From IMG/VR virus record IMGVR_UViG_3300035158_000899: a stretch of 64,000 bases of DNA; one strand, 5' to 3'. This DNA comes from a virus. Taxonomy: Duplodnaviria; Heunggongvirae; Uroviricota; Caudoviricetes. The notes below the pieces were generated by a model. That model worked only from the letters and a program-made list of their open reading frames with translations. It was not told where the DNA came from and made no database searches. Positions within the stretch are counted from its first letter, which is position 1; each line of letters starts with the position of its first letter. Below are positions 1-64,000 of the stretch, in pieces. The translations under genes and the position numbers were made by a program.

Positions 1-2
1 TA

Positions 3-713
3 GTGCCTTCATATACTACAAATAGTCTCAGTATATCAAAAGAAGTGTTAGAAGCAACGAAGAAGTATTGTGGGGCAGTAGCTGTTTCATATTGTGGAGC
101 AGGGAAGAAAGGTGAGAAATTAGGGCTTCTTAAGACATTTATCGACGCAGGTGTTAAAACGAATATACACTTTGTCATAGGTAGGGATACTATTGATGAA
201 GCTATTGAACTATTGAAATATCCAGAAAAAGTATTAGGCGAGTATTACAATAAAGTAAATGCAATTATCTTCTTACTTTATAAGCCCATGGGAAGGGCAA
301 CTGAAGAAGGCATGCTTCAGAATGATGGTAAACTCGATTTATTTGTGCACATGGTGGAGCATAAGAAGCATCCTTTCAAGATTGGTTTCGATAGTTGTTG
401 TATACCATTTATTTTAAGCAAAACAAAATTAAATGATGAATATATGGATACATGCGAGGGTGGAAGATATTCTTGTTATATCAGTGCAGACATGCAGTTT
501 ATGCCATGTTCTTTCGCGAAACACATGCAGGAATACCATGTATCCCTAAAAGAAATGACTATCCGTGAAGGATGGAATTCGGAACAGTTTGAGAAGTTCA
601 GAGAGCCGTTAAGAAAAGGCTGCCCAGATTGTAAATTGAATAGTCTTTGTATGGGTGGTTGCCCGCTTGGTTCTAATATACCAATTTGTGATGAGGAGGA
701 GAGAAGAAAATGA
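3..713 (+). CDS. Radical-SAM-type enzyme, C-terminal part with a SPASM/twitch auxiliary Fe-S cluster domain (5' end outside the window)
   Basis: The ORF runs off the window start. C-terminal Cys pattern (CCIPF...CEGGRYSCY...MPCSF...GCPDCKLNSLCMGGCP) is typical of SPASM domains of radical SAM maturases. Confidence 0.5.
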   Translation: MPSYTTNSLSISKEVLEATKKYCGAVAVSYCGAGKKGEKLGLLKTFIDAGVKTNIHFVIGRDTIDEAIELLKYPEKVLGEYYNKVNAIIFLLYKPMGRATEEGMLQNDGKLDLFVHMVEHKKHPFKIGFDSCCIPFILSKTKLNDEYMDTCEGGRYSCYISADMQFMPCSFAKHMQEYHVSLKEMTIREGWNSEQFEKFREPLRKGCPDCKLNSLCMGGCPLGSNIPICDEEERRK

Positions 714-3093
714 GTAAGATTGTTACTGTTGCTCGAGGGCAATGGGGCGATAAGTGTAACGTGCCGGATTATCCTGGTATACCTGGAAGGAGAATAAAGT
801 GTAATGGAAAGTCAAAGTATTTGATTTTTGGGGATGATGGAGCAACTAAATTAAGTAGATTAGCTGCAAATCCATGCAGGAAACATTTACCACTTGCGAT
901 AGATCGCATATTAAAATTGAATGAAGTTATTTTAGAAAATAGAGCAAAGAAAAAAAGGAGGTAAAATGGGTGCATGGGGAAATGAAAGTTGCGCATGTGA
1001 TGATTGTTGGGATTTATTTTACGCTAAAAATATTCACGAGATGACGCAAAAGGAAGCAGATCGTTCAGTAAAGGAAGCATTTAAGAAAAAAGCTAGATAT
1101 GATTGGCAAATTCAAGCAAGACTCGGCGTAATTGTTTGGATTTTAAATCAAGGATTAAAAGTAGGTAATAGATATTTGAAGCTGGTTCAAAACTATCCAA
1201 ATAGACTTTTGAAAGATAAAGAGCATATGGATAGTTGGAGAGAACCTGACGAACGTAAAAGATGCTTGAGAGAAGAACGTCAACAGATTAAAGAAGCACT
1301 AAAGAACGACGGCGTAGGTAAACTGAAGTATACTAAAGGCTTAATGGAGAAAATGGCAGATATACTCGGAGGGTGAAATGGACATTAAAATTACTTTTGA
1401 AGAACTGTGTGAAAAACGGAGGATGAAGATGAAAATTAGAACCCAATTAAAAAAGAAGTACGAAAAGATACTGGGTTATGGTAAGAAAGGTGTAAATGAA
1501 GCTTTTAGGGGTACCTTAAAGGTTAAGCTTTTTGATGCAATACTTGAAGAGGTTTATTGGGAAAAATGGATTAAATACAGAAGTTGCTTTTGAAGGATCT
1601 CGTTTCAAATGCTATCATTGTAGGAAAGAGTTATCGAGTAAACAAATAGAAGAAGCTTTATATAAGAAATATAAAGTATCGCAAAAAGATTATGCACTTT
1701 ATTATGGTTCAGGAATTTATTCATCAACGGATGGTGGGCCTATTGACCATATGACAGTGATACTTTGCGATCTTTTAGAAGAGAAAAGAGAGAAACGGAA
1801 AGCTGGTTTACTTAAAGAGGATATTGAACTGGTGGATTCTTATTATGATGCATATGCGTAATTCAAAGGAGTATAATGTTAGAACAATGGATGTTAGCAT
1901 ATTTAATAGCTGAAGGCCGTGAAGATACTATAGTGATACTTCAAGAAGTAGAAAGAGAGGATTCAGGACTTGGTACAATTGTGTACGATAAAAGAGGCTT
2001 TAGTGGTAATGATGAGGTACACAATGCAGTTCTTAACTATTTAAGAAGCAAAAAAATCTTGGTGTATAATCCGGCAATAGAAGCGTATAAATTATATAGA
2101 AGCTTTGAGCGAATGCATAATCCTTTTGAGATCGATGGCGATTATACAATACCAGGTTTGGAAGATTATACACCGGAAGAGTTGTTAAATGGATACGGAA
2201 GTGTATAAGACAAAAGCAGCAGTAGTTTTTGCAGAAACAATGAAGGTGATTTCGTTTTAAATAATGATGGAACAAAAAGTTATCTTATATGTTATGAAGG
2301 TCAAGTTAATCATGTGTATATAGGTTGTCGTAATGATGAGCATCGTGCAGAAGTTTTGCTGCAATGGTGGATAGCGCTATAGATAAATGGAACAGGAGAT
2401 TTGGCCTGATCAAAGGAGTAGTGTATGAGAAAGAAATCAGTAGAGGCAATTCAATTCAATGGAAAGAACAAAGAAGAGATATACGATTTTTTAGGACTTC
2501 CAAGACCATATGTGTCGAAAAAATTAAGATTCCCTGGAACCAAGTATGATATGTTAATAGTTCACGAAGGAGATTGGGTTATTAAAGATACAAAAAATGG
2601 TGGCCATAGTGGTGTCTACTCATGTAATCCAGAATTATTTGAACAAGAATATACAGTAAAAAAGGAGTAATTATGAGAGTAATAGGGCAAGTTAAAAGAG
2701 CACAGCGTAAACCTGTTGAAGGTGTGTATTACGTTGTACCATTAAAGACAGGTATTGATGAAGTATGGGCAGAAACAAAAAGAGAAGTAGTTGATCCTTG
2801 GCATTTTGATTTCTGGACACGTGAAGTAGCACCTGCTCTAGGAGAGATGTATGGATTAGATGCAGATACAGTTAGTAAAATAAGAACCGCTTACACGGGG
2901 TTACCCAGAGGTAGAGTAGTTAGAAAAGATAATAAATGGATTATTGCACATGGTGGGGATACTCCAGATGCGGTGAAACATAAAGTAAAGTCAGGTTTTG
3001 GTTTATTTGGTGTTGAAGCAGAGTGGATATTAGACGAGCATGAAAAGATGGATTCTACAGATGCAAAGATAGTAAGCGATGCTCTAAAGCTGA

Positions 3094-3360
3094 ATGAATA
3101 AATTTGTACATGTATTACCGATTATCGGTACTATTCTTTTTGTTATTTGTTATCTTCCTCAGATAATAAAAATATTCAAAACAAAAAGCGCTAAGGATTT
3201 AACACCATGGTTTCAAACTATTGAAATTACAGGGTTATTATTGTACGCTGTATATTCTACGATTATTGGTAATCTGCTTCTTATAGTTAATTATCTGGTG
3301 TGTGCTTGTATGGCTTCTACGATAATTGTTGGTTGGTGGAAATACGGAAGGCGAAAATAA
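3094..3360 (+). CDS. Small 3-TM membrane protein, PQ-loop/SemiSWEET-like
   Basis: 88 aa with three hydrophobic helices. 'YLPQIIKIFKTKSAKDLTPWF' resembles the PQ-loop motif of SemiSWEET/MtN3-type proteins. Confidence 0.35.
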   Translation: MNKFVHVLPIIGTILFVICYLPQIIKIFKTKSAKDLTPWFQTIEITGLLLYAVYSTIIGNLLLIVNYLVCACMASTIIVGWWKYGRRK

Positions 3361-5023
3361 AAGTTGGGTATTTTTGAAAATAGAATTTATATAATGACAG
3401 GAGCATATTATGATTGAACTTGAAAAAGTATCTTTAGAAGAATTAACAGGGCAAGTTAAACTGATTGATTTAGCTAAAGAAGAAGTAGAATCAACTAAAG
3501 AGGTTAAATTGATTGATTTAGATGAAAAAGATATTAAACCAATGAAAGAAGAAAACACTGATTCAACAATTTCGCTTAATGCTCCGGGTGAACCAATAGA
3601 AGGTAAAGTCACTCCTTTTGAAGATTTAGAGGTAGCAGGACATTATCTTTCTAAGAAAGGCAGAATAGTTCGAATCAAAAGCATTAAAACAGATGAACGT
3701 AGAGTGATTGTGGTTGCCATTGAAACAGGAAATGATATTGAATTACCTGCTGATTATCCTTTAGTACCTTATTCAGGAACAGTTAAAAAGAGTTATTATA
3801 GAAAGAAAGGTGGCGGAAGAAAGAAGAGTGGAGAAACCAAAACCGGCTTTATTGATGAATTGTTACAAACCGATTTAACAATAGAAGAGGTTATTGAGAA
3901 AGCTCTTGAAAAATACCCTGATGACAATAAGAGTAAAATGAAACGGCTTGTTTATACACGGCGCTCACGTTTAAAGAAAGCTAACGGATTGAAAGGAAAA
4001 TCGAAATAGGAGTTATTATGCCAAAAGATCAGATCGATATTTTCCGTAAGAGCTTTGTAAAACATGGTAAGATTGGGTGTACACAGAAAGGCAATAATAT
4101 CAATATCGTTATCCGTTTTCATAATCATGCTGTAAAAGTTTTAAGAGTAGCTGGGAAATTAGATAAGAGTCTTCGCATAAGAATTAAAAAGCAACTTATC
4201 AGCCAAGTCGTTAATGCTAGTGGACCATTTAAGACAAAGAAGTCTGTTACAGAAATGATAGATGCTTTACATGAGTCGCAAAAAGTAGCTCGTAAGGTAA
4301 CATTTAAAAATCAAAAGCAGATCGCCGAGTCAATAAACGATATTGAAATTGTATAAATAAAGGAGTTAAGATGGATTTAGAATTAAGAGAGGTAGATCCT
4401 AAAGAGGTTGGTAAACGAACAAAGAAAGCAAAAGCTGAAGAATCAGAGCTTTCTAAAGAGTCTTGGTATCTTTCACCTAAGGATGTTGAAGAACTGCAGG
4501 AAGGAAGGGAACAGTGAATTCTAAAATTTGGGTTGTTGGAGCACGAGTAAAGTTATTCCCAAGAGATTCATTACCTAAGATAGGTGTAATTGAAGAAACA
4601 ACAGAATATGGTGTCTCTATTAAGATTGTTAAGATAGGAGAATCGTCTGCAATTAAACGACACAATTGGGTAGTTGGAGAGGTAGTGTATTATCCTTGGT
4701 TAAAAGTAGAATTAGCTTTAGAAGAATTACAACCGACATATTCAGAGAATAAAGTTAGTAGTGATTTTGAATGAGTAATCAAAAGAAATGGCAGAAGTTT
4801 AATGATGAGTGCCTCCATTGCGGAGGAGAAGCAGAGGTGCTAACTGATACAGGCAAAGATAATTTGGCATATGACGGAGATGAAGCACGGTGTACTGATT
4901 GTGGTTGTTCAGGATATGTTGTCGTATATGCAGATGAAGAGGAAGCATATATTTCATGGCATGATGATCCAGATTGTAATTGTGAATGGTGTAAAGAATA
5001 CGATAGGAAACTAAAGGAAGCAA

Positions 5024-5395
5024 ATGAAAATCAGAATTGATTTCGTAACGAACTCAAGCAGTACTTCGTTTATGATTACAAACAAAACAAATGAAGCGAA
5101 GACCATTGTAGACTTTGTAAAAGAGAACCCGCATTTGATAGGAAAGTTTCGAAGAGAATATGATTATACTGAGGAAGAGGGTTATACGCAAGAAGCATTG
5201 ATAAAATCGGCTGAAGAAGAATTAAAAAGGCCAGTTGTAGAATGCCATGATAGAATATTTGCACCAAAAGAAAGAAAGGAAAGTATTTTCGGTGATGAAA
5301 GTAGAACTCTTATTGGACAAGTGTTTGATTATATATTAAGAAGCGGTGGAGAAAGTAAAAGCTTTAAATGGAGATTCCACGAATATCACAGATAG
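5024..5395 (+). CDS. Hypothetical protein, tandem paralogue A (N-terminal DFVTNSSSTSF motif)
   Basis: N-terminus MKIRIDFVTNSSSTSF is nearly identical to the next ORF's MKVKLDFVTNSSTTSY. An SD (aaggaag) sits upstream. Confidence 0.55.
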   Translation: MKIRIDFVTNSSSTSFMITNKTNEAKTIVDFVKENPHLIGKFRREYDYTEEEGYTQEALIKSAEEELKRPVVECHDRIFAPKERKESIFGDESRTLIGQVFDYILRSGGESKSFKWRFHEYHR

Positions 5396-5403
5396 GAGGG
5401 TAA

Positions 5404-5763
5404 ATGAAAGTTAAACTTGATTTCGTAACAAATAGTTCTACTACAAGTTATTGCATTGTAGGTATAAGTGGAGGCCTTTTTGCTAAGAAGTTCAAAGAAG
5501 GAAGAGAAAAATTAGAGAAATTAGCAGAAGATGAAAGCGGTGATGGCATATATGAATTTATGGAAGAAGCAGGGTTCGAGAGAGGCTATTGTGATTATAG
5601 CGTAGAAGATACAGATATAATTGGTTTATCAATTACTGATATGCAAGATGATCAAACATTAAGAGCTTTTAAGGAACAAGTATTAGAAAAGCTAAATGAG
5701 TATTGTGATGGCCTTAAGTATAGTGACATAACAGTTATATGTGATGGGTATAGAGATGGATAA
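5404..5763 (+). CDS. Hypothetical protein, tandem paralogue B (N-terminal DFVTNSSTTSY motif)
   Basis: Shares the conserved N-terminal motif with 5024-5395. Strong SD (aggaggg) 6 nt upstream. Confidence 0.55.
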   Translation: MKVKLDFVTNSSTTSYCIVGISGGLFAKKFKEGREKLEKLAEDESGDGIYEFMEEAGFERGYCDYSVEDTDIIGLSITDMQDDQTLRAFKEQVLEKLNEYCDGLKYSDITVICDGYRDG

Positions 5764-6929
5764 TTAACGAAAGGAGCTAAAATGTTAAAGATATGTGCTA
5801 CTTGTAAAGATGGTCGCAAATGCCCGTATGATGAAAAGATGATACGATGTGCTAAGGATGGATCTCTCCATTTCCCAAATGGCGGCTGCTCTAAATGGAG
5901 CTGATCTATTAATATTTTTGTATATAGTATAATTGAAAGGAACAAATGAGTTTAGAAAGTTTTCCACATGTACCTGCTGCTTGCCCTTATTGTGGCGATG
6001 TACAACCATTACCGATTATACCACCAAAATCGATAATTGTAATGCATTGTGACAAATGTAAGGGTTCTATTTTGCCTATCATGGGTCAGGCTGTTAAATT
6101 TGATGTAAACGTAATTGTCAACAAGCCCGAAGAACAGCAACGAATGCTAATAAAAGAGTTTGTTAAGGAATATATATATGATATAATGGATCATTCCTTA
6201 AAGCAAGGGCAAGTAATGCTCCATCATATGATGAGCGAAATGAAGAAAGTCATGGGCATGCAATTTGGTGCTACGCCAGGCACAACACACGGTTCTCAAA
6301 GATCCGCTCCTTCAATATCAAATAAAGATATCAAAGACATTAAAACGCTTTTGGAAAATTCTAAAGACGTTAATGATTTCTTAAATAAGCTCGGCTAATC
6401 CCACAAAAGTTCGCGACGGTTTTTAGAATGTAGGGTATTCATTATCCTTTTCTATATCTAGCCTTAGGAGAATTATGTAATAAACAAAAAGGAGGGTGTA
6501 TGAGATATCTTTTAGTTGTACTTTTGATTTTATCTTTTTGTATTCCGTGTTCTGCATTGTCAAAGAGGGATGTAAGAACACTGTTTACGGATACTTTTGT
6601 TTTTACGTTATTGGGAGCAAGTAGCGTTGCGATATGGAACGTATTGCAAGAAGCCCCGGTTGATTCGAATGGAGATCCTTTAGAGCCAGCAGACTGGCGT
6701 AAGACGATGAGTTATGGAATAGGAGTTGGCGCTGGTGTTGGTTTGGTTTTTGGGGTTTTTGATATATTCTTGGCAGATGATGATAGATATTCTATGATAG
6801 AATTCAAAAATAATGAGTTTTCTTTGCATTGTCCAAGAATAAAATATTCAAAAGGTGAAATTAAAGCTGAGATACTGCGGTGTTATTTAAAGAGTTAGCA
6901 AAATGAAAAAAGACGCTCGTTTTGGTGTA

Positions 6930-7033
6930 ATAATGCAGGTAGAATTTGTATCTATAAAAAGGCAAATGAAAAGTATAACTCTAATTAAATTAACTAATTA
7001 ACCGTTCCCCTTAACCCCTCAAAAGGAGGTTTT
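6930..7033 (+). promoter_or_regulatory. Long AT-rich leader with a putative promoter (aagTATAACt as a -10-like box) upstream of the lysine-rich gene
   Basis: About 130 nt with no ORF between the stop of the 6500-6898 gene and the SD 'aaaaggagg' at 7022-7030. TATAAC -10-like element near 6973; no good -35 box. Confidence 0.25.
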
Positions 7034-7426
7034 ATGTCCAATTCAACCAACAACAATAGCAAGAAGGAAAAGGCTGTTGACTACGAAGCAATTCGTGGCA
7101 AGGTCAATCCTGCGAAGAAAGGAGTGAAGCCGCACATTAGAATCAGTTGTGCTCAGAATGGAGACAACAAGGTTCGTGTGAAGATTTCTTGTTACGGCCA
7201 CGTGGTTCGTGAGCTTGAGTCAGAAGGCAAGCTTAACAAGGAATTGCGCGGACAAATTCGCGAGCAGGTTGCGAAGCAGATCAGTTCCGGTCATGTAAAG
7301 GGTGGCTGGACAAATGAAGACATCAAGAAGTATTTTATTGATGAGCTTCATAGAGTCCAGGCCGAGAAGAGAAAGAAGTATTCGAAGACCGAGAAGAAGG
7401 AAAAGAAAGCTGAAGCTGCTAAATAA
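7034..7426 (+). CDS. Lysine-rich basic protein with atypical GC-rich, AAG/C-ending codon usage
   Basis: 130-aa K/R-rich ORF. Local GC is about 48% against about 33% in flanking genes, and lysines are encoded mostly by AAG instead of AAA. A roughly 130-nt non-coding leader lies upstream and a stem-loop terminator follows directly. Confidence 0.6.
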   Translation: MSNSTNNNSKKEKAVDYEAIRGKVNPAKKGVKPHIRISCAQNGDNKVRVKISCYGHVVRELESEGKLNKELRGQIREQVAKQISSGHVKGGWTNEDIKKYFIDELHRVQAEKRKKYSKTEKKEKKAEAAK

Positions 7427-7450
7427 GATATCAGTATCGTTGGATCAAGA

Positions 7451-7474
7451 AAGCCGGGTTTATACCCGGCTTTT
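7451..7474 (+). terminator. Rho-independent terminator
   Basis: Perfect 9-bp stem aagccgggt/acccggctt with loop ttat, followed by TT. Confidence 0.55.
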
Positions 7475-7492
7475 ACTATTTAAGGAGGCTTC

Positions 7493-7804
7493 ATGGACCG
7501 CGTCTTAACAGTTGTTGGTGAAAGAAACATTTTTCGTACAAAATGTCCACATTGTAATAAAGGCATAGCAGTTTTAGATGTCTTCGAGAACAAGTCTGAA
7601 GAGAAACCCGTTGTCCAAAATCAGTTCAGAAAGTCTGGGAGACGGAAGAGGTATTTTAAGAAAGCTTACAAGAAGTGGACCAGAAGAGAAACCAATTTTC
7701 TTTTGAAGAATTGGGAAACAAGAACTGTGCAAGGAATAGCAAACGAGTTAGGCAGATCATCTTGTAGCGTAGCAAGTCGCTATTCTCGTATTACTGCAAA
7801 TTAA
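7493..7804 (+). CDS. Zinc-ribbon (CPHC) protein with C-terminal Myb/SANT-like helix-turn-helix
   Basis: CxxC near the N-terminus. C-terminal 'WTRRETNFLLKNWETRTVQGIANELGRSSCSVASRY' resembles a Myb/SANT repeat (W..E..L...W......IA..LGRS...V..R). Confidence 0.3.
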   Translation: MDRVLTVVGERNIFRTKCPHCNKGIAVLDVFENKSEEKPVVQNQFRKSGRRKRYFKKAYKKWTRRETNFLLKNWETRTVQGIANELGRSSCSVASRYSRITAN

Positions 7805-7825
7805 GTAGTTCTTGCATTCGGTATT

Positions 7826-7856
7826 AAAAAAGCCAGCTTTTATGCTGGCTTTTTTA
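7826..7856 (+). terminator. Rho-independent terminator, bidirectional (A-run upstream, T-run downstream)
   Basis: aaaaagccagc-tttat-gctggcttttt: 11-bp stem followed by a T5 run. Confidence 0.6.
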
Positions 7857-8257
7857 ATATATATAGTGCAACTAAGAAGGTCAAAAGAGTATAATAAAAA
7901 TACAATGACTCGCGAAGAATGGGAAAAGGAAAGAACCAAGTGTGAGTATTATGTGCCTATGGAATCGATAGTAAATGAATATAATCCTAAATGCAATCAT
8001 GGAGACAATAGTCTTCATTATTGTATGACGTGGAAGATATGCCCAAGAAAAGAGGATGAATAAATGTGGTGTAACTATTGTGGCAAACCAGTTGTTAATT
8101 GTGAATGTTCTGATATCGAGGAAAGATTAGAATTACTTGTAAAGGAAGGCACATTCGCTGGCATATTTAGGAATGCTTTAGAGGCTAGACGGAAGAAGCG
8201 ATTATACGGAACTTTCGATGTCATAGAAGGGATAAGCAAACCGAAAGAGGTGATTAA

Positions 8258-9268
8258 ATGAGCACTGCTGAAAAGAAAGTTAAAGTTACAGTATCAATGG
8301 AAAAGATTGATACCAGTGCTTTATCGGACGAGGAAATAGCACTAATCCCCGAGATTAAGAACTATAAAATAGACCCAAATACTTTCCCAGAAGCAGTCTA
8401 CGCGATCAACAAGGGAAGGAATATCTTGCTAACAGGCGAACCCGGCTGTGGAAAAAGTTTAATGGCATACTACTTAGGAATGCAAACACGTAGACCAACT
8501 ATCCTTGTTCAAGGTGATGGTGATGCAACAGTTAGTGATTTAATAGGATCTTTTGTACCAGAACAAACCGGCAACACACAGGAAGCGATTAAAACATTAG
8601 CAGAATTGAAAGATGCAATTAATGAAAATGCTTCGAAAGAGATAAGACAATTAACACAAGTATTGGGAATAATGGCTTTGCAGAATAAAGCAAGCTTTAA
8701 ATGGATAGATGGACCAATTACAAAGAGTATGAGAGGACCACATCTTTTGATCGTAGATGAAATAAACGTTATGCAATCAGATGTATTGAGAAGACTTCAT
8801 TCTGTAGTAGATTTTCGTCGTTGTTTGGATTTAAAAGAAAAAGGTGAAATATTACAAGCGCATCCACAGTGGCGTATAATTGCAACGATGAATCCTTCTT
8901 TTGATGGTAGACATAGTGGAACTAAACCATTGTCTCCAGCGTTGACAGATAGATTCAGACCAAAGATTACTGTTGATTATATGAAAGAAAAAGTGGAGAT
9001 AGAGTATATATGTGAGGAAACTAATGCGAACAAAGATCTTGTTACAAAAATGGTTAAGGTTGCAAATATGGCAAGAAGTGCTTTTAGGAAGAAAGAATTG
9101 ACTGCACCGATAACTACAAGAGCATTATTAGATTGGGCAGAGGCAAGTAAAGTATTTCCCGTTAAGAGAGCATCAGTGACTAACCTTATTAATGAATATG
9201 AAGATCCAGCAGACCAAAATATAATAAAAGGTTATTTAAGTGCAGTAGGAATATTGGAGGGAATTTGA
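8258..9268 (+). CDS. MoxR/CbbQ/CobS-like AAA+ ATPase
   Basis: Walker A 'LLTGEPGCGKS', Walker B 'LLIVDEIN', and a sensor-region arginine; size of about 336 aa matches the family. Confidence 0.75.
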   Translation: MSTAEKKVKVTVSMEKIDTSALSDEEIALIPEIKNYKIDPNTFPEAVYAINKGRNILLTGEPGCGKSLMAYYLGMQTRRPTILVQGDGDATVSDLIGSFVPEQTGNTQEAIKTLAELKDAINENASKEIRQLTQVLGIMALQNKASFKWIDGPITKSMRGPHLLIVDEINVMQSDVLRRLHSVVDFRRCLDLKEKGEILQAHPQWRIIATMNPSFDGRHSGTKPLSPALTDRFRPKITVDYMKEKVEIEYICEETNANKDLVTKMVKVANMARSAFRKKELTAPITTRALLDWAEASKVFPVKRASVTNLINEYEDPADQNIIKGYLSAVGILEGI

Positions 9269-9313
9269 AGAAAATAAAATGTCCCAAAACAAAAAGGTGT
9301 CCTAAATAACCAG

Positions 9314-10177
9314 GTGGCTCTATTGACTATATTTGGGATAAAAGGCCATTGTGTAAAAAGTGTGATAATGGTAAGGATAAGAATGAGCATTAAACTAAGC
9401 GGTTTAAGCGAAGAAGAAACTAAGCAAATAGTTCCTGCTCAAACTATTCTTTTGGGTTACATGGGTTCTACTGCACATGGCACTCACATGCCAAAAGATG
9501 ATCCTAATTCTATTGATGATAAAGATATAATGGGTGTTTATTTCGCTCCAAAAGAATTTTATTTTGGTCTTGAAGAAGCTAATGACAAAAAGAAACTTGA
9601 AAATATTATAGTTAAGCAAGGCGAATGGGATTCTGTGGTATATGAAATTCAGAAGTTTTTTCGTTTGTTAATGCGTCAGAATCCTAATGTTTTAGGCTTA
9701 CTTTGGTTAGATAGACAAAATTATATTCATATAGATCCATTAGGACAAAAAATTATAGATAATCGTGAATTGTTTTCATCAAAAGGTGCATATGATTCTT
9801 TTGTAGGCTATGCTAAAAGCCAATTGCATAAGATGACGCATTTAGCTTATGAAGGATACATGGGAGAGAAAAGAAAGAAGTTAGTAGACAAATATGGATT
9901 TGACACCAAGAACGCGGCACATTTAATTCGACTGATGAGAATGTGTATCGAATTTCTTACTGATGGGAAATTTAGAGTTTTTAGAGAAGATGCTAAAGAG
10001 CTTAAAAGCATTAAGCGAGGTGAATGGTCTTTAGAAAAAGTTAAAGAAGAAGCTGAACGTCTTTTTGTTTTAGCTCAAGAGGCGTTTGTGAGATCTGATC
10101 TTCCCAACCAACCAGACAAAGATAAAGTTCAAACATTGCTAATGGAGATCTTAGAAGATAGATTTGAAACGATTTGA
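9314..10177 (+). CDS. Pol-beta-superfamily nucleotidyltransferase
   Basis: 'YMGSTAHGTHMPKDDPNSIDDKDIMGV' fits the hG[GS]x9-13Dh[DE]h NTase signature. The true start may be an internal Met (about 9368). Confidence 0.4.
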   Translation: MALLTIFGIKGHCVKSVIMVRIRMSIKLSGLSEEETKQIVPAQTILLGYMGSTAHGTHMPKDDPNSIDDKDIMGVYFAPKEFYFGLEEANDKKKLENIIVKQGEWDSVVYEIQKFFRLLMRQNPNVLGLLWLDRQNYIHIDPLGQKIIDNRELFSSKGAYDSFVGYAKSQLHKMTHLAYEGYMGEKRKKLVDKYGFDTKNAAHLIRLMRMCIEFLTDGKFRVFREDAKELKSIKRGEWSLEKVKEEAERLFVLAQEAFVRSDLPNQPDKDKVQTLLMEILEDRFETI

Positions 10178-11130
10178 GAGGAGTTTAGTTTAAATGAAAA
10201 AGAACTGGGTTGAATTGAAATGGAAACACAAAGGACGCCTTAGTTGTCGTGATTGGCGTATAACTGAAGTTCCGAATTGGTATCCGAAGTTTATAAAAGA
10301 GATGCTTGATTTTTCACAGAAATTAGGTCAAACGTTGATGGATCAGGGTTTTGTTATTATTCCTGAATACATAGGCGACGATTCCGATCTTAATGAACTT
10401 TTTTTGTACAGAGATCAGGAATTGATAGAATCTCCTGAAAAATTTATTCATGGGCAAACTGTTTTCGGGCTTGGCGAAGATGGGCGAGCATGGATTTATG
10501 TTTTTCTTAGTGAATCAGGCAAATTGTATCTTGAATTAATGTTTAATGGTGGCGAAAGTGAAGAATATTTTCAAATTACACCTGAGGAAGCTAAGGCGAA
10601 AATTGTTAAGTTGTTTGAAAAAGTTGTTGAATATTGGGAAAATAGTGCTATTAAAAGTCCAATTCATAATACCAATGATATTAAAGAAACTGCTAAAAAG
10701 GAAATGCAACGAGTGAAGGCATTAATAGAGGAGGGTGTTTAATGAAAAAGAAAAGAGTACATAGAGAGACACATACAAAACCAAAGATACCAAAAGTCGG
10801 TGATGTTATAATGAGTGGTAAGTTTGCGAGAGGTAAAAAATCGGATGGGGTAGTTGAAGTAGGATGTTACGAAAGTGAAGGGAAAGTTGACCCAACAAGA
10901 GCAAAGGCAAAGTTTGTTGTAGAGAGAGCAGAACTTGAAGGTGGCGGAACTGCCCACGGTCCATATGATGTATATCCTGATGGATGGCATATAACAGCAA
11001 GAAGATTGTTTAAAAATGGTAAGTATAATCCAAAAGGTGAGGTAATTGATTTTTATATGACAGGTTGTTTCAATTATATGATTGAGAAAGTTAAAATAGT
11101 TGATAAAATGCAAATGTGTTTTAAGTAGAA

Positions 11131-11490
11131 ATGGGTAAACAAATTCATCTTGTTGGTTATAATGTTTTAATAGAGAGAGAAGAACTCGAAAAGACATCTT
11201 CAAGTGGTCTTGTTATTCCAGAAACTGCAGAGAGAAAAGAAAAGCTGGCTTGTGGGAAAGTTGTACAAAAAGGTCCTGGGTTTCTAATTCCGAATGTTAT
11301 AGGACAAGAAAGTGACTTAGATGTTGTCCTTGAAAGAGAAACAGTAAAGCATAAATTTATTCCGCTTGATGTACAAGAAAGAGATATTGTTTATTATAAC
11401 AAAGAAGCAGGTGAAGAAATTCGATTAAATGGGAAAGATTATGTAATTGTTCCTTACCCTGCAATAAGGTTGTTCATTAGAAGCATATGA
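11131..11490 (+). CDS. GroES/Cpn10 (T4 gp31-like) co-chaperonin
   Basis: 119 aa. 'LVGYNVLIEREELEKTSSSGLVIPETAERKEKLACGKVVQKGPG' matches the GroES core pattern (..vlv.....e.kT.sGiviP....ek...g.VvavG.G). Confidence 0.45.
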   Translation: MGKQIHLVGYNVLIEREELEKTSSSGLVIPETAERKEKLACGKVVQKGPGFLIPNVIGQESDLDVVLERETVKHKFIPLDVQERDIVYYNKEAGEEIRLNGKDYVIVPYPAIRLFIRSI

Positions 11491-11669
11491 AATCTAGTAT
11501 AGATAAAATAGGAAGTTTTTTAGCTTGGATGAATGCCGGCGGTCAAGTTAGTATGAAATATGGAAACCCAAAACAGGAAGAACGATTTAAAAAGGAATTA
11601 AGTGAAGCTCTTGAAGCATATCTTAGACTTGATGATGCTTTTAGAAAAATGTTTAAACCGAAGAGATAG
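11487..11669 (+). CDS. Small hypothetical protein, paralogue of 33423-33611
   Basis: Shares 'KIG(S/D)FLAWMNAGGQV(S/G)MKY.N' with the ORF at 33423. Confidence 0.5.
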   Translation: MKSSIDKIGSFLAWMNAGGQVSMKYGNPKQEERFKKELSEALEAYLRLDDAFRKMFKPKR

Positions 11670-12055
11670 AGGTCAAATGAAAACAACGGAAGCAGCAAAG
11701 TATCTTAAACAAGGTAAAACTTTAATAACTGGGGTGACTGTTAAAACTCTTTACCGTTTAGGCGAGGAGGGAGTTGAATATGGTCCTTGCATATCGTGTG
11801 CTAAAGAACAGCATTGGTACCCTTTTGGGAGTATAAAAGACTTTAAAGAGCAATTAAATGTTTTAGATTTTGAAGTTAAGGAGGAATGGAAATGAAAGAG
11901 AATAAAACTCCCGACTTGACTATAGCACCGGATACCCCGGCTTATTATACGTTATATGCTTATAAGTTTGATTTTGATTGTGCTAGAAATGCTCTTTTGT
12001 ATTTTATTGAAGAAAAAGGTTTGAGTAAGAAATGTGCAGAATGGCTTGATAAACA

Positions 12056-13771
12056 TTGGCCGAGAGAAGATTAATGGATTTAGCAAAACATGGAACCGTA
12101 TTAAGAGTACTCAAAGGGATCGCAGCCGGATTGAGCGCCAAGCACAATGTAACAGTGAGGTTTAGTAGAGAAGATGCTTGCGCAACAGATGGAAAAACAA
12201 TTGTTATCCCCTATCGTGATGAAACTGATCCTTTGAAGTATTTAGGATTCCTTGCTCATGAATCAGGACATATTATCTTTACTGATTTTAATGCCATTGT
12301 AGAGATGGTGGAAGGAACACAAGATAAAGTTGAGCATCCAGAGTTTCTTAAAAACATACATAATGCTTTAGAAGATATTTATATTGAAAGGGAGATTACA
12401 ACAGAATATGAGGGGTTTAAACATTTTCTCACTCAAATTGTAGAAGAAACAAATAGAGAAAAAGCGAAACATTTTGGTAAGATGGGAAAGACTAAGATGT
12501 TGCTCGATGTTATGTATTTAATGGGCAGAAAATATGATTACTCTATTTATCCAAAAGAGATTGTTAGTTACATAGAAACAAAGTTGAAACACATTGTTAA
12601 TAAAGTTGCAAATCAATGCAGCAATACAAGAGAAGTAATAGAATGCGCGAGAGAAGCTTATGAAATCATAATAAAGGATTTTGAAATACCTCAGAATATA
12701 GTGGTACAGATAGAAGGCGAGGATGGTAAAGAGGTAGCAAAGAATTTAAAGAATTTTTTAGAAAAGCTTAAGAAAGAAGCAGGAGATAAAGAAACACAAG
12801 AAAAGATAGATAGCATATGCGAAGAATGTCAAAAGATCATTGATCAAACAGCAGAAGAAAAAGAAATAGATAAAAATACAGAGATTCCGCCAATGTTCGA
12901 ACCTGTACCACGAGATCATAATGTTGATAAAGACCAAACAGCGGTAAGGCCTGATATTGGCGATAAACAAATGTTTGATGATTTAGAAAGTGGTGTGCAT
13001 AATGAGGTTAAATATATTCGAAATCAGTTAATTAGAATACTGTCTGATGTTCGCGCTACAAAATGGAAAGCAGAAGAAGAAACAGGGAGAAGATTAGGAA
13101 AACATTTGTATAAGATAGAAAAAGGTGATCTATCTATTTTTCGCAAAAAGATAGTTTCCACGAATCATGAATTACCAGAAATGGCATGGTATATCCTTAT
13201 TGACCATTCAGGTTCGATGGGGTCTTTTTATATACGTCAAAGTGGTAATTCAAAAAGCGCAGAAGCATGTAGAGCTGCAATAGCTTTTTCAGAATTAGCA
13301 GATAGGTTAGAATTACCATTTGCAATTACAGGATTTAATGAAGGTGGATTGTATTGTAGTACATTCGGTTATGATCGCAACGATGTACACCATATAATAT
13401 ACAAAACTTTTGATGAACCTTATTATAAGGTAAAAGTATCATTAACAGAGATCACAGGTAGTGGAAGTAATTTGGATAGTGTTAGTTTAAGATTTGCTTA
13501 CAACCAAATCAAACAAAGAAGAGAACCCATTAAGGTAATAATTATGATATGCGATGGTTATCCTTGCTGTCCGGAAGGTGAACTAGAAGGAATAATTGCT
13601 GAGATAGAAAGATCAAAGGATACAAATGTGGTAGGAGTAGGGATACAAACAGATGCAGTTAAGAATTTTTACAGAAGATATGTAGAAGTAAATCAAGTAG
13701 AAGAATTAGGAATGAATATTGTAAGGATATTAGCAGATGCGATATCTGATTTACAAAAAACTGTGAGGTGA
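12056..13771 (+). CDS. von Willebrand factor A (VWA) domain protein with MIDAS motif, CobT-like partner of the AAA+ ATPase
   Basis: 'LIDHSGSM' DxSxS MIDAS motif, followed by conserved T and D positions in a C-terminal alpha/beta domain. Large helical N-terminal region. Confidence 0.65.
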   Translation: MAERRLMDLAKHGTVLRVLKGIAAGLSAKHNVTVRFSREDACATDGKTIVIPYRDETDPLKYLGFLAHESGHIIFTDFNAIVEMVEGTQDKVEHPEFLKNIHNALEDIYIEREITTEYEGFKHFLTQIVEETNREKAKHFGKMGKTKMLLDVMYLMGRKYDYSIYPKEIVSYIETKLKHIVNKVANQCSNTREVIECAREAYEIIIKDFEIPQNIVVQIEGEDGKEVAKNLKNFLEKLKKEAGDKETQEKIDSICEECQKIIDQTAEEKEIDKNTEIPPMFEPVPRDHNVDKDQTAVRPDIGDKQMFDDLESGVHNEVKYIRNQLIRILSDVRATKWKAEEETGRRLGKHLYKIEKGDLSIFRKKIVSTNHELPEMAWYILIDHSGSMGSFYIRQSGNSKSAEACRAAIAFSELADRLELPFAITGFNEGGLYCSTFGYDRNDVHHIIYKTFDEPYYKVKVSLTEITGSGSNLDSVSLRFAYNQIKQRREPIKVIIMICDGYPCCPEGELEGIIAEIERSKDTNVVGVGIQTDAVKNFYRRYVEVNQVEELGMNIVRILADAISDLQKTVR

Positions 13772-15606
13772 GTATGGCCTGTGCTAAATGTGGCGGCTAT
13801 TATTACTGCAAGTGTGAGTTACTTCAGGTTATAGAAAAAATTCGTATTAAGAAGTTAGAATTAGATAGTTTAGAATTAGAGAAAATAAAATTAGAAAAGA
13901 AATATGCAGAACTAGAAGGAGACAATTATGGATACTGTTCCATTAGAAAATTGGTTTGATCCTGATGATGAAAGGCACTTAAGGGCTTATCAACATTTAC
14001 GAGATAAGGGGTGTTGGCCAGAAGGTTTTATTCCTGATAATGTAGAAATGTCTGCCCATTGGGTGTTAACGGTTACAGCAAAATTAGCCGATGCTTGGGT
14101 TAGAAGTAGATTAAATTAAAGGAGGAGGCAAAATGAACGGAATAGAACAATCCGATGAAAAAGTGTTTAGAGAAGTAAGCAAGATAGCAGAAGAAGGAGT
14201 AGCAGAAGTTGAAAGTATAGGTAGATTAGTAGATAGAAGCATACGTAAATTAGCTATTGCATCCATTATTGATCATACAACTGTTAAAAAGTTACGTATT
14301 GGGGAACGTGGTGCGCTTGAAAGTATGTACATGGGTATGATTCATTTCGCGAGTTCATTTTTGGATAGGTTAGGGAAAATACAAGAAAAAATAGAAACAA
14401 AAACAAGAGGGCATGGGAAATATTTTTCATTAACAGGAGAATTTGAAGCACTTAAGAGTAGTGTTACTCGATTTAAAGTAGCTTTACAGGAAGATAGGAA
14501 AATAATATTAGGGAAAGAAAACAAGGAGGCAAAATGAATCAGAATGTACCTCCGCCACCTCCGGAAGGCGGATTCAGATTTCCAGAACCAAAATTACCGA
14601 AGAAAGAAACTCCGACTAATGAGGCGGTAATAAACCTATTAAAGCAATGGTCGAAAACGATAAACGATATGAGAGCGCCCAATAAAAAGAAACCGAAAGA
14701 GATTCAAGATGAAAAGCTTTTGATTGGCAAGTTAAGTAAATTATCACCAGATACAGCGGCGCTTGCTGCATTGTCTTCTATTTTAGTTTTAAGAGATAGG
14801 CTTATCCTAGAGATCGGTGATTGGAAACAGCGATTAGAAGATGTTATGAATGAATTGATTAAGATAGGAAAAGCTGCGGGTCTTGAACTGTCAAAGCCTT
14901 CTGAGACTGATAAAGATGTTAAGGATGACAAAGAAAATGTTGGGTAGGATTCTTAAGAAGGAATATATAGAAGCATGGAAAATAATGAATATCAAAGATG
15001 GGTGTACCTTACAGCAAGGGAGCATTATAGCAAGTCCTGGATTATCCGCTTTTATCAAGAGCATTTCGAACCTTCCGTAATTATCCTAAGATGTAGAATT
15101 GAGCAAAAGCTCAAGTACATAACGGATATACTTAAAGAAATACTCCGCCTAAAGTTTGATATTGTAAAACTAAGAACGATTCGGCAATTAGCTAAATTAA
15201 GCGTTGTTGCAAGAAAAGAAAGCGTTGCTAGGGAATTTAAATGCATCTGTTGTAAGAAAGCAATAACTAAATATTCCATGGGTGTTTTTAAGTGGAGAGA
15301 ATATTGCGAGGAACAAGGGATTAAACCGAAGTATCATCTAATTTGTTCGGAAGGTAAGTTTAAGATAAGCAGGGTACCAAAATGTTGTGTAAATAGAGAA
15401 CCTGTACCCTTTGCGGAAATAGAAAAATGTGTTAATACAAGAATGACAGGTTTGTTTAGAGCGAATCCTAATTTGTGGGGTAAGAAGATCTATACTGATG
15501 AATATAATCAGAAATTAAGATCTAAAATAGAACAAATAGTGAAAATTATGCAAGAATATTATACGAGACGGGCGAGGATGAAAGAGAGGATAGAATAGGA
15601 GGCAAG

Positions 15607-16602
15607 ATGAGTAATACTAGGCCAAAATTTTTGAAAGACTTTCCAGGACAAGAGCCTATTAAAAAACAACTGGAGATTTTGATTAAAAGCACGAGGATGC
15701 GCGGAGATATTTTACCGCACATTTTATTGAAAGGCTTGAGTGGATGCGGAAAGACAACACTCGCCCATATCATCGCTAACGAAATGGGTGCAAGTCAAAT
15801 CGAGGTATTATCACCTGCTTCGCTGAAAACAGAAACTAGTTTTATGAATTTGTTTAGGAAAGACCCTCGATTTATTTTTATTGATGAAATACATGGGCTT
15901 CTTTTACCAACGCAAGAAACACTAGGTTTGATAATGGAAGATTTTAAAATAAATGCTCCAGTCAAAAGAAAGAATAGAATTGTAGATAGAAGAATAGTCA
16001 ATGTTAGTCCTTTTACTTTGATCGGTGCAACAACATTAGAAGGATTGATTTCTAAACCATTAAGAGACCGTTTTAAAATACATTTTCAATTCTTACCATA
16101 TGGCTTAGAAGAATCTATCGATATAGTAAAAGGAACAGCGAAACGCCTTGGAATAGAGATAACAGAGAAGGCAGCAAAAGAAATAGCAGAGAAAGGCAGA
16201 GGAGTAGCTAGAATTTTGGTTAAATATACAGAAAGAACAAGAGATACAGCTTTAGTAACAAACAAAAACACAATTGATGTTGCATCAGTAATTGAAACAT
16301 TCAAAGTAATGGGTATTGATGATCAAGGATTTTCATTAGCTGATCTTAACGTGCTTAAGCTTCTAGCAGGAATAGATCGACCTGTTGGATTAAAGTCTAT
16401 TGCAGTATCCATTAATGAGCCTTTAGAAACAGTAGAGAATGCTATTGAGCCGTTCTTAATTCAAAAAGGAATGATTGTGAGAACAGAACGTGGTAGAATA
16501 ATTACTGATAAAGGCGCAGATTATTTAAGAGAAAAGAAGATTGCACCTAAGGATAATTTTGAAACATTATTTATACCAGTAAAGGAAAACCAGGCAGAGT
16601 AA
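15607..16602 (+). CDS. ruvB: RuvB-like Holliday-junction branch-migration AAA+ ATPase
   Basis: 'FPGQEPIKKQLEIL', Walker A 'GLSGCGKTTLAHIIANEMG', Walker B 'IFIDEIHGL', and 'FTLIGATTLEGLISKPLRDRFKI' closely follow the RuvB consensus. C-terminal winged-helix region present. Confidence 0.7.
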   Translation: MSNTRPKFLKDFPGQEPIKKQLEILIKSTRMRGDILPHILLKGLSGCGKTTLAHIIANEMGASQIEVLSPASLKTETSFMNLFRKDPRFIFIDEIHGLLLPTQETLGLIMEDFKINAPVKRKNRIVDRRIVNVSPFTLIGATTLEGLISKPLRDRFKIHFQFLPYGLEESIDIVKGTAKRLGIEITEKAAKEIAEKGRGVARILVKYTERTRDTALVTNKNTIDVASVIETFKVMGIDDQGFSLADLNVLKLLAGIDRPVGLKSIAVSINEPLETVENAIEPFLIQKGMIVRTERGRIITDKGADYLREKKIAPKDNFETLFIPVKENQAE

Positions 16603-16830
16603 GGAGGCTTTATGAAAAACGCTGCTGTTATTTTTCTTGTTGGCTTATTGTTACTGTCTGTGCTAGCTGCGGTATCTCCGCCAAGATATTATTCTCGATA
16701 CATTACAGAAAATTTTGGCGTTTACGCTCTTGTAGTTGACAATGAAACATCACAAGCATATGTTCTTCTTGTGGCAACTTCCAAGCCCCGACTTATTTAT
16801 AAGGGACAGTTAGATTAATCAGGAAGCAAT

Positions 16831-17397
16831 ATGGATAATAAAACTATTTTCCTGATAGTAGTTGCTATTGTTTTGTTTTGCAGTCCATGGTTTTGGGGAG
16901 CATTGGCGAAAATGGTGCGAACTATCCATGTAATACTATTCATTTTTTTACTTTTCTTTGTTTGTTATGAAGTTGACAAAACGTATAATACAAACGATAT
17001 TATTGCATGCGAGCCAGGCACCGCGACAGCACCACAGTATTTAGAGCCAATAGTTGATAGTGCGGCTGCAAAATATAACATAGGTAAAGATACTATTTTG
17101 GCTATAATACAAGCAGAATCAGATTTTAATAAGTTTGCTGTTTCGCATGCTGGAGCAGAAGGATTAATGCAGCTAATGCCAGAAACTGGTAAACGAATGG
17201 GAGTAACCGACCCGTTTGACGAAAGACAAAATATTTTCGGAGGGACACGCTATTTCTCCCTGATGTTGAATCATTTTAATAGTTTAGATCTGGCATTGGC
17301 TGCTTATTATACAGGACCAGAAGCAGTTGAAAAAGCAAGAGGAGTACCTTATATTGCAGAGGATTATGTATGGCGAGTGAAGAGTCTAATAAAATAG
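16831..17397 (+). CDS. Membrane-anchored lytic transglycosylase (SLT domain)
   Basis: N-terminal TM helix, then 'AIIQAESDFNKFAVSHAGAEGLMQLMPETG', the SLT catalytic-Glu/GLMQ signature. Confidence 0.75.
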   Translation: MDNKTIFLIVVAIVLFCSPWFWGALAKMVRTIHVILFIFLLFFVCYEVDKTYNTNDIIACEPGTATAPQYLEPIVDSAAAKYNIGKDTILAIIQAESDFNKFAVSHAGAEGLMQLMPETGKRMGVTDPFDERQNIFGGTRYFSLMLNHFNSLDLALAAYYTGPEAVEKARGVPYIAEDYVWRVKSLIK

Positions 17398-17795
17398 AAC
17401 GTAAAGAATTACTCAAGAAAGCAATAACGAAAGCTGAGAAGCTTCGTGAAACTGCTGTAATTACAAAAAGTACTATTTCGGATTCTCAAAAGAAAGAACT
17501 TAAAGAAGCAAATGATCGTATTGATGCTAAAAGGAATAGAGATTGGAGCATTCTCGGCCATCAAGTTATGGGAGCGGAAAGATTTTAATGATTCATCTGA
17601 TTCATAAATGGAATTATACTAGGTTTAATCATTATAGAACCGGGTTTCCTGTATTTCAAAGAAGGTGTGCAATTTGTGGGAAGTTACAAACTAAACATAT
17701 CTATAGAGAAAGATGGTCAGATAATAACACTTTAATTATATGTGATAGTTCAGGAAAGGAAATAGAAAGAAGATATTAAATAAATAGGAGGAGTT

Positions 17796-18551
17796 ATGAA
17801 AATAACTTATTTAGGTACAGGTTCAGCTTTTTGTATGAACAATTTTCAAACAAATGCATTGATTGAAAATAACGGACAGAAATTACTTATCGATGCCGGA
17901 AGTGATATACGTTTTTCATTAGCGGAACAAAAGTTAACCGCTAATGATTTGGATGCGGTGTATATTAGTCACCAGCATGCAGATCATATAGGAGGAGTAG
18001 AATATATAGCCTTCGTTACTTATTTTATGCCGAATAAGGAGCCGATTACTTTATATGCGAATCAATTTTTGGTTAAAGACATGTGGATAGAAACGCTATG
18101 CGGCGGACTTAAAAGTATTCAAGGTAAATGTATGGGGTTAAGTGATTATTTTAAAGTCCAGCCAGTTGCATGTAATCAACCGTTTTGGTGGCAAAATATT
18201 GAATTTATACCTGTTCAAACAGTGCACGTAATGGACGGTTATAAGATAGTTAGTAGTTTTGGTCTTATGGTTAGGTATCATGGAGAAACTATATTTATGA
18301 CTACTGATACACAGTTTGCTCCAAGTCAGCTTTTAGATTTCTATAAACAAGCTACTTTGATATTTCATGATTGTGAAACAACGCCATTTGCGTCAGGCGT
18401 TCATGCACATTACAATCAACTTTCGACATTGGATGAACAAACAAAAGAAAAAATGTGGCTTACACATTATCAAGATGGCGAATTACCTGATGCAGAGGCA
18501 GATGGATTTAAAGGATTTGTAAAGAAAGGACAAGTATTTAAATTTGAATGA
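17796..18551 (+). CDS. Metallo-beta-lactamase-fold hydrolase
   Basis: 'HQHADHIGG' HxHxDH metal-binding motif, with downstream His and Asp residues. 251 aa. Confidence 0.6.
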   Translation: MKITYLGTGSAFCMNNFQTNALIENNGQKLLIDAGSDIRFSLAEQKLTANDLDAVYISHQHADHIGGVEYIAFVTYFMPNKEPITLYANQFLVKDMWIETLCGGLKSIQGKCMGLSDYFKVQPVACNQPFWWQNIEFIPVQTVHVMDGYKIVSSFGLMVRYHGETIFMTTDTQFAPSQLLDFYKQATLIFHDCETTPFASGVHAHYNQLSTLDEQTKEKMWLTHYQDGELPDAEADGFKGFVKKGQVFKFE

Positions 18552-19872
18552 AATGAGGCATAATGGTATTCAAAGTTAAAAAAATAAAATGGAAGAGATG
18601 TTATCACGGTTATTCCGGTAGTATTGGCGATAGAATTGTTTGTGAAATAACAAAACCAATTACTAGAGAAGGTAAGTTTGCAAAATCCTTTGATAGGCAT
18701 TCTTGTATCAATGGCGGTCGATACTATGAGGGTTCTAACAAAACCTTAGTTAAAGCTAAAAGAGAATGCCAAAAAGACATTGAAAGAATAATGCGAGGGT
18801 TAATTCATTCTTTTATTGAAGAATCGGGTAAAATAGAAAGTTTATTACAAGAGGATAAATAATGAGGGAGAGTGAATGAATAAGAAAGAAAAGGAAATTG
18901 AGAGATTAAAAAAGGAATTTGATTCTTTAGCAGAAGGTAAGGATATATTTGTTAATTTTTTTGGGGATCCTATTAGTTTTCGTATTGCTTGGGAGTCAGA
19001 TACATATGCAGATATTTACCCCCAAAGATTTCAGGCGGAATTTGAATGCACTAGTCTTGTTAGTAGGGAAGGCAAAATGGCAAAGCAAGCATTGTTAAGA
19101 TTCGAGAGAGGTATTGAGCGACTTAAAAAGGAACTTCAAAAATATAATGATAGAATTAAGAAGTTCGATTCTAAAGTAGAGGCTTTTGCAAAGCGATATA
19201 GAATAATGGATGTAATGGATGTTTATGAGGAATATTTATATTGAATATTGTAATAAGGGGGCAAAATGATGCAGCAATTACCAGTTGTTTTTACTGTAGA
19301 TCAACCGCAATGTGAAAATTATTTCGGCACATTGGTTAAACTTAAAAGTGGAGATCCCATTTTTTGTAAAGAAATTAAATTTCTTGGTGATTTTGCTTTG
19401 TTGAACTATGCAAAAATAAGAGAATGTGTACAACCCACTATAAAGCCAGAGCCCAGTCTAGATAGGTATGATTATCGCAGCTGTTCAAGAAGTGGTATAT
19501 ATACAATCTATGGAAAAGATGTACTTCAGGTAATAATAGAGCAGAATAAGATAGAACAATGTGTTGCAGTGGAAAAAGGCGATAATGATAGTTTACCTGG
19601 ATGGGTTATGCGTACAAAAGAGCGCGCGCAAGAGCATGCTAATGAAGAACAAAAGAAGTACAATCAAGAAACGTTAAAATTAAATACCGAAATAAAGAAA
19701 GATAGACTTGCGGCAGACAAACGGAAAAAGGTTTTGAAAATATGCCGGGAGAATAAAATTCGTTCTTGGTTTTATTCCGATGAAACAAAGAAGGAATGGG
19801 TTGAAGATCACATAGATAAATACGTAATTGACCAAACCGATATAATAGAAAAACTAGATCAATTGGCTAATT

Positions 19873-20799
19873 ATGCAGAATAATAGATATAAAAAGGGCT
19901 ATATAGTAGTTAAGTTAGAATGGATAACGGGGCGAAGAAAGAAATTGGAAGAATATAAGATACCAGAAAGAGGCGTTTGTATCGCAGAGGGTTGCAAACG
20001 GAAGGTTGCGCGAAGACGGAAAAACAATAAAACAATACGTGATGAAAAAGGAAATGTACAATACGAAAAATTTTGTAGTTTGCATTTGAGACAATTACGG
20101 AAGGGTAAATCTTTTTTAAACGAAGATGGTACATGGAGTGATAAAAGAAAACATACAAAGTGTAAAATCCCAGGATGCACAAGGCCTGGTCAAATAAGAC
20201 GAGCGTTCAGAAAAAAGACCGGTAAGGTAGAAGAATATGAAACCTTCCCAAAAGGTTTTTGTGAGTACCATTATTTCCAATATCATCCCAGGAGAGGGCT
20301 CATAAATAAAGAAGGGAAAAGAGTTAGGGAAAAGTTTGGTGAAGTAAGAAAACGCTGTATTGTTGAGGAATGTAGGCGTAAAGCTGTAGTAGCACGTAAG
20401 AATAATAAGGTTGTATTTGATAAAAAAGGTAATATAAAACATGAGAAGTTTTGTAGCATTCATTTACGACCCCATAAACTTTTAAATGAAGATGGTACAT
20501 GGAAAGATGGAAGAAAACATACAAAGTGCAAGATTCCAGGGTGTAAAAATAAAGGTGTAATATATAGAAATAAGCGTAAAGATGGCACTTATGGGGAGAG
20601 CGAAAGATTTGTAAGGGGATTTTGCGCGAAACATTATTGGGATTGGTTTCGTGGTACTATAAGTATTAGTGGAAAACCTATTAAAAGATCGAAACCCGCC
20701 GGATGTAAAGTAAAAGGGTGCAAGAGAGGTGGGCATCTTACAAAAGGTTATTGTTATTGGCATTATACTGCTCAATATCAAAAGAAATATTGTAAATGA
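19873..20799 (+). CDS. Cys/His-rich protein built from three tandem zinc-binding repeats (KHEKFCS.HLR ... HTKCKIPGC ... GFC..HY)
   Basis: Repeat units are evident at both protein and nucleotide level: about 20130-20190 matches about 20490-20550, e.g. 'ggtacatgga..gat..aagaaaacatacaaagtg.aa.at.cc.gg.tg'. Confidence 0.5.
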   Translation: MQNNRYKKGYIVVKLEWITGRRKKLEEYKIPERGVCIAEGCKRKVARRRKNNKTIRDEKGNVQYEKFCSLHLRQLRKGKSFLNEDGTWSDKRKHTKCKIPGCTRPGQIRRAFRKKTGKVEEYETFPKGFCEYHYFQYHPRRGLINKEGKRVREKFGEVRKRCIVEECRRKAVVARKNNKVVFDKKGNIKHEKFCSIHLRPHKLLNEDGTWKDGRKHTKCKIPGCKNKGVIYRNKRKDGTYGESERFVRGFCAKHYWDWFRGTISISGKPIKRSKPAGCKVKGCKRGGHLTKGYCYWHYTAQYQKKYCK

Positions 20800-22766
20800 A
20801 GGGGGTAGGAATGATGTTTGAATTATCTGATGATGAACAAAAGAAATTCGAGAAATGGGATAAAAAGCATAAAAAGAAATGTGAATTTGGTGATCCGATG
20901 AAACAAGGAGCAATAGGCGGCAGATTAACGTTTTATTTTACACCAACAAGTTTAGGAACAATTACAAAAGTGAAATGTGCGTGTGGAGAGGAAATAGTTT
21001 TAACAAATACCAAGGATTGGTAAAATGGATAAAACAAAACCATTTGATCTGAAAAAGGCAAGAGAGCAACTTAGAAAAGAAGAAGAACGAGAGAAGAATA
21101 GTTTTTGGTATAGGCAATATAAAAGATTGTACCGATTCTTTTGGCGATTTATTGACGAGTTACACCCCAGAACAAACATTAATAGAATAAAGTTTTTGTT
21201 TCAAAAGATAACAAGAGGTTATTCTGATAGAGAAACATGGGATCTCGGTTGGGAAGTAGCAAATTTTGTTTCACCAAGAATAAAAAGGTTGAAAGAACTA
21301 AACAACGGCATCCCAGGTACAGTAATAGATGGTTCACATCCTGAAGGACTTAAAGAGGATAGCGATGAATACCATGATTATTACAAGAAGAAATGGGATG
21401 AAACATTAGATAAGATTGCAGAAGCGATGGATATAATTAAAGATGATGATTTTTATGATGAAAGTGATGTTGTCGGGTATCAAAAGAAACAGGAAGCTAA
21501 AGTTAAAGAAGGTTTAGGATTATTTGCTGAATATTTTCAATCTTTATGGTGGTGAGAATGACAATAAAAGAACTTAAAGAAAAATTGAATTATTTGTTAG
21601 AAGAAGGATATGTTTTAGAAAGTGATCATGTAGCTGTAAGTAACAGAAATTGTAGTGGGTATATTGATTCTATTGCAATGCCAAAGGTTGCTTTTGGCAG
21701 AGGAGAGATAGGTTCGCCGTTTGTTATGGTTTTTACAGGAGAGGAAGATAAAGGTTTGAAAACAATATTTTCATTTTCTGATGAAGATTTATTAAAAGAG
21801 GATAAAGAAAAATGTTAAAAGGTGACAAGATAAAATATCGTGACGGCATAGGTTGCTGCATTTGGCAAGTAATGAAAAACAAAGATGGAAGTGAAGATGG
21901 TGGGCTTTGTTTTGATTTTAGCGCTAACGAAATAGATGAGATGATTACGTTGTTACAAGATCTCAAAACAAGAGAGCCCAAAGAATTTGACTACACAGAG
22001 AGCGATAAATGGGATCAATTCCAAAAAGAGCGTGAAAGTAAATGGTGGTATAGATTAAAAACGAAATTAGATGATCTTTCTATACAGTTTAGCCCTTTTT
22101 GTTGGAAATTTGGAACGCTGTGGGTTACTAAGAAGGTAAGAGCAGAACGTAAAGGTAAAGGTGAACTCATGTATTCTGTTATTGATGGGATTAATTTAGG
22201 ACCACTTACAATAACCTGGTGGAGATAAGTGTACAACCTTAAAAGCAATTGGAGCTGGAACTTCGATATTGACGATACTTCTGAAAGAGTATTGAAGATG
22301 GCTATTGAAAAGATACCCGAAGATAAGATTCACCTATGGAATTTAAAGTACGGCGTAATGCCTATTTGTACAAGGGATTGGAGAAGAACATATTTACTTG
22401 ATAAAAAATCCAAGGTTGGCAGAACAAAAAAAGAAAGCACAATACGTCCTTTGTGGATCCATCCGGGGTATACGGCACGAACGATAATAAATCGGGCTTA
22501 TAAAACGATAATTGAAAAAGGATTGAGAAATTATACTTTCCTTTTGGTCATACTACATTTTGATGCCGTTGGAGGCGTTGTGTATTCAGGAAAATTAAAA
22601 GATGAAACAATACGGAACTGCCGAAATAGAAAGTAGCTTCAAAATATTTTTTAAAGTCCCTTTAACACCTTATTTTATTATGTGGTGCCGAAAATATAGG
22701 TTTTTATGCATAGGCAGAAAAGAATTTGATAGTCGTAAAGGATATTATTATTGGGTGGTGTATTGA

Positions 22767-23141
22767 ATGAATATTAAAGATACAGATAAAGAAGTAGTTG
22801 TTTCTTTTGATTGTGAAAGTGACGATGAAGACATAAAAGAACCTGTTGTATCTACAGGTAAATCTACACCTTTAGCAGGACCTTTAACAGGTAAAAAAGT
22901 TTGTCTTTCTGGTACTTTTATTAAAAAGAAAGAGAAAATGGAAAGATACATTAAAAGTTTAGGCGGATATATTGCAGAAAGCGCAGCTGAATCTGATTAT
23001 TATGTGTATGGTGATAACCATTCTGTTGCTACATATGCATCTGCGTTAAGAGTAAATGCAGAATCTAAGACTCACAAAATTATTATGCTAACAGATCAAA
23101 AATTTTATTCATTGTTGAGGAAGCATGGAATCGAGATATAG
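22767..23141 (+). CDS. BRCT-domain protein
   Basis: 'LTGKKVCLSGTFIKKKEKMERYIKSLGGYIAESAAESDYYVYGDN' matches the BRCT fold pattern (l.Gk.v.ltG.l...R.e....i...GG.v...vs.kt.ylv.G). Confidence 0.35.
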   Translation: MNIKDTDKEVVVSFDCESDDEDIKEPVVSTGKSTPLAGPLTGKKVCLSGTFIKKKEKMERYIKSLGGYIAESAAESDYYVYGDNHSVATYASALRVNAESKTHKIIMLTDQKFYSLLRKHGIEI

Positions 23142-23561
23142 TTTTCACGAAAAGCTTTTGCAAAACATAAAAGACAACATGCAGAAGCTTGAAGACCTTA
23201 AAGAAGAAACTGATAAGGATTACGTTTACGGTGACGCAGTTTATCGTTTTTATCATCACTCTTTTAAAGTTTATTACATTCAGACCATAACCCTTAAGAT
23301 AGTTGATACTTTAAAGCCACTTGGTCATGAGAAGTTAGGAATAAATCCAATTTTTGAAAACATATTCAAAGAAGGTACTGGAAAGAAATGGGAACCGAAG
23401 CATAACAGAGAATGGGGAAAGCACACTAGACCTATGCTCGAGGCTTTCTTTCATGCAAGATATTTTCTTGAGATGGCAATAAAGTTCGGGAGAGAATTAG
23501 AAAAAGCTCCAGAGGTATTGCCTTTTGGATGGGCAGGCCTACTTTATTTTTATAATCTACG

Positions 23562-24212
23562 ATGAATGCTAGCGATTATCTTGCCGTCGAAGAACGATAT
23601 AGGAAAGGTGGCGAGACAATCGTATATGTTGATGAGGTCGGTTATGGCTGCCTCTTCGGCGAAGTTGTTGCTGCCGCAGTAGTTCTTAAAAATGGCTTCC
23701 ACAACGATGAAATAAAAGATTCTAAAAAAATAGCTCCGAAGAAAAGAGAACGATTAGCAAAATTAATAGAACAAAATTGTTATTACGCTTATGGAATGAT
23801 TTCAGTTGAAGAAATAAATAAACAGAACAACATATTGCGTTCTGCACATAGAGCAATGCAACAAGCAATAGAAAAACTAGAGGTTAAACCAAGAGTTGTA
23901 TTTTTAGACGGGAAGAACAAAATAAAAGGTTTTCATTTGCGACAATTTGCTGTGCCAAACGGTGATGAAATAATATTTGGTATTTCTTGTGCTTCTATAA
24001 TAGCAAAAGTGTTTAGAGATAAATATATAGTGTCATATGCGGAAAACAATTTGTATAACAAATATGGGATTGCGAAGAATAAAGGTTATGGAACGAGAGA
24101 ACATTTAGATGCAATTAGAAAACATGGATTAACAGATTTACATAGATATTTTGCTAAAGTCAAAGACAAAAAAGAGAAAGTAAAACATTTTGGAAAAACG
24201 GAATGGAGCTAA
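23562..24212 (+). CDS. rnhB: Ribonuclease HII
   Basis: 'VDEVGYGCLFGEVVAAAVVL' matches the GIDEAGRGPLAGPVV motif; 'ISCASIIAKVFRDKY'; 'GYGTREHLDAIRKHG'. Confidence 0.75.
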   Translation: MNASDYLAVEERYRKGGETIVYVDEVGYGCLFGEVVAAAVVLKNGFHNDEIKDSKKIAPKKRERLAKLIEQNCYYAYGMISVEEINKQNNILRSAHRAMQQAIEKLEVKPRVVFLDGKNKIKGFHLRQFAVPNGDEIIFGISCASIIAKVFRDKYIVSYAENNLYNKYGIAKNKGYGTREHLDAIRKHGLTDLHRYFAKVKDKKEKVKHFGKTEWS

Positions 24213-25254
24213 GCATGTTAAGCAAAATACTTTGTACAATATTTAAAGCAATTAGTTTTGTACGCGAGCACAGAGAACCATTTTTGGTCGTTTCGGTATT
24301 TTTGATTTGTGTAATAACACCGACGTTTTTCTTTGGAACGTATCGGATTGCAATATCAATCGTAGCAGGCTGTTTTTGTGCTCCTGCACTATTGTTTTTG
24401 ATTGCATGTATTATAAGGAGCATTTTATGCAAGACCCAAGACAGAGAAGATACTTGGGATATTAAAAAAAGTTCTTCTATATTCGCATCGTTTTGGAAGA
24501 TATTAAAACCAAAAGATAGGAAAATAGTCAGGGAAGGTGCAATAAGATATTAAAGGAGGTAAGGAAAGATATGTATTTGCATTGTCATGATTGCGGCTGG
24601 AGTCAAGATGATTTTTGGAATGAAAGTTACAATCCGATCTCATGTTTAATAGATTACAAAGATAGTTTGTTCCAAGATAATCATTTTGACGAAGGGTTTT
24701 TTACGGAAAACAATATAGAACCTAAAAAGGATGAAAACGGTTTTTACATAACAGGAAAAGATTTTGTTGTTTGGGCATTAGAAAGAGCTATCAGAAGAAT
24801 AAAAAATATGCAAGTGGATACATACGATGAATGGGAAAGAGTAAAAGAAAATTGGAGATGCCCTGAATGTGGTAGTAAAAATTGGGATATTGACTAGGAG
24901 GTTAAATGAAAGCAGTAAAATATAAGATCAGAATTAGTAACGGTGTTATTGCTCATGTCCATGGAATGTTATATAAAATAGATGAGGTTGCTATTCCAAC
25001 ACTTAATTTGATTGTGAATAAAGAAGGAATTCATTATGTAGAAGATATAGAACGAAGAATTAGTCATCATTCCGGTGGCGTTAGAGATTTTAAACTTAAT
25101 AAGAGAAAAATTGTTGATTATTTGAAACAGTTTTCAGAGTTAAAGAAAAATGAAGAGACAATAATTCATGAAATATTAGTTATGTAATCATAACCGCAGC
25201 TTGTGGTAGGACGATGAAGCATTTAAAAAACAGAAAGCCATCATTGAGGTTGAT

Positions 25255-25728
25255 ATGAATCGGGATCTAACTAGTGCAATACTTTTTACTACAGCGGTGC
25301 ATCTTGGACAAGTAAGAAAGTTTACAGGTGAAGATTATATTGTACATCCTTTAGCTGTTATGACAAAAGTTTCATATGAAAGTCGCGATATAGATGTATT
25401 AAGCGCTGCCATTTTACATGATGTGGTTAAAGATACCAAAACAACATTAGAGGATGTTCGTAGAATTTTTGGTATCAAAGTATCAACTCTTGTAGATGCA
25501 ATAACACATAGAAAAAGTGAGCCTACAACGAAATATATAAAACGAATTGCGGATGCGGGTGCGGATGTAGTATTGATTAAGAAAGCCGACATGGAACATA
25601 ACATAACAAGCCTCCCTAAAGATGAGAGAGGAGACAAGCTCAGAGAGAAGTATGATATTGCATCGAAATTATTACTAGGTTACAGTTTAGTTTATCCTGA
25701 CAAAAAAGACGATTTTGTTTATTGGTAA
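25255..25728 (+). CDS. HD-domain phosphohydrolase with Rel/SpoT (ppGpp-hydrolase, Mesh1/SAH-like) signature
   Basis: 'HLGQVRKFTGEDYIVHPLAV ... AAILHDVVKDT' matches the HD(h) domain of RelA/SpoT hydrolases (H..Q.R.sGePYi.HPl.V...l..ALLHDvvEDT). Confidence 0.6.
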   Translation: MNRDLTSAILFTTAVHLGQVRKFTGEDYIVHPLAVMTKVSYESRDIDVLSAAILHDVVKDTKTTLEDVRRIFGIKVSTLVDAITHRKSEPTTKYIKRIADAGADVVLIKKADMEHNITSLPKDERGDKLREKYDIASKLLLGYSLVYPDKKDDFVYW

Positions 25729-25859
25729 GGAGGATGTGATGGTAGCAAATGACCTGAAGGCGTTGGTTGAGAAACTCAATGGGGAAATTTATGAACAAAT
25801 AGGTGATAAGTTGCTCGCCGTGTTTGGTAAAGTAAAAATGTGATAAAAGAGGTGTAAAT

Positions 25860-26984
25860 ATGAGTGCACTTTTGAATTACAAGCACTATACTGACAAGTA
25901 CTTTTTAAGAACAAACGAGATCCTTAAGAGAGAAGGTTTAAACCCAATAGTTGGGATGAAAGTGTTTACAAGAGGGGAAGGATCGATTGTAAATCTTAAT
26001 GAAGCGGTAGAATTTGTAAAGGCGAATGCAAAAGGTGCATCGGTGTGGGTTACAAACAGACATACTTATAGAACGAAAGAACCTCTGATGATAATAAGGG
26101 GCCCAATACAAAGCTTTATTGAATTAGAAACGGTTTATTTGGGAATTTTATCTTATGAATTATCGAGAACAGCAGGCATATTGCCGCCGAATGCATACCA
26201 AATCGGCAGTAAGATGAGCAGACTTAAAAATATTTATGGTAAAAAGCCGATACTTTATTTTGGTGCAAGGCATTATCATTGGCAATTTGATAAAGGTATT
26301 GCAAAAGTTGCATTAAAAAACGGTGCAGTGCAAACTTCAACTGATATTGGTTCAGCTAATATTGGGAAGCAAGGGGTAGGCACAACGCCTCATGTTCTTA
26401 CTATTGTACTGGCACATAAGTATGGAAGAGAAAACGCTACACTAAAAACAGCAGAGTTGTTTGACAAACACATGGCAAAAGAGATACCAAAAGTAACTTT
26501 AGTAGATACATTCAATAAAGAAATAACGGATAGTCTTAAGGTAGCAGAATATTTTGGTGAAAGAAAAAATTCTTTAAGAATAGATACTTGTGGTGAGAAT
26601 GTTGGAGAAGATGGATCGTCTTATGATGGAGAAAAAGAAAAAGATCCTGGATTTAAAATAGGAACTGGTGTTACAATAGAATTGGTTGCAAACGTAAGAA
26701 AAGCTTTAATAGAGGCCGGTTATGGTGATAGTACTGACATTGTATTGTCAAGTGGCTTCGGAAACGAAGATAAGGCAAGAATATTTACGAAAGCTGATAA
26801 AGATTTTAAAGAAATGACAGGTTATGATTTATTTTCTTCTGTTGGAATAGGTGAAGTAAGTGAAGCAAGATTCTGTACAGCTGACATATTTGAAGTCGAA
26901 GGTGAGCCTTTTTCAAAGACCGGGCGCGAAATAAGTAAAGAAGAAATAGATATATGTTATGAAACAATGAGGAAGGTAGTTTGA
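25860..26984 (+). CDS. Nicotinate/nicotinamide phosphoribosyltransferase-family protein (PncB/NAPRTase-like)
   Basis: N-terminal 'YTDKYF', 'YFGARHYH' (F-G-x-R-R/H motif) and 'GTTPHVL' (GTxxH) resemble NAPRTase-family signatures. The position next to nadE and pncA supports the call. Confidence 0.45.
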   Translation: MSALLNYKHYTDKYFLRTNEILKREGLNPIVGMKVFTRGEGSIVNLNEAVEFVKANAKGASVWVTNRHTYRTKEPLMIIRGPIQSFIELETVYLGILSYELSRTAGILPPNAYQIGSKMSRLKNIYGKKPILYFGARHYHWQFDKGIAKVALKNGAVQTSTDIGSANIGKQGVGTTPHVLTIVLAHKYGRENATLKTAELFDKHMAKEIPKVTLVDTFNKEITDSLKVAEYFGERKNSLRIDTCGENVGEDGSSYDGEKEKDPGFKIGTGVTIELVANVRKALIEAGYGDSTDIVLSSGFGNEDKARIFTKADKDFKEMTGYDLFSSVGIGEVSEARFCTADIFEVEGEPFSKTGREISKEEIDICYETMRKVV

Positions 26985-27713
26985 ATGAAAAAATTGTAAC
27001 TGTTTGTTCTTTTTGTAAAAGGGTTTGTGACGGTAATAAATGGGTTTCTAAAGATGTTGAAAAAGATATAAGGCTCTCACATGGGGTATGTCCTGAATGT
27101 GCAGAAAAACATTATGGGAAATGGTATAAAAAGAGAGAAGAAAAATGATCTTGTTTGGAATAATACTAAGAACAGGATTTTGGTTATTTATTTAAAATTG
27201 ATAGGGTGACCGTTATTAATTAAAAGGAGAAAGAGATGAGCGAATATGTTTATGGCAAAGTAGCCGAACAACTACGTCAATTGAAGCCTGGCGAAAGGAT
27301 AAACGATATTCTTAGCAAGTGCACTATCTGCCCTACGGGCGATGGAACTTGTAAAAGTTATTCAGAATTAGATATTTATGGATTTAATTCTGACAAAAAG
27401 TGTGAAACTATAAGGCTTACAATCTGTATGCTGGGCGTTATGAGAGAAAAAAGATGCCCACAAATAAGGAGTGAAGATAACTAAGCAATATAAGAATTAT
27501 TATAATGATTAAGCTAATTGGCGGAAGTAGAGATGGGGAGGTTCAAAATAGAGTAATGCCTCCATACCAAGAGAATTAGGTTAAGGTACTGCATGTAGAA
27601 GGTGAAATTCATAGGATAGAAGTATACAAAGACACAGGATATGACGACTATTATGAAATAGTATAGATTTGGTTGTTTAGCTTATGGTTTCTTAAGACCA
27701 AAAGATCAGTCTA

Positions 27714-28571
27714 ATGAAAAGGGGAAAAATGATTAAAGACTATGTAATTGCAGTTAAAAACATAAGAAATACAACTAAGAATTATATAACTAAGTACGAT
27801 ATCAAAGCTCTTGTTATAGGTTTATCAGGCGGAATTGATAGTACACTTTGTAGTGCTTTAGCTAAGCCTGTGTGTGATGAACTCAGTATTCCATTAGTTG
27901 GAAGGAGTCTTCCTATACAAACAAATAAGGTAGATGAAATAAAGAGAGCAAAGAAAGCAGGAGAGGTTTTTTGTACAGAATTTAAGGAAACAAATTTGGA
28001 AAATGAGTTTTATTCTTTTATGAGGAATACTATAGATATACATATAAAAATAAAAAGTGAATTAACAGAAGAAGATAAGATAAGAGAAGGAAACATTAAA
28101 GCTCGGCTTAGGATGATCAAGCTTTATGATGAAGCACAAAAAAGAAAAGGAATGGTACTTTCAACAGACAATTACACGGAATACCTATTGGGGTTCTGGA
28201 CACTCCACGGCGACGTCGGCGATTACGGCATGATCCAGAACCTTTGGAAAACAGAAGTGTATGGGATGGCAAATTATTTAACTGAACTTTACCATTCAAC
28301 AGATAGGCATAGCGAATTCGAAGTGTTATCTGCATGTATAGATGCTGTTCCAACTGATGGATTGGGTGTTTCAGAATCAGATTTAGATCAAATAGGCGCT
28401 AAGGATTACAAAGAGGTAGATGAAATTTTACAAATATGGCTTCGTTTTCAACGTAAAAATGCATTTAAAGATCATCCGGTTGTATTAAGACATGAGAGGA
28501 CCCATTGGAAAAGAAGGAATCCTTGTAATATAGGAAGAGAAACTATAGAAAAAATAAAAGGCGATAAGTAA
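27714..28571 (+). CDS. nadE: NH3-dependent NAD+ synthetase
   Basis: PP-loop 'LVIGLSGGIDSTLCSALA'; 'IKARLRMIKLYDEAQKRKGMVLSTDNYTEYLLGFWTLHGDVGDYGMIQNLWKTEVYGMANYL' matches the NadE core consensus. Confidence 0.8.
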   Translation: MKRGKMIKDYVIAVKNIRNTTKNYITKYDIKALVIGLSGGIDSTLCSALAKPVCDELSIPLVGRSLPIQTNKVDEIKRAKKAGEVFCTEFKETNLENEFYSFMRNTIDIHIKIKSELTEEDKIREGNIKARLRMIKLYDEAQKRKGMVLSTDNYTEYLLGFWTLHGDVGDYGMIQNLWKTEVYGMANYLTELYHSTDRHSEFEVLSACIDAVPTDGLGVSESDLDQIGAKDYKEVDEILQIWLRFQRKNAFKDHPVVLRHERTHWKRRNPCNIGRETIEKIKGDK

Positions 28572-29190
28572 TTATGGAATACGTATATGGAAGAAAATTC
28601 TATGCTGGAAAGAAATATTGTCGTGTAAGTGGAGCATGGTGTGATGGTGTAATTGAAAGAAGAAGTGAGATGGGATGTGAAGGATACTATTGTAAATATT
28701 TTGAAGAAGACATTGATGTAACTTCCATGATGTCCGATGGCCGTAAATTGCTAAGATTACCACAATGTATAAAACGAGCAAAAGAAGTGAAAAGGAGATA
28801 AGTAATGTATTTTAATATTGATTTAGGAGATTATGATGACGAGATTGAATTGTATAACTGTTTAAAGAAAATGAGAAATTGTAGTTTATGTGAGCAATTT
28901 CAAGAAAACTTTACAGGCCTCTACGGATACGATATTGAATATGCTTTTTTTGCTTGGCTTATGGAAAAAGGTTATATAAAATGGGAAGATTAAATATTCC
29001 TTCTAGAACTATTCCTGAAAAGATCGAAAGCGATGCTGATGCTGCAATTGCTATTCAAGAAATTCGTAGGCGTGTTGTGGACACAGGTAGCATACTTCGT
29101 GCTGTTTTGATAGACCAATTAAACAAAATACTGACCCTAGTCAAGTAGAAGAATTTTTAGCTGAACAATTTACAAAACAGGAGGTAGAAA

Positions 29191-29835
29191 ATGAAAAAAA
29201 GAGATACGGCTAGTTTTGATGTTGATGCACAAAATACTTTTACACCTGTTTGTCCTAATGAATTACCAGTCCCAGACGGTAACAATATTGTTGATGAATT
29301 AAATAAGCAAGCTCATTACGCAAGATTAAGAGTGGGAAGTAAAGATGCTCATTCAAATCAAGCATTGTGGGTTGCAGATGAGAAGAATCCGCAGTTCAGC
29401 AAAATAGAAGGCCATGATAATTTAGATATTAGGTGGAAGAGACATGGAGAAGTCGGGAGTGAAGGTTTCGAATTAATAAGTGGGCTTCCTAAAGTAACTG
29501 AATATGATTTTTTTGTATATAAAGGACTAGAAAGAGATTGCCATCCGTATGGGGCATGCTACCACGATTTTGCTGAAAAACTTTCCACAGGAGTAATTGA
29601 ATACCTTAAGTACAACGGCATAAAAAATGTAATAGTAGGAGGGCTTGCCACAGATTATTGTGTTAAATTTACTGTGTTACAATTATGTAAAGCAAATTTT
29701 AAAGTGATAATAAATCTTGCGGCATGTAGAGGCATTGCAGATGAAACTATTCAAGAAGCGATGAAAGAAATAGCAAAAGCGAGTGCCATGATGGTTCAAA
29801 ACAGTAGAGAACTAAGCAGCTTTATTGATAAATGA
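29191..29835 (+). CDS. pncA: Nicotinamidase / isochorismatase-family hydrolase (PncA-like)
   Basis: 'FDVDAQNTF' (catalytic Asp), 'VVGGLATDYCVKFTVLQ' (catalytic Cys in the aTDyCV motif), and the 'ACRGI' C-terminal strand. Confidence 0.6.
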   Translation: MKKRDTASFDVDAQNTFTPVCPNELPVPDGNNIVDELNKQAHYARLRVGSKDAHSNQALWVADEKNPQFSKIEGHDNLDIRWKRHGEVGSEGFELISGLPKVTEYDFFVYKGLERDCHPYGACYHDFAEKLSTGVIEYLKYNGIKNVIVGGLATDYCVKFTVLQLCKANFKVIINLAACRGIADETIQEAMKEIAKASAMMVQNSRELSSFIDK

Positions 29836-30590
29836 CAAAACTAGTTATTAGCACTTATTATAGTACGAATTACTATAAAGACCCAGAGCTTTGTTGGGAT
29901 AAAAGATATGAAGATATACGACTGATTAAAAGTGTTGATTTTTCAAAGATAGTGATTCAATCAATAAGGAGATATATAGATCCGGACCAAATTGTTTTTA
30001 TTGACTCTTCAGAGAATGATTTTTTATCAGAATTTCTCAATATAGATAGTGTTAAATCATCAACCAAGAAAAGAATTAACGGTAGAATAGGAATTATAAA
30101 GGAATCAAATAATATTGGTCATGCTGGTCTAAATCCTAAAGGAAGATGTGGATGGAGCCGTGCTTTATACCATGGATTACATTATGGGATAAGTAGTGGT
30201 TTCGATCAAATATGGTGTGTGGAAAGCGATTGTTTAATATATGGAACACCTGAGATAAGACCAGAATGTTTTAATGCTTCCCCCATGTTGATGCACGGAA
30301 AACGAGGAATAGAAACAAATTATTTTTGTTGTAATGCAAAAGTATTAAAAAAACATAAATTTTTAGTTAAATTTAGAGAAAATTTTGATGAGCATTGGAA
30401 ATATCAATGTAAAGCTGAAGCTAATGTTTATCGATGTGTAAAGGATTATTTTTACAACTGGGGTGTTTATAGTATAGGCGCAAGACAAAATGAAAACAAA
30501 TATGGTAAATGTCATATGATAACTAGCATTAATGATAAAGAAATATTGAATTATATAGAAGAATATAATTATAAAACAGATTTTAAATGA
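29832..30590 (+). CDS. Hypothetical Cys-rich protein, translationally coupled to pncA
   Basis: Start overlaps the pncA stop (ATGA). No recognisable motif. Confidence 0.5.
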   Translation: MTKLVISTYYSTNYYKDPELCWDKRYEDIRLIKSVDFSKIVIQSIRRYIDPDQIVFIDSSENDFLSEFLNIDSVKSSTKKRINGRIGIIKESNNIGHAGLNPKGRCGWSRALYHGLHYGISSGFDQIWCVESDCLIYGTPEIRPECFNASPMLMHGKRGIETNYFCCNAKVLKKHKFLVKFRENFDEHWKYQCKAEANVYRCVKDYFYNWGVYSIGARQNENKYGKCHMITSINDKEILNYIEEYNYKTDFK

Positions 30591-31189
30591 TAGTTATTAA
30601 TTTAGGTACGGGAAGATGCGGAACACATTCTTTAACGAAGCTGTTGAGTGCACAGAAGAATGTTAAAGTGACCCACGAAGCTTTTTTATTACCATGGGAA
30701 TATGACAGAGCTGCTTTAGATAATGCACTTGCTAATATTTTAAAATATGATGCTGAAATTAAATCTGATACAGGGTTTTATTATCTAGTTTATGTAGAGA
30801 CCATATTAGAATTATATCCAAATACTAAGTTTGTATGCTTGAGAAGAAATAAAGAGAAGACAATAAGAGGTTATATAGGAAAAGTTGGAAAGAAAAGAGC
30901 CAATCATTGGACCAGAAAGAATAGCAAACACTGGACAGATGGATGGATTAATGACTCAAAGTGGGATAGATGTTATCCAAAATATGATTTAGATCAAAGA
31001 GAAGCAATTGAAAAGTATTATGATGAATATTATTCAATAGCTGAAACATATCAAAGTAAATACAAAGATAATTTTAGAATATGGTGGATGAATTTTGCAT
31101 TAAATACAGAGCAAGGGCAAAAAGAAATTTTTAATTTCATTAATCTTAAAGATCATGTTGTAGAATTAGGAATTAAAATTAAAACTTGA
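30587..31189 (+). CDS. Hypothetical protein with N-terminal P-loop-like motif (GTGRCGTHS), possibly sulfotransferase/kinase-fold
   Basis: ATGA overlap with the upstream ORF. The Gly-rich loop at residues 7-15 resembles the sulfotransferase 5'-PSB loop or a nucleotide-binding loop. Confidence 0.35.
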   Translation: MIVINLGTGRCGTHSLTKLLSAQKNVKVTHEAFLLPWEYDRAALDNALANILKYDAEIKSDTGFYYLVYVETILELYPNTKFVCLRRNKEKTIRGYIGKVGKKRANHWTRKNSKHWTDGWINDSKWDRCYPKYDLDQREAIEKYYDEYYSIAETYQSKYKDNFRIWWMNFALNTEQGQKEIFNFINLKDHVVELGIKIKT

Positions 31190-31600
31190 GGTAACAAAAT
31201 GAGAATGACCACTTGGAAAAATTTACTTTTAAAAGCAATGAAAAGTAATGGAAAAAGCTTTACAAAGGGAGGATAAATGAAAATGCATTTGTTAGTAAGA
31301 AATTGTAAAGAAAACGCGTAATGGTGCAGTATTATATTGGAAACCCAAAGAAAAGAAAACACGAAACTTTAAAGCAAGGGAGGAGGTGAGTATGGTATAT
31401 AAGATCGGATTGCTGCTGGCGTTTTTGGTTACATGGCTAGGTTTTATTGGACCTTACGCTGTATCAAGTGAAAGTAATGAACTTGTTATTGGATGGTTTG
31501 TTGTAACATTCGTTGCTTTGTTAATAACTATATCAAAATTAGTTAAAAGTAAAAAAGTTAAAAAATGGTTTAAAAATATTTTCAATTAAGGGGTATAGAA

Positions 31601-32431
31601 ATGAAAAAGATATCAGTATTGTTGTTAGCGTTTATCATATTAACAATGTCAACTGGCTGTTCAAAAGTTCCAGTAGGATATACGGGTATAAAAGTATATT
31701 TGCTTGGCAGGGGAAAAGGCGTTTCCAACCAAGAAGTTTTAGGTACTGGTAGGTATTGGATTGGCATAAACAAAGATTTGCACCTTTTTCCTAAGTTCAT
31801 ACAAAATGTAGTGTGGACTAGAGATACTAGGGAAGGTTCGCCAGTAAACCAAGAAATAACTTTTCAGGATATCGACGGCCTTCAAATTAGTGGTGACTTT
31901 GGATTTTCTTATAGATTGCAAGAGGATAAGATTCCAACACTTTTTGAGAAGCACAGGAAGGGCATAGAAGAAATTACGGATGTATATGTAAGGATGGCTG
32001 TACGAAAAGGGCTTAACGAAGCAGCTTCAACTAGAAAGGTAGATGATATTTATGGTAAAGGTAAGACAGACTTTCTTGAAGATGCCTTAGCCCGTATTAA
32101 AGAAAAGCTTGATGATGAAGGTTTTATTATTGAACAGTTTGCACCAGTTGGTTCTTTTCGATTACCCAAACAGGTTGTAGCTGCTCTAAATGCTAAAATA
32201 CAGGCAACACAACAGGCACAACAAAGGGAAAATGAAGTACAAGAGGAGAAAGCCAAGGCCAATAAACGTAGGGAAGCCGCAAAAGGTGTTGCTGATTCTA
32301 TTATGACAGTAGCTAATGCACAAGCAAAAGCAAATTCAAAGCTTGCTGCTTCTATCTCAAGAACATTATATCATATCAGAAAGAAAGAAAAGGCTATTGA
32401 TGGTGGTTACCCCCGGTTTTTTGTATCTTGA
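31601..32431 (+). CDS. Lipoprotein with SPFH/band-7 (prohibitin/HflC-like) domain
   Basis: Signal peptide plus lipobox 'LTMSTGC'. C-terminal Ala/Gln/Glu-rich coiled coil (QATQQAQQRENEVQEEKAKANKRREAAKG) is typical of band-7 proteins. Confidence 0.4.
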   Translation: MKKISVLLLAFIILTMSTGCSKVPVGYTGIKVYLLGRGKGVSNQEVLGTGRYWIGINKDLHLFPKFIQNVVWTRDTREGSPVNQEITFQDIDGLQISGDFGFSYRLQEDKIPTLFEKHRKGIEEITDVYVRMAVRKGLNEAASTRKVDDIYGKGKTDFLEDALARIKEKLDDEGFIIEQFAPVGSFRLPKQVVAALNAKIQATQQAQQRENEVQEEKAKANKRREAAKGVADSIMTVANAQAKANSKLAASISRTLYHIRKKEKAIDGGYPRFFVS

Positions 32432-32862
32432 AAAAGGATGTAAGAATGAGCGGCCGAAAAGACTTAAAACCTAAATGTTATAAATATCCTAGCCTGAAGG
32501 AATGGAGAATAAATGGACCTGAAGGTCCTTACCATCGCTTAGACGGCCCTGCTATAGAATGGGCTTACGGGACTAAGGAATGGATCCAGAACGGCCAACG
32601 CCACCGATTAGACGGCCCTGCTATAGAATGGGCTAACGGGACTAAGGAATGGTACCAGAACGGCCAATGCCACCGATTAGACGGGCCTGCTATAGAAAGG
32701 GTTGACGGGGATAAGGAATATTGGATACGAGGCACCGATCTTAATGAAAAGGAAATAGAGACCTTTAATTACCTGCAAACATGTGAATTAAAGGAACTCC
32801 CCCTACATATAGGAACCATATTTGATGAACTCATTGAGAAAAGACTCAGAAATGAATCCTAA
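32428..32862 (+). CDS. MORN-variant/YwqK-like repeat protein (three 23-aa HRLDGPAIEW.nGTKEW.QNGQ repeats)
   Basis: Near-identical 69-bp tandem units in the DNA (about 32533-32720). GC content is higher than in neighbouring genes. Confidence 0.5.
   Translation: MKKDVRMSGRKDLKPKCYKYPSLKEWRINGPEGPYHRLDGPAIEWAYGTKEWIQNGQRHRLDGPAIEWANGTKEWYQNGQCHRLDGPAIERVDGDKEYWIRGTDLNEKEIETFNYLQTCELKELPLHIGTIFDELIEKRLRNES
32470..32515 (+). repeat. 46-bp direct repeat, copy 1 (second copy at 32858-32903)
   Basis: 'cctaaatgttataaatatcctagcctgaaggaatggagaataaatg' occurs identically twice, bracketing the MORN-repeat segment. Confidence 0.9.
32533..32720 (+). repeat. About 2.7 copies of a near-perfect 69-bp in-frame tandem repeat
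   Basis: 'caccgattagacggccctgctatagaatgggc.aacgggactaaggaatgg.accagaacggccaa.gc' recurs with very few substitutions. Confidence 0.85.
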
Positions 32863-32903
32863 ATGTTATAAATATCCTAGCCTGAAGGAATGGAGAATAA
32901 ATG
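32858..32903 (+). repeat. 46-bp direct repeat, copy 2
   Basis: Identical to 32470-32515. It contains the stop of the MORN gene and supplies the start of the 32901 ORF. Confidence 0.9.
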
Positions 32904-33422
32904 AGTGTTGGCTGGCTCAAGCATCAGCATAGAAATCAGCATCACTGGGAGCACTGGATACTGAGAGATGATAGAAGCCTGACTGTCCTTGAAATGTCCA
33001 GAAAATATGCTGTTGAAATGCTCTGCGACTGGATTGGTGCTGGTGATTGTCATTATGTTCTGCGTTTTTGTCTGGTGCGGCCCAAGTCTTGAGTCACAGA
33101 ATGTCATTGTAGAAAGAGAGAAGACAGAGCAAATGAAGTATAAATGGAAGAGTGATAGTGTTAATCACAATGTTGAGATGATGAGATTGGAGGAGCAATG
33201 AGCCTGTATAGATATCGTCAGAATGGAGCTTGATGCTATGCAAGCGAGTGCACATGCTAATCCCTGGAATGAGGTAGCTCGTGATATGCTTGAAAAATAG
33301 GAATTATGAATGATGATGGAATGTCAGCAAGAGTTAAGGAATATTTGAATGGTTTAAGAAGCTTGAACGGGGAAGAAGCGAGAGCAATTTCGGACTGCTG
33401 TTCAAGAATATATGTATAAACC

Positions 33423-33611
33423 TTGATTGATTATGGAGAGAAGAGTACTAAAGGAGATGAAATGAGCAAGATAGGAGATTTCCTTGCATGGATGAATGCT
33501 GGTGGCCAGGTTGGTATGAAGTATAATAACTTTCGACAGAAAGACATATTTGAGAATAAGCTGATAGATGACCTTGAAGAGTACAATTTGCTTTCAAATG
33601 TTACGAGGTAG
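33423..33611 (+). CDS. Small hypothetical protein, paralogue of 11487-11669
   Basis: 'KIGDFLAWMNAGGQVGMKYNN' motif shared with the ORF at 11487. Confidence 0.5.
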   Translation: MIDYGEKSTKGDEMSKIGDFLAWMNAGGQVGMKYNNFRQKDIFENKLIDDLEEYNLLSNVTR

Positions 33612-33924
33612 AGGAGGAAGACGATGAACAATGAAGAAGCCATTAGACAACAACAGGAATGGGCACTCATTGATAGCATTGGACATTGGGAAGAAATTGT
33701 TGATGCTCTCAAGAAACATCTTCATAAAAGTGTGAAAGTTACATATCACACTAAGGTTTTCTTTGGAAAAAAGAGATTGTTTGATGCCGGAGACTCTGGC
33801 TGTACTTGTTGTGCGCTTGCAAAAAAGATGAACGGGATAATTTAAGTACAAAACAAGAAGAAAAAGCACAGCGGTTGATAGAAGAACTTCCTTTAGCCTT
33901 AAACCGAATATTAAAGAAGCTTAA

Positions 33925-34323
33925 GTGGGAAAATATAAAATGAAGTGTGTGTTCTGTAATATTTCGCGTACAAAAATAATTGTTGAGAATGATTTAGCGT
34001 ATGCTATTTATGATAAATTTCCTGTAACTAAATATCATACTTTAATAATCTCTAAAAGACATATCGAAAGTTATTTCGGACTTAATTATGATGAAGTACA
34101 TGCGTGTGATAATTTGTTGTCAAAGATGCAGCTTATGATAGAAGAAAAAGACAAAACAGTAAAAGGTTTTAATTTAGGAATTAATTGCGGAGAAGTGGCA
34201 GGACAAACCGTTTTTCATTGCCATATTCATTTAATACCCCGAAGAGAGGGTGATGTAAAAGATCCAGTGGGAGGAATCAGACATGTCATTCCAGGAAAAG
34301 GAAACTACAAAAAGGAAAACTAA
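33925..34323 (+). CDS. HIT-family (histidine triad) nucleotide hydrolase/transferase
   Basis: 'VFHCHIHLIPR' HxHxHxx histidine-triad motif; 132 aa. Confidence 0.7.
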   Translation: MGKYKMKCVFCNISRTKIIVENDLAYAIYDKFPVTKYHTLIISKRHIESYFGLNYDEVHACDNLLSKMQLMIEEKDKTVKGFNLGINCGEVAGQTVFHCHIHLIPRREGDVKDPVGGIRHVIPGKGNYKKEN

Positions 34324-34501
34324 AAAGAAGCAGCAGCCTAAGAAGAAAGAAAAGATGATCGAAATAATACCTTCCAGTAAACTGGTTTATGTTAAGGTTA
34401 GATCTAGCAAAATAGCATCATCAAAAAAGATGGACGATAGGGTGACCATTGATTATGATAAAGATAATCAAATTACTGGAATTGAAGTTTGGAGGTAAAT
34501 T

Positions 34502-34963
34502 ATGAAAGTAGGTTTTACAGGCACACGAAAGGGCATGACAGAAGAACAAGAGAAAATGTTTAAAGAGCTTATTAAGAAGTTTGATATAGAAGAATTTCAC
34601 CACGGTGTTTGCATTGGAGCTGATGGCGAGGCACACACAATGGTTTTCTTTAAGACTAAAGCTATGATTCATTTGCACCCGCCTAAAAATAAGTCTAAGA
34701 TGGTCGAACTTTATAAAGATACTGAAGAAGAAGCAAATAGATACGTTTGGTATAAACCAAAGGATTACTTAGCAAGAAACCATGATATTGTTGATGCAAT
34801 AGAGATTCTTATAGCAACACCGCAGGCTGAAGAAGAAATTTTACGTAGTGGCACTTGGGCGACAATTCGTTATGCAAGAAAGAAAAAGAGGCCTGTCTAC
34901 CTTATTAAACCGAACGGAAGTCTTTCAATTGAGGCGGTTAAGAAAAAGTTGGGTAAGAGATAA
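34502..34963 (+). CDS. SLOG-superfamily (DprA/LOG/YpsA-like) Rossmann-fold protein
   Basis: 'MKVGFTGTRKGMTEEQ...HHGVCIGADGEAH' matches the G.tGtR....Q / hG...GaD SLOG pattern. Confidence 0.35.
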   Translation: MKVGFTGTRKGMTEEQEKMFKELIKKFDIEEFHHGVCIGADGEAHTMVFFKTKAMIHLHPPKNKSKMVELYKDTEEEANRYVWYKPKDYLARNHDIVDAIEILIATPQAEEEILRSGTWATIRYARKKKRPVYLIKPNGSLSIEAVKKKLGKR

Positions 34964-34986
34964 AATTACCATTATATAGAGTTGAA

Positions 34987-35601
34987 ATGAAAAAAACAGG
35001 ACCAATAAGCTGGACGGATGCTGCGGTTAGACAAGCCAAGCGTTCTTTTGCTACAATTTCGGATGGGAATAATATTTTTATTATAGAAGATAATGTTTCC
35101 GCACAATTTCACAAAATTCACTGGGTTAGAGATAAATATAGGTTAAAGAGAAGAGAATGTGTAGGTTCCGAAAATAATTGTACATATTGTCAAGAGGGTG
35201 ACCGTCCAAGTGAAAGATATCAAATGACAGTAAGGCAATACGATCCTAAAACTAAGATGTGGTGTGGACCCATGTGTCTAGAAGTCGGTAAGATGATTTA
35301 TGAAAGTATTGCAGAGTTAATGCAACAAAATAAACATCCTGTAGCTGGTTCGGATTGGTGCGTTAATATTAAACGGGTACGCCCGCTTGGCGGGTCAGTT
35401 TTCCCAAGACATGAAGTAAAACCCATATCTGTGAGCAAAGCCGATAAATTAGGAGAGGTTAACAGACCTAATTACATAAGTAGAAATGAACCAAGTAGTG
35501 CAGATGATAGAAATGCTGCATCCGTACAATTAGAGCCTGAAGTTAAAGTTATTGATGATACTGAGGGCGTAATTACTTTTGAGTTCGATAATTTAGAATG
35601 A
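34987..35601 (+). CDS. Possible gp32-like single-stranded DNA-binding protein (His/Cys3 zinc subdomain plus acidic C-terminal tail)
   Basis: 'FHKIHW...ECVGSENNCTYCQEG' gives an H...C...CxxC arrangement, and the acidic tail is 'EPEVKVIDDTEGVITFEFDNLE'. The assignment is tentative. Confidence 0.25.
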   Translation: MKKTGPISWTDAAVRQAKRSFATISDGNNIFIIEDNVSAQFHKIHWVRDKYRLKRRECVGSENNCTYCQEGDRPSERYQMTVRQYDPKTKMWCGPMCLEVGKMIYESIAELMQQNKHPVAGSDWCVNIKRVRPLGGSVFPRHEVKPISVSKADKLGEVNRPNYISRNEPSSADDRNAASVQLEPEVKVIDDTEGVITFEFDNLE

Positions 35602-36291
35602 AGAAGAAAACAGATTTTTCAGAGGAATTAAGGGGGCTAGATGAGTTATTTTTGGAATACAAAGATATTTGTCGCAAAATAGGGATTGAACCTGATGCTA
35701 CAGCCGAAAAGATAATTAAAGCTAAAAAAGATACCTTGTTATTTGTATTAGGTAAAGCCACGCATTTATAAGAGGTGATGAGATGAATGAACTTAAATCA
35801 AATCAAGAGCAATACGTAAAAAATTATTTACGTACATTATTCCGCACAGCAGAGAATTTGAAATTGAAATACCCTGAAGTAAATGAACATATTAAAACTA
35901 TTTTTGATGCAGAATTACCGTGGAATATTTATGTAAAAATTAAAAATGAGTTCGGAGTAGATGAAAATTTACATTCGACAGAAGAGTTAATAGCAGTGGT
36001 AAAAGAACTAGGGCCAAAAGAAGAATGCCCCGAGAGGATAGAGGAAAAAATATTTCGCTATGAAATAGTAAAGAAGATTCCTTTTCGGCCTGGGTCACTT
36101 AATGAAGATGGTTACAGTTTATTGATGCAAATTGGTAAAGCTATTAGTAAATTCAATTGCGAATTAGTGATTGTTTCATATCCAGAAGGCAAATATGTTG
36201 AAATTAGGCAAGCGGTTTAAGGTGATAATTGGAAGTTGGATAAGAAAAGAAAACTCCGGGATATAGCAATATACAGAAAGGAGGTTTTGAA

Positions 36292-36750
36292 ATGATAACT
36301 AGTTTAATTAAGATTCTTGGGTTTGTTGCTGTTCTTTTTCTTGTAGGTGGTTTATTTTGGTGGTTTGGGCTTACGCTTATTCAAGCGATGGCTGGGTTTT
36401 TTGCGACAGCTAGAAGTATAGTTATATTCTTTTTTAAAGGCTTGGTAGCACCGATATTAGTAGTGTTTATCATTTTTAAAGCAGGTGTTGGTACTTACAA
36501 TTGGTTAACTACTGATAAACATCCTACACAGACTACTTTGTCTAAGATTGAAAAATTTTCTAAGGGTGTAGATAAAAGTGCTGCGAGATGGGATAAAGAA
36601 TACACTCCAACGATTGGTAATGGTATTAACAGTGTTTCTGAGGGATTTAAGAAATTTGATGAGGAGACCGCACCTAAAATTAAGGAGAAGATAGAAAGTA
36701 CAAAAGATAAGCTTCAAAAAAGCGAAAAAAAGGCGTCAAACAAAAATTAA
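36292..36750 (+). CDS. Membrane protein (3 TM helices plus charged C-terminal tail), holin-like
   Basis: Hydrophobic helices in residues 1-70 and a Lys-rich hydrophilic C-terminus. Lies about 1.1 kb upstream of the amidase and transglycosylase. Confidence 0.3.
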   Translation: MITSLIKILGFVAVLFLVGGLFWWFGLTLIQAMAGFFATARSIVIFFFKGLVAPILVVFIIFKAGVGTYNWLTTDKHPTQTTLSKIEKFSKGVDKSAARWDKEYTPTIGNGINSVSEGFKKFDEETAPKIKEKIESTKDKLQKSEKKASNKN

Positions 36751-37873
36751 TCGAAATCTATTAATAATTGGGTATATTGCAGGGACCAACAATGATAAAG
36801 ACAATTAAGAAGATAGCTGACAGTATAAAAGATAAGGGTTTAGAGAAAGAGGCACAAGAATTGTATGATGTTATTTTTGAATCAATTAAGATAGCACCGC
36901 AAGAGACCATCGCACAGTTACAGCAAGTAGGTGGCGATGATTTTGGTCGTTTTTCCTTGCCAGAGCTTGAAAATATTCATCGAGCATTGCTTCGTGTAGC
37001 CACTGACGTTGATGAGAAGATAAAAAACAGAAAACTGGCAGTAAAAAACCAGTAATTCCTTCCTTCGCTCTCCCCAAAATATTATTCCGCTTTCAGGTTG
37101 CAATCTATTACTAAATTTGTATTACTTAAATGAGGCGAATAGCATTATGCGTGAAGTAAAAGCTATTATGAAAAGTCGCAAGAGCGGAAAGCTTATAAAA
37201 ACTGTTTTTTCTGATTTAATGTGTCTCAGATCTTATATCGAATATGGAAGAAAGCATTACAATGGAATGTTTTTATCTACAAGTTTAATTGCGGAAGTAT
37301 TGATTTCGGAATATCTATTGCTGTTTAAATTAGAAGAAAGTCAAGAAAAAACCGAACTTAGATTTACTAAAAAAGACGACATAGAAAGCTATATACTAGC
37401 GTTATTGATGTTACCCAAACAAGGAATTATTTGCAGAATGGAAGAATTATTGGATACAGTAACTCTTCAAAAAGAAAAGGATGGGATAACGTGCTTTATT
37501 CAATATTGTTATAGCATGGCAGGCAATATTGGCAAAAGCACTGATGAGTTTCATTCGGTGTATAACTCATGCGAAAAATAAGTCAAGATAGAACATTAAT
37601 TGCTTATAGAGGTTTAGATGAAACAACCTATAATCGCGAGAGAACTATTGAAGGATTAGCCTCAAAAAAATTAATAGTGACCCCTAATAAGCAATTAGCA
37701 GCACGCTCAGCAGCATTTACAGATACTGGAATACCTAAAGACAAACCTGTAATTGTTAAAGTTCAACTTAGTTATAATGATGTTATCCCTGCAACGTGGA
37801 ATAATGAACCAATCTATATTGTCAAGGGCGGGTTTATACCAAAAGAAAACATTTTAAGCGTAGAGGGTGTATA

Positions 37874-38671
37874 ATGCCAAGAAAAACATGGCTTGATGAC
37901 AAAAAACCGTGGCTTGATGATCTTAAACGTTTTGTATACGAGTATGCTAAGTCTTTAGGTTTTTTTAATAAGTTTCCAGAGAAAGAAAAAAAGAAGGCAA
38001 AAAAGAAAGTTGGGAAAATCGTGGAAAATACACTTAAAGAAGCAACTAAAAAGAAGAAACCAAAAGAAAAAATTAAGATAAGTCTCTCGCCAGGACATTG
38101 GGGAAAGAGAAAACCTGATAGTGGTGCAATAGGTTTGTATGGGACAACTGAGGCTGACATCGCTTATCGAGTAGCTGTTTTGTTGGAAGAACAGATGAAT
38201 GCCACCAGGCAATTTGATGTTAAAATACAAAAAGGCAATTATAGCGATAGAATTAGAAAAAGTAACACCCGTAAAGATAAATATTATATTCCAATTCATT
38301 TCAACGCGATTGATTTACTCGGTGATGGCAAAATAACGGAAGAAGTTGAAGGCAAAAAGAATGGGTGGTTATTGTTTGTTTATAAGCAAGAAAAAAAGAG
38401 AATGGCGTTAGCAAGAAGTATTTTAGATGTTTTAAATAAAAAATTTAAGCTGGGTTGGCAAGATTGGGACAAAGTTAAAGACGGTATAATGGTTAGGAAA
38501 GAAGGTAGAGGCGCTTATGAAATTAAAACCCCGAATGCTATTACACTGTTTTTAGAACTCGGCTTTATTAGTAATCCTTTTTGGGAAAAGAAGTTAATGA
38601 AAAAAAATACATTAACCGAACTGGCTCGTTGTATCACGCTTGGCTTCTCAAAATTCCTCCAAAAAAATTAA
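37874..38671 (+). CDS. N-acetylmuramoyl-L-alanine amidase (Amidase_3 family) with a Lys-rich N-terminal extension
   Basis: 'LSPGHWGKRKPDSGAIG' (GHGG..DpGA-like), Glu in 'GTTEADIAYRVA', and 'IPIHFNA' (SIHaNa-like) provide the Zn ligands and catalytic Glu of Amidase_3. Confidence 0.6.
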   Translation: MPRKTWLDDKKPWLDDLKRFVYEYAKSLGFFNKFPEKEKKKAKKKVGKIVENTLKEATKKKKPKEKIKISLSPGHWGKRKPDSGAIGLYGTTEADIAYRVAVLLEEQMNATRQFDVKIQKGNYSDRIRKSNTRKDKYYIPIHFNAIDLLGDGKITEEVEGKKNGWLLFVYKQEKKRMALARSILDVLNKKFKLGWQDWDKVKDGIMVRKEGRGAYEIKTPNAITLFLELGFISNPFWEKKLMKKNTLTELARCITLGFSKFLQKN

Positions 38672-38728
38672 TGTCTAATTCACATTAAAAAAACTGTATT
38701 TATATAAGTATAACAAATAAAAGGAGTT

Positions 38729-39454
38729 ATGCAAATGACTTCAGAAGATAATGATATCAAATTTTGGAAGAAGGTAACAATAATTTGTGCCACAAGTGCG
38801 ATTCTATTGTTAACCTTGTTTGTTAATAAGTCATTTAGACATAAAGAGTTACGTAATTCGGTAAAGGATTTGCAATACACAGTGTGTGATTTGCATGCTT
38901 CAGTGAGTGAAGATGTACTTCGGAGAGGCACCATTAGAAAAGTAGTGGACATTATTAGGACAGTTCGCCCTGAAGTAGAACCGATTGTAGCACATAAAAT
39001 TGCCGAGGAAATTTATCATCAATGCAATCTTTACGAAGAGATCAATGTTGATTTGGTTTGTGCAGTGATTTTCATTGAGTCAAGATGGAATACAGGGGCG
39101 ATATCTAAGAAGAAAGATGAAGATGGAAATGAGATTATTGTAGGCGCAAGAGGCCTAATGCAGATAATGCCCGTGACTGGCATGTATGTAGCACAAGTGT
39201 TAAATATTGCTTGGCAGAATGAAAGTATATTGTTTGATCCCATATATAATCTTCGGATGGGCTGCAGAATTTTGGCGGATAACGTCAAAGCGTACGGATT
39301 AGAAGGTGGTCTCGTGGCTTACAATGCTGGAGAGAAATATGCACCAATCTGGGTGCAATCTGCGGGCAAGAGTAAGTATATTCCTAATGAGACTCGTGAT
39401 TATGTTCCAAGTGTTTTAAATAAATTAGAGAATATCCGTACATCAAGCAGTTAA
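38729..39454 (+). CDS. Membrane-anchored SLT-domain lytic transglycosylase
   Basis: N-terminal TM helix; 'AVIFIESRWNTGAIS...GARGLMQIMPVTG' is the SLT signature. Confidence 0.7.
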   Translation: MQMTSEDNDIKFWKKVTIICATSAILLLTLFVNKSFRHKELRNSVKDLQYTVCDLHASVSEDVLRRGTIRKVVDIIRTVRPEVEPIVAHKIAEEIYHQCNLYEEINVDLVCAVIFIESRWNTGAISKKKDEDGNEIIVGARGLMQIMPVTGMYVAQVLNIAWQNESILFDPIYNLRMGCRILADNVKAYGLEGGLVAYNAGEKYAPIWVQSAGKSKYIPNETRDYVPSVLNKLENIRTSSS

Positions 39455-40020
39455 TGAAAAGCATAGGCATTGATCTGGATGGAGTTGTATTCGATACGTG
39501 GCCCTTTTTAGTAAAAGAATTCAATAAGAAGTTTGATTTACAAAAGGAGCCAAAGGGAAATGAATTTTTTTTAGAAAGGGTGTTTGGCCTTACAAAATCA
39601 AAAGTAAACAAGATACTTAAACAAATTGATTTTACAGCTGTACCTGTTATTGAAGATGCTATTGAAGTTATAAATGGCTTCTATAAAGAAGATTATAAAA
39701 TCAGTTTTATCACTTCACGAGATCCTATCCACAAAGTCCCCACCAGAAGAAATCTTGAAAGATTAGGTATTAAGTTTCATCATTTGCTTTTTCAATCAAA
39801 CAAGGTTCCAGCGGCTAAAAGGTATAAAATAAGGTTCTACATTGATGATGATAACTCCATCATCAATAAGATGGCTGAAAGCGGAGTATACAGTTTTCTT
39901 TATTCTCATGATTATAATATTGATAGAGAAGTAAGAAAAGAAGTGATTAGAGTACACAATTGGAATGAGATAGAAGAATCGATTCTTAATTTAACTTCGA
40001 TTTTAGAACAGTTAATCTAA
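39454..40020 (+). CDS. HAD-superfamily 5'(3')-deoxyribonucleotidase-like protein
   Basis: N-terminal 'IGIDLDGVVFD' DxDG(V/T) HAD motif I. Size and layout resemble NT5C/phage dNMPase. Confidence 0.55.
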   Translation: MKSIGIDLDGVVFDTWPFLVKEFNKKFDLQKEPKGNEFFLERVFGLTKSKVNKILKQIDFTAVPVIEDAIEVINGFYKEDYKISFITSRDPIHKVPTRRNLERLGIKFHHLLFQSNKVPAAKRYKIRFYIDDDNSIINKMAESGVYSFLYSHDYNIDREVRKEVIRVHNWNEIEESILNLTSILEQLI

Positions 40021-40086
40021 AGAATTTTAACGAGTTCGACAGATTACTGGTGGGGAAACGTTATTTGTTTCGTATAACTGATTATA

Positions 40087-40677
40087 ATGACTGTGATTAG
40101 CCAATATTCTCAAAAAGAAGTAGAGGAGATCAATAGGCGACTAGATATCGTTAAGTTAGCCGAAAATTATGGTCTAGAACTTACTCCTGTAACAATAGAT
40201 AGATATAAAGCTCATTGTGTTTTTCATCAAGAAGATACTCCGAGTTTATTTTTTTATCAAGATAATGATGACAATATAGATTCATACCATTGCTTTGGTT
40301 GCGGGGAAACAGGTACAGGAATTTGGTTTATTAAAAATTATGAAAAAGTATCCTTTACATTAGCAGTTGAGAAAGCAAAACACATCACTGGATATGCTAC
40401 AAAAACTTTTAATAACAATATCGAAGAGATTGTATACTTATTAAATAATGCTAATAATAGTATTGTTACCAGAAGGAACAAGAATGTATTCTTTTTTTAT
40501 TTAGGCGTTATGTTTAGAGATTTTTTAAAAGAAAATAACAATCAAAAAGTTAAAGAGTGGGTTGATGAACAGTTTGCAGAAATAGATTCTTTTTTTGAGG
40601 AAGAAAATTCCTTAGAAGAGGTAGAGTATTTTTTTAACAAAAAACTAAAAACCTTACAGGAGGTTAAGCATGAATGA
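40087..40677 (+). CDS. CHC2 zinc-finger protein (DnaG-primase N-terminal zinc-binding domain only)
   Basis: 'KAHCVFHQEDTPSLFF...YHCFGCGETGTGIWFI' matches the primase CHC2 finger (CPFH.EkTPSf...yhCFGCG.~G). No TOPRIM region follows. Confidence 0.55.
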   Translation: MTVISQYSQKEVEEINRRLDIVKLAENYGLELTPVTIDRYKAHCVFHQEDTPSLFFYQDNDDNIDSYHCFGCGETGTGIWFIKNYEKVSFTLAVEKAKHITGYATKTFNNNIEEIVYLLNNANNSIVTRRNKNVFFFYLGVMFRDFLKENNNQKVKEWVDEQFAEIDSFFEEENSLEEVEYFFNKKLKTLQEVKHE

Positions 40678-40953
40678 TGCACGCGTTACTAAAAATCAAA
40701 ATCTTGGTGAAACAATCCAATTGGATATTCCTGAGATAGAAACAGCTTTTGCTGTGTTTGTACCAAGAGACGGCGGGAAGACAATACTGCAAACAAAACT
40801 TCCCAAAGTCCCAGTGAAAAGAGAAGCCACTTACTGGGATGTGTTAAGGGTCTTAGAAGATATCAAAACGCAATTGACAACAGCAATATTGGCAGAGGAG
40901 ACCGCCACAAGGATTGAAAAGAGAAGTAAACAACCGAATGATGGTAATGTTTA

Positions 40954-42156
40954 ATGAAGATATTGCATGCTGCCGATCTTCATTTTGGCATAACACTTTA
41001 CGGTGTCTTAAACAAGAATTCGGGCTTAAATACTAGATTAGAAGATTTTATCAATAGCTTTAATCAGGTTATTGATTATGCTGTTGATAATAAAATTGAT
41101 CTATTTGTTTTTGCTGGTGACGTTTATAAAACGCGTTATCCTACCCCGGTGCTTGAAAAAGTATTCGCTGAATGTGTTTATCGGTTATACAAAAATAAAA
41201 TTCGTACTTATATAGTGCTTGGGAATCATGATTTAAGATTTCAGGAAGATTCGGCGCATGCAGTTTCCGTTATTGAAGAATTGAAGATGCCCTATATTAA
41301 GATTGTTTCCAAACCCCATGCTGAATTATTTGTTTCAGAAAAAGGTGAACAAGCTTATATTGTTGCCGTACCTTATCAGACATATCGTAGTTTAGGTCTA
41401 CGTGATAATATAGAAGCTTCTGCGGTTATTTCAGAAAGTATCAAGCAGATAATCAGTGAATTGCCAAAAGGGAAACCAATTATTGTTGTTAGCCATTTTA
41501 CTGTTGAAGGAACTAAATTACAAAATGTTACCGTTGCTTCGCAGCTTGCACAAGCAGTAAAGGCAGGGTGGTCTAATGAACCTGTAATATCTTTGGATGC
41601 TTTTGATGGAGCGGATTATGTCGCGTTAGGCCATATTCACAAACATCAAGCATGGCGAAGAAACGGAACAATTATTGCGTACAGTGGAGGTATTGACAGA
41701 TGTAAATTTGATGAGCAAGGTGACAAGGGGTTTTTAGTGTATGATACCGATTCCAAACATTTGCAATTCGTTAAGGTGCGATGCAGGGATTTTATTGAGG
41801 TTAAGACTGATTTGACGAATTCAACGAATGTTGTTGAAGATTTACGCAAAAATGTTAAAGCGCATATTAAGCCCAATGCCGTGGTAAAAAATAAGATTTT
41901 AGTTAATGAACGTGATAGATTGTTAATTAATTCACATACAGTTTCTGATTTAATGAAAGAAGTAACTGATGCAGGGTTTGAGGTTGAACCTAAAAAAGAA
42001 GAAAAACAAGAGGATGCGAACGAACAAAAGACCGCAGGAGAGGTTGAATTGTTAAGTTCTTTAGAAAAGTGGTTAAGTTCCAAGCAAGAATTTGTATCAT
42101 ATAAAAAAGAACTTTTAAAAAGAGCAATGCAGTTAAAAGAAAACTTAGGAGGATAG
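40954..42156 (+). CDS. sbcD: SbcD/Mre11-family DNA repair nuclease (T4 gp47-like)
   Basis: N-terminal 'MKILHAADLHFG' and the calcineurin-like phosphoesterase motifs (GDVYK, GNHD, HFTVEG, GHIH). Confidence 0.8.
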   Translation: MKILHAADLHFGITLYGVLNKNSGLNTRLEDFINSFNQVIDYAVDNKIDLFVFAGDVYKTRYPTPVLEKVFAECVYRLYKNKIRTYIVLGNHDLRFQEDSAHAVSVIEELKMPYIKIVSKPHAELFVSEKGEQAYIVAVPYQTYRSLGLRDNIEASAVISESIKQIISELPKGKPIIVVSHFTVEGTKLQNVTVASQLAQAVKAGWSNEPVISLDAFDGADYVALGHIHKHQAWRRNGTIIAYSGGIDRCKFDEQGDKGFLVYDTDSKHLQFVKVRCRDFIEVKTDLTNSTNVVEDLRKNVKAHIKPNAVVKNKILVNERDRLLINSHTVSDLMKEVTDAGFEVEPKKEEKQEDANEQKTAGEVELLSSLEKWLSSKQEFVSYKKELLKRAMQLKENLGG

Positions 42157-42157
42157 T

Positions 42158-43240
42158 ATGGGTTTCGATAATTTTGTTTTTGCTCAAGAAGATGTTGCAG
42201 AAACAAAAGATTTCAAAGAAGCTATTGAATGGGCTGAAAATCGTAAAAAAAATATCATACCTAAGCCTGCCCAAAATGTTAAAGTGAGTGAAAAGGGCGA
42301 AATAGTTTTAGAAGGGGAAGCGATAACGACAACAGAATGGGCGTTTGTTAATTTTTGTAGATTATTAGGGATTCCAAAGCCTTTTGCTTATGCAATACCA
42401 GATGATTTACTTTTGACTATTACACATAGGCTTGCTACTATAGATCCAGACAGGTACATGAAATTTCATAGAACAGAAAAAGGAATTATTGGTGTCACAA
42501 GTGATAGATATGATCCTGTTGATGTAAAAGATTGTTTAATTCAGATAGCCGCAACAAATGATGAAATGAAAGAGCTTGAATTACAAGGTATAAATTTAAG
42601 TGACAGAGGCATAGATGTAAAGTATTTGAACAATGAGTTACCAAACCTCGAACCTGAAGTAGGGGATATAACAAAAATAGGATATTCTGTTAAAGATTCT
42701 GATACTGGTTCAGTTGATTTGCAAGCAAGAGCATATCTTTACACATTACAATGTGAAAATGGAGCAGTGTTACCAAATGAATGGGCATGTTTGAGGAGAC
42801 TTAAAAATAAGAAACTCAGTAAAGAAACTTCTGTACTTAATTTTATGACGAGGTTAAAGAATTTTCAAATGAAAACAGATAGGTTAGCTGAGCGATTTAA
42901 TTTAATGGGAAAGACACCAATTACTGATAAATGTTACTATAAATATTGGAGATCGCTTAGAAGTATTACCGGGGAGTCAAGAGCAGATGATATTTTTGAA
43001 ACTGAAAAGGATAAAAGGAAAGAGATAGCGAAAAAGATTAGATGTAGAGACAGGGCAAATAAAGAGTGCATATTTTCTATGGCACCTGAGCAACCAGATG
43101 AAGAAATGGATATGACTTATTACAAGATATATTCAAGGATAACGAATGCCACTAAGCGTTATAGATTAGATAAGTTTGATAAACTCCAAGAGCTTGGTGG
43201 GAGAATGCTCACAGATATGTTGGCGTATTCTAAGAATTAA
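42158..43240 (+). CDS. Hypothetical protein inserted between sbcD and sbcC
   Basis: 360-aa ORF with an SD, starting 1 nt after the sbcD stop. No recognisable motif. Confidence 0.5.
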   Translation: MGFDNFVFAQEDVAETKDFKEAIEWAENRKKNIIPKPAQNVKVSEKGEIVLEGEAITTTEWAFVNFCRLLGIPKPFAYAIPDDLLLTITHRLATIDPDRYMKFHRTEKGIIGVTSDRYDPVDVKDCLIQIAATNDEMKELELQGINLSDRGIDVKYLNNELPNLEPEVGDITKIGYSVKDSDTGSVDLQARAYLYTLQCENGAVLPNEWACLRRLKNKKLSKETSVLNFMTRLKNFQMKTDRLAERFNLMGKTPITDKCYYKYWRSLRSITGESRADDIFETEKDKRKEIAKKIRCRDRANKECIFSMAPEQPDEEMDMTYYKIYSRITNATKRYRLDKFDKLQELGGRMLTDMLAYSKN

Positions 43241-43858
43241 GTATGAAGAAAAAAACTAAAAAATCTATAGAAGGCATATTATCTCTTGCAGTAGGTAAAA
43301 AAGCAAGCCTTGATGATTTATCCAAATTATTGGCAGAAGCAACGTGCAAAAAGTCAAGGTATATAAAGCTTGGGGTAATAAACAAAAGACGCGGATTTCA
43401 GGCATACGAAATGGCATTTGATTACGGGTTATTGGATGATAAAACGACTGAAGTTTTTATCAGAAAGAAAGAAAAGAAGCCAGCATGAAAGTATTTGAAT
43501 ACGACGATAAAATCGTTTTTGAAACAGAAGTAACTGAACCAGAGCTATCCCCTCAAAAAAGAGAAGTAAAGGAATATGAAGGGCTTACAGAACGAGAGAA
43601 AATAGCTGATAAAATTAGAAAGGAAATAGGGGAAACAATTAGATCATCATTGGATAGATTTATAGACCAACCGATGTCGCCGCTACTTATATCAAATATA
43701 AAAGCACAGGTCGCAGGTACTCTTAATCAATACCATGCTTTACAACGTATTTATAATTTTGAAGTAGGCGATGTAGATGAAAATGGAAATTTAGAAGTAA
43801 GGATACAACCCTTTTTTAGTGTTTATCCAATTATAGAAACCAATATCAAAATAAATTA

Positions 43859-46024
43859 ATGTTACCGGTTAGCATAAAAGTAAAAGATTTTTTGTCGCAT
43901 AAAGATAGTACGTTAGACTTTAGATTGTTTGATGCAGCGTGCTTGTTAGGTCGCAACGGTGGTGGAAAAAGTACTATGGCCGTTGAAGCAATGAAGTGGG
44001 TTTTGTATAAGAGAGGTCGCTATCAAATTCAAAATAAAATGGTACGCCGCGATGCAAATGAAGCAGTAGTAGAATACGTTTTTCGTATTGATAGCAATAC
44101 TTATCGTACGACAAGAACACAAAATAGAATTAAAGATAAGCAAGACGTCGTGTTAGAAATAGCCAAGAATGGTGGGTGGGATAACATATCTGGATCAACC
44201 ATACCAGAAACAAATCAGAAGATTGTTGAATTGATTGGTTTGGATTATGAAGCATTCACCAATACTGTCGCTTGTGAACAAGACTTAGCCAAAACGTTTT
44301 TTGATAAAACAAATACCGAACGAAAAGAAGTTTTTCAAAGTATTCTACCTTTGAGGGAATGTGAATTGCTTTGTGACGGCGCCAGGGACAAGAGGGATCA
44401 TTATCGTATTAAAGTAGATACCTTGTTAAGCCAATTAGGGAATCTTGAAGATATCAATGCAAACATTTTGCGATTGCAACAAGAAGTTCAACAAATCAAT
44501 AATATTATTGTTCAAGTACAAGAAAGCATTACACAAACGGAATCGGTACTTAAAGATTTAAGAGAAAACCAGAAGCAATACGAATTGGCAATTAATAAAA
44601 GAGAATCGTTAGTAGCAACAAAAAATAAATTAGAATTCCAAATAGAGCAATGCAATGAACAAATTAATGAATCGAAGGAAGCAATAGAAAAACGAAAGCA
44701 AACGCTTATACTTTTACGAGACCAACATATACCATATAAGGAAAAGTATTTGACTTTAGAAGAGCAAACAAAAATTGACATCGATATTTTAAAACAGCAA
44801 TGTGAGACCTTACTTAAAGCAAAAGACACTGAACAAGCGAATAAACGTAAACATGAAGATATATGTAATACACTTAGTGGGCAAATGAAAAATATTGAAA
44901 TGCAAGAAGCTACTATTAAACAATTAAGAGATAAGTGTATTACTTGTGGTAAAACTTGGACTGAAGATGAAAAAAGAGAAGCGCTCAATAATTTTGTCAA
45001 AGAGAGGCAAGAACTATCACGACAAAGGCAAGCAGCTGTTACTAGTATGGCAAGATTTGATAACGTTATTGGTAACATTGATAAAGAGTTACAAGAAGTA
45101 CAAGCGCAAGTTAATGATTATGAAGAGAGAATAAGGGAATTAGAAAGAACAAAGCAAATGCTTATCAAAATTAAAGGTGAGGCAGACGTTGTTAAGAATG
45201 ATATTACTAATGCTGTAAAAAGGTTAGAAGAAAAACAAAATAATTCAATTGCAATAGCTAATGAATTAACAACAGCTACTGCAGAGTTAGATAAATTAGG
45301 TGAAGTCGTTGAAAGGGATTACGCAAAAGATATCAATGATCTAGAATCCGATTTAAGATTACTTCAACAAAAATTAATAGAAGATAATAGCAACAAGGGA
45401 AGGTTAGAAAACGAATTAGCTTCGAATGAACAAAAGAAAAAAGAAACAATAGGGTTACAAAAAGAAATTGATAAGGCAAAACATGAATTAATGCTTTATG
45501 ATATATTAATCACAGGTTTTGGTAAAAATGGGGTTCAATCAGATATAATCAACGAGGCTACACATGATATTAGGTTGTATGCAAATGATTGGTGCAATCG
45601 ATTGTCACACGGGCGTTTTACAATTGATATTAAAACACAAGAGGAAAATAAAACACAAAAAGGAAAGTTTCGCGAAATTTTTGATATTATTGTTAAAGAC
45701 AATGAAGTAAAGAATGGTAACAACGAAATAGAAAGTTGCGGTTTAAGCGGAGGAGAATTATATCAAGTAGCAATGGCTTTGCGTATGGCTTTAAGTACTA
45801 TACTCGCAAATAGGATCGGAACAAAAATAAAATTCCTTTTGATAGACGAGGCCGCAGTTGCATTAGATGATAATGGGGTAGAAGCATTTGCAGATGTAAT
45901 TAATACTTTGAAAGAGCAATTTAAAATATGTGTTGTTAGCCACAGAAAAGATTTACAAGCGTATTTTGAAAATATAATATGGGTGGAAAAAGAGAATGGA
46001 ATTTCGAAACTTATCCAAAATTAA
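43859..46024 (+). CDS. sbcC: SbcC/Rad50-family ATPase (T4 gp46-like)
   Basis: Walker A 'LLGRNGGGKSTM'; long coiled coil with a central CxxC zinc hook ('CITCGK'); ABC signature 'LSGGELYQVAMALRMAL'; Walker B 'FLLIDEAAVALD'. Confidence 0.85.
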   Translation: MLPVSIKVKDFLSHKDSTLDFRLFDAACLLGRNGGGKSTMAVEAMKWVLYKRGRYQIQNKMVRRDANEAVVEYVFRIDSNTYRTTRTQNRIKDKQDVVLEIAKNGGWDNISGSTIPETNQKIVELIGLDYEAFTNTVACEQDLAKTFFDKTNTERKEVFQSILPLRECELLCDGARDKRDHYRIKVDTLLSQLGNLEDINANILRLQQEVQQINNIIVQVQESITQTESVLKDLRENQKQYELAINKRESLVATKNKLEFQIEQCNEQINESKEAIEKRKQTLILLRDQHIPYKEKYLTLEEQTKIDIDILKQQCETLLKAKDTEQANKRKHEDICNTLSGQMKNIEMQEATIKQLRDKCITCGKTWTEDEKREALNNFVKERQELSRQRQAAVTSMARFDNVIGNIDKELQEVQAQVNDYEERIRELERTKQMLIKIKGEADVVKNDITNAVKRLEEKQNNSIAIANELTTATAELDKLGEVVERDYAKDINDLESDLRLLQQKLIEDNSNKGRLENELASNEQKKKETIGLQKEIDKAKHELMLYDILITGFGKNGVQSDIINEATHDIRLYANDWCNRLSHGRFTIDIKTQEENKTQKGKFREIFDIIVKDNEVKNGNNEIESCGLSGGELYQVAMALRMALSTILANRIGTKIKFLLIDEAAVALDDNGVEAFADVINTLKEQFKICVVSHRKDLQAYFENIIWVEKENGISKLIQN

Positions 46025-46941
46025 AGGTGAAGAATTTTCTCCAGGTGAAGCATTAAAACATAGAGCTGCTGTTAAAGCTGTTCATGATTTATTAACTGCT
46101 GGTTGCAGTATATTTCAAAATGAAGGTAAATGTCAAGATTTAAAAAATGTAGACCTTTGGGGCCCTGTGCTTCTTGAGGCGCCAGTTATAAAGAGTGGTA
46201 AGACGCTAGCTGCATTATGTTTGGAAAATGCGAAAGATCGGGTAAACGGAGCTTCTTTACATGAATTGTACGGTATATTCCAGGTAGGTCTTTGTAAAAG
46301 TCTTAGAAAATTTGATTTCGGTTATTGTACCGGAACAGATGATGATAATGATTGTTCACAATATTATAAGTGGGCAATTCATGATAAGATTAGGATACCA
46401 GATATTACAATTTGTGATAAAGAATATAATGCAAGAGTTATTTTGGAATTTGTGAATAAACATGATTTAACGCAAGAAAAGTTACAATTTTATTCACAGA
46501 TACCAACTTTGAAACTACTTTGTAAGTTTGATACTGAAAAAATTCTTAATACAAATCCACTTAGGTGGGGAAAGATTATTGTACATAGAATGACATGGTA
46601 CAATGGATTTGTTTGGCATGGTGAACGTAGTAATGATTAGAAAGGAGAGATGTAATGATTCGATGCAGTCAATGCAATAAGAATTTAGTGTCAGAGCTAA
46701 AGTGGGATCAATGGATAAAGATGATAAATTTTATAGAATGTCTCAGATTAGAAGGGCACATAGAAGAAGCAACAGCGAATGAAATGTATAACATTATGAT
46801 GTTTTTTAAGAGATTCGCAAATGATGATGTAGATGAGAAAATTATTCAAGTACTGCAGGAATGCGACAAACATGTTAATACTAACCAATTACATAAGAAG
46901 ATCAAAGAAACAATAAAAATATTAGAGGGTTAGGGGGTCTG

Positions 46942-47367
46942 ATGCAATGGCAAAGAGATGATAATTTAAAAAGCATTATTGAAGCTTTAAAAAAAGCATA
47001 TCCAGAATTTAATTATGTTGAATCTGATAAAATAGGTTGTTGTTTCTTTTCAAAGAAACAATCAAAAGCTGCAGCTAAAATAGCAAGGGTTTCCTCCATG
47101 CATTCTCTTTTTATGAATGAAATTTATGTTCTTTGTGTGCATAAAGAATATTGGGATGACGCCAGTGAAAGTTCAAGACTTTATACCATATTGCACGAAT
47201 TAATGCATATACCCAATGAAGGATTTAATCCAGAATCCAAGAGTTACAGGAAGTTGCGTGATCATGATGTTCAAGATTTTCGACATTTATTGAAAACGTA
47301 CGGTATTGATCAAGAAAATGCAAATGAAATAGTTGCAAAGGTGCAAGCCGTAAGAGAAGCAGCGTAG
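46942..47367 (+). CDS. Putative zinc metallopeptidase (HExxH, SprT-like)
   Basis: 'ILHELMHIPNEG...KLRDHD' gives an HExxH motif plus a third His/Asp ligand. Confidence 0.3.
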   Translation: MQWQRDDNLKSIIEALKKAYPEFNYVESDKIGCCFFSKKQSKAAAKIARVSSMHSLFMNEIYVLCVHKEYWDDASESSRLYTILHELMHIPNEGFNPESKSYRKLRDHDVQDFRHLLKTYGIDQENANEIVAKVQAVREAA

Positions 47368-47624
47368 ATGGAAAGCAACGTAGCAATTACTTTGTTTTTT
47401 AAAGGTTTAGTAATTCTTGGGATAGCCATAGTTGTTTTAGGCGTTATAGGTTATGTTTTACTGGGGAGGCATTTAAAATCACTTGAGAGGGATCGACAAA
47501 AAGATCAAGATCAATATGAAGAACAACGAGAAAAACAAAAGAAAGAACAAAGAAAAGAATGGGTGCAAGGTCAGTCCTGGGAAAGAAAAAGAGATAATAA
47601 CGGTAGATTTACAAGGAGTTAACA

Positions 47625-47914
47625 TGAAATGTTTTGTTTTATTACTGGTGTTTGCCGCAATAGTATTTGCGCAACCAGATATTAGTGTAGAGTCAGACCA
47701 TGATGTACTTATTCGTATTGATGAAAGAGTTCAAGCATTAAACAAAGCAATAGAGGAGTGCAATGCACGTTATGAAAAGATGCATGACAGAATTGATCGT
47801 CTTGAGGATACAACAAGTGAAGATAGTCATGATTTAATTCAATATTTATTATTAGTAATGATTGGTGGAGGCGGCGGGTATGCAGTACTTAGAAACGGTA
47901 AAAAGAAAAGCTAG
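47625..47914 (+). CDS. Small secreted protein (signal peptide MKCFVLLLVFAAIVFA)
   Basis: Met at 47625 is preceded by an SD (aaggag) and followed by a canonical signal peptide. The long ORF from 47483 is probably an over-extension. Confidence 0.45.
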
Positions 47915-48466
47915 GAGATATTTATGAGGAGTGCATATTTGAACAAAAAGGTTTATGGAAAAGAATTGATAATAGATTTACATGATTGTGATCCATCTAC
48001 TTTCAATAGGAAAAGCATTAAGGAGTATTTTGATAAGCTTTGTAAAAAAATAAAAATGAAACAGGAGAAATTAGTTTGGTGGGATGATTATAGAGTTCCA
48101 ATTGAAGAAAGACAAACTAAACCACATCTTAAAGGAACATCGGCTGTACAATTTATAAAAACAAGTAATATTACAATTCATACCTTAGATATTCTTAAAA
48201 AGGCCTACATTAATATTTTTTCCTGTAAAAATTTTAATGAGGATGTTGCTCGTTATTTTACCGAAGATTGGTTTAGAGGAAAAGTTGAAAAATGGAATGT
48301 ATTGGAAAGGGTATAGATGACTAGGCTTAGAATTCAAGAACATATTTATTGTGATAGGATTTGGACAGTTTTTGAGCGCAATTGGTCTTCGTATTTAGAT
48401 CATATAGTTGCAATACTTCTTATTTGTATGTTATTATTAACTTCAAATAAGAAGGAGACTGAAATG

Positions 48467-49465
48467 AATGTAGTTTTTATTGTTCCTACGGGTATAGGAG
48501 CTGAAGTAGGAGGTCATAATGGAGATGCTACACCGGCTGCTAAATTGGTAGCATCACTTTGTGATAATTTTATTACACATCCTAATGTTGTTAATGCTTC
48601 GGATATAAATGAAATGCCTGATAATACATTATATGTTGAAGGCAACATGCTTGATAGGTTTTTGTGTGGTAAGATTGGCTTGAAGAAAGTGAAGTTTAAT
48701 AAGGTCCTTGTGGCTACAAATTCACCTGTTAAACCTGAGATAATAAATTCTGTATCGGCTGCTCGAGCATCTATGGGAATGGATATAGAGATAGTTGCCC
48801 TTGATCCTCCTCTTATTTTAACTGGAAAAATAGAGAATAATCGCGCCGTAGGAAAAGTAGTAGGATGGGAAGGACTTATAAAACAGGTTAGAAAATGTAA
48901 ACCATTTGATGCCTTAGCAATATCATCACCCGTTTTTGTAGACAAAGAAACAAAGATGAATTATTGGAAGAGTGGCGGTGTTAATCCTTTTGGTAGAGCA
49001 GAAGCTCTTGTTTCTAAGCTGGTAGGTGATGCATTAAATGTACCTGTTGCACATGCGCCTTGTGAGTATGTTACAAAAGAGAGTGATCCTGAGGTGTTTT
49101 TCTTTAACCAAGTAGTAGATCCTCGTATGGCTGCTGAACTTGTATCAGTGTCGTATTTGCATTGTGTTTTAAAGGGTTTACATAAGGCTCCACGACCGGT
49201 TGAAGAAGGCGGTTTACGAGTTAGCGATGTAAATTACCTTGTAAGTCCAGTTGGTTGTGTTGGAGAGCCACATCATGCTTGTATGCGGAGAAATATCCCA
49301 ATAATTATGGTTAAAGAAAACAAGACTTGTGAAAATAAGGCTACCCCAGAAGGGGTTACTATTGTTGAAAATTATTTAGAAGCCGCTGGTATGATAGCTT
49401 GTAAAAACGCAGGAGTATATTGGAAAACGGTTAGAAGACCTTTAATAAATACCGTGGTAAGTTGA
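48467..49465 (+). CDS. Conserved hypothetical protein (Gly-rich VPTGIGAEVGGHNGDA N-terminus)
   Basis: Start chosen at the Met preceded by the SD 'aaggagactgaaATG'. The ORF is open from 48317. No assignable catalytic motif. Confidence 0.4.
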   Translation, partial: NVVFIVPTGIGAEVGGHNGDATPAAKLVASLCDNFITHPNVVNASDINEMPDNTLYVEGNMLDRFLCGKIGLKKVKFNKVLVATNSPVKPEIINSVSAARASMGMDIEIVALDPPLILTGKIENNRAVGKVVGWEGLIKQVRKCKPFDALAISSPVFVDKETKMNYWKSGGVNPFGRAEALVSKLVGDALNVPVAHAPCEYVTKESDPEVFFFNQVVDPRMAAELVSVSYLHCVLKGLHKAPRPVEEGGLRVSDVNYLVSPVGCVGEPHHACMRRNIPIIMVKENKTCENKATPEGVTIVENYLEAAGMIACKNAGVYWKTVRRPLINTVVS

Positions 49466-49945
49466 GAATATCTATTAATATTTTCATATAATTAATACAT
49501 ATAAACGGAGTTTATTGATGGGCGTGGTTAGAGAAGTTAATGTAACAACACCCGAAGAAAGAAATTTAATAGAAGCGCCAGCTTCGCAAGAAGATGAACG
49601 TGGTTACCGTTATCCGCCCGTACCAGGGGAAAAACCCGTTCTTAATCCTGATGCACCTGTTATTACGCTGCATCCAGATGTATATGATTTGAGTGATGTC
49701 CTGCTACATAACTTATGGGGCAGTGAGCTAGATGTACTTTCAGGAGTTAATGTTGGTGGGTTAACAAGACATCATGTCAATTATACAGATAAAACAGTAA
49801 CTGCTTATTACTTTGATCATTTAACATTGCAATGGATTAAAACTTCAGCTTCGTGGGCAGATAAGGAAGAACCACTCCGTGAGCCTGCTGTAGTAAAGCG
49901 CCCATATGTGTTTGATTGGAATTGGGGGAGGCGCCGTAGCTTGTA

Positions 49946-50671
49946 ATGTTATATTTGTCTGCTTCTAGAATAAATACTTTTCTCCAGTGCCCACAAAAAT
50001 ATAAGTTTATTTATATCGAAAGACGGCCAACAAAAGCGTGGGCACATTTTGCAGCAGGTAATTTAGCTCATAAGGCTTTAGAAATATTTCATGATGAGAT
50101 TAAAAAAGGTTCGATAGAAGGTTTTCAAGTATTAATGAAAAAGGGTTTTATTGAGGCGCGTAAATCGCATGAAGCTAATGCAGGAGAAGAAAACGTAGCA
50201 AAAATAAAACAAATTTTACAGAATTACATCCACTGGTATGCAGGATTAGAAGAAAAACCAAAGGTGCTAGCATTAGAAAAATCATTTAATTTTAGAATAG
50301 GCAGGTATGGTTGTCGTGGTTTTATCGACAGAATAGATGAAATAGATGCGAACAGTATTAAAATCTCAGATTATAAAACAACTTCAGATGAAAAGTACCT
50401 TAAAGATCCTTTGCAATTGGGTATATATCATTTAGCAATGGCCAATAATGATTTTAGGGGTAAGAAAATTATTACCGCATATATATTGTTGAAGCACAAT
50501 TTTAAAGAAATCACGCATGAATTTTCTGAAAAAGAAGTCTTAGAATTTCAAAAAAGGATTATTGAAATTGGGGATGCGATAGAAAAAGAGGTAGAATTCA
50601 AAGCTAAGCCTGGTCCCTTGTGTCAAAAATGGTGCGAGTTCAGGCCGATTTGTTCAGCAATGAAATGGTAA
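49946..50671 (+). CDS. PD-(D/E)xK nuclease of the RecB/Cas4 type with C-terminal Cys cluster
   Basis: 'SASRINTFLQCPQKYKF', 'GFIDRIDE...IKISDYKT' (D...D/ExK), 'Y' motif, and C-terminal 'CQKWCEFRPIC' typical of Cas4-like Fe-S nucleases. Confidence 0.65.
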   Translation: MLYLSASRINTFLQCPQKYKFIYIERRPTKAWAHFAAGNLAHKALEIFHDEIKKGSIEGFQVLMKKGFIEARKSHEANAGEENVAKIKQILQNYIHWYAGLEEKPKVLALEKSFNFRIGRYGCRGFIDRIDEIDANSIKISDYKTTSDEKYLKDPLQLGIYHLAMANNDFRGKKIITAYILLKHNFKEITHEFSEKEVLEFQKRIIEIGDAIEKEVEFKAKPGPLCQKWCEFRPICSAMKW

Positions 50672-50758
50672 AATCATTTTTTCTTTGGAGGAAGAGGAGA
50701 AAAGTATCTATATTTAAACAATCATAATAAATATCGTAATAAGAACTGAAGGAGAATC

Positions 50759-51850
50759 ATGTATCAAGAAAAACATATGGAAGGTTTTTATTTTTTGGAA
50801 GATATCAGTCAAGGAAAAAGATATGCTAAAGTAAGACAAACGCTTGAGATTGATGATAAGATGCAATGTGAATCTGATATAATCAGAGATGTCGAAGTTA
50901 TAAATGGAGCAGAAGTTACAACCGATACAGCCATAGAAAAAATTGTCCTTAAAGACACAGGTAAAACAATTTCAGCCAAAAAAAGAAGTAGACAAGTTGG
51001 AATCAAAATTACTTCGAATATTAACGGCGATTTAGTTTTTGTAAATTCGTGGACGGGTCGAGGAATTGATAAGGTGATGAAGGCATTGGAGAAAGTTATT
51101 AAGTATCGGGCAGGCAAGGTATATAATATCACCATTTATGGAGATGAAAGACAAGACGTGGAACAACAATTGAGACTTTACGCAATAGATTGTGTTAAAA
51201 GATATGATCCCACTAAAGGTACTGCAATGTTAACATTTCTTACTGGTCATGTTATCAAGCAAGAGTATTCATTAATAAAGCAAGCTTTTTCCGAAAAACG
51301 TGCACCAACAATACACAATGTGATACAAAAAAGAATTTACAAGTGCCCTGAATGTTCTGAAGAGGTTGTTGTAGAATGTGATTATCAAAGTAAGGAAAGA
51401 AAAAGGATACCAGAAAGATTAGCGTGCAGTACTTGTGGCACAGGTTTTGACACTCCAAAAATACCAATTAGAAAAGTTGGGGTCTTTTTAAATCAAAAAC
51501 CAGTTTCTTTAGACAAAATAATAAGTGGGTTTGAGAACGAAGGGATGAGGACAGTCAGTGAAACAGTCGTAGGCGATGATGGTAGTTGGGCTGATGATAT
51601 TTTGTTTGATTGGGATATTAAAATGGCAGCGAAGAAATTGAGAGAAAAGGGTAAAGCAACAGAGGCGATGGTTTTAGAAATGATAAATGAAGGCTTATCA
51701 AAGGATGACATTAGAAGAAGACTAGGTAAAATGAAATATGGTGGCGATGAAAATAAGTATTCAACTACTGGTGTCGAAAACGCCTTTAAGAGATTGCGCA
51801 GGAATCCTTTGATTAATGCGATCTTTGATAAGGAGTTAGCAAATGGATAG
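50759..51850 (+). CDS. Hypothetical protein with sigma-70 region-2-like segment and zinc ribbon (possible phage sigma/transcription factor)
   Basis: 'RLYAIDCVKRYDPTKGTAMLTFLTGHVIKQEYSLI' resembles sigma region 2.1-2.2 (kFDp.kG..fsTYa.wwIrq). 'CPECSEE...CSTCG' zinc ribbon follows. Confidence 0.3.
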   Translation: MYQEKHMEGFYFLEDISQGKRYAKVRQTLEIDDKMQCESDIIRDVEVINGAEVTTDTAIEKIVLKDTGKTISAKKRSRQVGIKITSNINGDLVFVNSWTGRGIDKVMKALEKVIKYRAGKVYNITIYGDERQDVEQQLRLYAIDCVKRYDPTKGTAMLTFLTGHVIKQEYSLIKQAFSEKRAPTIHNVIQKRIYKCPECSEEVVVECDYQSKERKRIPERLACSTCGTGFDTPKIPIRKVGVFLNQKPVSLDKIISGFENEGMRTVSETVVGDDGSWADDILFDWDIKMAAKKLREKGKATEAMVLEMINEGLSKDDIRRRLGKMKYGGDENKYSTTGVENAFKRLRRNPLINAIFDKELANG

Positions 51851-54266
51851 TAATGAATTATTGTTGAATTATCAAAAGCGTTTAGAAGATTCTAGATATC
51901 GCACTAAGTTTTTTAAGGATTTAGCAGGCGATGATGAAACATCTTATTTTAAAACGCTTTTGGCTACAGAGCAAAATATAGGTGAACAATTAGTAAAGCG
52001 TGCTGATAGGTTGCAACGCTTAATAAAATTAGGTCAAGTACCCGAAGAAGAGCCTGGAGAAAAGCCCGAAGAAGAGTTAGGGGTTGAGGATGAAGAAGTA
52101 GAAGTAGAACAAATTGAAGAAGAGATAGTAGAAGAACCAGAAAAAAAAGAAATAACTGATGAGGAAATTATAGATTTTAATACAGGCGATAATGCTAAGG
52201 ATTGGCAAGACTATAAAAATTATGTTCAGAATGTGTTGAAAGTAGATTTGCGAAGTAAAACAGTAGCCCCTGATAGTCCTTATGCTCCAGCAATTAATTT
52301 AACAGGTTACACTGATAGTGAAGGTAAACGTCATCCTGGCTTGGTAGAACGTTTTGGTTTTGGTAGGGTTATGGAACCAATCATAATTAAGTACTCACCT
52401 TTAATTGGTGGAGTAGCAGGAAGAGCCATGGATGAAAGATATACATTGCAATTTCCAGGAACAAGCCCTGTAGAACGACAAGCCGAAATGTTTCAAATAC
52501 TTGCTACACGCATGCTAGAAAAGATGAAAACTTACGATCCCAAAAAAGGTACCGTGGGTGGCAGAATGTCAAAGAAAGTAGTAGAGCAAGAATTTTGGAA
52601 TGCTACGAGATTAAGAGAAAAAGCTACTAATTTATATAAAGATCTCGTGTGCCCTTTTTGCAGACAACCTAATACAGCTATAGGAGAAGAAACGAAGTTA
52701 CCAGAAGAATATATATTAGACAATCCTGATCATAACGTTTGGCCTCCTTTTAAGGGTAGTAAAGAGCCTGAAGAAAACAAACAGAAGTGGCTTGAGGTGC
52801 TTAAAGAAGAAGGTGAAATTGAAATGTTTTTGTGTCCAGTATGTGGAAATTTCTTTAGGGATGGAGATCAAGTCACAAAAACAACCGCTGTTGCCCCTGT
52901 TTCTTTAGAAGCACCAATACCAGGGCAAGAAGCAGAAGAAGCAGTTTTCGAAGAAGTAATAGAAGATCCGAAGACAAGAACACCAGGAGAAGCAAGTGAA
53001 GAATTGAAAAGACTTGTTTCTCGTACTGCTACTGAAAGGATTGCAAAAGATGTAAAAAGGATGTTGCTTTATAGAGCCGATGGTTGTAGATTCGATGAAA
53101 AAGAAAGCAAGCTCCGTGAGTTAAAAGGCAGATTGGGAAAAGCTGAGAAATACAACAAGGGTAGTGATTTTTATAAGGTTTTAAAAGGTTATAATATAAA
53201 TGAAGAATTAATTAACGAATTTCAATCTGGTTTAGTAGATGGTATAGCAGATGAAATGGCAGCACAACAGAGTGAGGAAGCGCTACAAGAAATAAGAAGT
53301 AGGAATGAAAAGTTTGTCAGTGATATGGTAAGTAGGATATTTGCGGAAGAAACAGATGCACAATTAACTCAAGATAAACTTGATAAAATTAAATTAGCTG
53401 CAAAAGCTTACATGGAAGGGTTTAAAGAGTTTCGTGAATTAATGAGAAGTAAGGGTAGATGTGCTAAAAACATCAATTGGCTTTACCGTAATCCTTGTTT
53501 TGGGTTATATAAAGATGAAGAAGGTAAGAGCAAAATATGCGAAGGCTATGAAGCAGTAGAATTTAGTAGTGCAGAAAGAATGAGAGCAAGAAAATATTTG
53601 CTAACAGCACAAGCTTTTATTATGGTTTCGGCAGCGGTTATAGAAAAGAAGAAAAGAGGTAAGCATTATAGAGATATAAAGAAATTAGCGAATGAAGCTA
53701 TTGCACAGCAAAATAAAGAACTTGAAGCAAGGAATATGGAACGTAGAAAATTAGGTAAAGAACCAATACCACTTATTGAACCTTGGACTGGCGGGTATGA
53801 TGTTGTAAGTGTACAGGGTGTTAAGAATGCTTTAGTGAAAACAATTATACCTCTCTTTAAGATGAAACCTGTGGAACAAATTGAAGGCATAACAGGTATG
53901 ACTTACGATGAAGCATTAACTATGTATTTAGAAGAACTTGAGGATTTAGCAACAGATAGAGGCACTGATATAAAAGAATTGGACTGGCAAGCATTTAAAG
54001 GTAACCCGGGAGCAATTAGAAAACATGTAGAGTTTTTTGGCAAGGAACAATCAAGTGAACGTTTGGGAAGAATGAGAGAGTTAGCCATATTAGCAAGAGA
54101 AGGTGACGAAGAAGCTATTCATACTCTTAGAAGATTGTTTGGGGATAATGAAAAAGTAAAAGAAATAATGAAACAAGAAACAGAAAGGGAGGGTGCGTGT
54201 CAGACATTTCTTACGAAATCCAGTCAGCGCCAACGGAGATCAAGATTGTTGAAGGTGCGAATGTAA
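51843..54266 (+). CDS. Large hypothetical protein (807 aa) with acidic N-terminal tract, a paralogous 'YDPKKGT' sigma-region-2-like segment and zinc ribbon
   Basis: 'ILATRMLEKMKTYDPKKGTVGGRMSKKVVEQEF' followed by 'CPFCRQ'/'CPVCGN' parallels the upstream ORF. EEPGEKPEEELGVEDEEVEVEQIEEEIVEEPE low-complexity region. Confidence 0.3.
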   Translation: MDSNELLLNYQKRLEDSRYRTKFFKDLAGDDETSYFKTLLATEQNIGEQLVKRADRLQRLIKLGQVPEEEPGEKPEEELGVEDEEVEVEQIEEEIVEEPEKKEITDEEIIDFNTGDNAKDWQDYKNYVQNVLKVDLRSKTVAPDSPYAPAINLTGYTDSEGKRHPGLVERFGFGRVMEPIIIKYSPLIGGVAGRAMDERYTLQFPGTSPVERQAEMFQILATRMLEKMKTYDPKKGTVGGRMSKKVVEQEFWNATRLREKATNLYKDLVCPFCRQPNTAIGEETKLPEEYILDNPDHNVWPPFKGSKEPEENKQKWLEVLKEEGEIEMFLCPVCGNFFRDGDQVTKTTAVAPVSLEAPIPGQEAEEAVFEEVIEDPKTRTPGEASEELKRLVSRTATERIAKDVKRMLLYRADGCRFDEKESKLRELKGRLGKAEKYNKGSDFYKVLKGYNINEELINEFQSGLVDGIADEMAAQQSEEALQEIRSRNEKFVSDMVSRIFAEETDAQLTQDKLDKIKLAAKAYMEGFKEFRELMRSKGRCAKNINWLYRNPCFGLYKDEEGKSKICEGYEAVEFSSAERMRARKYLLTAQAFIMVSAAVIEKKKRGKHYRDIKKLANEAIAQQNKELEARNMERRKLGKEPIPLIEPWTGGYDVVSVQGVKNALVKTIIPLFKMKPVEQIEGITGMTYDEALTMYLEELEDLATDRGTDIKELDWQAFKGNPGAIRKHVEFFGKEQSSERLGRMRELAILAREGDEEAIHTLRRLFGDNEKVKEIMKQETEREGACQTFLTKSSQRQRRSRLLKVRM

Positions 54267-55456
54267 TAAAGGAAAAGAAAGAGAAATATTGGGATTCTAT
54301 TAAAAAGGATATTGAATTACCAGGTTTCAGAAAAGGCCATGTCGATAGAAAAACATATGAAAATAAAGTAGGTTATTTTAATTTATACCATCCCATCGTA
54401 GATGATGTAGTCTTTAGTGCTCTCGAATCAATAAAAGATTTTAGAATTGTTTGTGTTTTAGAAAAGAAAGTTGTTCAATTTTTTGATGACATACCTCTCA
54501 TTGTTAAAGTTTTGGTAGATACAAGGCCAAATGTCAAAATAACAGGTAACTATAAAAATATTGAAATCGAAGTACCCAAAATAAAAGTTATCGATGAGGA
54601 AGTAGATCGTCGTATCAATTCTCTTGTTTATTCAAAGACTCCTGCCAAGCCAATAACTGATAGGCCCACCCAAAAAGGCGATTCCATTAAGATTGATTAC
54701 AAAGGGTTTATAGTCGAGGATAATGCTTGGAGACCATTAGCAGGTTACGAAGCTAAAAATGTGAATTTAGTTTTAGGCAACAATCGCTTAAGTATTATAC
54801 CAGATATTGAAGAGTCAATCGTTGGGATGAAGAAAGATGAGATAAAGACCATTGAGGGAACAATACAAGAAAAACGCGGTAAAGTCGAGGTATGTTTAAA
54901 AGAAATATCAATTAGAGAATTGCCGGAAATCAATGACGAATTAGCGAAGCAATATAAATTCACATCATTGGAAGATATGAAGAGTAAGACAAGAGATGAG
55001 TTAGCACAATTTAAAAAAGCACAAATAGAAGTTGACAAACAAGGAAAGATTATCGATGCGTTGATTAAAGATTGTGAATTTGATTCAATACCAAAGTCAA
55101 TGGTAAGAATGCAAATAGAATCTGCGCTGCAATCAGAATGTAAAAATTTCGGCATGGACGTGAAGAAATTTTTAGAGACAATGAAAATTACCAGGGCTGC
55201 TTATGAAGAAGACCGGTTTGAAGATGCACTACGGCTTGTTAAAGCAAGACTTGCATTAGAAGAATTAGCAGAAAGGGAAAAGATTGGTTGTACAGATGAG
55301 GAGATTGAAAAAGAAATGGGCGAAAATGCGAAGAAGGCCGGTGTTAAACTTGAAGAATACAAGAATAGAGTGAATAAAGATGGTATTGGTAATGATTTGA
55401 AGGTCGGTAAAGCGTTACTTTATTTGAAAGAAAGTGTGAGGTATAAGGAGGTTTAA
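54197..55456 (+). CDS. tig: Trigger factor (ribosome-associated chaperone / FKBP-type PPIase) homologue
   Basis: N-terminal ribosome-binding signature 'LPGFRKGHV' (GFRxGxxP), FKBP region 'VDYKGFIVEDNAW...LVLGNNRLSIIPDIEESIVGMKKDEIKTIEG', and 'IRELPEINDELAKQY' align with E. coli Tig over its full length. Confidence 0.75.
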   Translation: MSDISYEIQSAPTEIKIVEGANVIKEKKEKYWDSIKKDIELPGFRKGHVDRKTYENKVGYFNLYHPIVDDVVFSALESIKDFRIVCVLEKKVVQFFDDIPLIVKVLVDTRPNVKITGNYKNIEIEVPKIKVIDEEVDRRINSLVYSKTPAKPITDRPTQKGDSIKIDYKGFIVEDNAWRPLAGYEAKNVNLVLGNNRLSIIPDIEESIVGMKKDEIKTIEGTIQEKRGKVEVCLKEISIRELPEINDELAKQYKFTSLEDMKSKTRDELAQFKKAQIEVDKQGKIIDALIKDCEFDSIPKSMVRMQIESALQSECKNFGMDVKKFLETMKITRAAYEEDRFEDALRLVKARLALEELAEREKIGCTDEEIEKEMGENAKKAGVKLEEYKNRVNKDGIGNDLKVGKALLYLKESVRYKEV

Positions 55457-56473
55457 TTGATAAAGTTTGGGTCACATCCTTTTCCTGACTTTGACTCAAT
55501 TGTATCCACGTGGCTGTATAAAAGGTTTGTTATAAAAGATGAAGAATACGAATTTTTTATAACAGGCAATGATAAATTAAAAGACGAAGCAGTATTAATC
55601 GATATAGGATTAGGTGAATACGATCATCATCAGTATATAGGCGAATGTAGTAATTGTAACCATCCAATAGAAATACCACATAAAAACCAAATTTGCCCTC
55701 ACTGTAATGAAGTAAAATTAACAAACGCTAATATTGATTTAATCAGCGCCGCACATGTTATAGCAAAAAAACATAGTTTGGATTTTCTTGGTTGCGATAA
55801 TTTGGCAATACGAGCAAATCAAGTAGATAGTGTTATGGTTAATAATATGAAGCCGGGTGATTTGTTTTATGTTATTAGAGGTTTGAATGAAATTTATTCT
55901 CATGGATTTAAAAAAGTATATGAAATTGTATGGAAGATTTTAGATAAAATGCATGAGAAAGGTTATTTTGTTGACGACAAATATGAAGTTGATAACAAAG
56001 TACTGTCCGGACACGAGGACATAGAAGTTATAGAAAAAGCGATAGATACAGGTGCCGAAAAAGAAGCGCAAGTGAAAATTTTAGTAGAAAATTCGTATAA
56101 ATTCACGGCTTTGTTAGAAACAGAAAATGGTAAGAAAGTAAGTGTTCCTGCACTCGCAGCAGAAACAGATTTGAACATGAGTTATAGTTCTCATGGTAAA
56201 GATTTTGTTTTGTATGTTTATAAAAACCCAAGTAATGGCATAGCAGGCTATAACAGTAGAAATCCGGGCAAAGGTGACTTAGGCATACCAGAAGTTGATT
56301 TAACAAATATATACAATACTATTAAAACGATCGAACCAAATGAACGCGCCGAATGGTATTTACATTGGTCAAAGAGGTTACTGTTGTGTGGAAGCAAAAA
56401 AAGAGATTTTGGAAAAGAAAAAGCAACTGAATTATCTTTACAACAACTCATAGAATTGGTGAAGAAAAAATGA
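55457..56473 (+). CDS. DHH-family phosphoesterase (NrnA/GdpP-like) with inserted zinc ribbon
   Basis: 'FGSHPFPDFDSIVSTWL' (H..PD.D..S motifs I-II) and 'LIDIGLGEYDHHQ' (DHH motif III); 'CSNCNH...CPHCNE' ribbon insertion. Confidence 0.5.
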   Translation: MIKFGSHPFPDFDSIVSTWLYKRFVIKDEEYEFFITGNDKLKDEAVLIDIGLGEYDHHQYIGECSNCNHPIEIPHKNQICPHCNEVKLTNANIDLISAAHVIAKKHSLDFLGCDNLAIRANQVDSVMVNNMKPGDLFYVIRGLNEIYSHGFKKVYEIVWKILDKMHEKGYFVDDKYEVDNKVLSGHEDIEVIEKAIDTGAEKEAQVKILVENSYKFTALLETENGKKVSVPALAAETDLNMSYSSHGKDFVLYVYKNPSNGIAGYNSRNPGKGDLGIPEVDLTNIYNTIKTIEPNERAEWYLHWSKRLLLCGSKKRDFGKEKATELSLQQLIELVKKK

Positions 56474-56830
56474 AGTATTTAGTTTTAATTGCATTATTAT
56501 TTTTAAATTGTGGCTCTCGAATAAGTTATGCACCTTGTTATGAAAGAGATTGTAAAACTGCAATGGCAACGTTTAAAAATAGTGTGGGTATGCGTAAAAC
56601 AATTTCAGTGGATACTATTGTTGCCGATGATGGTTCAAGAGTTTTGAAGATAAAATACAAGGAATATTAATGAATTGCATAGACGACAAGCTTAAAAAGT
56701 ACAGCGTTGAAGATGTTAATTGGGATGCAATTAGCGAAAAAATCAATACAGAATTGGAAAAATACAGATGTGAACTTAATAAGAAGTTCGCAAAATCTCA
56801 TGCAACATTAGCTAAAATAATTTTGAATTC

Positions 56831-58171
56831 ATGAAAACGACAATGAATAAAAATACCTGTTATATTTTTGGAAGATGGCTGGGTGATGGTAGTAAAACAA
56901 CAAATGCATTAGAAATTGCGAGAAGTAATAATAATTATGAAAAAAAAAATATGGAACAAATAGCGGTTATGCTTAATACTACATATAAACATTGTAATAA
57001 TTATAGTACAAGATTTCATAGACAACAAAAATTAGTCAATCAATTTAAAATTCTATATAATGTTATAAGCGAGATTCACAATTTTTCTTTTTTAAAATTT
57101 TCAATAAATAGATATTCAATTATAGCAGGTTTTCTTGATTCTGACGGCAGCGTAGATATTCACACGCCAAATGAAACTGGAATAAGCAGTAAAAAAATAA
57201 ATATTGTATTTTATAATAATAATTCGCAAATTTTATATTTTATACAAAGATTGCTGCAGATAGACAACATAACATCAACATATAGTAAATCGTATAATTT
57301 AAAAACAAATGTGGGAACAGATAAATGCAACAGGTTATACATACACGGAAGCTTAGATAATTATTTTATAGCATATAAAATATTACCACATATGTTATGC
57401 AATTTTAAGAAAAAGAGATTACAACAATGGACTCGTGATTACGATCGTTTTTATCAAAAAAAGAAAATAAATATTACCGAAATTTTTCATAGTATAGAAG
57501 GTGAGGGACGCAGAATTGGAGAACCTATTACATTTATAAGAGTATACGGCTGCCCGCATAAATGTTCGTTTTGTGATACCAAATATTCTGTGTGTAAGAG
57601 CAGAAGTACGAGATCAAAACATAGCAGGGATTTAAAAATTGTAATCAATGATATTATTAAATTAGGTAACGTTCAAAATATCGAATTTACAGGAGGTTCC
57701 CCAGATTGGTTCCCAGCAAAAATTGGTTATCTATTGATATATTTTAAAGCACGGTATAACAGTAACATAACTATGCAAGTTAGTGGAGGCATTAAAACAG
57801 ATAAGAGCAATAGATTATTTAAATTGTCTACGTTAAACGCATTTGATTATAAGGACCCAAGGGAGAATATTCCATTCGTTATCGAACCTGAATTGATTCG
57901 TTCACAGGATGAAATTAAATTTTTAATAAAAGATAATTTTAGTTACAATTTTGTAAAAAAGAAGATCCAGGAATTGCAAGCTATTGGTATAAATTGTAAA
58001 ATGATAATAACAACTGTAACAAATAATGGCAACGATATTGTTACAGATCATTTAGAAAAATTGAAAAAATTAACAGAAAAAATATTAACAGATGCAAATT
58101 TTCCTAAAGAAAATGTTAAAATTGCCCCCAGGGAACACGTATTATTATGGGGAAATAAAAAAGGTGTATAG
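56831..58171 (+). CDS. queE: 7-carboxy-7-deazaguanine synthase QueE (radical SAM) carrying an in-frame N-terminal double-motif LAGLIDADG homing-endonuclease domain
   Basis: Residues about 215-446: 'EIFHSIEGEGRRIGEPITFIRVYGCPHKCSFCDTKYS' matches the QueE N-terminus with the Cx3Cx2C cluster. Residues 1-214: 'YIFGRWLGDGS' and 'IIAGFLDSDGSV' LAGLIDADG motifs about 90 aa apart in an extremely AT-rich, Asn/Lys-rich segment. Confidence 0.7.
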   Translation: MKTTMNKNTCYIFGRWLGDGSKTTNALEIARSNNNYEKKNMEQIAVMLNTTYKHCNNYSTRFHRQQKLVNQFKILYNVISEIHNFSFLKFSINRYSIIAGFLDSDGSVDIHTPNETGISSKKINIVFYNNNSQILYFIQRLLQIDNITSTYSKSYNLKTNVGTDKCNRLYIHGSLDNYFIAYKILPHMLCNFKKKRLQQWTRDYDRFYQKKKINITEIFHSIEGEGRRIGEPITFIRVYGCPHKCSFCDTKYSVCKSRSTRSKHSRDLKIVINDIIKLGNVQNIEFTGGSPDWFPAKIGYLLIYFKARYNSNITMQVSGGIKTDKSNRLFKLSTLNAFDYKDPRENIPFVIEPELIRSQDEIKFLIKDNFSYNFVKKKIQELQAIGINCKMIITTVTNNGNDIVTDHLEKLKKLTEKILTDANFPKENVKIAPREHVLLWGNKKGV

Positions 58172-58366
58172 CGTTGTTATTTTTAAACTAGCTTTTTAGA
58201 AGCTGCAGATGCAACAAAAGAGTATAATATGTTAGAGAAGATTCCTTTAATAATCGGCATAATAATAGGTTTACTTATTTTATCTTTACCACCTGTTGAA
58301 AGATTTTCGATTGAATTATTTGAGCAAATTAAAAAAGCAGCATTAAAAGCGAGATAATAAGGAGAT

Positions 58367-59050
58367 ATGATGAAATCAGTAGTGTGTCTTAGTGGCGGCA
58401 TGGACAGTGCAACCATGTTGTGGAGGGCAGCGACAGAAAATGGTGAACTGCACGTAATATCTTTTGATTACAATCAACGTCACAAAATAGAATTGGAGTA
58501 TGCTAAAAAATTATGCGGTAGAGTCAGGAAAGTAGTTGAGCATAAAATAATCAATATAGATATGTCTCAAATAGGTGGTAGCCCTTTAACAGATAAGAGT
58601 ATTGATGTACCAAAAGCTTCTGATAAACAACAGATTAAAACAGTTCAACCGTTTAGAAACACTTTATTCACAGTTCTTGCAGCAGCATATGCTGAAGTTA
58701 ACAGTATTGACACAATTTATCTTTCACCAGTACAGGAAGATTATTTGGCATATCGTGACTGTAGGAAAGAATTTTTTACAGCGTTAGAGCATACTTTAAG
58801 TTTGGGCAGTACATATCCAATTGATTTTCATATAAAGACGCCCTATATTTTTAAAACAAAAAAAGAAGTTTTAGAAGATGGGTTACGCATGGGTGTACCT
58901 TATGAACTTACTTATACTTGTTATGAAGGCGACCCGCAAGGGTTTTGTGGTGAATGTGATGCCTGTAAAGAGCGTATAGATGCTTTTAAACAGATTAGCC
59001 AAAAAGATCCTGCTAAGTATTTGAGGGAGATAGAATGGGAAGATCAATGA
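58367..59050 (+). CDS. queC: 7-cyano-7-deazaguanine (preQ0) synthase QueC
   Basis: 'SVVCLSGGMDSATMLW' PP-loop, 'ISFDYNQRHKIELEYAKKL', and C-terminal Zn site 'CGECDACKERIDAF'. Confidence 0.85.
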   Translation: MMKSVVCLSGGMDSATMLWRAATENGELHVISFDYNQRHKIELEYAKKLCGRVRKVVEHKIINIDMSQIGGSPLTDKSIDVPKASDKQQIKTVQPFRNTLFTVLAAAYAEVNSIDTIYLSPVQEDYLAYRDCRKEFFTALEHTLSLGSTYPIDFHIKTPYIFKTKKEVLEDGLRMGVPYELTYTCYEGDPQGFCGECDACKERIDAFKQISQKDPAKYLREIEWEDQ

Positions 59051-59429
59051 TATTTAAGAATACAATCACGAGTCATTCGCCAAATGCTCCTGCATTGACA
59101 CTAACAAGACGAAGCGTAATAGATCTTGGTGAAAGTTATATAAAGATAACTTGCAGCCGCGGCAGAGTTTATATTTTTTCAAAGGAACGAAAAATACCTC
59201 TTCGGGATTTGATTTGCCCGTGCGGTAGGTATATTGTAAAACATGAGCGATTTTGAGGAAAGAATCCTAAAAGCAATTGATGGCAAAAGGGGTAAGGAAA
59301 GAGAAAAAATTATTCATAGCGAATTGAAATTGTTAGTTAAGGCCGGCCTTGATGACCTCAAAAAGCGCATAAAAAACCGCGCTAAAACAGATTTTCTTGT
59401 TAATTTGCTTCGAAAAAATAAATAGAACC

Positions 59430-60750
59430 TCCGCATTTCTATTAATAGTTTGTTTTTTAACAATCTATTAATAAATATATATAATAAAAATAGATAACGC
59501 TATTATTGATTGATAAAGGTATATTGTGCAGAGAGTAGAACGTCATATAGTTTTAAACAATAGGAATATAGAAAAGCTGTGTACCCTTTCTAAAAACCTT
59601 TATAATGTGGGTAATTATAACATCAGGCAGGAGTTTATAAACAATGGTAATTGGTTGAGATATCAACAATTAGATAAATTACTTAAGGAAACTAAAGATT
59701 ATAAAGCGCTTTCTGCACAAGTAGCTCAACAAGTATTAAGGCTTCTGGATAAAAATTGGATATCATTTTTTGAAGCAAATAAGAGATATAATAGGGATTC
59801 AAAAAAATTTAGAAGCAGACCTAAGTTGCCAAGGTATAAAAATAAAAATACAGGGAAAAATATGGTTGTCTTTACTAAACAAGATGCTAGACTAAAAAAT
59901 GGATTTATTTGTTTCCCAAAAAAAGTTAACCTTGAACCTTTAAAAACAAAAGTAAATAATATTTGTCAAGTTAGAATTGTGCCACAAGCAGTTTGTTATG
60001 TTATTGAAGTTGTTTACAATAAGGAGGCCAAAAATGTAAAATTACAACCGAACACTTATTTGAGTATTGATCTAGGTGTCAATAATTTTGCTACATGTGT
60101 TAACAACATAGGTTTAAAACCTTTTGTTGTAAATGGTAAGATATTAAAATCTATTAATCAATATTTTAATAAGAAAAAAGCTAGGCTAATGTCTTATGTA
60201 AAAGATAAGGGTACTTCTAATAAGGTTGACAAATTGATACATAAACGAAATTGCAAAGTACAAGATTATCTCCATAAGACTTCGAGGTTTATAGTTAATT
60301 ATTGTATTGCGTATAAAATAGGTGTTATTATTGTTGGTAAAAATAAAGATTGGAAGCAAGAAATTGATATGGGAAAAAAGAACAATCAAAATTTTGTTTC
60401 AATACCTTTTGACACTTTAGTAAAACAAATACGGTATAAGGCTGAAGAAGCAGGAATTAAGATAGCTGTTAGTGAAGAATCTTATACTTCTAAATGCAGT
60501 TTTTTAGATTTTGAAAAGGTCAAAAAACAAGTTGAATATTTAGGTAAAAGAATTAAGAGAGGGTTATTTAGGTCAGCGGAAGGTATTTTGATAAATGCAG
60601 ATGTTAATTCTGCTTATAATATTTTAAAAAAAGTAGTTCCAAATGCATTTGCAAATGGAATAGAGGGTGTAGGGTTACATCCAATTGTAATACAATTACA
60701 ATAAAAGATAACCTTAATAATAGTATATTTATCGACAAGGACTTAGCGAT
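59430..60750 (+). mobile_element. IS200/IS605-family insertion sequence of the TnpB-only (IS1341-like) type
   Basis: Contains only a TnpB ORF. The flanking AT-rich ends carry palindromic 'tctattaata(g)' motifs on the left (x2) and 'ttaataatag' on the right. Exact boundaries are uncertain. Confidence 0.6.
59526..60704 (+). CDS. tnpB: IS605 OrfB / TnpB RuvC-like RNA-guided nuclease family protein
   Basis: N-terminal 'NLYNVGNYNIRQEF' helix-turn-helix region, RuvC-I 'LSIDLGVNNFATCV', C-terminal 'NADVNSAYNILKKV' (RuvC-III). The usual CxxC...CxxC zinc finger appears degenerate (a single Cys). Confidence 0.85.
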   Translation: MQRVERHIVLNNRNIEKLCTLSKNLYNVGNYNIRQEFINNGNWLRYQQLDKLLKETKDYKALSAQVAQQVLRLLDKNWISFFEANKRYNRDSKKFRSRPKLPRYKNKNTGKNMVVFTKQDARLKNGFICFPKKVNLEPLKTKVNNICQVRIVPQAVCYVIEVVYNKEAKNVKLQPNTYLSIDLGVNNFATCVNNIGLKPFVVNGKILKSINQYFNKKKARLMSYVKDKGTSNKVDKLIHKRNCKVQDYLHKTSRFIVNYCIAYKIGVIIVGKNKDWKQEIDMGKKNNQNFVSIPFDTLVKQIRYKAEEAGIKIAVSEESYTSKCSFLDFEKVKKQVEYLGKRIKRGLFRSAEGILINADVNSAYNILKKVVPNAFANGIEGVGLHPIVIQLQ

Positions 60751-61220
60751 GGTAAAAGTCAGACGAATTGACCAGCAGGTACCCTCCGAAGAAGAAATAA
60801 TCTATAAGATAAATGATATAGGCGTAGAATCATCTTTGTCACAAAGAATCAATGATGTGCCTGGTGAATTTGAATTGGCCGATGAATTTATTAGAATTGC
60901 TAAAGAAATTAAAAGTAATGAAAAGAAAATCGTAGAGGCTTCAAGAAAACAAAAGTATTCTATTAGAAGAATTGGTACAGCAGTGCCCCAAGGTGAATGT
61001 CAATATAATTTTGAAGAATTGCAGGATGCAGAAAGAATATTAAAATTAGCTAAAGGCTTAGACACCATCGAAGACGATATCATAAACAGTATAGTAAATA
61101 TTAAAACTTATGTTAGATAAGAAGGTTAATATTGGGCGAACAATTGGGCGGAGTATTATTACTTCTCGTGTTGGTAATAGGTGTTGTTATTTTAATAATA
61201 AATGTTAAGGAGAAAAAGGG

Positions 61221-61544
61221 ATGAGTAATGCTAAAAAGCTTAAAAAAATTGCTAAAACAATAAGGGAAAAAGGTTTAAAAGAACAAGCGGGTATATTGGA
61301 AAAAATAGCAGATGAAATATTAATTATAGGCCCAGGTGGAGGGTTCAGGAGAGGTCCACGAATGATGGGTGGACCAGGACCTGAAATGGCAGGAAAAGGC
61401 CGCATGATTGGTACAAGACCTGGTGCAGGTCCCGGAGGCGTTTGCATATGCCCTGAATGTGATTATACTGAGCCCCATGAAGTAGGTGTGCCTTGTTATT
61501 CAAAAAAGTGTCCTAAATGCGGAATACCTTTGGTGAGAGGATAA
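61221..61544 (+). CDS. Small Gly/Pro-rich protein with C-terminal CPEC...CPKCG zinc ribbon
   Basis: Low-complexity 'GPGGGFRRGPRMMGGPGPEMAGKGRMIGTRPGAGPGG' followed by four Cys in a CxxC-x17-CxxC arrangement; SD upstream. Confidence 0.5.
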   Translation: MSNAKKLKKIAKTIREKGLKEQAGILEKIADEILIIGPGGGFRRGPRMMGGPGPEMAGKGRMIGTRPGAGPGGVCICPECDYTEPHEVGVPCYSKKCPKCGIPLVRG

Positions 61545-61548
61545 GAAA

Positions 61549-62097
61549 ATGATGTTCGAAAAAATAAAACCACTATTGACACCTGAAGGTGTTTTACTTT
61601 TAGAGAATGCCGATGAGGCAATCAGATTAGCTATTGTAGCAGAGCAAGACGCGATCAAATTGTATCAATTAATTGCCCAAGCGGTTGAAGATAGGGATAT
61701 TGCAAAAGTTATGTTAGATATTGCTGACGAAGAACAAGTACATGTAGGAGAACTTCAAGAGTTATTAGAACGATTTGATGGTGATGAAAGAGAGTTGATT
61801 GAGAAAGGCAAAGGTGAAGTACGAGAAATGTTAAGTACGGAAATGATTGAACGGCTTATTAAAACAGCGGATGAATTAGAGAAAAAAGGTTATGATAAAT
61901 TAAATGTTTTACTTAAAGAAGCCATAGAAACTAAAGATGTAACGTTTTCTGGTAAAACAAAAGAAGAAATTAACGAACAAATTAAACAGTTAAAAGCAAA
62001 GTATCCTGATTATAAAGTAATTCCTTTAGGCAATTACCGGACAGCGCCTGATGATCCAGAAAAGCGCGAATTAAGAGTTAGATTAGTGAAGGGGTAA
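61549..62097 (+). CDS. Hypothetical protein, possible ferritin-like/rubrerythrin-like four-helix domain
   Basis: Paired helices 'ENADEAIRLAIVAEQDAIKLYQ' and 'IADEEQVHVGELQELL' resemble E...E..H di-iron-site helices. Weak. Confidence 0.25.
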   Translation: MMFEKIKPLLTPEGVLLLENADEAIRLAIVAEQDAIKLYQLIAQAVEDRDIAKVMLDIADEEQVHVGELQELLERFDGDERELIEKGKGEVREMLSTEMIERLIKTADELEKKGYDKLNVLLKEAIETKDVTFSGKTKEEINEQIKQLKAKYPDYKVIPLGNYRTAPDDPEKRELRVRLVKG

Positions 62098-62867
62098 TAT
62101 GGCGATAACAAATTTGTCTTTTACCATAAACGATGGTGCAACTCATACTAACAATTCGATGGTATCTGTTACCATCAGTTTTAATGTAAGCCCTGCTAGC
62201 GACGTATATTGGAAAGTTGCGCAAACAACAAGCGCATTAGCTTCGACGTCTTATGAGTTGTTGGCTTCAAGCGTATCAGGTGATATTGCCGTTACCAAAA
62301 CAACATTCAATAGTGCTTCTATAACAATTAATTCTACAAATACTAACCCTGCTGGTACAACAAAATATTTATATTTACGGTTGAGAGAAGGACTTACTAC
62401 TGAAACCAGCATTGTTTCCGATACAATTGTATATGACGATATAGCACCAACTTTTACTACTAGCGTTACGGAGAGAACATAATGGAAGAAAAAACAAAAC
62501 CACTTCGTAAAAATTGGGATTACGATATAGGCGATTGGCAAGAAAAAGTTAAGAAAAAAAGGAAAATAGCGATAGCAGAAGCAGATGAACCTATGAAGGA
62601 TTACGAATTAAGAATTTTTGGTGATGAAGAAGCTTCTTATGCTGAGATTGAAAATATTATTAATTGGCTTAATGATTATTTTGAAAATGTTTTGGGTCGT
62701 GATATTAATCTTGTTTTAAGCGGAAAACCTTACGAAACAGATAGTGAAGGCGAAATTTATACCGCTAGATTTACTTGTTTTTTACCAATCGAAACTTTAA
62801 ACAAAATTTTTGAAACAACTTTTAGACAATATGATTTTGAAGTTATACCAAAGTAAGGATATAATAA

Positions 62868-63353
62868 ATGAAGCTCTTTTCTTTTGTATTATTGCTGCCC
62901 TCTTACGCATTTGCGGATACTGCAGTTAATGTAACACCGACTGTTTCTTTAAAGACTCACCCTATATTGCAGTATGGCATAGCAGGTGCATTAATGTTTT
63001 TTGTTGTTACGAAATTAATAGGATTAGTTAAATGGGTAATAGATAAAAAAACAAAAAGCAGCAATAATAATAACAACAACACTGCGCGATTAGTTGCGGA
63101 TATTTTAAAACAAGAAACCAACAGAGATCAAAAGGTTTATGAAAGAATCAATGCAGTTGAAAAAGGGATTAATGAAAGAATCAATGCAGTTGAAAAAGGG
63201 ATTAATGAAAGAATTGAAGCAATTAAACAAGATGTAGAAGATATTAAATTACAACAGGCTAGCTTACCAGGAACACTTTTTCAAGAATTTGTTACTAAAG
63301 AAACCTGTAAAGAGAGACGGGATTCATGCCCAGCGGTGCAAAAAAGAAGTTAA
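62868..63353 (+). CDS. Secreted/membrane protein with poly-Asn tract and tandem 11-aa 'ERINAVEKGIN' repeats
   Basis: Signal peptide 'MKLFSFVLLLPSYAFA' and a second TM helix. 33-bp tandem DNA repeat at 63141-63230; (aat/aac)n tract at about 63060-63080. Confidence 0.5.
   Translation: MKLFSFVLLLPSYAFADTAVNVTPTVSLKTHPILQYGIAGALMFFVVTKLIGLVKWVIDKKTKSSNNNNNNTARLVADILKQETNRDQKVYERINAVEKGINERINAVEKGINERIEAIKQDVEDIKLQQASLPGTLFQEFVTKETCKERRDSCPAVQKRS
63141..63230 (+). repeat. About 2.7 copies of a 33-bp in-frame tandem repeat 'gaaagaatcaatgcagttgaaaaagggattaat'
   Basis: Two perfect copies followed by a diverged partial copy. Confidence 0.85.
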
Positions 63354-63652
63354 TACTGTTAGAGTATAACGGTGCGCTAAAATTTATTGAAGAAGAATTT
63401 AGCGCAGAATATGAAGTCACCACTATCAAATACCCGATGACATTTTTGACAAAAATTGTATCTGAAAAGTATGATATGATAGTAGTAGATTATTTAAATC
63501 CTTTAATACCATCGCGAGTATTAAAAGAAAAATTAGATACGATATTGGGTATTGGGAACTATTACGTTTTAGCGCACGATATGGAGTGTGCTGCAAAAAA
63601 ATTTGAAACAACAAAATTGATAGAATATAAAAAGTTTAAGGAGGGGATAGCT

Positions 63653-64000
63653 AATGTTTAAAGCAGCGGTTGAAACAATTAAAAAAGAATTGCCCCCGAA
63701 ACACAAAGCAGTTGTTGATAAAATAAAAGAAACCGCGAAAGAATTAGGTATTAAAGCATATATCGCCGGTGGTTATGTTCGAGATTTGATTTTAGATAAG
63801 CCAAGTGAAGATATTGATATAATGTGTGAAAGAGATGCTGTTAAGTTAGTTCAAGCTTTAGTTAAAAAACATGCTTTGTCAACACCTGTTACATATGGAA
63901 GATCTCAAGCGATAGCAGTAGTATTGGATGGTTATCCTATTGATTTCATTGATGCAGAAAAAGTAATTTCACCAGTTGGTGGAACGCTTGAAGGTAGAGA
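63653..64000 (+). CDS. tRNA nucleotidyltransferase (CCA-adding) / poly(A) polymerase family protein, N-terminal part (3' end outside the window)
   Basis: 'AYIAGGYVRDLILDKPSEDIDIMCE' is the GG.VRD...G....D.D head-domain signature of class II CCA-adding enzymes. SD 'aaggagggg' upstream. Confidence 0.6.

What the first reader, a model, noticed from the sequence alone, without database searches (positions are those of the whole stretch)
32428..33420. Compositionally foreign segment bounded by 46-bp perfect direct repeats and containing freshly expanded 69-bp tandem repeats
The MORN/YwqK-like gene (32428-32862) is flanked by two identical 46-bp copies of cctaaatgttataaatatcctagcctgaaggaatggagaataaatg, at 32470-32515 and 32858-32903. 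The first copy lies inside the 5' end of the gene. The second copy carries its stop and restarts a short ORF, so the second copy looks like a duplicated gene start.

Inside the gene are about 2.7 near-identical 69-bp tandem units, which implies very recent expansion. Immediately downstream, 32900-33420 is noticeably GC-richer than the rest of the window. That stretch holds only short, RBS-less, overlapping ORFs on both strands, so it may be non-coding RNA or decayed cargo.

The whole arrangement looks like a recombination or duplication scar or a small cassette. It does not look like ordinary phage coding sequence.
Basis: seen in the sequence. Interest (0 to 1): 0.55.

Follow-up and report, generated by a model that had tools for sequence, protein, structure and literature searches.

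The report
Gene-fragment scar beside a phage repeat-protein gene
An intact MORN-like repeat-protein gene in an uncultured phage is followed by a 46-bp leftover of a second copy of its own 5' end, fused to a broken piece of another gene; this is an ordinary recombination scar in a variable genome region, not a new element or RNA.

Summary
The sequence observation is real. A perfect 46-bp direct repeat lies at 32470-32515 and 32858-32903, and a 69-bp x 2.7 tandem array lies at 32532-32719.

- **The gene.** ORF 32446-32862 is an intact member of a very large family of 23-residue HRxDGPA..G.K.WY.NG repeat proteins. They are MORN-like by fold but not by Pfam profile. The 69-bp period is the family's native repeat, so it is not evidence of a fresh expansion.
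- **Repeat copy 1.** It encodes the conserved first beta-hairpin of the protein.
- **Repeat copy 2.** It is an orphan. It carries the gene's stop codon, and its last three bases (ATG) start a 63-aa ORF.
- **The 63-aa ORF.** Residues 2-50 are an internal fragment of a DUF5662 domain (profile 72-117 of 156). No trace of either missing end was found in the window.
- **No RNA evidence.** Rfam gives no hit and folding z-scores are +0.1 to +1.3.
- **Context.** Distant relatives keep the upstream Band_7 gene but carry different genes downstream. In other phages this repeat family forms tandem paralogue arrays that share exact 5' stretches of 12-89 bp.

Best reading: the 5' stub of a second paralogue was fused by deletion to gene debris in a hyperplastic region. 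Interest is low.

The parts
31601..32431 (+). Band_7/SPFH (prohibitin-like) lipoprotein gene. It is the last gene conserved with distant relatives and marks the left edge of the variable region.
   Evidence: Pfam Band_7 E=1.1e-19. Homologues at 54-66% identity lie on contigs L003-L006. Three of these (L003-L005) also keep the small upstream membrane ORF. None shares anything with the window downstream of Band_7.
32446..32862 (+). Intact MORN-like repeat-protein gene of 138 aa (an alternative TTG start at 32428 gives 144 aa). It has a degenerate first half-repeat, three 23-aa HRLDGPA units and a helical tail.
   Evidence: ORF list. A 100% identical protein, P0001, lies on a JGI 117-kb contig, and 7124 family hits were found. 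The AF2 model has pLDDT 88.4. The top Foldseek PDB hits are MORN proteins. Coding score is positive in this frame.
32470..32515 (+). 46-bp repeat, copy 1 (R1). It is native coding sequence for residues P9-G24 (PKCYKYPSLKEWRING), the first beta-hairpin.
   Evidence: The peptide aligns to the family repeat PAxExxxGxKEWxxNG. K18 and W20 fall in nearly invariant columns. Strands E10-14 and E17-21 have pLDDT around 94.
32532..32738 (+). Three 69-bp (23-codon) repeat units at 100/91/65% identity. This is the GC-rich core of the gene.
   Evidence: GC is 0.53 and GC3 is 0.49, the 100th percentile of the window.
32825..32932 (+). Putative stub of a second paralogue in the +1 frame relative to the gene (MNSLRKDSEMNPKCYKYPSLKEWRINECWLAQASA*). 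It ends 29 nt after the repeat.
   Evidence: The enclosing ORF is 32822-32932. The 9-mer GAAAAGACT lies before both repeat copies and occurs only 3 times in 64 kb. Relative to ATG 32446 and ATG 32825 the offsets differ by multiples of three. The statistical support is weak.
32858..32903 (+). 46-bp repeat, copy 2 (R2), the orphan copy. It contains the TAA stop of the repeat gene (32860-32862), a GGAG, and the ATG (32901) of the next ORF.
32904..33050 (+). Internal fragment of a DUF5662 gene, read within ORF 32901-33092 (63 aa). The N-terminal part of about 70-80 residues (with the HDxSK motif) and the C-terminal part of about 40-50 residues are both absent.
   Evidence: Pfam PF18907 scores 60.6 bits at profile positions 72-117 of 156. 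phrog_20637 matches positions 77-121 of 174. tblastn with two full-length phage homologues matches only this stretch. In a search of 1.84 billion representatives, every listed hit aligns query residues ~2-50 (at most 61), in nearly all to the interior of a 101-467 aa protein. A custom HMM against the six-frame window finds only 32883-33050.
32989..33201 (+). 70-aa ORF with one predicted membrane helix (my reading of the hydrophobic stretch). It overlaps the end of the DUF5662 fragment in another frame. It could be a real small gene or another fragment.
   Evidence: Coding score is +5 to +8 in this frame over 33040-33190. A weak phrog_33578 hit has E=0.0035. There is no Pfam hit and no tblastn hit in phages. 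GC3 is 0.52. I see no convincing Shine-Dalgarno sequence.
33223..33419 (+). Two tiny ORFs: 33223-33300 (25 aa) and 33306-33419 (37 aa). Each is in frame with a neighbouring ORF across a single stop (TGA 33199; TAA 33417). Their status is unknown and they may be decayed genes.
   Evidence: Neither matches any family, and the stop-joined 33306-33611 reading has no phage tblastn match. Coding scores are weak.
33462..33611 (+). First downstream ORF with a strong Shine-Dalgarno sequence (AGGAG, 5-nt spacer). Ordinary gene packing resumes here and at 33624-33845.
   Evidence: Sequence and coding score.

Best explanation
This is a recombination scar in the variable accessory region of an uncultured large phage. 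Just downstream of a conserved Band_7 gene sits one intact gene for a MORN-like 23-residue-repeat protein.

The second 46-mer is what remains of the 5' end of a second, tandem copy of that gene. A deletion or illegitimate join removed the rest of that copy together with the 5' half of a downstream DUF5662 gene. That event fused the stub directly to an internal DUF5662 fragment. The fragment's 3' part has also been lost or overwritten.

The GGAG and ATG inside the 46-mer are by-products of the codons W-R-I-N-G. By chance they give the DUF5662 fragment a translatable 63-aa ORF, which lacks the N-terminal and C-terminal parts of the domain and is probably non-functional.

The GC3-rich pieces (repeat core, DUF5662 fragment, next ORF) were probably imported from a GC-richer phage.

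The only 'activity' of the arrangement is passive. Two perfect 46-bp direct repeats 388 bp apart are a substrate for homologous recombination. That recombination would delete, or amplify, the 388-bp unit that carries most of the repeat gene.

*Shown:* the anatomy, the domain fragment, the absence of RNA signals, the variability of the locus, and the tandem-array habit of the family. *Inferred:* the order and mechanism of the events.
For: - The repeat is exact and non-random.
- Copy 1 is native coding sequence for conserved family residues and a confident beta-hairpin.
- Copy 2 ends within one codon of where DUF5662 homology begins: SVGWLKHQH aligns to DVAWLKHQN.
- Only DUF5662 profile positions 72-117 of 156 are present, and no other piece is found in any of the six frames of the 64-kb window.
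- Every listed hit (best 150 of 1011) aligns only query residues ~2-50 (at most 61), in nearly all to the interior of a 101-467 aa protein.
- The locus is variable. Band_7 relatives at 54-66% identity have unrelated genes downstream.
- The family forms tandem paralogue arrays in other phage contigs: 10 consecutive genes in L007, 5 in L008 and 3 in L010. Adjacent 5' regions there are 81-92% identical and share exact stretches of 12-89 bp. A perfect 46-bp 5' match flanked by diverged sequence is therefore normal for this family.
- The 9-mer GAAAAGACT and in-frame offsets upstream of both copies hint that homology continues in diverged form.
- GC3 is 0.47-0.52 against 0.264 (sd 0.055) for window genes. 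In L008 and L010 the family's GC3 is close to or below that of neighbouring ORFs, so amino-acid content alone does not explain the excess here.
- The stretch 32863-33924 is the longest in the window with no plus-strand ORF of 90 aa or more.
Against: - No close relative of this phage could be found, so the ancestral arrangement is not observed.
- Homology upstream of the 46-mer is statistically weak (p about 0.035 for a local alignment, 0.056 when end-anchored). A fresh 46-bp copy cannot be excluded.
- Zero differences in 46 bp contrasts with 6 in 69 between repeat units 1 and 2. The chance of 0 in 46 at that divergence is about 0.015. This means the 46-mer identity is young or was homogenised.
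- Only 64 kb of a contig of at least 117 kb was visible, so the other DUF5662 parts could lie elsewhere.
Confidence: 0.65

Rival explanations
1. A one-step local rearrangement rather than a paralogue stub. During replication or repair the nascent strand switched template twice. It copied 46 bp from 388 bp upstream into a deletion junction that removed the native sequence after the repeat gene and the 5' half of DUF5662. This would be a templated insertion at a deletion.
For: The identity is perfect with sharp boundaries on both sides. The right boundary coincides with the DUF5662 break. The 46-mer is younger than the unit 1 / unit 2 duplication (6 of 69 differences against 0 of 46). Only one repeat-protein gene exists in the window.
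Against: There is no microhomology at the left junction (...GAAATGAAT|CC against ...GACTTAAAA|CC). It needs two switches. The 9-mer GAAAAGACT upstream of both copies would have to be chance, although it occurs only 3 times in 64 kb. Tandem paralogues with long exact 5' matches are the family norm.
Confidence: 0.2
2. The 46-mer is a functional portable cassette, with a -10-like TGTTATAAA, GGAG and ATG. It would flank the repeat gene like the PeSL regulatory cassettes of T4-type phages. That would allow excision of a 388-bp mini-circle and the shuffling or activation of downstream gene pieces.
For: Direct repeats flank a single small accessory gene in a hyperplastic region. The repeat ends in SD + ATG, which opens the next ORF. 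PeSL-flanked ORFans form mini-circles in RB49/phi1 (PMC2839356). The window encodes an SbcC/Rad50-like protein (SMC_N and SbcC Walker B domains), so recombination capacity is plausible by inference.
Against: Copy 1 lies inside a coding region and encodes conserved residues, so the SD and ATG follow from the codons. There are only two copies in 64 kb. The consensus scan finds no promoter or terminator in either copy. In copy 1 the same ATG opens a 9-codon dead-end ORF. The downstream 'gene' is a domain fragment.
Confidence: 0.05
3. Metagenome assembly artefact: two strains or loci that share the 46-mer were joined wrongly, or the copy number of the 388-bp unit was mis-resolved.
For: The source is a single metagenomic contig with no second occurrence in the databases. 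Repeats are classic misassembly points.
Against: My own reasoning, not a tool result: 46 bp is shorter than ordinary reads, so both junctions should be read through. A single linear path through all four flanks requires A-R-X-R-B with at least one unit. Gene order, strand and GC skew are continuous across the region.
Confidence: 0.05
4. Region 32900-33420 encodes a structured non-coding RNA.
For: There are no long ORFs, and GC is somewhat raised.
Against: No Rfam family matches at E<=1. Minimum free energies are no better than shuffles (z = +0.71, +1.34, +0.10). The first 147 bp are recognisable protein-coding debris. Positions 33040-33190 have a positive coding score.
Confidence: 0.02

Closest known systems
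Mosaic joints and gene remnants in hyperplastic (variable) regions of large phage genomes
   Same: It lies directly after a conserved gene, where relatives carry unrelated small genes. It contains truncated gene pieces, ORFans, foreign codon composition and short direct repeats at a junction.
   Different: Nothing essential differs. The only particular feature is that the junction repeat comes from the 5' coding region of the neighbouring gene and happens to supply an SD and ATG to the next fragment.
Tandem paralogue arrays of the HRxDGPA 23-residue repeat proteins (MORN-like; some members carry faint DUF6745 or DUF7666 Pfam hits) in phage contigs
   Same: It has the same repeat period, motif and C-terminal tail type. 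Arrays in L007, L008 and L010 show adjacent paralogues with exact shared 5' stretches of 12-89 bp.
   Different: Here only one complete gene survives, plus a stub of 46 bp to about 80 bp of a second. The repeat core has a GC3 far above its genome, unlike in L008 and L010.
PeSL mobile regulatory cassettes of T4-type phages (Arbiol et al. 2010, PMC2839356; Comeau et al. 2014, PMC4122927)
   Same: Direct repeats flank a single accessory ORF in a variable region. Homologous exchange between them would give a mini-circle or a deletion.
   Different: PeSLs are intergenic promoter plus stem-loop terminator motifs present in many copies. This 46-mer is coding sequence, has two copies, and shows no promoter or terminator consensus.
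Eukaryotic and bacterial MORN repeat proteins (TbMORN1 6t4r, junctophilins; Pfam MORN / MORN_2 'YwqK')
   Same: It shares the 23-residue period and a beta-hairpin repeat architecture. The top structural matches are MORN proteins.
   Different: There is no Pfam MORN or MORN_2 hit even at E<=10. The structural matches are weak (best E=0.044, TM 0.36).

Membership tests
MORN repeat (Pfam MORN PF02493 / MORN_2 PF07661, 'YwqK-like') | Significant match to the family profile | tested here: not met
   hmmscan against Pfam-A gives 0 families at E<=1 and at E<=10 for the 138/144-aa protein. Homologues P0002, P0007 and P0026 also show no MORN hit, only faint DUF6745. NCBIfam gives none.
MORN repeat (Pfam MORN PF02493 / MORN_2 PF07661, 'YwqK-like') | Tandem repeats of about 23 residues with conserved Gly and aromatic positions | tested here: met
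   HRxDGPA motif spacing is 23 in 338 of 363 cases across 120 homologues. H, R, G, P, A and W columns are invariant or nearly so.
MORN repeat (Pfam MORN PF02493 / MORN_2 PF07661, 'YwqK-like') | Beta-hairpin repeat fold superposable on solved MORN proteins | tested here: inconclusive
   The AF2 model (pLDDT 88.4) is made of beta-hairpins plus a helical tail. The top Foldseek PDB matches include TbMORN1 (rank 1; prob 0.92, E=0.044, TMq 0.36) and junctophilin-1/-2 (ranks 3, 6, 7), alongside ciliary central-apparatus chains whose fold I did not check. None reaches E<=0.001.
DUF5662 (PF18907) | Score above the Pfam gathering threshold | tested here: met
   ORF 32901-33092 scores 60.6 bits against a cut-off of 27, E=1.8e-16.
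DUF5662 (PF18907) | Complete domain, including the N-terminal HDxSK region and the C-terminal part | tested here: not met
   Only profile positions 72-117 of 156 match. With a custom 174-node HMM, only nodes 65-121 match, and nothing else matches in the six-frame window. Full-length phage homologues of 160-172 aa align only at residues 74-128.
PeSL-type mobile regulatory cassette | Intergenic sigma-70-like promoter plus stem-loop terminator | tested here: not met
   Copy 1 is inside a coding sequence. The consensus scan reports no promoter or terminator inside either 46-mer.
PeSL-type mobile regulatory cassette | Many dispersed copies flanking accessory ORFs | tested here: not met
   There are exactly two copies in 64 kb with up to 3 mismatches allowed. 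A whole-window repeat search shows no further members. The rest of the genome was not visible.
Transposable element with target-site duplication | Terminal inverted repeats and/or a transposase between the direct repeats, with the direct repeat not part of the cargo's own coding logic | tested here: not met
   There are no inverted repeats at the boundaries. The 342 bp between the copies encodes only the continuation of the repeat protein, whose first hairpin is encoded by copy 1 itself. From general knowledge, 46 bp is far longer than usual target-site duplications.
Structured non-coding RNA (any Rfam family) | Covariance-model match or excess thermodynamic stability | tested here: not met
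   There are 0 Rfam matches at E<=1 in 31500-34500. Folding z-scores are +0.71, +1.34 and +0.10.

The most novel reading that the evidence does not exclude
The 46-mer would be a coding-sequence-derived, portable 'start cassette' (a -10-like element, GGAG and ATG). Homologous exchange between its copies would excise the repeat-protein gene as a 388-bp mini-circle and graft translation signals onto captured gene fragments. This would be a PeSL-like shuffling mechanism in an unrelated phage lineage, and the 63-aa DUF5662 core would be a newly born mini-protein.
Probability: 0.05. Interest if true: 0.5.

Novelty: new member of a known kind. Interest (0 to 1): 0.18.

Why it matters
It matters little beyond annotation.

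- It shows how a variable region of an uncultured phage is patched together from an intact repeat-protein gene, the stub of a second copy and a broken DUF5662 gene.
- It warns against calling the 63-aa ORF a DUF5662 protein.
- It warns against reading the family's native 69-bp periodicity as a fresh expansion.
- The direct repeats predict a testable 388-bp deletion or amplification polymorphism.

If the minority reading were right, it would extend cassette-mediated modular shuffling beyond T4-type phages.

Tried and rejected
**Searches for close relatives, all empty**
- Megablast and blastn of the region against 50,697 phage records.
- Band_7, the 204-aa neighbour and the 252-aa neighbour in viral contigs.
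- Band_7 in metagenome contigs.
- The exact 38-mer of the repeat in viral contigs.
- A degenerate pattern for the peptide KCYKYPxxKEW in metagenome, viral and genome contigs.
- Exact-protein contig look-ups for the window's Band_7 and repeat proteins.
- The word-indexed protein search with the 63-aa ORF, which found no candidates.
- Cluster look-up, which shows one member each on one 117-kb JGI contig with no accession given.

**Rejected readings**
- *Target-site duplication of an inserted element.* Copy 1 plus the interior form one continuous, family-typical protein.
- *DUF5662 split by insertion of the repeat gene.* No N-terminal half lies upstream. Band_7 ends at 32431 and the custom HMM finds nothing.
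- *Programmed frameshift joining the gene to the stub frame.* That frame closes after 26 codons.
- *Stop-codon reassignment for the in-frame stops at 33199 and 33417.* The two stop codons differ (TGA and TAA).
- *Link to the window's TnpB-like or LAGLIDADG genes.* No sequence is shared with the 46-mer.

**Other empty results**
- tblastn and Pfam/PHROG scans of ORFs 32989-33611 gave only a weak phrog_33578 hit.
- PDB sequence searches for the repeat protein and a full-length DUF5662 gave nothing useful.
Full report
**1. The observation**

The 46-mer CCTAAATGTTATAAATATCCTAGCCTGAAGGAATGGAGAATAAATG occurs exactly twice, at 32470-32515 and 32858-32903. The copies are 388 bp apart with no mismatch. 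No further copy exists in the 64-kb window even with 3 mismatches allowed, and none appears in 100 shuffles.

Tandem Repeats Finder reports a 69-bp period with 2.7 copies and 89% matches at 32532-32719. The three units are 100, 91 and 65% identical to the first.

ORF 32428(TTG)/32446(ATG)-32862 contains copy 1 as codons P9-G24. Copy 2 contains that ORF's TAA stop (32860-32862). The last three bases of copy 2 are the ATG of ORF 32901-33092.

The window averages 34.4% GC, and 400-bp windows have an sd of 0.031. The raised GC is patchy:

| Segment | GC |
|---|---|
| Leader 32432-32469 | 0.37 |
| Both 46-mers | 0.33 |
| Repeat core 32516-32738 | 0.53 (richest stretch of its length in the window) |
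| Gene tail 32739-32857 | 0.33 |
| 32904-33050 | 0.46 (99th percentile) |
| 33051-33305 | 0.40-0.43 |
| 33306-33420 | 0.37 |

So the repeats do not bound a uniform foreign block. Each copy is followed at once by a GC-rich piece.

**2. The gene**

The 138-aa product is 100% identical to one JGI protein (P0001) on a 117-kb contig. It has more than 7000 homologues in metagenomes. They share tandem 23-residue units, HRxDGPAxExxxGxKxWYxNGxx, and a tail of the type WWIxGxxLTExEF.

Motif spacing is 23 residues in 338 of 363 cases, with 2-6 motifs per protein (3-5 in 111 of the 120). The median best identity between adjacent units is 74%. About 10% of proteins reach the 87% seen here. The 69-bp periodicity is therefore the native architecture of the family. 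Units 1 and 2 differ at 6 of 69 bases, so they are not freshly duplicated.

Pfam MORN and MORN_2 do not match at any threshold, and NCBIfam gives nothing. An AlphaFold2 model built on 45 homologues is confident (pLDDT 88.4) and shows beta-hairpins followed by two helices. Its best PDB matches are MORN proteins: TbMORN1 at prob 0.92, E=0.044 and TM 0.36, then junctophilins. 'MORN-like' is a fair description of the fold, but family membership is not demonstrated.

Copy 1 of the 46-mer encodes PKCYKYPSLKEWRING. This aligns to the family unit PAxExxxGxKEWxxNG. It includes the nearly invariant K18 and W20 and forms the first hairpin at pLDDT about 94. Copy 1 is therefore native, and copy 2 is the displaced one.

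**3. What follows copy 2**

ORF 32901-33092 (63 aa) matches Pfam DUF5662 at 60.6 bits (cut-off 27), but only over profile positions 72-117 of 156. It also matches phrog_20637 over positions 77-121 of 174.

- Two full-length phage homologues (172 and 160 aa) align only over their residues 74-128.
- An exhaustive HMMER search of 1.84 billion representatives gave 1011 hits. Every listed hit aligns only query residues ~2-50 (at most 61), in nearly all to the interior of a 101-467 aa protein. No stand-alone protein of about 60 aa appears among the 150 best hits listed.
- A 174-node profile built from 81 of these proteins, run against the six-frame translation of all 64 kb, hits only 32883-33050 (nodes 65-121).
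- There is no trace of the N-terminal region, which carries the HDxSK motif of the homologues, or of the C-terminal region.

Homology starts at SVGW (32904), immediately after the 46-mer. The right end of copy 2 is therefore the 5' breakpoint of a gene fragment that is also truncated or overwritten at about 33050.

The GGAG (5-nt spacer) and ATG that make this fragment an ORF come from the codons TGG-AGA-ATA-AAT-G of W-R-I-N-G. In copy 1 the same ATG opens only a 9-codon ORF.

**4. The rest of 32900-33420**

A three-periodic Markov model trained on 73 long ORFs of the window gave these results:

- There is no clear coding signal over 32770-33010.
- There is a clear positive signal in the frame of ORF 32989-33201 over 33040-33190.
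- There is a weak signal in the frame of 33306-33419, strengthening from 33400 into the in-frame 33423-33611 ORF.
- All minus-strand frames are strongly negative.

ORF 32989-33201 is a 70-aa protein with one hydrophobic helix. It has a weak PHROG hit (E=0.0035) and nothing else.

Two ORF pairs, 32989-33201/33223-33300 and 33306-33419/33423-33611, are each in frame across a single stop (TGA and TAA respectively). This is compatible with decayed genes. The stop-joined 33306-33611 reading has no phage tblastn match, and neither stop-joined reading has a convincing Pfam match.

Strong Shine-Dalgarno sequences resume at 33462 and 33624.

The stretch 32863-33924 is the longest in the window without a plus-strand ORF of 90 aa or more.

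There is no evidence for an RNA gene. Rfam gives no match at E<=1, and three overlapping folds have z-scores of +0.71, +1.34 and +0.10. No promoter or terminator consensus falls in either 46-mer.

**5. Composition**

GC3 is 0.49 in the repeat core, 0.47 in the DUF5662 fragment and 0.52 in ORF 33007-33201. The mean for 80 window ORFs is 0.264 with sd 0.055.

In two other phage contigs (L008 and L010) the same repeat family has GC3 close to or below that of neighbouring ORFs, while in the GC-rich L007 it is above. Amino-acid content alone therefore does not explain the excess here. Import from a GC-richer donor is the likeliest reason; this is inference.

**6. Context and relatives**

No close relative of this phage exists in the collections available.

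The nearest Band_7 homologues (66, 59 and 54% identity) lie on contigs L003-L006. L003-L005 also keep the small membrane ORF upstream of Band_7. None shares anything with the window downstream of it, and their downstream genes are neither repeat proteins nor DUF5662. The variable region thus begins right after Band_7.

The repeat-protein family commonly forms tandem arrays. L007 has ten consecutive genes, L008 has five in 10 kb, and L010/L011 have three adjacent genes. In those arrays the 5' 160 nt of adjacent paralogues are 81-92% identical and share exact stretches of 12-89 bp, for example 54, 65 and 89 bp.

**7. Explanation**

The simplest history has four steps.

1. The locus, or its donor, carried at least two tandem paralogues of the repeat gene followed by a DUF5662 gene.
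2. A deletion joined the 5' stub of the second paralogue to the middle of DUF5662.
3. Further decay or another join removed the 3' part of DUF5662.
4. What remains is the intact first gene, a stub whose best-preserved part is the 46-mer, and debris.

A hint that homology continues upstream of the 46-mer in diverged form is as follows. GAAAAGACT lies 14 nt before copy 1 and 20 nt before copy 2, and it occurs only 3 times in 64 kb. With ATG 32446 and ATG 32825 as starts, both offsets differ by multiples of three, giving MSGRKDLK-PKCY... against MNSLRKDSEMN-PKCY.... The statistics are weak, with p about 0.035 for a local alignment and 0.056 when end-anchored.

The main rival is a one-step templated 46-bp copy at a deletion junction. 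It fits the sharp boundaries and the youth of the 46-mer: 0 of 46 differences against 6 of 69 between units, which has a chance of about 0.015 at equal age. It lacks junction microhomology and needs two template switches.

Both readings are scars. A functional PeSL-like cassette (PMC2839356), an assembly chimera and an RNA gene are all much less likely.

The arrangement is predicted to be unstable. Recombination between the 46-mers would delete 388 bp and leave a 32-codon fusion ORF plus the same 63-aa ORF.

**8. Verdict**

The feature is real, but it is an ordinary product of phage mosaic evolution. The 'fresh expansion', 'RNA', 'RBS-less' and 'bounded foreign segment' parts are not. Interest is low, and it is a new instance of a known kind of feature.

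Noticed in passing
window 59526-60704 (+): A 392-aa ORF with OrfB_IS605 (E=5.5e-23) and Cas12f1-like TNB domains. This is a TnpB-type RNA-guided nuclease gene inside a phage-like genome. Its element ends and omega-RNA were not examined.
   Followed up: no
window 56831-58171 (+): A 446-aa radical-SAM / 4Fe-4S protein carrying a LAGLIDADG endonuclease domain at residues ~97-178. This could be an intein or a homing-endonuclease fusion.
   Followed up: no
window 7034-7426 (+): The only other strongly GC-rich ORF in the window (GC 0.448, GC3 0.527 against a mean GC3 of 0.264). It has no Pfam match and is probably another recent import.
   Followed up: partly
window 20114-20182 and 20480-20548: A 69-nt direct repeat at 84% identity, 366 bp apart, inside ORF 19873-20799 (308 aa). 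It looks like an internal domain duplication.
   Followed up: no
window 63136-63201: Two tandem 33-nt units at 97% identity inside ORF 62868-63353.
   Followed up: no
window 32456-32464 and 32838-32846: The 9-mer GAAAAGACT sits just upstream of both 46-mers and occurs only 3 times in 64 kb. With in-frame offsets, this suggests diverged homology beyond the perfect repeat. The statistics are weak.
   Followed up: partly
window 33199-33201 and 33417-33419: Single in-frame stops (TGA, TAA) separate ORF pairs 32989-33201/33223-33300 and 33306-33419/33423-33611. These may be nonsense-decayed small genes.
   Followed up: partly
L008 3072-9499: Twelve copies of an ~82-nt intergenic motif (...CTAGGGATATAG..TATAGT..TATCTTTA..ATAAAATTAA..ATG) precede the small genes of this unrelated phage contig, including its five repeat-protein paralogues. 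It looks like a PeSL-like repeated regulatory cassette.
   Followed up: no
L007 3608-9724: Ten consecutive genes of the HRxDGPA repeat family, most overlapping by 4 nt. Two of the 186-aa copies are 99.5% identical in DNA, which indicates very recent cassette duplication in a 65% GC phage contig.
   Followed up: partly
window 31386-31589 with 31601-32431: A small membrane ORF (67 aa) plus the Band_7 lipoprotein gene form a conserved two-gene unit. L003, L004 and L005 also carry it.
   Followed up: partly

Follow-up and report, generated by a model that had tools for sequence, protein, structure and literature searches.

Trigger factor (TF) is a bacterial chaperone that works at the ribosome exit as an ATP-independent, ribosome-associated holdase, and the locus described here raises the question of whether a phage carries a complete TF of its own and, if so, what this protein would do. 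In the window (the whole 64-kb stretch of DNA analysed; all features below lie on its plus strand), the initial annotation had read the ORF at 54197..55456 as a TF homologue of matching length with all three Tig regions. We found that this ORF is a genuine, full-length, highly divergent trigger factor. It encodes 419 aa from a GTG start, which sits 70 nt within the upstream ORF but is supported by a Shine-Dalgarno-like GGGAGGG (54187..54193, read from the sequence) 3 nt 5' of it. All three Pfam domains scored above their curated cut-offs: the ribosome-binding "tail" domain Trigger_N (54233..54625, aa 13-143; 63.2 bits against 22.2, E 4e-17), a shortened FKBP-like "head" (54665..54880, aa 157-228; FKBP_C, 26.3 bits against 21.1, E 9e-6, with a match limited to positions 4-72 of the 94 in the profile) and the C-terminal chaperone "arms" domain Trigger_C (54965..55429, aa 257-411; 79.4 bits against 22.7, E 4e-22, profile positions 1-161 of 162). 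The whole protein also exceeded the cut-off of the NCBIfam equivalog TIGR00115 "tig" (217.8 against 180.2 bits), with a match spanning aa 18-406 and profile positions 8-405 of 410. The similarity is therefore not confined to a generic FKBP domain.

The AlphaFold2 (AF2) model of the protein (pLDDT 89.4, pTM 0.69) agrees with this assignment. Its best Foldseek matches were full-length TFs, namely 3GTY of T. maritima (1e-22) and 1W26 and 2VRH of E. coli (2e-20 and 2.5e-20), each aligned over about 430 columns; 2VRH is the ribosome-bound form. The isolated TF N-domains 1OMS and 2AAR were matched as well, and the arms domain was all-helical in the model, with pLDDT values of 90-96. The window TF thus shares domain order (N-FKBP-C), approximate length and overall fold with bacterial Tig, but its identity to E. 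coli TF is only 22%, and a phmmer search with the window TF at E 1e-3 did not retrieve the E. coli protein. Among the matches listed by either search, its top identity to any other protein was at most 33%, a ceiling that for cellular TFs comes from a search among 5.8 billion proteins.

Far from being an orphan, the window TF clusters with about 16 divergent TFs whose contigs are phage-like and include an IMG/VR viral genome (UViG_3300014913_000022, with P0131 as its TF). TFs of phage-like contigs were also among the best matches in an exhaustive HMMER search. In 93 of 100 neighbour-joining bootstraps it fell within a clade of at most 30 taxa that held at least five of the seven core clade representatives; phage-like context was checked directly for five of these seven, that is, for all but P0131 and P0140. 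It scored 306 bits against the HMM of the clade versus 251±11 against size-matched bacterial HMMs. Its tree distances to everything were about 1.5-1.7 substitutions per site, and its tree placement may be affected by long-branch attraction. To our mind, the best explanation of these sequence relationships is that the window TF is a member of a clade handed down in one lineage of large phages that have not been cultured. This clade is small and previously undescribed.

Gene order is consistent with this view. The window and UViG_3300014913_000022 are collinear for primase, SbcD, SbcC, a PDDEXK/Cas4-like nuclease and TF. In the window, these genes are a DnaG-type CHC2 zinc-finger (primase) ORF (40087..40677; Pfam Zn_ribbon_DnaG E 5e-18; BLASTP E 2e-20 to ORF 4207-4797 of the relative), an SbcD/gp47-like nuclease (40954..42156; Pfam Metallophos, PHROG 100; BLASTP E 1e-53 to ORF 4775-5950), an SbcC/gp46-like ATPase (43859..46024; PHROG 77 E 5.7e-70), which is also collinear with and similar to ORFs of the relatives L006 and L015 (BLASTP E 1e-53 to 1e-58), and a PD-(D/E)XK/Cas4-like exonuclease (49946..50671; Pfam PDDEXK_1 E 1.6e-31). 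The last is a conserved neighbour of TF, with 27-33% BLASTP identity to its positional counterparts in L006, L009, L012 and L015. It is followed by a 363-aa ORF (50759..51850) with weak sigma-factor-like and Zn-ribbon similarity (PHROG 351 "RNA polymerase sigma factor" E 3.7e-5; Sigma70_r2 E 0.0075, under the Pfam cut-off). Downstream, a 338-aa ORF with a TTG start (55457..56473) directly follows the TF stop codon, with no intervening base; it gave no significant match in Pfam, PHROG and PDB sequence searches, shares no homology with the small ORF directly 3' of TF in the relatives, and its single-sequence AF2 model was too poor for use (pLDDT 31).

The initial annotation had also considered phage-encoded TF to be rare, and our data bear this out. 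Our literature search found no report of one, and a viral metagenome study explicitly found no TF (PMC8407431). We checked nine "phage" TFs from INPHARED and IMG/VR, including the five top matches below the UViG's own TF (three from INPHARED, two from IMG/VR), and rejected all of them as genuine phage TFs: eight adjoin clpX or clpP/clpX, and the ninth is closer to bacterial TFs. Likewise, phrog_26774 (PHROGs v4, "unknown function") is matched by the window TF at E 5e-33, but E. coli Tig matches it end-to-end at 2e-121, whereas TFs of the phage clade reach just 90-217 bits; this profile therefore represents bacterial-type TF, not the phage clade, and is probably host DNA in prophage records.

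What such a protein may do is suggested by the state of its domains. The signature loop GFRKGHVD (54323..54346, aa 43-50) keeps G43, F44, R45, K46 and G47 at the residue numbers of E. coli Tig when the GTG start is used, so that the GFRKG signature of the initial annotation (aa 43-47, 54323-54337) is indeed intact. Among 141 representatives of bacterial-type TF clusters, G43, F44, R45 and G47 were 100% conserved. P50, which closes the GFRxGxxP signature, was 94% conserved, and P, S and T together accounted for about 100% of the residues at this position; the Asp of the window TF falls outside these three. The motif nevertheless agrees with the degenerate GxRxG pattern of Wan et al. 2024, who also describe GFRKGKxx variants in Clostridia (PMC11559001).

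By contrast with the loop, the head retains the FKBP-like fold but not the catalytic pocket, so the "PPIase domain" of the initial annotation holds as structure rather than as activity. The bacterial IPGFE motif (I 74%, P 82%, G 80%, F 90% and E 90% in the bacterial representatives) is replaced by IPDIE (54797..54811, aa 201-205). Alignments further revealed F198→I, F217→I, P218→Q and F233→V (E. coli numbering), and a 9-residue deletion (E. coli 220-228) that takes out Y221/H222. The F198A change in TF is cited as abolishing PPIase activity (PMC7804408). Conservation of the PPIase domain was 43% in bacteria and 30% in the phage clade. Such a degenerate pocket makes isomerase activity improbable, and from these motifs we consider it most likely that the head has lost prolyl-isomerase activity.

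Taking these features together, we regard it as probable that the window TF, from a clade passed down within a phage lineage, docks on ribosomes and serves there as a holdase for nascent phage chains, without PPIase activity. The protein would be made during infection from a long rightward transcription unit, and its conserved GFRKG loop would anchor it to host ribosomes next to the exit tunnel, where L23/L29 form the docking site of bacterial TF. The cradle of N-terminal domain and C-terminal arms could then shield emerging phage polypeptides without ATP, while the FKBP-like head would be retained in a structural role or as an accessory module for binding. The intact ORF, the confident fold and an N-domain mean pairwise identity as in bacteria (31% within each group) point to selection on the gene. 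On the other hand, host TF is abundant, and it is not evident why a phage would need to add to this activity.

The main alternative, to which we give a clearly smaller but real chance, is that TF acts mainly away from the ribosome, as a cytosolic holdase or as an assembly factor of large phage proteins or complexes, for example the large protein encoded directly upstream, with ribosome docking secondary or lost. The GFR motif is gone in several clade members, namely P0164 (GFEEG), P0245 (GYKKG) and the nearest neighbour of the window TF in the tree, P0181 (GIEKG), which indicates that docking is not a universal need in the clade; the window TF itself carries the P50→D change, and its closest solved sequence relative, T. 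maritima TF, was crystallised with ribosomal protein S7 as an assembly client (3GTY). However, the window TF has kept all five residues of GFRKG, and N-domain conservation at the bacterial level in the clade argues for continued constraint on this domain. In all longer contigs of relatives, the gene directly before TF encodes a protein of 525-985 aa without assigned function; in the window this place is taken by an 807-aa ORF without Pfam or PHROG match (51843..54266), whose last 70 nt overlap the start of TF. Yet the 807-aa ORF and its counterparts share only a short Zn-ribbon motif (hhalign probability 32%). A further parallel is the TF of the "Hodor" conjugative megaplasmids, compared here by description, which was proposed as a chaperone for the element's own giant proteins (bioRxiv 2026, PMC12934698). 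On those plasmids TF shares a transcript with a class B sortase and lies near SecY/SecG/SecE and giant secreted proteins, whereas the window TF lies in a replication/recombination module, and searches of the 64 kb turned up no Sec, sortase or conjugation genes.

We think it unlikely that TF is instead a tool of host takeover, either competing at the exit site with host TF, SRP, PDF/MAP or SecA or simply raising the dose of ribosome-binding TF, so that the synthesis and secretion of host proteins would be throttled or reshaped and folding would not be what it promotes. Bacteria tolerate a single N-terminally complete TF only; the N-domain is missing from their extra copies, and overproduction of a complete TF harms cells, lowering protein output and altering the proteome (PMC11559001). 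Such harm is no less compatible with takeover than with a role as helper. The phage TF is N-terminally complete, carries the GFRKG loop and sits amid early/middle-type replication, recombination and anti-defence genes, not structural genes. Nonetheless, the same ribosomes serve phage translation and would be throttled too. In addition, the client-binding C-terminal domain is well conserved and confidently folded, as for a working chaperone, and the presence of GroES/GroEL alongside TF in a relative suggests a folding role.

There is, in our estimate, very little chance that TF is not a phage gene and that the window is a piece of bacterial chromosome, a plasmid or megaplasmid, or a chimeric assembly with a cellular or plasmid tig. 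Such an origin would agree with the lack of capsid, terminase, portal and tail genes in the window (Pfam, PHROG) and of any virion gene seen in 40 kb of the IMG/VR relative, with the TFs known on plasmids and megaplasmids (PMC11559001, PMC12934698), and with the host DNA behind many database "phage" TFs. Against it, the window has 122 ORFs on one strand, with 95% coding density and a mean length of about 166 aa, most of them without any family match. No tRNA gene was found in it, and its Pfam and PHROG matches include no ribosomal-protein, Sec, sortase or conjugation families. Its phage-type genes comprise SbcCD, the Cas4-like nuclease, Amidase_3, SLT, QueC/QueE and two phage-identity markers: a putative phage metallopeptidase (46942..47367; PhageMetallopep, 63.7 bits against a cut-off of 23.7), with a homologue near the P0181 TF in L021/L022, and an Apyc1-like anti-Pycsar protein of metallo-beta-lactamase fold (17796..18551; Pfam Anti-Pycsar_Apyc1, 98.4 bits against 50). 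Neither clpP nor clpX adjoins TF, unlike in bacterial tig-clpP-clpX loci, and the low identity to cellular TFs and the collinearity with a contig classed as viral by IMG/VR point the same way. The claim that a phage encodes this TF thus has partial support, from gene content, architecture and synteny with the IMG/VR contig, but no virion gene in the 64 kb backs it. Lastly, we give almost no credence to a host-captured gene drifting to loss without phage function: the very long branch, degenerate PPIase motif and lost Pro50 would suit decay, but the 419-codon ORF is unbroken with a strong Shine-Dalgarno sequence, three domains and a high-confidence fold persist, and TF and gene order are kept across relatives at just 25-33% identity, which implies long-term purifying selection.

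Diverged extra TF copies with altered domain constraints are known elsewhere, such as the N-terminally deficient TFs of Myxococcus (PMC11559001) and the plant Tig2, which is described as truncated (PMC11731035). The phage TF differs from these in retaining three domains and the GFRKG loop, with the PPIase pocket degraded instead.

Phages also supply homologues of host folding factors in the form of chaperonins and co-chaperonins (T4 gp31/GroES-like; phage GroEL, PHROGs 3188 and 5725), from which TF differs as another class of chaperone, ATP-independent and ribosome-associated. The initial annotation had proposed that this phage brings its own folding machinery, citing a GroES-like gene and a MoxR/VWA pair and suggesting, as its possible purpose, that large structural proteins are folded or host Tig is replaced. 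We confirmed a GroES/Cpn10-like co-chaperonin, a possible second chaperone gene (11131..11490; Pfam Cpn10 E 7e-14, PHROG 3188), a MoxR-type AAA+ ATPase (8258..9268; AAA_5 and CbbQ_C) and its partner, a CobT-type VWA protein (12056..13771; Pfam CobT_C E 2.5e-19, PHROG 1576). However, these genes lie about 40-46 kb from TF, no GroEL was found in the window, and MoxR/VWA does not act co-translationally. Indirect support for the idea comes from UViG_3300014913_000022, which encodes GroES and GroEL together with a TF of the clade. In light of this clade membership, these phages appear to bring their own co-translational chaperone.

The trigger factor (TF) gene of the window occupies 54197-55456 on the + strand, exactly where the initial annotation had placed it, and comprises 419 codons from a GTG start. 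Its first 70 nt (54197-54266) overlap, in a different frame, the 3' end of an 807-codon ORF. We accept the GTG start despite this overlap because a Shine-Dalgarno sequence, GGGAGGG at 54187-54193, lies 3 nt 5' of it, and because it puts the signature residues at G43-F44-R45, as in the numbering of E. coli Tig. At the other end, a 338-codon ORF opens with a TTG at the base directly after the TF stop codon. Such tight junctions on both sides of the gene suggest translational coupling.

Three Pfam domains succeed one another along the protein, N-terminal, FKBP-like and C-terminal, all above the gathering cut-offs: Trigger_N (aa 13-143; E 4e-17, 63.2 bits against a cut-off of 22.2), FKBP_C (aa 157-228; E 9e-6, 26.3 bits against 21.1) and Trigger_C (aa 257-411; E 4e-22, 79.4 bits against 22.7). 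The NCBIfam equivalog TIGR00115 'tig', whose cut-off is 180.2 bits, gave 217.8 bits with positions 8-405 of its 410 aligned. All three Tig regions that the initial annotation had read from the sequence are borne out by these profiles, and with both Trigger_N and Trigger_C matching, the similarity is not that of a generic FKBP domain. We conclude that the protein belongs to the TF family; of the family features looked for in the sequence and model, the terminal proline of the docking signature and the isomerase pocket were the ones missing. The assignment itself is not new, as the database entry of the protein (P0001, on a 117,056-bp JGI contig) had already been named 'trigger factor' automatically.

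Within the family, the window TF lies far from its cellular homologs. Apart from P0001, all matches of a word-indexed search of 5.8 billion proteins were bacterial TFs with at most 33% identity, and the best of them, P0002, is encoded in a classic tig-clpP-clpX-lon locus. Among PDB sequences, only the TFs of T. maritima, V. cholerae and D. radiodurans were matched (best E 1.6e-13). The E. coli TF was missed by this search at E 1e-3, and the window TF is therefore highly divergent.

The fold could nevertheless be modelled with good confidence. The AlphaFold2 model, computed from a 31-sequence alignment, reached a mean pLDDT of 89.4 and a pTM of 0.69, with no segment below 50, and its predicted shape is that of an elongated TF, in which a tail and a head accompany a two-armed C-terminal cradle. 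A Foldseek search of the PDB ranked full-length TFs on top, namely those of T. maritima (3GTY, 1e-22) and E. coli (1W26, 2e-20) and the ribosome-bound E. coli TF (2VRH, 2.5e-20), each over about 430 alignment columns, followed by the chloroplast TIG1 and then by isolated TF PPIase and N-domains. The superposition was loose (TM-scores 0.47-0.55, rmsd 9-12 Å), and we attribute the low TM-scores to flexible or differing inter-domain angles.

To judge the functional sites, we compared the window TF with E. coli Tig and 141 representatives of bacterial-type TF clusters. The docking loop reads GFRKGHVD, so that G43, F44, R45, K46 and G47 are all present; G43, F44, R45 and G47 are invariant in the 141 bacterial representatives. 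The full GFRxGxxP signature is incomplete, since the window TF has Asp at position 50, where P (94%) prevails in the bacterial representatives, followed by S (4%) and T (2%). Some Clostridia have GFRKGKxx, and GxRxG served as the working criterion of Wan et al. 2024 (PMC11559001); the window TF carries this shorter pattern.

The head has diverged much further. In E. coli numbering, F198, a Phe in bacterial TFs, is Ile, the Phe-Pro at F217-P218 is Ile-Gln, positions 220-228, including Y221 and H222, are deleted, and F233 is Val; the IPGFE motif, conserved in bacteria at 74-90% per position, reads IPDIE. An intact FKBP-type prolyl-isomerase pocket (F198, Y221, F233, IPGFE) is thus missing. The substitution F198A in TF is cited in PMC7804408 as abolishing PPIase activity; the 'F198A' of PMC7353009 was rejected as TF evidence, the mutation there being in FklB. 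Of the PPIase domain proposed by the initial annotation, the FKBP-like β-sheet fold is retained in the predicted structure, while the pocket is degenerate (F198 to Ile, the Y221 loop gone, F233 to Val), and we infer that the head is catalytically inactive. To act as a chaperone in vivo, TF needs neither its PPIase activity nor even the head domain. For this reason, the loss of the pocket is compatible with a working chaperone and does not exclude membership of the TF family.

Searched exhaustively with HMMER, 1.84 billion cluster representatives yielded 8,727 matches, and the top ones include TFs that have an N-terminal pattern in common with the window TF, W..K....L.GFRKG..PR..AE...G...LY. 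In a neighbour-joining tree of 158 TFs, the window TF falls into a 17-member clade with such sequences, the 16 others being the database proteins P0121, P0123, P0124, P0126-P0128, P0131, P0136, P0140, P0144, P0157, P0164, P0167, P0171, P0181 and P0245. The exact clade was recovered in 47 of 100 bootstraps, and in 93 of 100 the window TF was placed in a clade of at most 30 taxa holding at least five of seven core members from phage-like contigs. An HMM of the 16 other members gave the window TF 306 bits, compared with 251±11 (maximum 268) for size-matched random bacterial HMMs and 284 for an HMM of all 141 bacterial representatives. The tree has only long branches (about 1.5-1.7 substitutions per site) and may be affected by long-branch attraction; with this reservation, the window TF appears from these comparisons to group with the clade and not with bacterial TFs.

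The relaxation of the head extends to the clade. Mean pairwise identity is 31% in the N domain of both the bacterial representatives and the phage clade, and 28% and 26%, respectively, in the C domain; in the PPIase domain it drops from 43% to 30%. The head, the most conserved domain in bacteria, has accordingly lost its extra constraint in the phage clade at an unchanged level of the N domain. The IPGFE position is variable among members (IPAFE, IEGFE, IAGFE, LPDFE, FGFIE). The GFR core, intact in the window, is altered in 4 of the 16 others (GIEKG, GFEEG, GFRPE, GYKKG), and with the docking motif lost in some members, ribosome docking itself probably varies across the clade.

The surroundings of the genes for these top-ranked TFs are phage-like, with ORFs on one strand and mostly without a Pfam family, on contigs of up to 153 kb. 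Relatives share an order running from SbcC to a PDDEXK nuclease, a large unknown ORF (525-985 aa), often an AAA_18 ORF, and TF, with a 76-87-aa ORF, DnaE and dCTP deaminase on the 3' side. The window has the primase zinc finger, SbcD, SbcC, PDDEXK nuclease and TF genes in collinear arrangement; near its TF, neither DnaE nor an AAA_18 ORF nor a counterpart of the small ORF on the 3' side was found. The 76-87-aa ORF, conserved and without a Pfam family, lies directly 3' of TF in most relatives and often overlaps it (1810-2046 in locus L003, 4717-4980 in L004, 11328-11558 in L006, 11250-11501 in L012; BLASTP E 1e-5 to 1e-13). In L009, its equivalent is the C-terminal part of a 159-aa ORF (4209-4688), and the window has no detectable counterpart.

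Two relatives deserve separate mention. The nearest neighbour of the window TF in the tree, P0181, has no FKBP_C score at all and is encoded near QueE, GTP cyclohydrolase, DNA methylases, PhageMetallopep, dNMP kinase and an intein-bearing DnaE. The IMG/VR viral contig UViG_3300014913_000022, of which we read 40 kb, encodes P0131 as its TF; its primase zinc finger, SbcD, SbcC, PDDEXK nuclease and TF are collinear with those of the window at 26-32% identity. This contig begins with GroES and a full-length GroEL (79-2205; PHROG 5725, E 5.6e-150), so that its phage has three chaperone genes, GroES, GroEL and TF. A 263-aa radical-SAM-like protein of the same contig has relatives at 14 IMG/VR loci, with no TF within the DNA examined there.

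Public phage collections contain other TF matches of a different nature. In INPHARED, tblastn with the window TF gave 26 matches at no more than 30% identity, and the four inspected were all UNVERIFIED records. Three of these (MT835572.1, MT835536.1 and OR844993.1) have tig adjacent to clpX or to both clp genes, clpP and clpX. Four of five low-identity IMG/VR matches from a scan with the clade alignment (UViG_3300005882_000426, UViG_3300029337_000223, UViG_3300021956_000468 and UViG_3300037528_000385) have clpP beside tig, and two of them clpX too. The tig, clpP and clpX products of these three INPHARED and four IMG/VR records are 55-79% identical to bacterial proteins. Because tig is followed by clpP and/or clpX, we consider that these records contain, or are, bacterial chromosomal DNA. 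With ClpP and ClpX as tblastn queries, matches lay next to tig in L016-L019 and L025-L027, and none turned up in the window or in L006, L012, L015 or L021. A metagenome scan with the clade alignment listed at least 80 loci, 67 of them with clpP/clpX, and among those listed no TF was closer to the phage clade than to bacterial TFs. The window TF also matches phrog_26774 (E 5e-33). We rejected this profile as a phage TF family, since E. coli Tig matches it end-to-end at 2e-121, which marks it as a profile of bacterial-type TFs. In the inspected cases, then, TF matches in public 'phage' collections mostly stem from bacterial tig-clpP-clpX loci. The window TF differs from the cellular locus, in which tig precedes clpP/clpX, by having neither, and the absence of clpP/clpX beside a TF gene offers a quick filter for genuine phage copies.

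The window itself is organized as expected of a phage genome. It has 122 non-nested + strand ORFs (mean about 166 aa) covering 95% of the sequence, with all minus-strand ORFs nested within them, no tRNA, a GC content of 30-40% (mostly 33-36%) and a strongly positive GC skew throughout. Most ORFs found no family in PHROGs or Pfam, scanned with ORFs of at least 45 aa kept after overlap filtering and with one library each for two minor fragmentary gene models (3..713 and 48317-49465). Three small paralogous pairs were seen by eye, all on the + strand: 11487-11669 and 33423-33611, sharing a G(S/D)FLAWMNAGGQV motif, the tandem 'DFVTNSS' proteins at 5024-5395 and 5404-5763, and basic proteins with similar cores at 4018-4356 and 7034-7426. 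Replication, recombination and repair are represented by SbcD/SbcC, a Cas4-like PD-(D/E)XK nuclease, a DnaG zinc finger, RNase HII (23562-24212, +) and a full-length RuvB (15607-16602, +; RuvB_N, AAA lid and RuvB_C, E 5e-37), the latter a gene of cellular type that is not often met in phages. There are two SLT transglycosylases and one Amidase_3 among the cell-wall enzymes, and a PhageMetallopep protein (63.7 bits against a cut-off of 23.7). The product of 17796-18551 (+), of the metallo-beta-lactamase fold, matches Anti-Pycsar_Apyc1 (98.4 bits against a Pfam cut-off of 50) and is likely a phage anti-defence enzyme degrading cyclic-nucleotide signals. A TnpB/Cas12f-like gene (OrfB_IS605 and TNB) lies at 59526-60704 (+); just upstream of the P0181 TF, a 93-aa ORF (1485-1766 in L021, 3921-4202 in L022) is 52% identical to this TnpB over 50 residues.

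Nucleotide-related genes are present as well. Downstream of TF, a QueE-like radical-SAM protein (56831-58171, +; PHROG 2076 at aa 210-446) carries, N-terminal to this match, a LAGLIDADG homing-endonuclease domain (aa 97-178), which could be fused or an intein-like insertion, and is followed by QueC (58367-59050), the two suggesting 7-deazaguanine DNA modification. Three + strand ORFs for NAD salvage, with a QRPTase_N domain (25860-26984), NadE (27714-28571) and an isochorismatase domain (29191-29835) that may denote a nicotinamidase, recall the NAD+ synthesis systems reported in gut jumbo phages (PMC11662467). Chaperone-like genes comprise a Cpn10-like (GroES-like) ORF at 11131-11490 and a MoxR/VWA pair. 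Of the folding machinery that the initial annotation had built around them, the genes exist, and no GroEL was found in the window (tblastn with the GroEL of UViG_3300014913_000022, best E 0.84); of the GroES/GroEL pair present in that contig, the window shows the Cpn10-like ORF alone.

This gene content is typical of large lytic phages, the synteny with UViG_3300014913_000022 also speaks for a phage, and no ribosomal-protein, Sec, sortase, conjugation or plasmid-replication family appeared among the PHROGs and Pfam matches of the window. The same scan of the 64 kb found no terminase large subunit, major capsid, portal or tail gene, and 19 kb of the window had no megablast counterpart in INPHARED. 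A radical-SAM/SPASM ORF is cut by the left end of the window and a PolyA_pol head domain ORF (CCA-adding enzyme/poly(A) polymerase family; 63654-64000, +, E 1.9e-6) by the right end, so the source contig, of 117,056 bp, extends on both sides. A metagenome scan with the right-end ORF gave no match, nor did an IMG/VR scan with the window TF. With no virion gene in the 64 kb, phage identity of the carrier is a strong inference and not a demonstration.

Close to TF, the 363-aa ORF (50759-51850), with faint sigma-factor similarity, and the 807-aa ORF (51843-54266) share a motif, C..CG..F(D)....VSL(D/E).PI, with the 525-985-aa ORFs preceding TF in relatives (compared in L004, L006, L009, L012 and L015). 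In hhalign, the window ORFs aligned to these large ORFs with 32-45% probability and a weak E of about 2-5e-4, over the short Zn-ribbon/VSLDxP motif only. The 338-aa downstream ORF had no match in Pfam, PHROG or PDB sequences, and its single-sequence AF2 model a pLDDT of 31. Promoter and terminator scans around TF gave sites no more often than in shuffled sequence, and no terminator-like site was found on the + strand between 49.5 and 59.5 kb.

The window TF joins the architecture and fold of a trigger factor, an intact GFRKG loop and a well-conserved C-terminal cradle to a degenerate isomerase pocket, and its gene occupies a conserved position within a replication/recombination module of phages. 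The most likely mode of action is one in which the gene would be co-transcribed with its neighbours, its product would dock on host ribosomes through the GFRKG loop and act as an ATP-independent holdase for phage nascent chains, and the head would serve only as a structural or auxiliary binding module. TF has been described as the sole ribosome-associated chaperone of bacteria, and virtually every bacterium has a single N-terminally complete copy, extra copies being harmful (PMC11559001). A bolder version is that during infection the phage TF pushes host TF off the exit tunnel or wins the competition for it, breaking this rule of one complete TF per cell and either privileging the folding of phage chains or throttling host translation and secretion, and that a large-phage lineage has kept, across deep divergence, a docking TF with an inactive head, alongside phage GroES/GroEL in at least one relative. 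We hold this version tentatively, as an unlikely one. If true, it would be the first virus-encoded co-translational chaperone and would add a new layer of ribosome takeover.

Other explanations can be weighed against a docking holdase. The protein may instead be an assembly chaperone working off the ribosome, as the loss of GFR in some clade members, the P50D change in the window TF and the large ORF that always lies directly 5' of the gene would suggest; we see this as unlikely. A role as a takeover device, exploiting the harm done by an excess of N-terminally complete TF (PMC11559001), seems to us distinctly improbable. That the window TF is of non-phage origin is more doubtful still. Finally, we can hardly credit a decaying passenger gene, the least likely explanation given that TF is retained across relatives only 25-33% identical.

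What is known beforehand is the TF family and the automatic name of the gene; the novelty lies in the carrier and in the pattern, since large uncultured phages turn out to harbour a syntenic TF clade whose head domain is relaxed. To our knowledge, the chaperones so far known from phages belong to the chaperonin class. No description of a phage-encoded TF was found in a full-text literature search, and a viral metagenome study reported no TF analogue among its viral proteins (PMC8407431). Among mobile elements, the closest precedent comes from the Hodor megaplasmids (2026 preprint) with their TF, encoded with sortase B and SecYEG and proposed as a chaperone of giant secreted proteins (PMC12934698), a sortase/Sec context that differs from that of the window.

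Altogether, these findings should surprise specialists, and the clade makes a clear question accessible to experiment. It amounts to a natural experiment on which TF functions matter, with the docking loop and cradle kept and the isomerase pocket relaxed. A phage TF docking in this way would mean that certain phages act directly on the ribosome, where protein biogenesis takes its very first step.

What the first reader, a model, noticed from the sequence alone, without database searches (positions are those of the whole stretch)
56831..58171. LAGLIDADG homing-endonuclease domain fused in frame to the N-terminus of QueE
The QueE radical-SAM core (EIFHSIEGEGRRIGEPITFIRVYGCPHKCSFCDTKY) starts about 215 codons into the ORF. 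Codons 1-214 form an extremely AT-rich (over 75% AT) Asn/Lys-rich segment carrying two LAGLIDADG-type motifs about 90 residues apart: YIFGRWLGDGS and IIAGFLDSDGSV. That is the architecture of a monomeric double-motif homing endonuclease.

There is no ATG/GTG/TTG near the native QueE start, so QueE would have to be made as a fusion. The segment is not a canonical intein, because there is no upstream extein: the ORF start overlaps the stop of an unrelated 54-aa ORF (ATGA). It also does not look like an intron ORF.

Two alternatives follow. It may be a recent homing-endonuclease invasion that fused to queE; the A10 run at 56940-56949 is a slippage-prone site that could toggle expression. Or it may be a domesticated DNA-binding domain attached to a deazaguanine-pathway enzyme. 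Either would be unusual.
Basis: seen in the sequence. Interest (0 to 1): 0.7.

Follow-up and report, generated by a model that had tools for sequence, protein, structure and literature searches.

The report
Old LAGLIDADG nuclease–QueE fusion protein
A phage gene encodes one protein that joins a DNA-cutting "homing endonuclease" domain to QueE, an enzyme for 7-deazaguanine synthesis; the join is not a recent accident but an old, conserved design found in at least 23 uncultured phages, and its purpose is unknown.

Summary

The "recent invasion" reading is wrong. At least 22 other metagenomic proteins of 426-508 aa share the architecture at 26-50% identity. The two halves co-diverge (Mantel p<0.0002). 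Every close relative of this LAGLIDADG domain among 1.84 billion representatives is itself fused to QueE. None of five DNA-checked fusions has a conserved internal start. No Hint domain or intron RNA is present.

Both catalytic Asp residues (D19, D105) are invariant in all 23 fusions, as conserved as the QueE iron-sulfur cysteines. The nuclease centre therefore appears to be under selection, unlike in WhiA or maturases.

The A10 run is consistent with chance.

A sister clade of 11 QueEs lacks the domain. A related phage shows a recent parallel: a different LAGLIDADG gene split a PRTase-FolE gene and stayed fused to FolE.

Best reading: an anciently captured homing endonuclease, translated only as a fusion with QueE. 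Cleavage activity and biological role are untested. New variant of a known kind; moderate interest.

The parts
56831..58171 (+). Single ORF of 446 aa (including stop) encoding the LAGLIDADG-QueE fusion protein
   Evidence: An identical protein, P0001, is on a 117-kb JGI contig.
56831..57394 (+). N-terminal monomeric (double-motif) LAGLIDADG nuclease domain, residues 1-188
56861..56893 (+). LAGLIDADG motif 1 (YIFGRWLGDGS, residues 11-21), with W16, D19 and G20 invariant in the family
57119..57154 (+). LAGLIDADG motif 2 (IIAGFLDSDGSV, residues 97-108), with G100, D105 and G106 invariant; N129 downstream is also invariant
   Evidence: The motif aligns with the I-CreI GDG motif.
57395..57466 (+). 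Linker helix (residues 189-212; pattern KKxR...W/F-I..Y/F-D..Y), conserved in all fusions and joining the nuclease fold to the first QueE strand. It starts with the Lys cluster K191-K193.
   Evidence: AlphaFold helix 191-209; equivalent helix 188-205 in P0020; alignment.
57467..58168 (+). QueE-like radical-SAM domain, residues 213-446. It is the only QueE candidate in the window.
57551..57574 (+). CxxxCxxC iron-sulfur cluster motif (C241, C245, C248), invariant in the family
56670..56834 (+). Upstream 54-aa ORF whose TGA overlaps the fusion ATG (ATGA). This suggests translational coupling. The ORF has no homologue in related loci.
56940..56949 (+). A10 run inside the N-domain (codons E-K-K-N). 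Judged to be a chance product of AT-rich, Lys-rich coding sequence.
58367..59050 (+). QueC (preQ0 synthase), the next enzyme of the same pathway. It provides the context that identifies the fusion as the pathway's QueE.
   Evidence: Pfam QueC E=2e-59 and PHROG 1550.

Best explanation
The gene encodes one bifunctional polypeptide: a compact I-DmoI/PI-PfuI-type LAGLIDADG nuclease domain, a conserved linker helix, and the phage's only QueE.

**How it arose and persists (inferred).**
- A LAGLIDADG homing-endonuclease gene landed long ago at the 5' end of queE in an ancestor of a group of AT-rich T4-like aquatic phages.
- It took over the gene's translation start. Since then it has been inherited with queE as a single unit.
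- Because QueE can only be translated through the nuclease ORF, frameshifts, stop codons and imprecise deletions in the nuclease part are lethal to QueE expression. This locks the element in.
- The invariance of both metal-binding Asp residues and of N129, which fusion-enforced ORF integrity does not explain, indicates the nuclease centre itself is still selected. The domain therefore most likely still cleaves DNA.
- The most likely use is to cut related genomes that carry a nuclease-less queE (homing or marker exclusion in co-infections).

**Shown here:** the architecture, its age and conservation, co-divergence of the two halves, absence of intein, intron or internal start, and retention of catalytic residues.

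**Inferred:** the origin by HEG insertion, translation only as a fusion, nuclease activity, and the target.
For: **Domain identities:**

**Family size and conservation.**
- 23 fusion proteins of 426-508 aa, at 26-50% identity to the window protein.
- D19 and D105 are invariant in the 18-sequence alignment and present in P0214 and P0216-P0218 and in L091.
- This is the same level of conservation as QueE C241, C245 and C248.
- Variants at 90% identity or more have 0-3 conservative changes in the N-domain and no disruptions.

**Co-inheritance of the two halves.**
- Pairwise identities of the two halves correlate (r=0.82; means 34% versus 48%).
- The domain trees are congruent, Mantel p<0.0002.

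**No free-standing source.** In a profile search of 1.84 billion representatives, the 15 best hits whose match spans the whole N-domain (E from 1e-81 to 4e-10) are all 426-508 aa LAGLIDADG plus radical-SAM proteins (five were in the query alignment, the other ten confirmed by Pfam). The hits interleaved with them match only part of the domain, so no free-standing close relative was found.

**Translation only as a fusion.**
- In the five fusion genes with DNA in hand, in-frame ATG/GTG/TTG codons upstream of the QueE core sit at different offsets and none has a purine-rich leader.
- There is no start codon between codons 189 and 240 in the window.
- There is one QueE per window or locus.

**Pathway context.** The fusion sits with QueC here, and with QueD, FolE2, QueC and QueF in relatives.

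**Fold consistency.** pTM is 0.86 and 0.88 for two members that share only 28% identity, with the same linker helix.

**A recent analogue of the proposed origin.** In L003, a LAGLIDADG gene from a different lineage is inserted into a PRTase-FolE gene.
- The FolE half is 81-82% identical to uninterrupted relatives.
- A duplicated 'EDNIRRIL' stretch lies on both sides of the insert.
- The nuclease remains fused in frame to FolE.

**queE 5' flank as a landing site.** Another nuclease-like gene (MTES_1575) abuts the nuclease-less queE in L005.
Against: - No cleavage, target site or mobility has been shown.
- Co-divergence of the halves, and the absence of any decayed copy or free-standing relative, is not what the classical gain-decay-loss homing cycle predicts. 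It fits domestication at least as well.
- The predicted beta-sheet (DNA-contact) surface is poorly conserved across the family.
- Whether the nuclease-less sister clade reflects loss or the ancestral state is unresolved.
- No near-identical genome pair differing only by the domain is available.
- Non-canonical initiation or proteolytic release of QueE cannot be excluded from sequence.
Confidence: 0.55

Rival explanations
1. Domesticated nuclease tied to DNA hypermodification. The LAGLIDADG domain no longer homes. Instead it serves the phage by cutting DNA that lacks 7-deazaguanine (host DNA or unmodified competitor phage), while the phage's own modified DNA is spared. Fusion to QueE guarantees that the nuclease is never made without the protecting pathway, which is a restriction-modification-like coupling. 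T4 EndoII, a GIY-YIG relative of homing enzymes that attacks cytosine-containing host DNA, would be the analogy (own knowledge).
For: - The fusion is retained long-term, with an invariant catalytic centre and no decayed copies.
- No free-standing relatives exist.
- High pTM in two distant members suggests a fixed two-domain body.
- A second pathway enzyme (FolE) carries a LAGLIDADG domain in L003.
- 7-deazaguanine in a recognition site blocks a restriction enzyme (PMC10516641, citing EcoRV work).
Against: - LAGLIDADG enzymes normally recognise long, specific sites (own knowledge), which makes them poor bulk nucleases.
- The FolE fusion is a recent singleton from another LAGLIDADG lineage and looks like ordinary HEG insertion.
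- No DpdA DNA transglycosylase was identified in the window ORFs scanned or in the relatives' flanks, so DNA modification in this phage is itself unproven.
- A sister clade does without the domain.
Confidence: 0.18
2. Nuclease-dead structural passenger. The domain is a fossil homing endonuclease, kept only because QueE translation must pass through it or because it helps QueE fold or assemble. It has no DNA cleavage.
For: - ORF integrity is enforced by the fusion itself, since there is no conserved internal start.
- The N-domain evolves faster than QueE (34% versus 48% mean identity).
- The DNA-facing strands are variable.
- No Lys equivalent to I-CreI K98 is conserved in the N-terminal half.
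Against: - Both LAGLIDADG Asp residues and N129 are invariant in all members across 26-50% identity.
- Known non-cleaving LAGLIDADG proteins (WhiA, several maturases) have lost these acids (own knowledge).
- K193 at the I-CreI K98-like position is nearly invariant.
Confidence: 0.15
3. Two proteins from one ORF. QueE is released from the fusion, either by internal initiation (for example at M188, giving 259 aa, the size of the nuclease-less QueEs) or by proteolysis in the linker. The nuclease and QueE would then act separately.
For: - M188 exists in the window, and a start there would give a product of the same length as P0009.
- Nuclease-less relatives carry a leader before the QueE core (about 25-35 aa in most, 6 aa in P0009).
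Against: - M188 is not conserved.
- Start-like codons sit at different offsets in the five genes checked, and none has a purine-rich leader.
- No protease or intein signature is present.
Confidence: 0.07
4. One reading: a recent homing-endonuclease invasion of queE in this phage, with expression toggled by slippage in the A10 run. A related possibility is an assembly or frameshift artefact that joins two genes.
For: - GC is lower in the N-domain (25%) than in the window (34%).
- The A10 run is the longest homopolymer in the window.
Against: - The same architecture occurs in 22 independent sequences down to 26% identity, with co-diverging halves.
- The A10 run is expected in about 8% of codon shuffles and is absent from homologues.
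- The N-domain GC lies 0.6-5.5 points below the QueE half in the four homologous genes checked, so the lower GC is a family trait and not a fresh-import signal.
Confidence: 0.02

Closest known systems
Compact monomeric LAGLIDADG endonucleases of the I-DmoI / I-Tsp061I type, and the endonuclease domains of inteins PI-PfuI and PI-SceI
   Different: Those enzymes are encoded inside an intron or are flanked by Hint splicing domains and removed from the host product. Here there is no intron RNA and no Hint domain. The nuclease stays covalently attached to the host enzyme's N-terminus.
Free-standing homing endonuclease insertions that break or remodel phage genes: mobE splitting nrdA in Aeromonas phage Aeh1 (PMC3045599), and 'fractured genes' with split inteins (PMC2677866)
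   Same: A mobile nuclease gene lands inside or at the edge of a conserved phage metabolic gene, and the host function survives without RNA or protein splicing. The L003 PRTase | LAGLIDADG-FolE arrangement is of this kind, with duplicated flank sequence.
   Different: In those cases the nuclease is a separate ORF between the gene pieces. Here it is translated in frame with the downstream enzyme, and in the QueE case nothing upstream is left of the host gene. The arrangement is also old and conserved, not sporadic.
Mitochondrial endonuclease ORFs fused in frame to host genes (Allomyces macrogynus atp6 C-terminal insertion, as summarised in PMC4019555; intron ORFs in frame with the upstream exon)
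   Same: The homing endonuclease coding sequence is joined in frame to a host protein-coding gene.
   Different: Those fusions are at the 3' end or within introns, are sporadic, and the endonuclease is thought to be processed or to bring a replacement gene end. Here the fusion is N-terminal, occurs in phages, and is conserved across a whole protein family.
[not shown]
   Same: A LAGLIDADG scaffold is retained long-term in a host protein.
   Different: WhiA and maturases have lost the catalytic acids, and WhiA adds an HTH domain (own knowledge). Here both acids are invariant and the partner is a radical-SAM metabolic enzyme.
Phage preQ0 / 7-deazaguanine pathway QueE (PMC10516641; B. subtilis QueE structure 5tgs/5th5)
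   Different: Described QueEs begin a few residues before the E-I-F motif. This subfamily carries a 210-aa nuclease domain plus linker, or a shorter leader of 6-47 aa in its nuclease-less branch. It scores below NCBIfam equivalog cut-offs.

Membership tests
LAGLIDADG homing endonuclease (monomeric, double-motif) | Two LAGLIDADG helices in one chain and the alpha-beta-beta-alpha-beta-beta-alpha x2 fold | tested here: met
   [not shown]
LAGLIDADG homing endonuclease (monomeric, double-motif) | Metal-binding acidic residue at the end of each motif | tested here: met
   D19 and D105 are invariant in 18 aligned fusions and present in 5 further members. They align with the I-CreI GDG Asp.
LAGLIDADG homing endonuclease (monomeric, double-motif) | Site-specific double-strand cleavage of a long target | not testable with these tools
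   Needs purified protein and substrates.
LAGLIDADG homing endonuclease (monomeric, double-motif) | Mobility: sporadic presence or absence among close relatives, with phylogeny discordant with the host gene | tested here: not met
   The two domain trees are congruent (Mantel p<0.0002). No free-standing close relatives exist. The only absence is a whole sister clade. No near-identical genome pair is available for a direct test.
Intein | Hint splicing domain flanking the endonuclease, an N-extein, and a C-terminal His-Asn followed by Cys/Ser/Thr | tested here: not met
   No Hint or Intein_splicing hit at E<=1. Motif 1 starts at residue 11. The junction residues (YQKKK-INITE) carry no conserved HN+nucleophile in the fusions aligned. 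The whole N-part is accounted for by the LAGLIDADG fold.
Group I/II intron-encoded endonuclease | Ribozyme structure around the ORF and a host gene interrupted at the RNA level | tested here: not met
   No Rfam match at E<=1 in 55000-60000. The reading frame is continuous from nuclease into QueE.
QueE (7-carboxy-7-deazaguanine synthase) | Radical-SAM CxxxCxxC cluster and QueE fold | tested here: met
   [not shown]
QueE (7-carboxy-7-deazaguanine synthase) | Score above curated NCBIfam equivalog cut-off | tested here: not met
   The best hits are four QueE models with end-to-end coverage, but at 81-84 bits against cut-offs of 206-300. This is a divergent subfamily; the same holds for the nuclease-less P0009.
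QueE (7-carboxy-7-deazaguanine synthase) | Pathway context: sole QueE candidate next to other preQ0 genes | tested here: met
   QueC lies 196 nt downstream. QueD, QueC, FolE2 and QueF surround the homologues. There is one QueE-profile hit per window or locus. QueD and FolE were not found within this 64-kb window.
QueE (7-carboxy-7-deazaguanine synthase) | Conversion of CPH4 to CDG | not testable with these tools
   Needs an enzyme assay or complementation of a queE mutant.
Domesticated nuclease-dead LAGLIDADG (WhiA-like / maturase-like) | Loss of catalytic acidic residues, with the scaffold retained | tested here: not met
   The acids are invariant. No HTH partner domain is present.

The most novel reading that the evidence does not exclude
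The nuclease domain is a self/non-self weapon physically coupled to the DNA-hypermodification pathway. It would cut guanine-containing target sites in host or rival-phage DNA, while the phage's own 7-deazaguanine-substituted DNA is immune. Fusion to QueE makes nuclease synthesis impossible without the protective pathway. This would be a phage-borne, restriction-modification-like unit built from a homing endonuclease and a base-biosynthesis enzyme.
Probability: 0.12. Interest if true: 0.85.

Novelty: new variant of a known kind. Interest (0 to 1): 0.55.

Why it matters
Homing endonucleases are normally neutralised by introns or inteins, sit as separate genes, and cycle through gain, decay and loss. 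This case differs on each point. A LAGLIDADG nuclease has stayed covalently joined to a metabolic enzyme while that enzyme diverged by roughly half its residues. Its catalytic centre is intact and no splicing device is present.

- **If the nuclease is still selfish**, this is a lock-in strategy for a mobile element: it becomes the only translational entry to a useful gene.
- **If the nuclease is domesticated**, it links a DNA-cutting activity to the pathway that makes 7-deazaguanine. That would be directly relevant to how hypermodified phages discriminate self from non-self.

Either way, the family offers compact natural LAGLIDADG scaffolds of about 190 aa with a built-in fusion partner. The literature found in my searches on phage 7-deazaguanine pathways does not mention it.

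Tried and rejected
1. **Close cultured relatives.** tblastn of the full protein against 50,697 phage records hit only the QueE half at under 35% identity. The N-domain alone had no match.
2. **Syntenic nuclease-less sister genome.** The window's upstream genes have no homologue in the related loci. An IMG/VR scan with the 338-aa upstream protein found nothing. The window protein's own contig could not be retrieved by exact look-up.
3. **IMG/VR scan with the full-length alignment.** It was swamped by generic QueE matches. L074 proved to be a false partial match.
4. **P0215 (268 aa).** It first looked like a nuclease-less sister of fusion P0029, with a leader homologous to the linker helix. It starts 17 nt from a contig end and its frame is open to the edge, so it is a truncated fusion.
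5. **Rooting the QueE tree.** Canonical QueEs were used as outgroups to decide gain versus loss of the domain. The NJ topology put the outgroups between the two fusion groups, so this is unresolved.
6. **Leader versus linker helix.** I could not show that the leader of the nuclease-less clade is homologous to the linker helix. The similarity is too weak to call.
7. **Recent-timescale selection.** Clusters at 90% identity or more gave only 0-3 differences, which is too few.
8. **HEG+ versus HEG- DNA comparison** of the conserved E-I-F-x-S-I-E-G-E-G coding stretch. No discriminating pattern was found.
9. **Structure libraries.** AFDB50 was unavailable. BFVD held no protein with both domains.
10. 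**Promoter and terminator scan.** Uninformative in this AT-rich DNA.
11. **Rejected outright:** intein, intron, internal-start and assembly-artefact readings.
Full report
**1.

The window contains a single + strand ORF, 56831..58171, of 446 codons. Its ATG overlaps the TGA of a 54-aa upstream ORF (ATGA). The QueE signature EIFHSIEGEG starts at residue 217.

- Pfam assigns LAGLIDADG_3 (E=6e-7) and LAGLIDADG_1 (E=5e-5) to the N-part, and Radical_SAM/Fer4_12 to the C-part.
- PHROGs assigns residues 210-446 to the QueE-like family 2076.
- All top NCBIfam hits are QueE models covered end to end, although below the equivalog cut-offs.

Composition and start codons also match the description:
- The N-domain DNA is 25% GC, against 30% for the QueE half and 34% for the window.
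- No ATG/GTG/TTG lies between codons 189 and 240.

**2. It is not an intein, an intron ORF, an artefact or two genes.**

- No Rfam family, including group I and II introns, matches 55000-60000 at E<=1.
- The only canonical in-frame start near the junction is M188. It is not conserved. In the five genes for which I have DNA, start-like codons lie at different offsets and none has a purine-rich leader.
- The same architecture in many independent assemblies excludes a sequencing artefact.

**3. It is old and conserved, not a recent invasion.**

A search of 5.8 billion proteins found eight full-length homologues (426-481 aa, 28-50% identity over 98-100% of the query). It also found eleven QueE-only relatives of 259-309 aa (alignment).

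A profile of the N-domain alone was then searched against 1.84 billion representatives.
- The 15 best hits whose match spans the whole N-domain (E from 1e-81 to 4e-10) are all proteins of 426-508 aa.
- Five of them were already in the query alignment. All ten of the others tested carry LAGLIDADG_3 plus Radical_SAM/Fer4_12.
- The few hits interleaved with them (P0026, P0030-P0034) match only part of the domain or belong to much larger or differently built proteins.
- So every close relative of this particular LAGLIDADG domain is fused to QueE, and no free-standing close relative exists in that library.

A QueE-profile search added four more fusions, and IMG/VR added one (L091 5965-7266, 433 aa). 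The total is 23.

The homologues lie in T4-like metagenomic phage contigs carrying gp32, UvsW, a baseplate protein and NrdD. They sit next to QueD, QueC, FolE2 and QueF. The window itself is T4-like, with gp46/47-like and clamp-loader genes. In both the window and these loci the fusion is the only QueE candidate.

**4. The two halves evolve together, and the nuclease centre is conserved.**

- Pairwise identities of the N- and C-halves correlate (r=0.82). The N-half evolves somewhat faster (34% versus 48% mean identity).
- Across 18 fusions the domain trees recover the same groups, and a Mantel test gives p<0.0002.
- In that alignment the invariant N-domain positions are W16, D19, G20, G100, D105, G106 and N129. 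This is the same level of conservation as the QueE cluster cysteines C241, C245 and C248.
- The five additional members also keep GDG and SDG.
- D19 and D105 are the motif-terminal acids that bind the catalytic metals in this family (established knowledge). D105 aligns with the I-CreI GDG Asp.
- K193, at the position of I-CreI K98, is invariant in the nine closest fusions. The equivalent residue, K190 of P0020, is conserved in at least 90% of a 15-member alignment.

Conservation is concentrated on the two LAGLIDADG helices and the active centre. The predicted beta-strands that would face DNA are variable.

The fusion explains part of this pattern but not all of it. It enforces an open reading frame through the nuclease, because otherwise no QueE is made. 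It does not enforce particular side chains. Invariance of the catalytic acids therefore points to selection on catalysis or metal binding itself. This contrasts with WhiA and maturases, which keep the fold but lose the acids (own knowledge).

A second AlphaFold model, for the distant member P0020 (28% identical), has the same layout and linker helix, with pTM 0.88. This suggests a fixed two-domain body. That is an inference, since no inter-domain error map is available.

**5. Presence and absence of the domain.**

Eleven QueEs form a sister clade to the window-like fusions (bootstrap 74-77%). They lack the nuclease and start with a leader of 6 to about 47 residues before the QueE core, about 25-35 in most. 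Canonical QueEs start directly at that core.

I could not decide whether this clade lost the domain or represents the state before insertion:
- Midpoint rooting with the distant fusion P0020 outside favours loss.
- A tree with canonical QueE outgroups is unresolved.
- An apparent second short form, P0215, is a fusion cut off by a contig end.

**6. A recent analogue shows how such fusions arise.**

In L003, the contig of fusion P0006, the FolE gene (11022-12257) also begins with a double-motif LAGLIDADG domain. That domain belongs to a different lineage: only the motifs align with the QueE-fused domain, and it has free-standing relatives of 229-272 aa.

- Its FolE half is 81-82% identical to uninterrupted PRTase-FolE proteins.
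- The ORF just upstream (10544-11032) encodes the PRTase part plus a diverged duplicate of the FolE N-terminal stretch 'EDNIRRIL...'.

So a LAGLIDADG gene inserted into a PRTase-FolE gene, split it, duplicated the flank and stayed in frame with the downstream half. This resembles known gene-fragmenting insertions such as mobE in nrdA (PMC3045599) and fractured genes (PMC2677866), except that here the nuclease is fused to the host protein.

Three further observations show that these phages and their deazaguanine genes are frequent nuclease targets:
- A different nuclease-like gene (MTES_1575) abuts the nuclease-less queE in L005.
- FolE carries a true intein elsewhere (P0190).
- The dUTPase of L001 and the DNA polymerase of L008 carry intein elements.

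**7. Most likely mechanism.**

*Shown:* one ORF; two intact domains; no splicing device; an ancient, co-inherited, conserved architecture; a catalytic centre that has been retained.

*Inferred:* a homing endonuclease gene captured the 5' end of queE and became its only translational entry. Translation is coupled to the upstream ORF through the ATGA overlap here, and uses its own Shine-Dalgarno-like sites in L001, L003 and L007. This arrangement protects the element from decay and deletion. The nuclease is probably still active, most plausibly against related genomes with a nuclease-less queE.

I give this composite about 0.55. The main rivals are:
- a domesticated nuclease functionally tied to 7-deazaguanine modification (0.18);
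- a nuclease-dead passenger (0.15);
- release of a separate QueE (0.07);
- the recent-invasion/A10-toggle idea (0.02).

Evidence against classical ongoing homing is real. It comprises co-divergence of the halves, the absence of decayed copies, the absence of free-standing relatives, and a variable DNA-contact surface.

**8. The A10 run.**

It is the only homopolymer of 9 or more bases in the window. However, an independent-base model predicts about 2 such runs in the window and 0.1 in the N-domain. Codon shuffles of the N-domain give an A10 run in 8% of trials. The four homologous genes have no run at that place. I treat it as a by-product of AAA-rich coding sequence.

**9. Comparison with what is known, and novelty.**

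Full-text searches gave nothing describing this fusion:
- LAGLIDADG + QueE;
- 7-deazaguanine + homing endonuclease + phage;
- 7-deazaguanine + QueE + DpdA + phage + fusion.

The main survey of phage 7-deazaguanine pathways lists FolE, QueD, QueE, QueC and the Gat-QueC fusion, but no nuclease-fused QueE (PMC10516641). One member is in UniProt with only an automatic 'DOD-type homing endonuclease domain-containing protein' name.

The parts are familiar and in-frame endonuclease fusions are known in mitochondria (PMC4019555). What is new is a conserved family in which a catalytically intact LAGLIDADG domain is permanently N-terminally fused to a radical-SAM enzyme of a DNA-modification pathway. 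I rate it a new variant of a known kind, with interest 0.55.

Noticed in passing
L003 10544-12257 (contig Ga0073583_1091108; same arrangement in L004): A LAGLIDADG gene of a different lineage has split a PRTase-FolE fusion gene. The upstream ORF keeps PRTase plus a diverged duplicate of the FolE N-terminal stretch. The downstream ORF is LAGLIDADG fused in frame to FolE, and its FolE half is 81-82% identical to uninterrupted relatives P0167 and P0168.
   Followed up: yes
window 59526-60704 (+): A TnpB / IS605 OrfB-type gene (OrfB_IS605 plus Cas12f1-like TNB domain; PHROG 506 'transposase') lies immediately downstream of QueC in a lytic-looking T4-like phage. No TnpA or flanking ends were looked for.
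   Followed up: no
window 54197-55456 (+): A phage-encoded trigger factor with all three domains (Trigger_N, FKBP_C, Trigger_C), which is an unusual chaperone gene for a phage.
   Followed up: no
window 17796-18551 (+): A homologue of the anti-Pycsar nuclease Apyc1 (Pfam PF23023, E=6e-29, above the cut-off), which is a counter-defence gene.
   Followed up: no
window 25860-26984 and 27714-28571 (+): NAD-related auxiliary genes: a QRPTase_N-like phosphoribosyltransferase and an NAD synthase.
   Followed up: no
L001 9471-11228: The dUTPase gene is in pieces: an N-part ORF, a 327-aa MTES_1575-like nuclease ORF, then an ORF with an intein splicing region plus the dUTPase C-part. This resembles the 'fractured gene' arrangement of PMC2677866.
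   Followed up: partly
L005 6206-8008: A 600-aa DUF7487 + MTES_1575 nuclease-like gene overlaps the start of the nuclease-less queE (P0009). It shares a segment with the nuclease ORF inside the L001 dUTPase gene. This suggests the queE 5' flank is a landing site for several nuclease families.
   Followed up: partly
L010 3987-5948 and 6817-7548: Genes called on this contig (which carries the nuclease-less QueE P0016) contain several in-frame stops under table 11. This points to stop-codon recoding in that phage.
   Followed up: no
window 1-64000: No QueD, FolE/FolE2 or QueF homologue was found in the window by tblastn with the relatives' proteins. No DpdA-like (TGT) domain appeared among the ORFs scanned. 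The rest of the pathway must lie elsewhere on the 117-kb contig or be supplied by the host.
   Followed up: partly
P0005 residues 1-40 (L001 8001-8120) and P0024 residues 1-60: Some fusion proteins carry an extra Cys-rich N-terminal extension (CKECG...H..KC) ahead of LAGLIDADG motif 1. It may be a small zinc-finger-like DNA-binding add-on.
   Followed up: no

What the first reader, a model, noticed from the sequence alone, without database searches (positions are those of the whole stretch)
56831..59050. Adjacent queE-queC (preQ0 synthesis) in a phage context: probable 7-deazaguanine modification of phage DNA, with the rest of the pathway absent from this window
QueC and QueE, both recognised with high confidence, make 7-cyano-7-deazaguanine (preQ0) from CPH4. 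In phages these genes normally accompany folE, queD and a DpdA-type transglycosylase, which installs preQ0, ADG or G+ in DNA as anti-restriction armour.

No FolE, QueD (CxxxHGH) or Tgt/DpdA-like ORF was recognised in this 64-kb window. A TnpB insertion sequence sits immediately downstream at 59430-60750 and may have split the cluster. The remaining genes may lie elsewhere. Alternatively the phage relies on host GTP cyclohydrolase I and QueD.
Basis: partly seen in the sequence, partly recalled or inferred. Interest (0 to 1): 0.6.

Follow-up and report, generated by a model that had tools for sequence, protein, structure and literature searches.

The report
Homing-endonuclease-fused QueE plus QueC, phage
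Two adjacent genes for making the modified base preQ0 are really there in a phage-like genome, but the first is an unusual fusion of a homing-endonuclease domain to QueE, and the enzyme that would put the base into DNA is not in this window.

Summary

- **QueC.** ORF 58367-59050 is a canonical QueC.
- **QueE.** ORF 56831-58171 is not a plain QueE. Residues 1-210 are a two-motif LAGLIDADG homing-endonuclease domain. It is fused in frame to a Bacillus subtilis-type QueE radical-SAM domain (residues 211-446). There is no credible internal start codon.
- **The fusion is conserved.** At least 17 other metagenomic proteins (26-50% identical) share the architecture, and both catalytic Asp residues are invariant. 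In a scan of 1.84 billion representatives, this LAGLIDADG subfamily's close relatives were found only on QueE.
- **Rest of the pathway.** No FolE, FolE2, QueD, QueF or DpdA is in the 64 kb. I checked with Pfam, PHROGs, tblastn and custom DpdA1/DpdA3 HMMs.
- **Relatives.** All six related loci with enough flank carry a DpdA within 7 kb of QueE. This QueE lineage therefore belongs to DNA-modification clusters.
- **QueC origin.** QueC is of bacterial descent (48-55% to chromosomal QueCs, 32-38% to phage QueCs).

7-deazaguanine DNA modification is the best reading but is unproven for this genome. About 53 kb of the 117-kb contig could not be retrieved. Nothing supports the idea that TnpB split a cluster.

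New variant of a known kind; moderate interest.

The parts
56831..57460 (+). N-terminal LAGLIDADG homing-endonuclease domain (aa 1 to about 210) of the 446-aa fusion protein. The motifs are FGRWLGDGS (catalytic D19) and IAGFLDSDGS (catalytic D105).
   Evidence: Pfam LAGLIDADG_3 E 5e-6, above its cut-off. The AF2 model shows two alpha-beta-beta-alpha-beta-beta-alpha halves at high pLDDT. Foldseek matches PI-SceI, I-Tsp061I and I-OnuI. W16, D19, G20, G100, D105, G106 and N129 are invariant in 18 fused homologues. GC is 25.4% against 34.4% for the whole window.
57461..58171 (+). QueE (7-carboxy-7-deazaguanine synthase) radical-SAM domain, aa about 211-446. It is in the same reading frame as the LAGLIDADG domain. 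Features: EIFHSIEGEG, the C241-x3-C245-x2-C248 cluster, and the C-terminal LLWGNKKGV tail.
   Evidence: NCBIfam QueE models at 6e-23 and 1e-22. phrog_2076 'QueE-like' at 3e-22. PDB QueE 5TGS at E 1.5e-11, including the C-terminal tail. Foldseek 5TH5 at E 1e-10, TM-score 0.75. No conserved or RBS-preceded internal start codon.
58229..58360 (+). Small 43-aa ORF with one hydrophobic helix, in the 196-bp gap between QueE and QueC. Function unknown and membership of the unit uncertain.
   Evidence: Translation. Relatives also carry a small ORF between QueE and QueC: 75 aa in L083 and 84 aa in L106. Homology between them was not tested.
58367..59050 (+). QueC (7-cyano-7-deazaguanine synthase). It has the PP-loop LSGGMDS and the Zn-binding cysteines C...CGECDAC. 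An AAGGAG ribosome-binding site lies upstream.
   Evidence: Pfam QueC 2e-59. TIGR00364 at 173 bits, above the cut-off of 150. PDB 2PG3 at 4e-31. phrog_1550 at 8e-61. DNA read.
59526..60704 (+). TnpB (IS605/IS1341-type RNA-guided nuclease ORF), a neighbour and not part of the pathway. A sigma-70-like promoter lies at 59457-59485. The IS ends were not determined.
   Evidence: Pfam OrfB_IS605 5.5e-23 plus the Cas12f1-like TNB domain 2e-9. phrog_506 'transposase' 1e-47. Promoter scan. It has the second-lowest GC of the 69 larger ORFs.

Best explanation
**What the segment encodes.** It lies in a large, uncultivated phage-like genome and encodes two consecutive enzymes of the preQ0 branch.
- Gene 1 makes one polypeptide. 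An N-terminal LAGLIDADG homing-endonuclease domain is fused to a B. subtilis-type QueE, which turns CPH4 into 7-carboxy-7-deazaguanine by radical-SAM chemistry.
- Gene 2 is a canonical QueC, which turns CDG into preQ0 through ADG, using ATP and ammonia.

**Shown.** The domain identities, the intact catalytic motifs, the fusion, and its conservation.

**Inferred: the pathway's purpose.** The pair feeds a 7-deazaguanine DNA-modification system. This QueE lineage occurs in phage clusters of the form QueD-QueE-(PRTase)-FolE/FolE2-DpdA-(QueF)-QueC. The missing DpdA, QueD and FolE would then lie in the unseen 53 kb or more of the genome. Alternatively, the host could supply the FolE and QueD steps.

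**Inferred: the LAGLIDADG domain.** It is best read as a site-specific selfish homing endonuclease that has settled at the 5' end of queE as an in-frame N-terminal extension. In effect it is an intein-like passenger that needs no splicing because it sits at the terminus. It would spread by cutting HEG-less queE alleles in co-infecting phages. This reading explains four observations:
- its exclusive association with QueE;
- its invariant catalytic Asp residues;
- its absence from a sister clade of plain QueEs;
- the low GC of the gene in this window.
For: **Domain calls.**

**The fusion is real and old.**
- Eight full-length homologues at 44-50% identity, and one at 28%, come from independent samples.
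- The nine next-best hits to the LAGLIDADG profile among 1.84e9 representatives, excluding one unexamined repeat protein, are all LAGLIDADG-QueE proteins of 438-508 aa.
- D19 and D105 are invariant in 18 sequences.
- The identities of the two domains co-vary.
- The fused sequences P0001-P0008 form a clade that is sister to plain QueEs.
- There is no Hint or intein block and no group I intron.

**Link to DNA modification.**
- DpdA3 in the relatives is 51% identical to the 'DNA guanine transglycosylase' of Flavobacterium phage immuto and 44-45% to Campylobacter CP220-type phages.
- A DpdA lies within 7 kb of QueE in L081, L083, L086, L089, L106 and L002.
- PMC10516641 states that all viruses known to carry 7-deazaguanine synthesis genes encode a DpdA.

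**Phage-like context.**. Nearly all genes are on one strand and there are many ORFans. Recognisable genes include PhageMetallopep, an Apyc1-like protein, and Mre11/Rad50 with Bacillus phage G as the best phage match.

**Mosaic origin.** QueE has the lowest GC of 69 ORFs, z = -2.1. QueC's nearest homologues are bacterial chromosomal genes.
Against: - No DpdA of any tested type is in 64 kb. In every relative it is 2-6 kb from QueE.
- QueD and FolE are also missing, with no remnants. The local arrangement is therefore not the canonical cluster.
- The window shares only QueE and QueC with the relatives. Guilt by association therefore rests on one gene, and that gene may itself be mobile.
- The QueE domain scores far below NCBIfam's equivalog cut-offs (81 against 206-300 bits). 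Its exact substrate is inferred.
- Endonuclease activity and homing are untested. The GC3 deviation is weak, z = -0.9.
- No virion gene lies in the window, so 'phage' is itself an inference.
Confidence: 0.55

Rival explanations
1. **Auxiliary metabolic genes for tRNA queuosine or the preQ0 pool.** The genome has no DpdA. QueE and QueC raise the host's flux from CPH4 to preQ0, which the host's own QueF and Tgt then place in tRNA to tune translation during infection.
For: No DpdA, QueD or FolE in 64 kb. QueC is of the bacterial housekeeping type, 48-55% identical to chromosomal QueCs. The window carries other translation and tRNA-related genes: trigger factor, RlaP, and a CCA-adding-like ORF at its end. 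PMC6884629 notes that the hosts of phages with preQ0 genes but no DpdA all have the full Q pathway.
Against: PMC10516641 later found a DpdA in every virus that carries 7-deazaguanine synthesis genes. The QueE lineage here is tied to DpdA clusters in 6 of 6 relatives. At least 45% of the contig is unseen.
Confidence: 0.2
2. **Hitch-hiking cargo or a decaying remnant.** The LAGLIDADG element carried queE into this genome, or the rest of a former cluster was lost. The pair has no current role in the phage.
For: The QueE fusion has the lowest GC of 69 ORFs, next to a low-GC TnpB. QueD, which abuts QueE or lies within about 2 kb upstream in 6 of 7 relatives, is missing. The window shares no other gene with the relatives.
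Against: Both ORFs are intact, with every invariant catalytic residue. QueE's start codon overlaps the stop of the upstream ORF, which suggests translational coupling, and QueC has a strong RBS. Two consecutive pathway steps of different origin sit side by side, which argues for selection on the pair.
Confidence: 0.12
3. **Domesticated LAGLIDADG domain with a role in the pathway.** The domain no longer homes. It gives QueE a DNA-binding or DNA-cleaving function. It might tether precursor synthesis to DNA, or it might cut unmodified target DNA while the phage's own deazaguanine-modified DNA is immune.
For: The LAGLIDADG subfamily's close relatives occur only on QueE, with no close free-standing copy among 1.84e9 representatives. 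The two domains have co-diverged over a long period. The model's pTM of 0.86 suggests a fixed arrangement of the domains. A different LAGLIDADG domain is fused to FolE in L083.
Against: Site-specific homing alone explains the exclusive association. A sister clade of plain QueEs sits in the same kind of DpdA3 cluster, as in L089 and phage immuto, so the domain is dispensable. There are no functional data.
Confidence: 0.1
4. **Not a phage.** The window comes from a plasmid or a small cellular genome, and QueE and QueC serve ordinary tRNA modification.
For: There are no virion genes and no tRNAs in the window. Many genes look cellular: RuvB, GroES, trigger factor, NadE. The contig was not found in the viral collection.
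Against: Almost all genes are on one strand and there are very many ORFans. Recognisable phage-type genes include PhageMetallopep, an Apyc1-like protein, phrog_1362 and phrog_26774. Mre11's best matches are phage genes. All QueE relatives lie on phage contigs. The contig is also missing from the metagenome collection, so its absence from the viral collection says nothing.
Confidence: 0.05

Closest known systems
[quoted passage not shown]
   Same: The QueE is of the same broad type, and QueC is present. Metagenomic relatives of this QueE have the same gene order as phage immuto: QueD-QueE-PRTase-FolE-DpdA3-QueF.
   Different: The window has no DpdA, QueD, FolE or QueF. Its QueE carries a 210-aa LAGLIDADG domain, which no phage in the 50,697-record collection has. 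The window's QueE domain is only 32% identical to immuto QueE, over 129 residues.
Inteins with LAGLIDADG endonuclease domains (for example PI-SceI)
   Same: An in-frame selfish endonuclease domain inside a host protein gene. PI-SceI's endonuclease domain is among the best fold matches.
   Different: There are no Hint splicing blocks, no N-terminal Cys/Ser nucleophile context, and no C-terminal His-Asn plus Cys/Ser/Thr. The first LAGLIDADG motif starts 11 residues from the N-terminus. The domain is terminal rather than inserted, so it presumably stays attached to QueE.
Free-standing phage homing endonuclease genes (T4 seg/mob type) and LAGLIDADG ORFs fused in frame to host genes in organelles (for example rps3 fusions in fungal mitochondria; from my own knowledge)
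   Same: A site-specific selfish nuclease sits beside or on a conserved gene and is present in only some relatives.
   Different: Phage free-standing HEGs are mostly GIY-YIG or HNH enzymes with their own ORF. Here a LAGLIDADG domain is translationally fused to the enzyme. The fusion is kept across at least 15 clusters at 50% identity.
Canonical bacterial QueC and B. subtilis-type QueE of the queuosine pathway
   Same: QueC passes the equivalog model. The QueE domain has the CxxxCxxC cluster, the EIFxSIxGEG motif, the LLWGNKxGV tail and the QueE fold.
   Different: The QueE domain scores far below the equivalog cut-offs and carries an extra N-terminal domain. The genes lie in a phage-like genome without queD, folE, queF or tgt nearby.

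Membership tests
QueC (PF06508 / TIGR00364) | Score above the curated equivalog cut-off, over the full length | tested here: met
   TIGR00364 scores 173.3 bits against a cut-off of 150.3. Pfam QueC scores E 2e-59 and covers profile positions 1-209 of 210.
QueC (PF06508 / TIGR00364) | PP-loop ATP-binding motif SGGxDS and a C-terminal Zn-binding cysteine cluster | tested here: met
   LSGGMDS lies at aa 8-14. TCYEG...GFCGECDAC aligns with the cysteines of solved QueC 2PG3.
QueE (7-carboxy-7-deazaguanine synthase) | Radical-SAM CxxxCxxC cluster preceded by the E-x-F-x-[ST]-x-[QE]-G-E-G motif | tested here: met
   TEIFHSIEGEG and C241/C245/C248 are invariant in 20 homologues, fused and plain.
QueE (7-carboxy-7-deazaguanine synthase) | Score above NCBIfam's curated equivalog cut-off | tested here: not met
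   The best scores are 81.6 bits (TIGR04349, cut-off 300) and 80.7 bits (TIGR03365, cut-off 206.1). QueE models are nevertheless the top four hits, and TIGR03365 is covered over positions 2-238 of 238.
QueE (7-carboxy-7-deazaguanine synthase) | QueE fold and the C-terminal tail of the B. subtilis type | tested here: met
   Foldseek ranks 5TH5 and 5TGS first (E 1e-10, TM-score 0.75-0.78). The LLWGNKKGV tail aligns with B. subtilis LLWGNKRGV.
QueE (7-carboxy-7-deazaguanine synthase) | Converts CPH4 to CDG | not testable with these tools
   This needs an enzyme assay or complementation of a queE deletion.
LAGLIDADG homing endonuclease | Two LAGLIDADG motifs, each ending in a catalytic acidic residue, within two alpha-beta-beta-alpha-beta-beta-alpha halves | tested here: met
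   WLGDG (D19) and FLDSDG (D105) are invariant in 18 sequences. Pfam LAGLIDADG_3 scores 27 bits against a cut-off of 22.5.
LAGLIDADG homing endonuclease | Encoded in a group I intron, in an intein, or as a free-standing ORF | tested here: not met
   The domain is fused in frame to QueE with no stop codon and no credible internal start. There is no Rfam intron match and no Hint blocks.
LAGLIDADG homing endonuclease | Site-specific DNA cleavage and homing | not testable with these tools
   This needs cleavage assays on HEG-less queE junctions and co-infection crosses.
Intein | Hint domain blocks A/B and F/G, an N-terminal Cys/Ser, and a C-terminal His-Asn followed by Cys/Ser/Thr | tested here: not met
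   The first LAGLIDADG helix starts at residue 7-11. The junction with QueE reads ...DRFYQKKK|INITEIF, with no HN motif.
Phage 7-deazaguanine DNA-modification system (PMC6884629, PMC10516641) | A DpdA-family DNA transglycosylase, the signature protein | tested here: not met
   None is in the 64-kb window by Pfam TGT/DUF6610, PHROGs, the DpdA3 HMM (best E 0.36) or the DpdA1 HMM (best E 0.036). Positive controls scored 1e-24 to 1e-134. The rest of the genome could not be tested.
Phage 7-deazaguanine DNA-modification system (PMC6884629, PMC10516641) | preQ0 synthesis genes FolE, QueD, QueE and QueC | tested here: inconclusive
   QueE and QueC are present. FolE/FolE2 and QueD are absent from the window. 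The host or the unseen part of the genome may supply them.
Phage 7-deazaguanine DNA-modification system (PMC6884629, PMC10516641) | 7-deazaguanine nucleosides in virion DNA | not testable with these tools
   This needs LC-MS/MS or raw-signal analysis of long reads.
TnpB / IS605-family element | OrfB_IS605 (RuvC-like) domain plus a zinc-ribbon TNB domain | tested here: met
   PF01385 at 5.5e-23 and PF07282 at 2.3e-9.
TnpB / IS605-family element | Defined left and right ends with an omega-RNA, showing that it is an insertion | not tested
   Relatives in viral contigs are only 41-60% identical, which is too far for mapping the ends at DNA level. There is no Rfam hit.

The most novel reading that the evidence does not exclude
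The LAGLIDADG domain is not just a passenger. It works as the nuclease half of a single-polypeptide 'modify and cut' pair. The QueE domain supplies the deazaguanine precursor that makes the phage's own DNA immune. The LAGLIDADG domain cuts the corresponding unmodified site in competing phages or in host DNA. This would be a restriction-modification-like logic that has not been described for deazaguanine systems. It could also work with a DpdA-independent route in genomes like this one.
Probability: 0.07. Interest if true: 0.8.

Novelty: new variant of a known kind. Interest (0 to 1): 0.42.

Why it matters
Phage preQ0 genes are common. QueC matched 335 phage records, so the gene pair itself is ordinary.

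Two things are new.

- **A conserved family of LAGLIDADG-QueE fusion proteins.** I found no paper in the held library that describes it. It offers a clean natural case of a homing endonuclease living as a non-splicing, in-frame terminal domain of an enzyme. It raises a testable question: can LAGLIDADG enzymes cut deazaguanine-modified DNA?
- **A large phage-like genome with QueE and QueC but no QueD, FolE or DpdA across 64 kb.** If the whole genome lacks DpdA, it would be a counter-example to the current rule that every virus with deazaguanine synthesis genes encodes a DpdA.

Tried and rejected
**Retrieving the source contig (117,056 bp, JGI) failed.**
- Exact-protein look-ups for QueC and for the identical QueE entry found nothing.
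- The contig is not among the viral contigs.
- A metagenome scan with the last ORF of the window found nothing.
- A viral scan with the upstream 338-aa protein (55457-56473) found no relative.

**Other searches that led nowhere.**
- Megablast of 24 kb against phages gave no match.
- A word-indexed protein search with the LAGLIDADG domain alone gave nothing. The exhaustive HMM search was needed instead.
- PDB sequence search did not recognise DpdA3, and Pfam missed the relatives' DpdAs. I therefore built DpdA HMMs from annotated phage genes.

**Readings considered and rejected.**
- *Intein:* no Hint blocks.
- *Intron-encoded HEG:* no group I intron in Rfam.
- *Assembly artefact creating the fusion:* at least 17 independent contigs share it.
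- *Internal start for QueE:* the only nearby Met (aa 188) is not conserved and has no RBS.
- *Defence-type QueC (QatC):* E 0.0017 against 4e-51 for canonical QueC.
- *TnpB splitting a cluster:* no pathway gene or remnant lies on either side.

**Not attempted.** Mapping the TnpB ends by comparison, because relatives are only 41-60% identical.
Full report
**1. What is at the coordinates**

The region is tightly packed on the + strand.
- ORF 56831-58171 (446 aa) starts with an ATG that overlaps the stop codon of a 54-aa ORF.
- A 196-bp gap follows. It holds a possible 43-aa membrane ORF.
- ORF 58367-59050 (227 aa) comes next, behind an AAGGAG ribosome-binding site.

The second ORF is a canonical QueC.
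- Pfam QueC scores E 2e-59 over the whole profile.
- TIGR00364 scores 173.3 bits against a cut-off of 150.3.
- It aligns along its full length with solved QueC 2PG3 at E 4e-31, including the SGGxDS loop and the zinc-binding cysteines.

The first ORF is not a plain QueE.
- Residues about 211-446 match QueE models best. TIGR04349 scores 6e-23. TIGR03365 scores 1e-22 and is covered over positions 2-238 of 238. The 81-bit scores lie far below the curated cut-offs of 206-300 bits.
- PHROGs calls this part 'QueE-like radical SAM domain' at 3e-22.
- Residues 1-210 carry two LAGLIDADG motifs, FGRWLGDGS and IAGFLDSDGS. They match Pfam LAGLIDADG_3 above its cut-off.

An AlphaFold2 model built on 20 homologues is confident, with pLDDT 86 and pTM 0.86.
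- Its C-terminal half is closest to B. subtilis QueE (5TH5, E 1e-10, TM-score 0.75).
- Its N-terminal half is closest to LAGLIDADG endonucleases such as PI-SceI, I-Tsp061I and I-OnuI.
- The C-terminal tail LLWGNKKGV matches that of B. subtilis QueE.

**2. The fusion is real and conserved**

- The protein database holds an identical JGI protein on a 117,056-bp contig. It also holds eight full-length homologues at 44-50% identity and one at 28%. All have both domains.
- Eleven homologues of 259-309 aa have the QueE domain only.
- No fused member has a Met, Val or Leu start near the domain junction. In the window the only nearby Met (residue 188) is not conserved and has no ribosome-binding site. 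QueE must therefore be made as a fusion.
- It is not an intein. The first LAGLIDADG helix begins at residue 7-11, there is no room for Hint blocks, and the junction has no His-Asn motif.
- It is not intron-borne. Rfam finds no group I intron or any other RNA family.
- A profile of the LAGLIDADG domain alone was searched against 1.84 billion representative proteins. It gave 450 hits at E <= 1e-3 but only 17 at E <= 1e-10.
- Besides the five already known, I checked the nine next-best full-domain hits (438-508 aa). All are N-terminal LAGLIDADG plus C-terminal QueE. No close free-standing copy appeared. One 880-aa repeat protein among the top hits was not examined.
- In 18 fused sequences at 26-50% identity, both catalytic aspartates (D19, D105) and their glycines are invariant.
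- The identities of the two domains rise and fall together.
- On a neighbour-joining tree of the QueE domain, the fused proteins P0001-P0008 form one clade that is sister to the plain ones.
- None of the 50,697 phage records has the fused form. No BFVD structure has this architecture. I found no paper that links LAGLIDADG with QueE or deazaguanine.

**3. The rest of the pathway is not in the window**

- Pfam on every + strand ORF of at least 55 aa, run as concatenated chunks and then singly, found no TGT, DUF6610, GTP cyclohydrolase I, GCHY-1, PTPS or QueF.
- PHROGs on the ten largest unannotated ORFs found nothing relevant.
- tblastn with QueD, FolE, FolE2, QueF, PRTase and DpdA3 taken from relatives found nothing below E 0.1.
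- Pfam failed to recognise the relatives' DpdAs. I therefore built HMMs from annotated phage DpdAs and searched the six-frame translation with all filters off. The DpdA3 model's best hit had E 0.36. The DpdA1 model's best hit had E 0.036 at 8 bits, on a metallopeptidase ORF. The same models scored 2e-24 to 7e-134 on the control loci.

**4. What relatives show**

Contigs that carry the closest QueEs are phage contigs, with gp32, UvsW, baseplate, sheath and DNA polymerase genes.
- QueD lies just upstream of QueE, abutting it or within about 2 kb, in six of seven.
- FolE or FolE2 lies nearby in six of seven.
- QueC lies nearby in five of seven.
- QueF is present in one.

A conserved 264-aa protein of 'unknown function' in these loci is DpdA3. 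It is 51% identical to the annotated DNA guanine transglycosylase of Flavobacterium phage immuto and 44-45% to Campylobacter CP220-type phages. Those are the phages for which PMC10516641 defined DpdA3.

With the custom HMMs, a DpdA lies 2-6 kb from QueE in all six loci that have enough flank.
- DpdA3 type: L081, L083, L086, L089.
- DpdA1-like: L106, L002.

The QueE lineage is thus tied to DNA-modification clusters. The window, however, shares only QueE (41-55% identical) and QueC (32-37%) with these loci.

QueC's nearest homologues (48-55% identical) sit in bacterial chromosomal neighbourhoods of 56-63% GC. The best phage QueC is 38% identical.

The QueE fusion has the lowest GC of the window's 69 larger ORFs (27.8%, z = -2.1). 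TnpB has the second lowest. The pair therefore looks assembled from two sources.

**5. Context**

- The window is 34% GC, with strong positive GC skew and nearly all genes on one strand.
- There are many ORFans. Recognisable genes include a MoxR/VWA pair, GroES, RuvB, two SLT lysozymes, an Apyc1-like metallo-beta-lactamase, RNase HII, an NAD salvage set, Mre11/Rad50, PhageMetallopep and a trigger factor homologue.
- Mre11's best phage match is Bacillus phage G, at 29%.
- There are no tRNAs and no virion genes.
- A large uncultivated phage is the most likely source, but this is an inference.

**6. TnpB**

- ORF 59526-60704 is an intact TnpB with a promoter-like site just upstream.
- Downstream of it, up to base 64000, lie small unknown ORFs, a rubrerythrin-like protein and the start of a CCA-adding-like enzyme. 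No pathway gene or fragment is there.
- Nothing supports the suggestion that the IS split a cluster.

**7. Interpretation**

*Shown:*
- a LAGLIDADG-QueE fusion and a canonical QueC, both intact;
- a conserved fusion family;
- no DpdA, QueD or FolE in 64 kb.

*Inferred:*
- The pair makes CDG and preQ0 from CPH4.
- The likeliest use is 7-deazaguanine DNA modification, with DpdA elsewhere in the genome. I estimate about 0.55. The main alternative is support of host tRNA queuosine, at about 0.2.
- The LAGLIDADG domain is most simply a site-specific selfish endonuclease that lives as an in-frame N-terminal extension of QueE. A domesticated role is not excluded.

**8. Verdict**

The gene pair itself is ordinary. 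The fusion family and the 'orphan' QueE-QueC arrangement make this a new variant of a known kind, of moderate interest.

Noticed in passing
L083 13022-14257 (JGI marine sediment contig, 70 kb): A second pathway enzyme carries an N-terminal LAGLIDADG domain: a 411-aa LAGLIDADG plus GTP cyclohydrolase I (FolE) protein, in the same phage as a LAGLIDADG-QueE. Its motifs (ILGLWYADGW, FMRGYFDGDGS) differ from the QueE-linked ones, which suggests an independent fusion.
   Followed up: partly
L088 9586-10008; L089 12471-13001; L106 13002-13442; L083 12544-13035; L093 6843-7238: A small phosphoribosyltransferase-like gene recurs next to QueE or FolE in deazaguanine clusters, including Flavobacterium phage immuto. 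I know of no assigned role for it in the pathway. It could act on a deazaguanine base. The window has no copy.
   Followed up: no
L081 9921-11678; L088 4037-7834: The relatives are rich in selfish elements. The dUTPase next to QueE in L081 is interrupted by an intein/endonuclease segment, and the DNA polymerase of L088 carries an intein.
   Followed up: no
window 25860-29835: An NAD salvage/synthesis set lies here: an NAPRT/NAMPT-like protein (374 aa), NAD synthase NadE, and an isochorismatase-type nicotinamidase. It could be a counter to NAD-depleting defence systems.
   Followed up: no
window 17796-18551: A metallo-beta-lactamase-fold protein matches the anti-Pycsar Apyc1 family at E 6e-28. 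This could be an anti-defence nuclease for cyclic nucleotides.
   Followed up: no
window 54197-55456 and 11131-11490: A full three-domain trigger factor homologue and a GroES homologue are encoded in this phage-like genome. The trigger factor also matches a PHROG of unknown function (phrog_26774, E 5e-33).
   Followed up: no
window 63651-64000 and 9314-10177: tRNA/RNA repair-type genes are present. The window ends inside an ORF with a poly(A) polymerase/CCA-adding head domain (E 1e-7). An RlaP-type nucleotidyltransferase lies at 9314-10177.
   Followed up: no
window 11487-11669 and 33423-33611; 5024-5395 and 5404-5763: There are pairs of small paralogous ORFs. Two share the motif (G/D)FLAWMNAGGQV. 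Two adjacent ORFs share the start MK(I/V)(R/K)(I/L)DFVTNSS.
   Followed up: no
window 8258-9268 and 12056-13771: A MoxR-type AAA+ ATPase (AAA_5 with the CbbQ C-terminal domain) and a 571-aa CobT-like VWA protein lie a few genes apart. This looks like a chaperone-like pair of unknown role in this genome.
   Followed up: no
window 59526-60704; L094-L105: TnpB homologues at 41-60% identity occur on at least 12 large viral contigs (10-176 kb). This TnpB lineage therefore appears to circulate among phages.
   Followed up: partly
window 3-713: The window starts inside a radical SAM/SPASM-domain protein whose C-terminal part resembles NirJ/AhbD-type maturases. It is unrelated to QueE.
   Followed up: no
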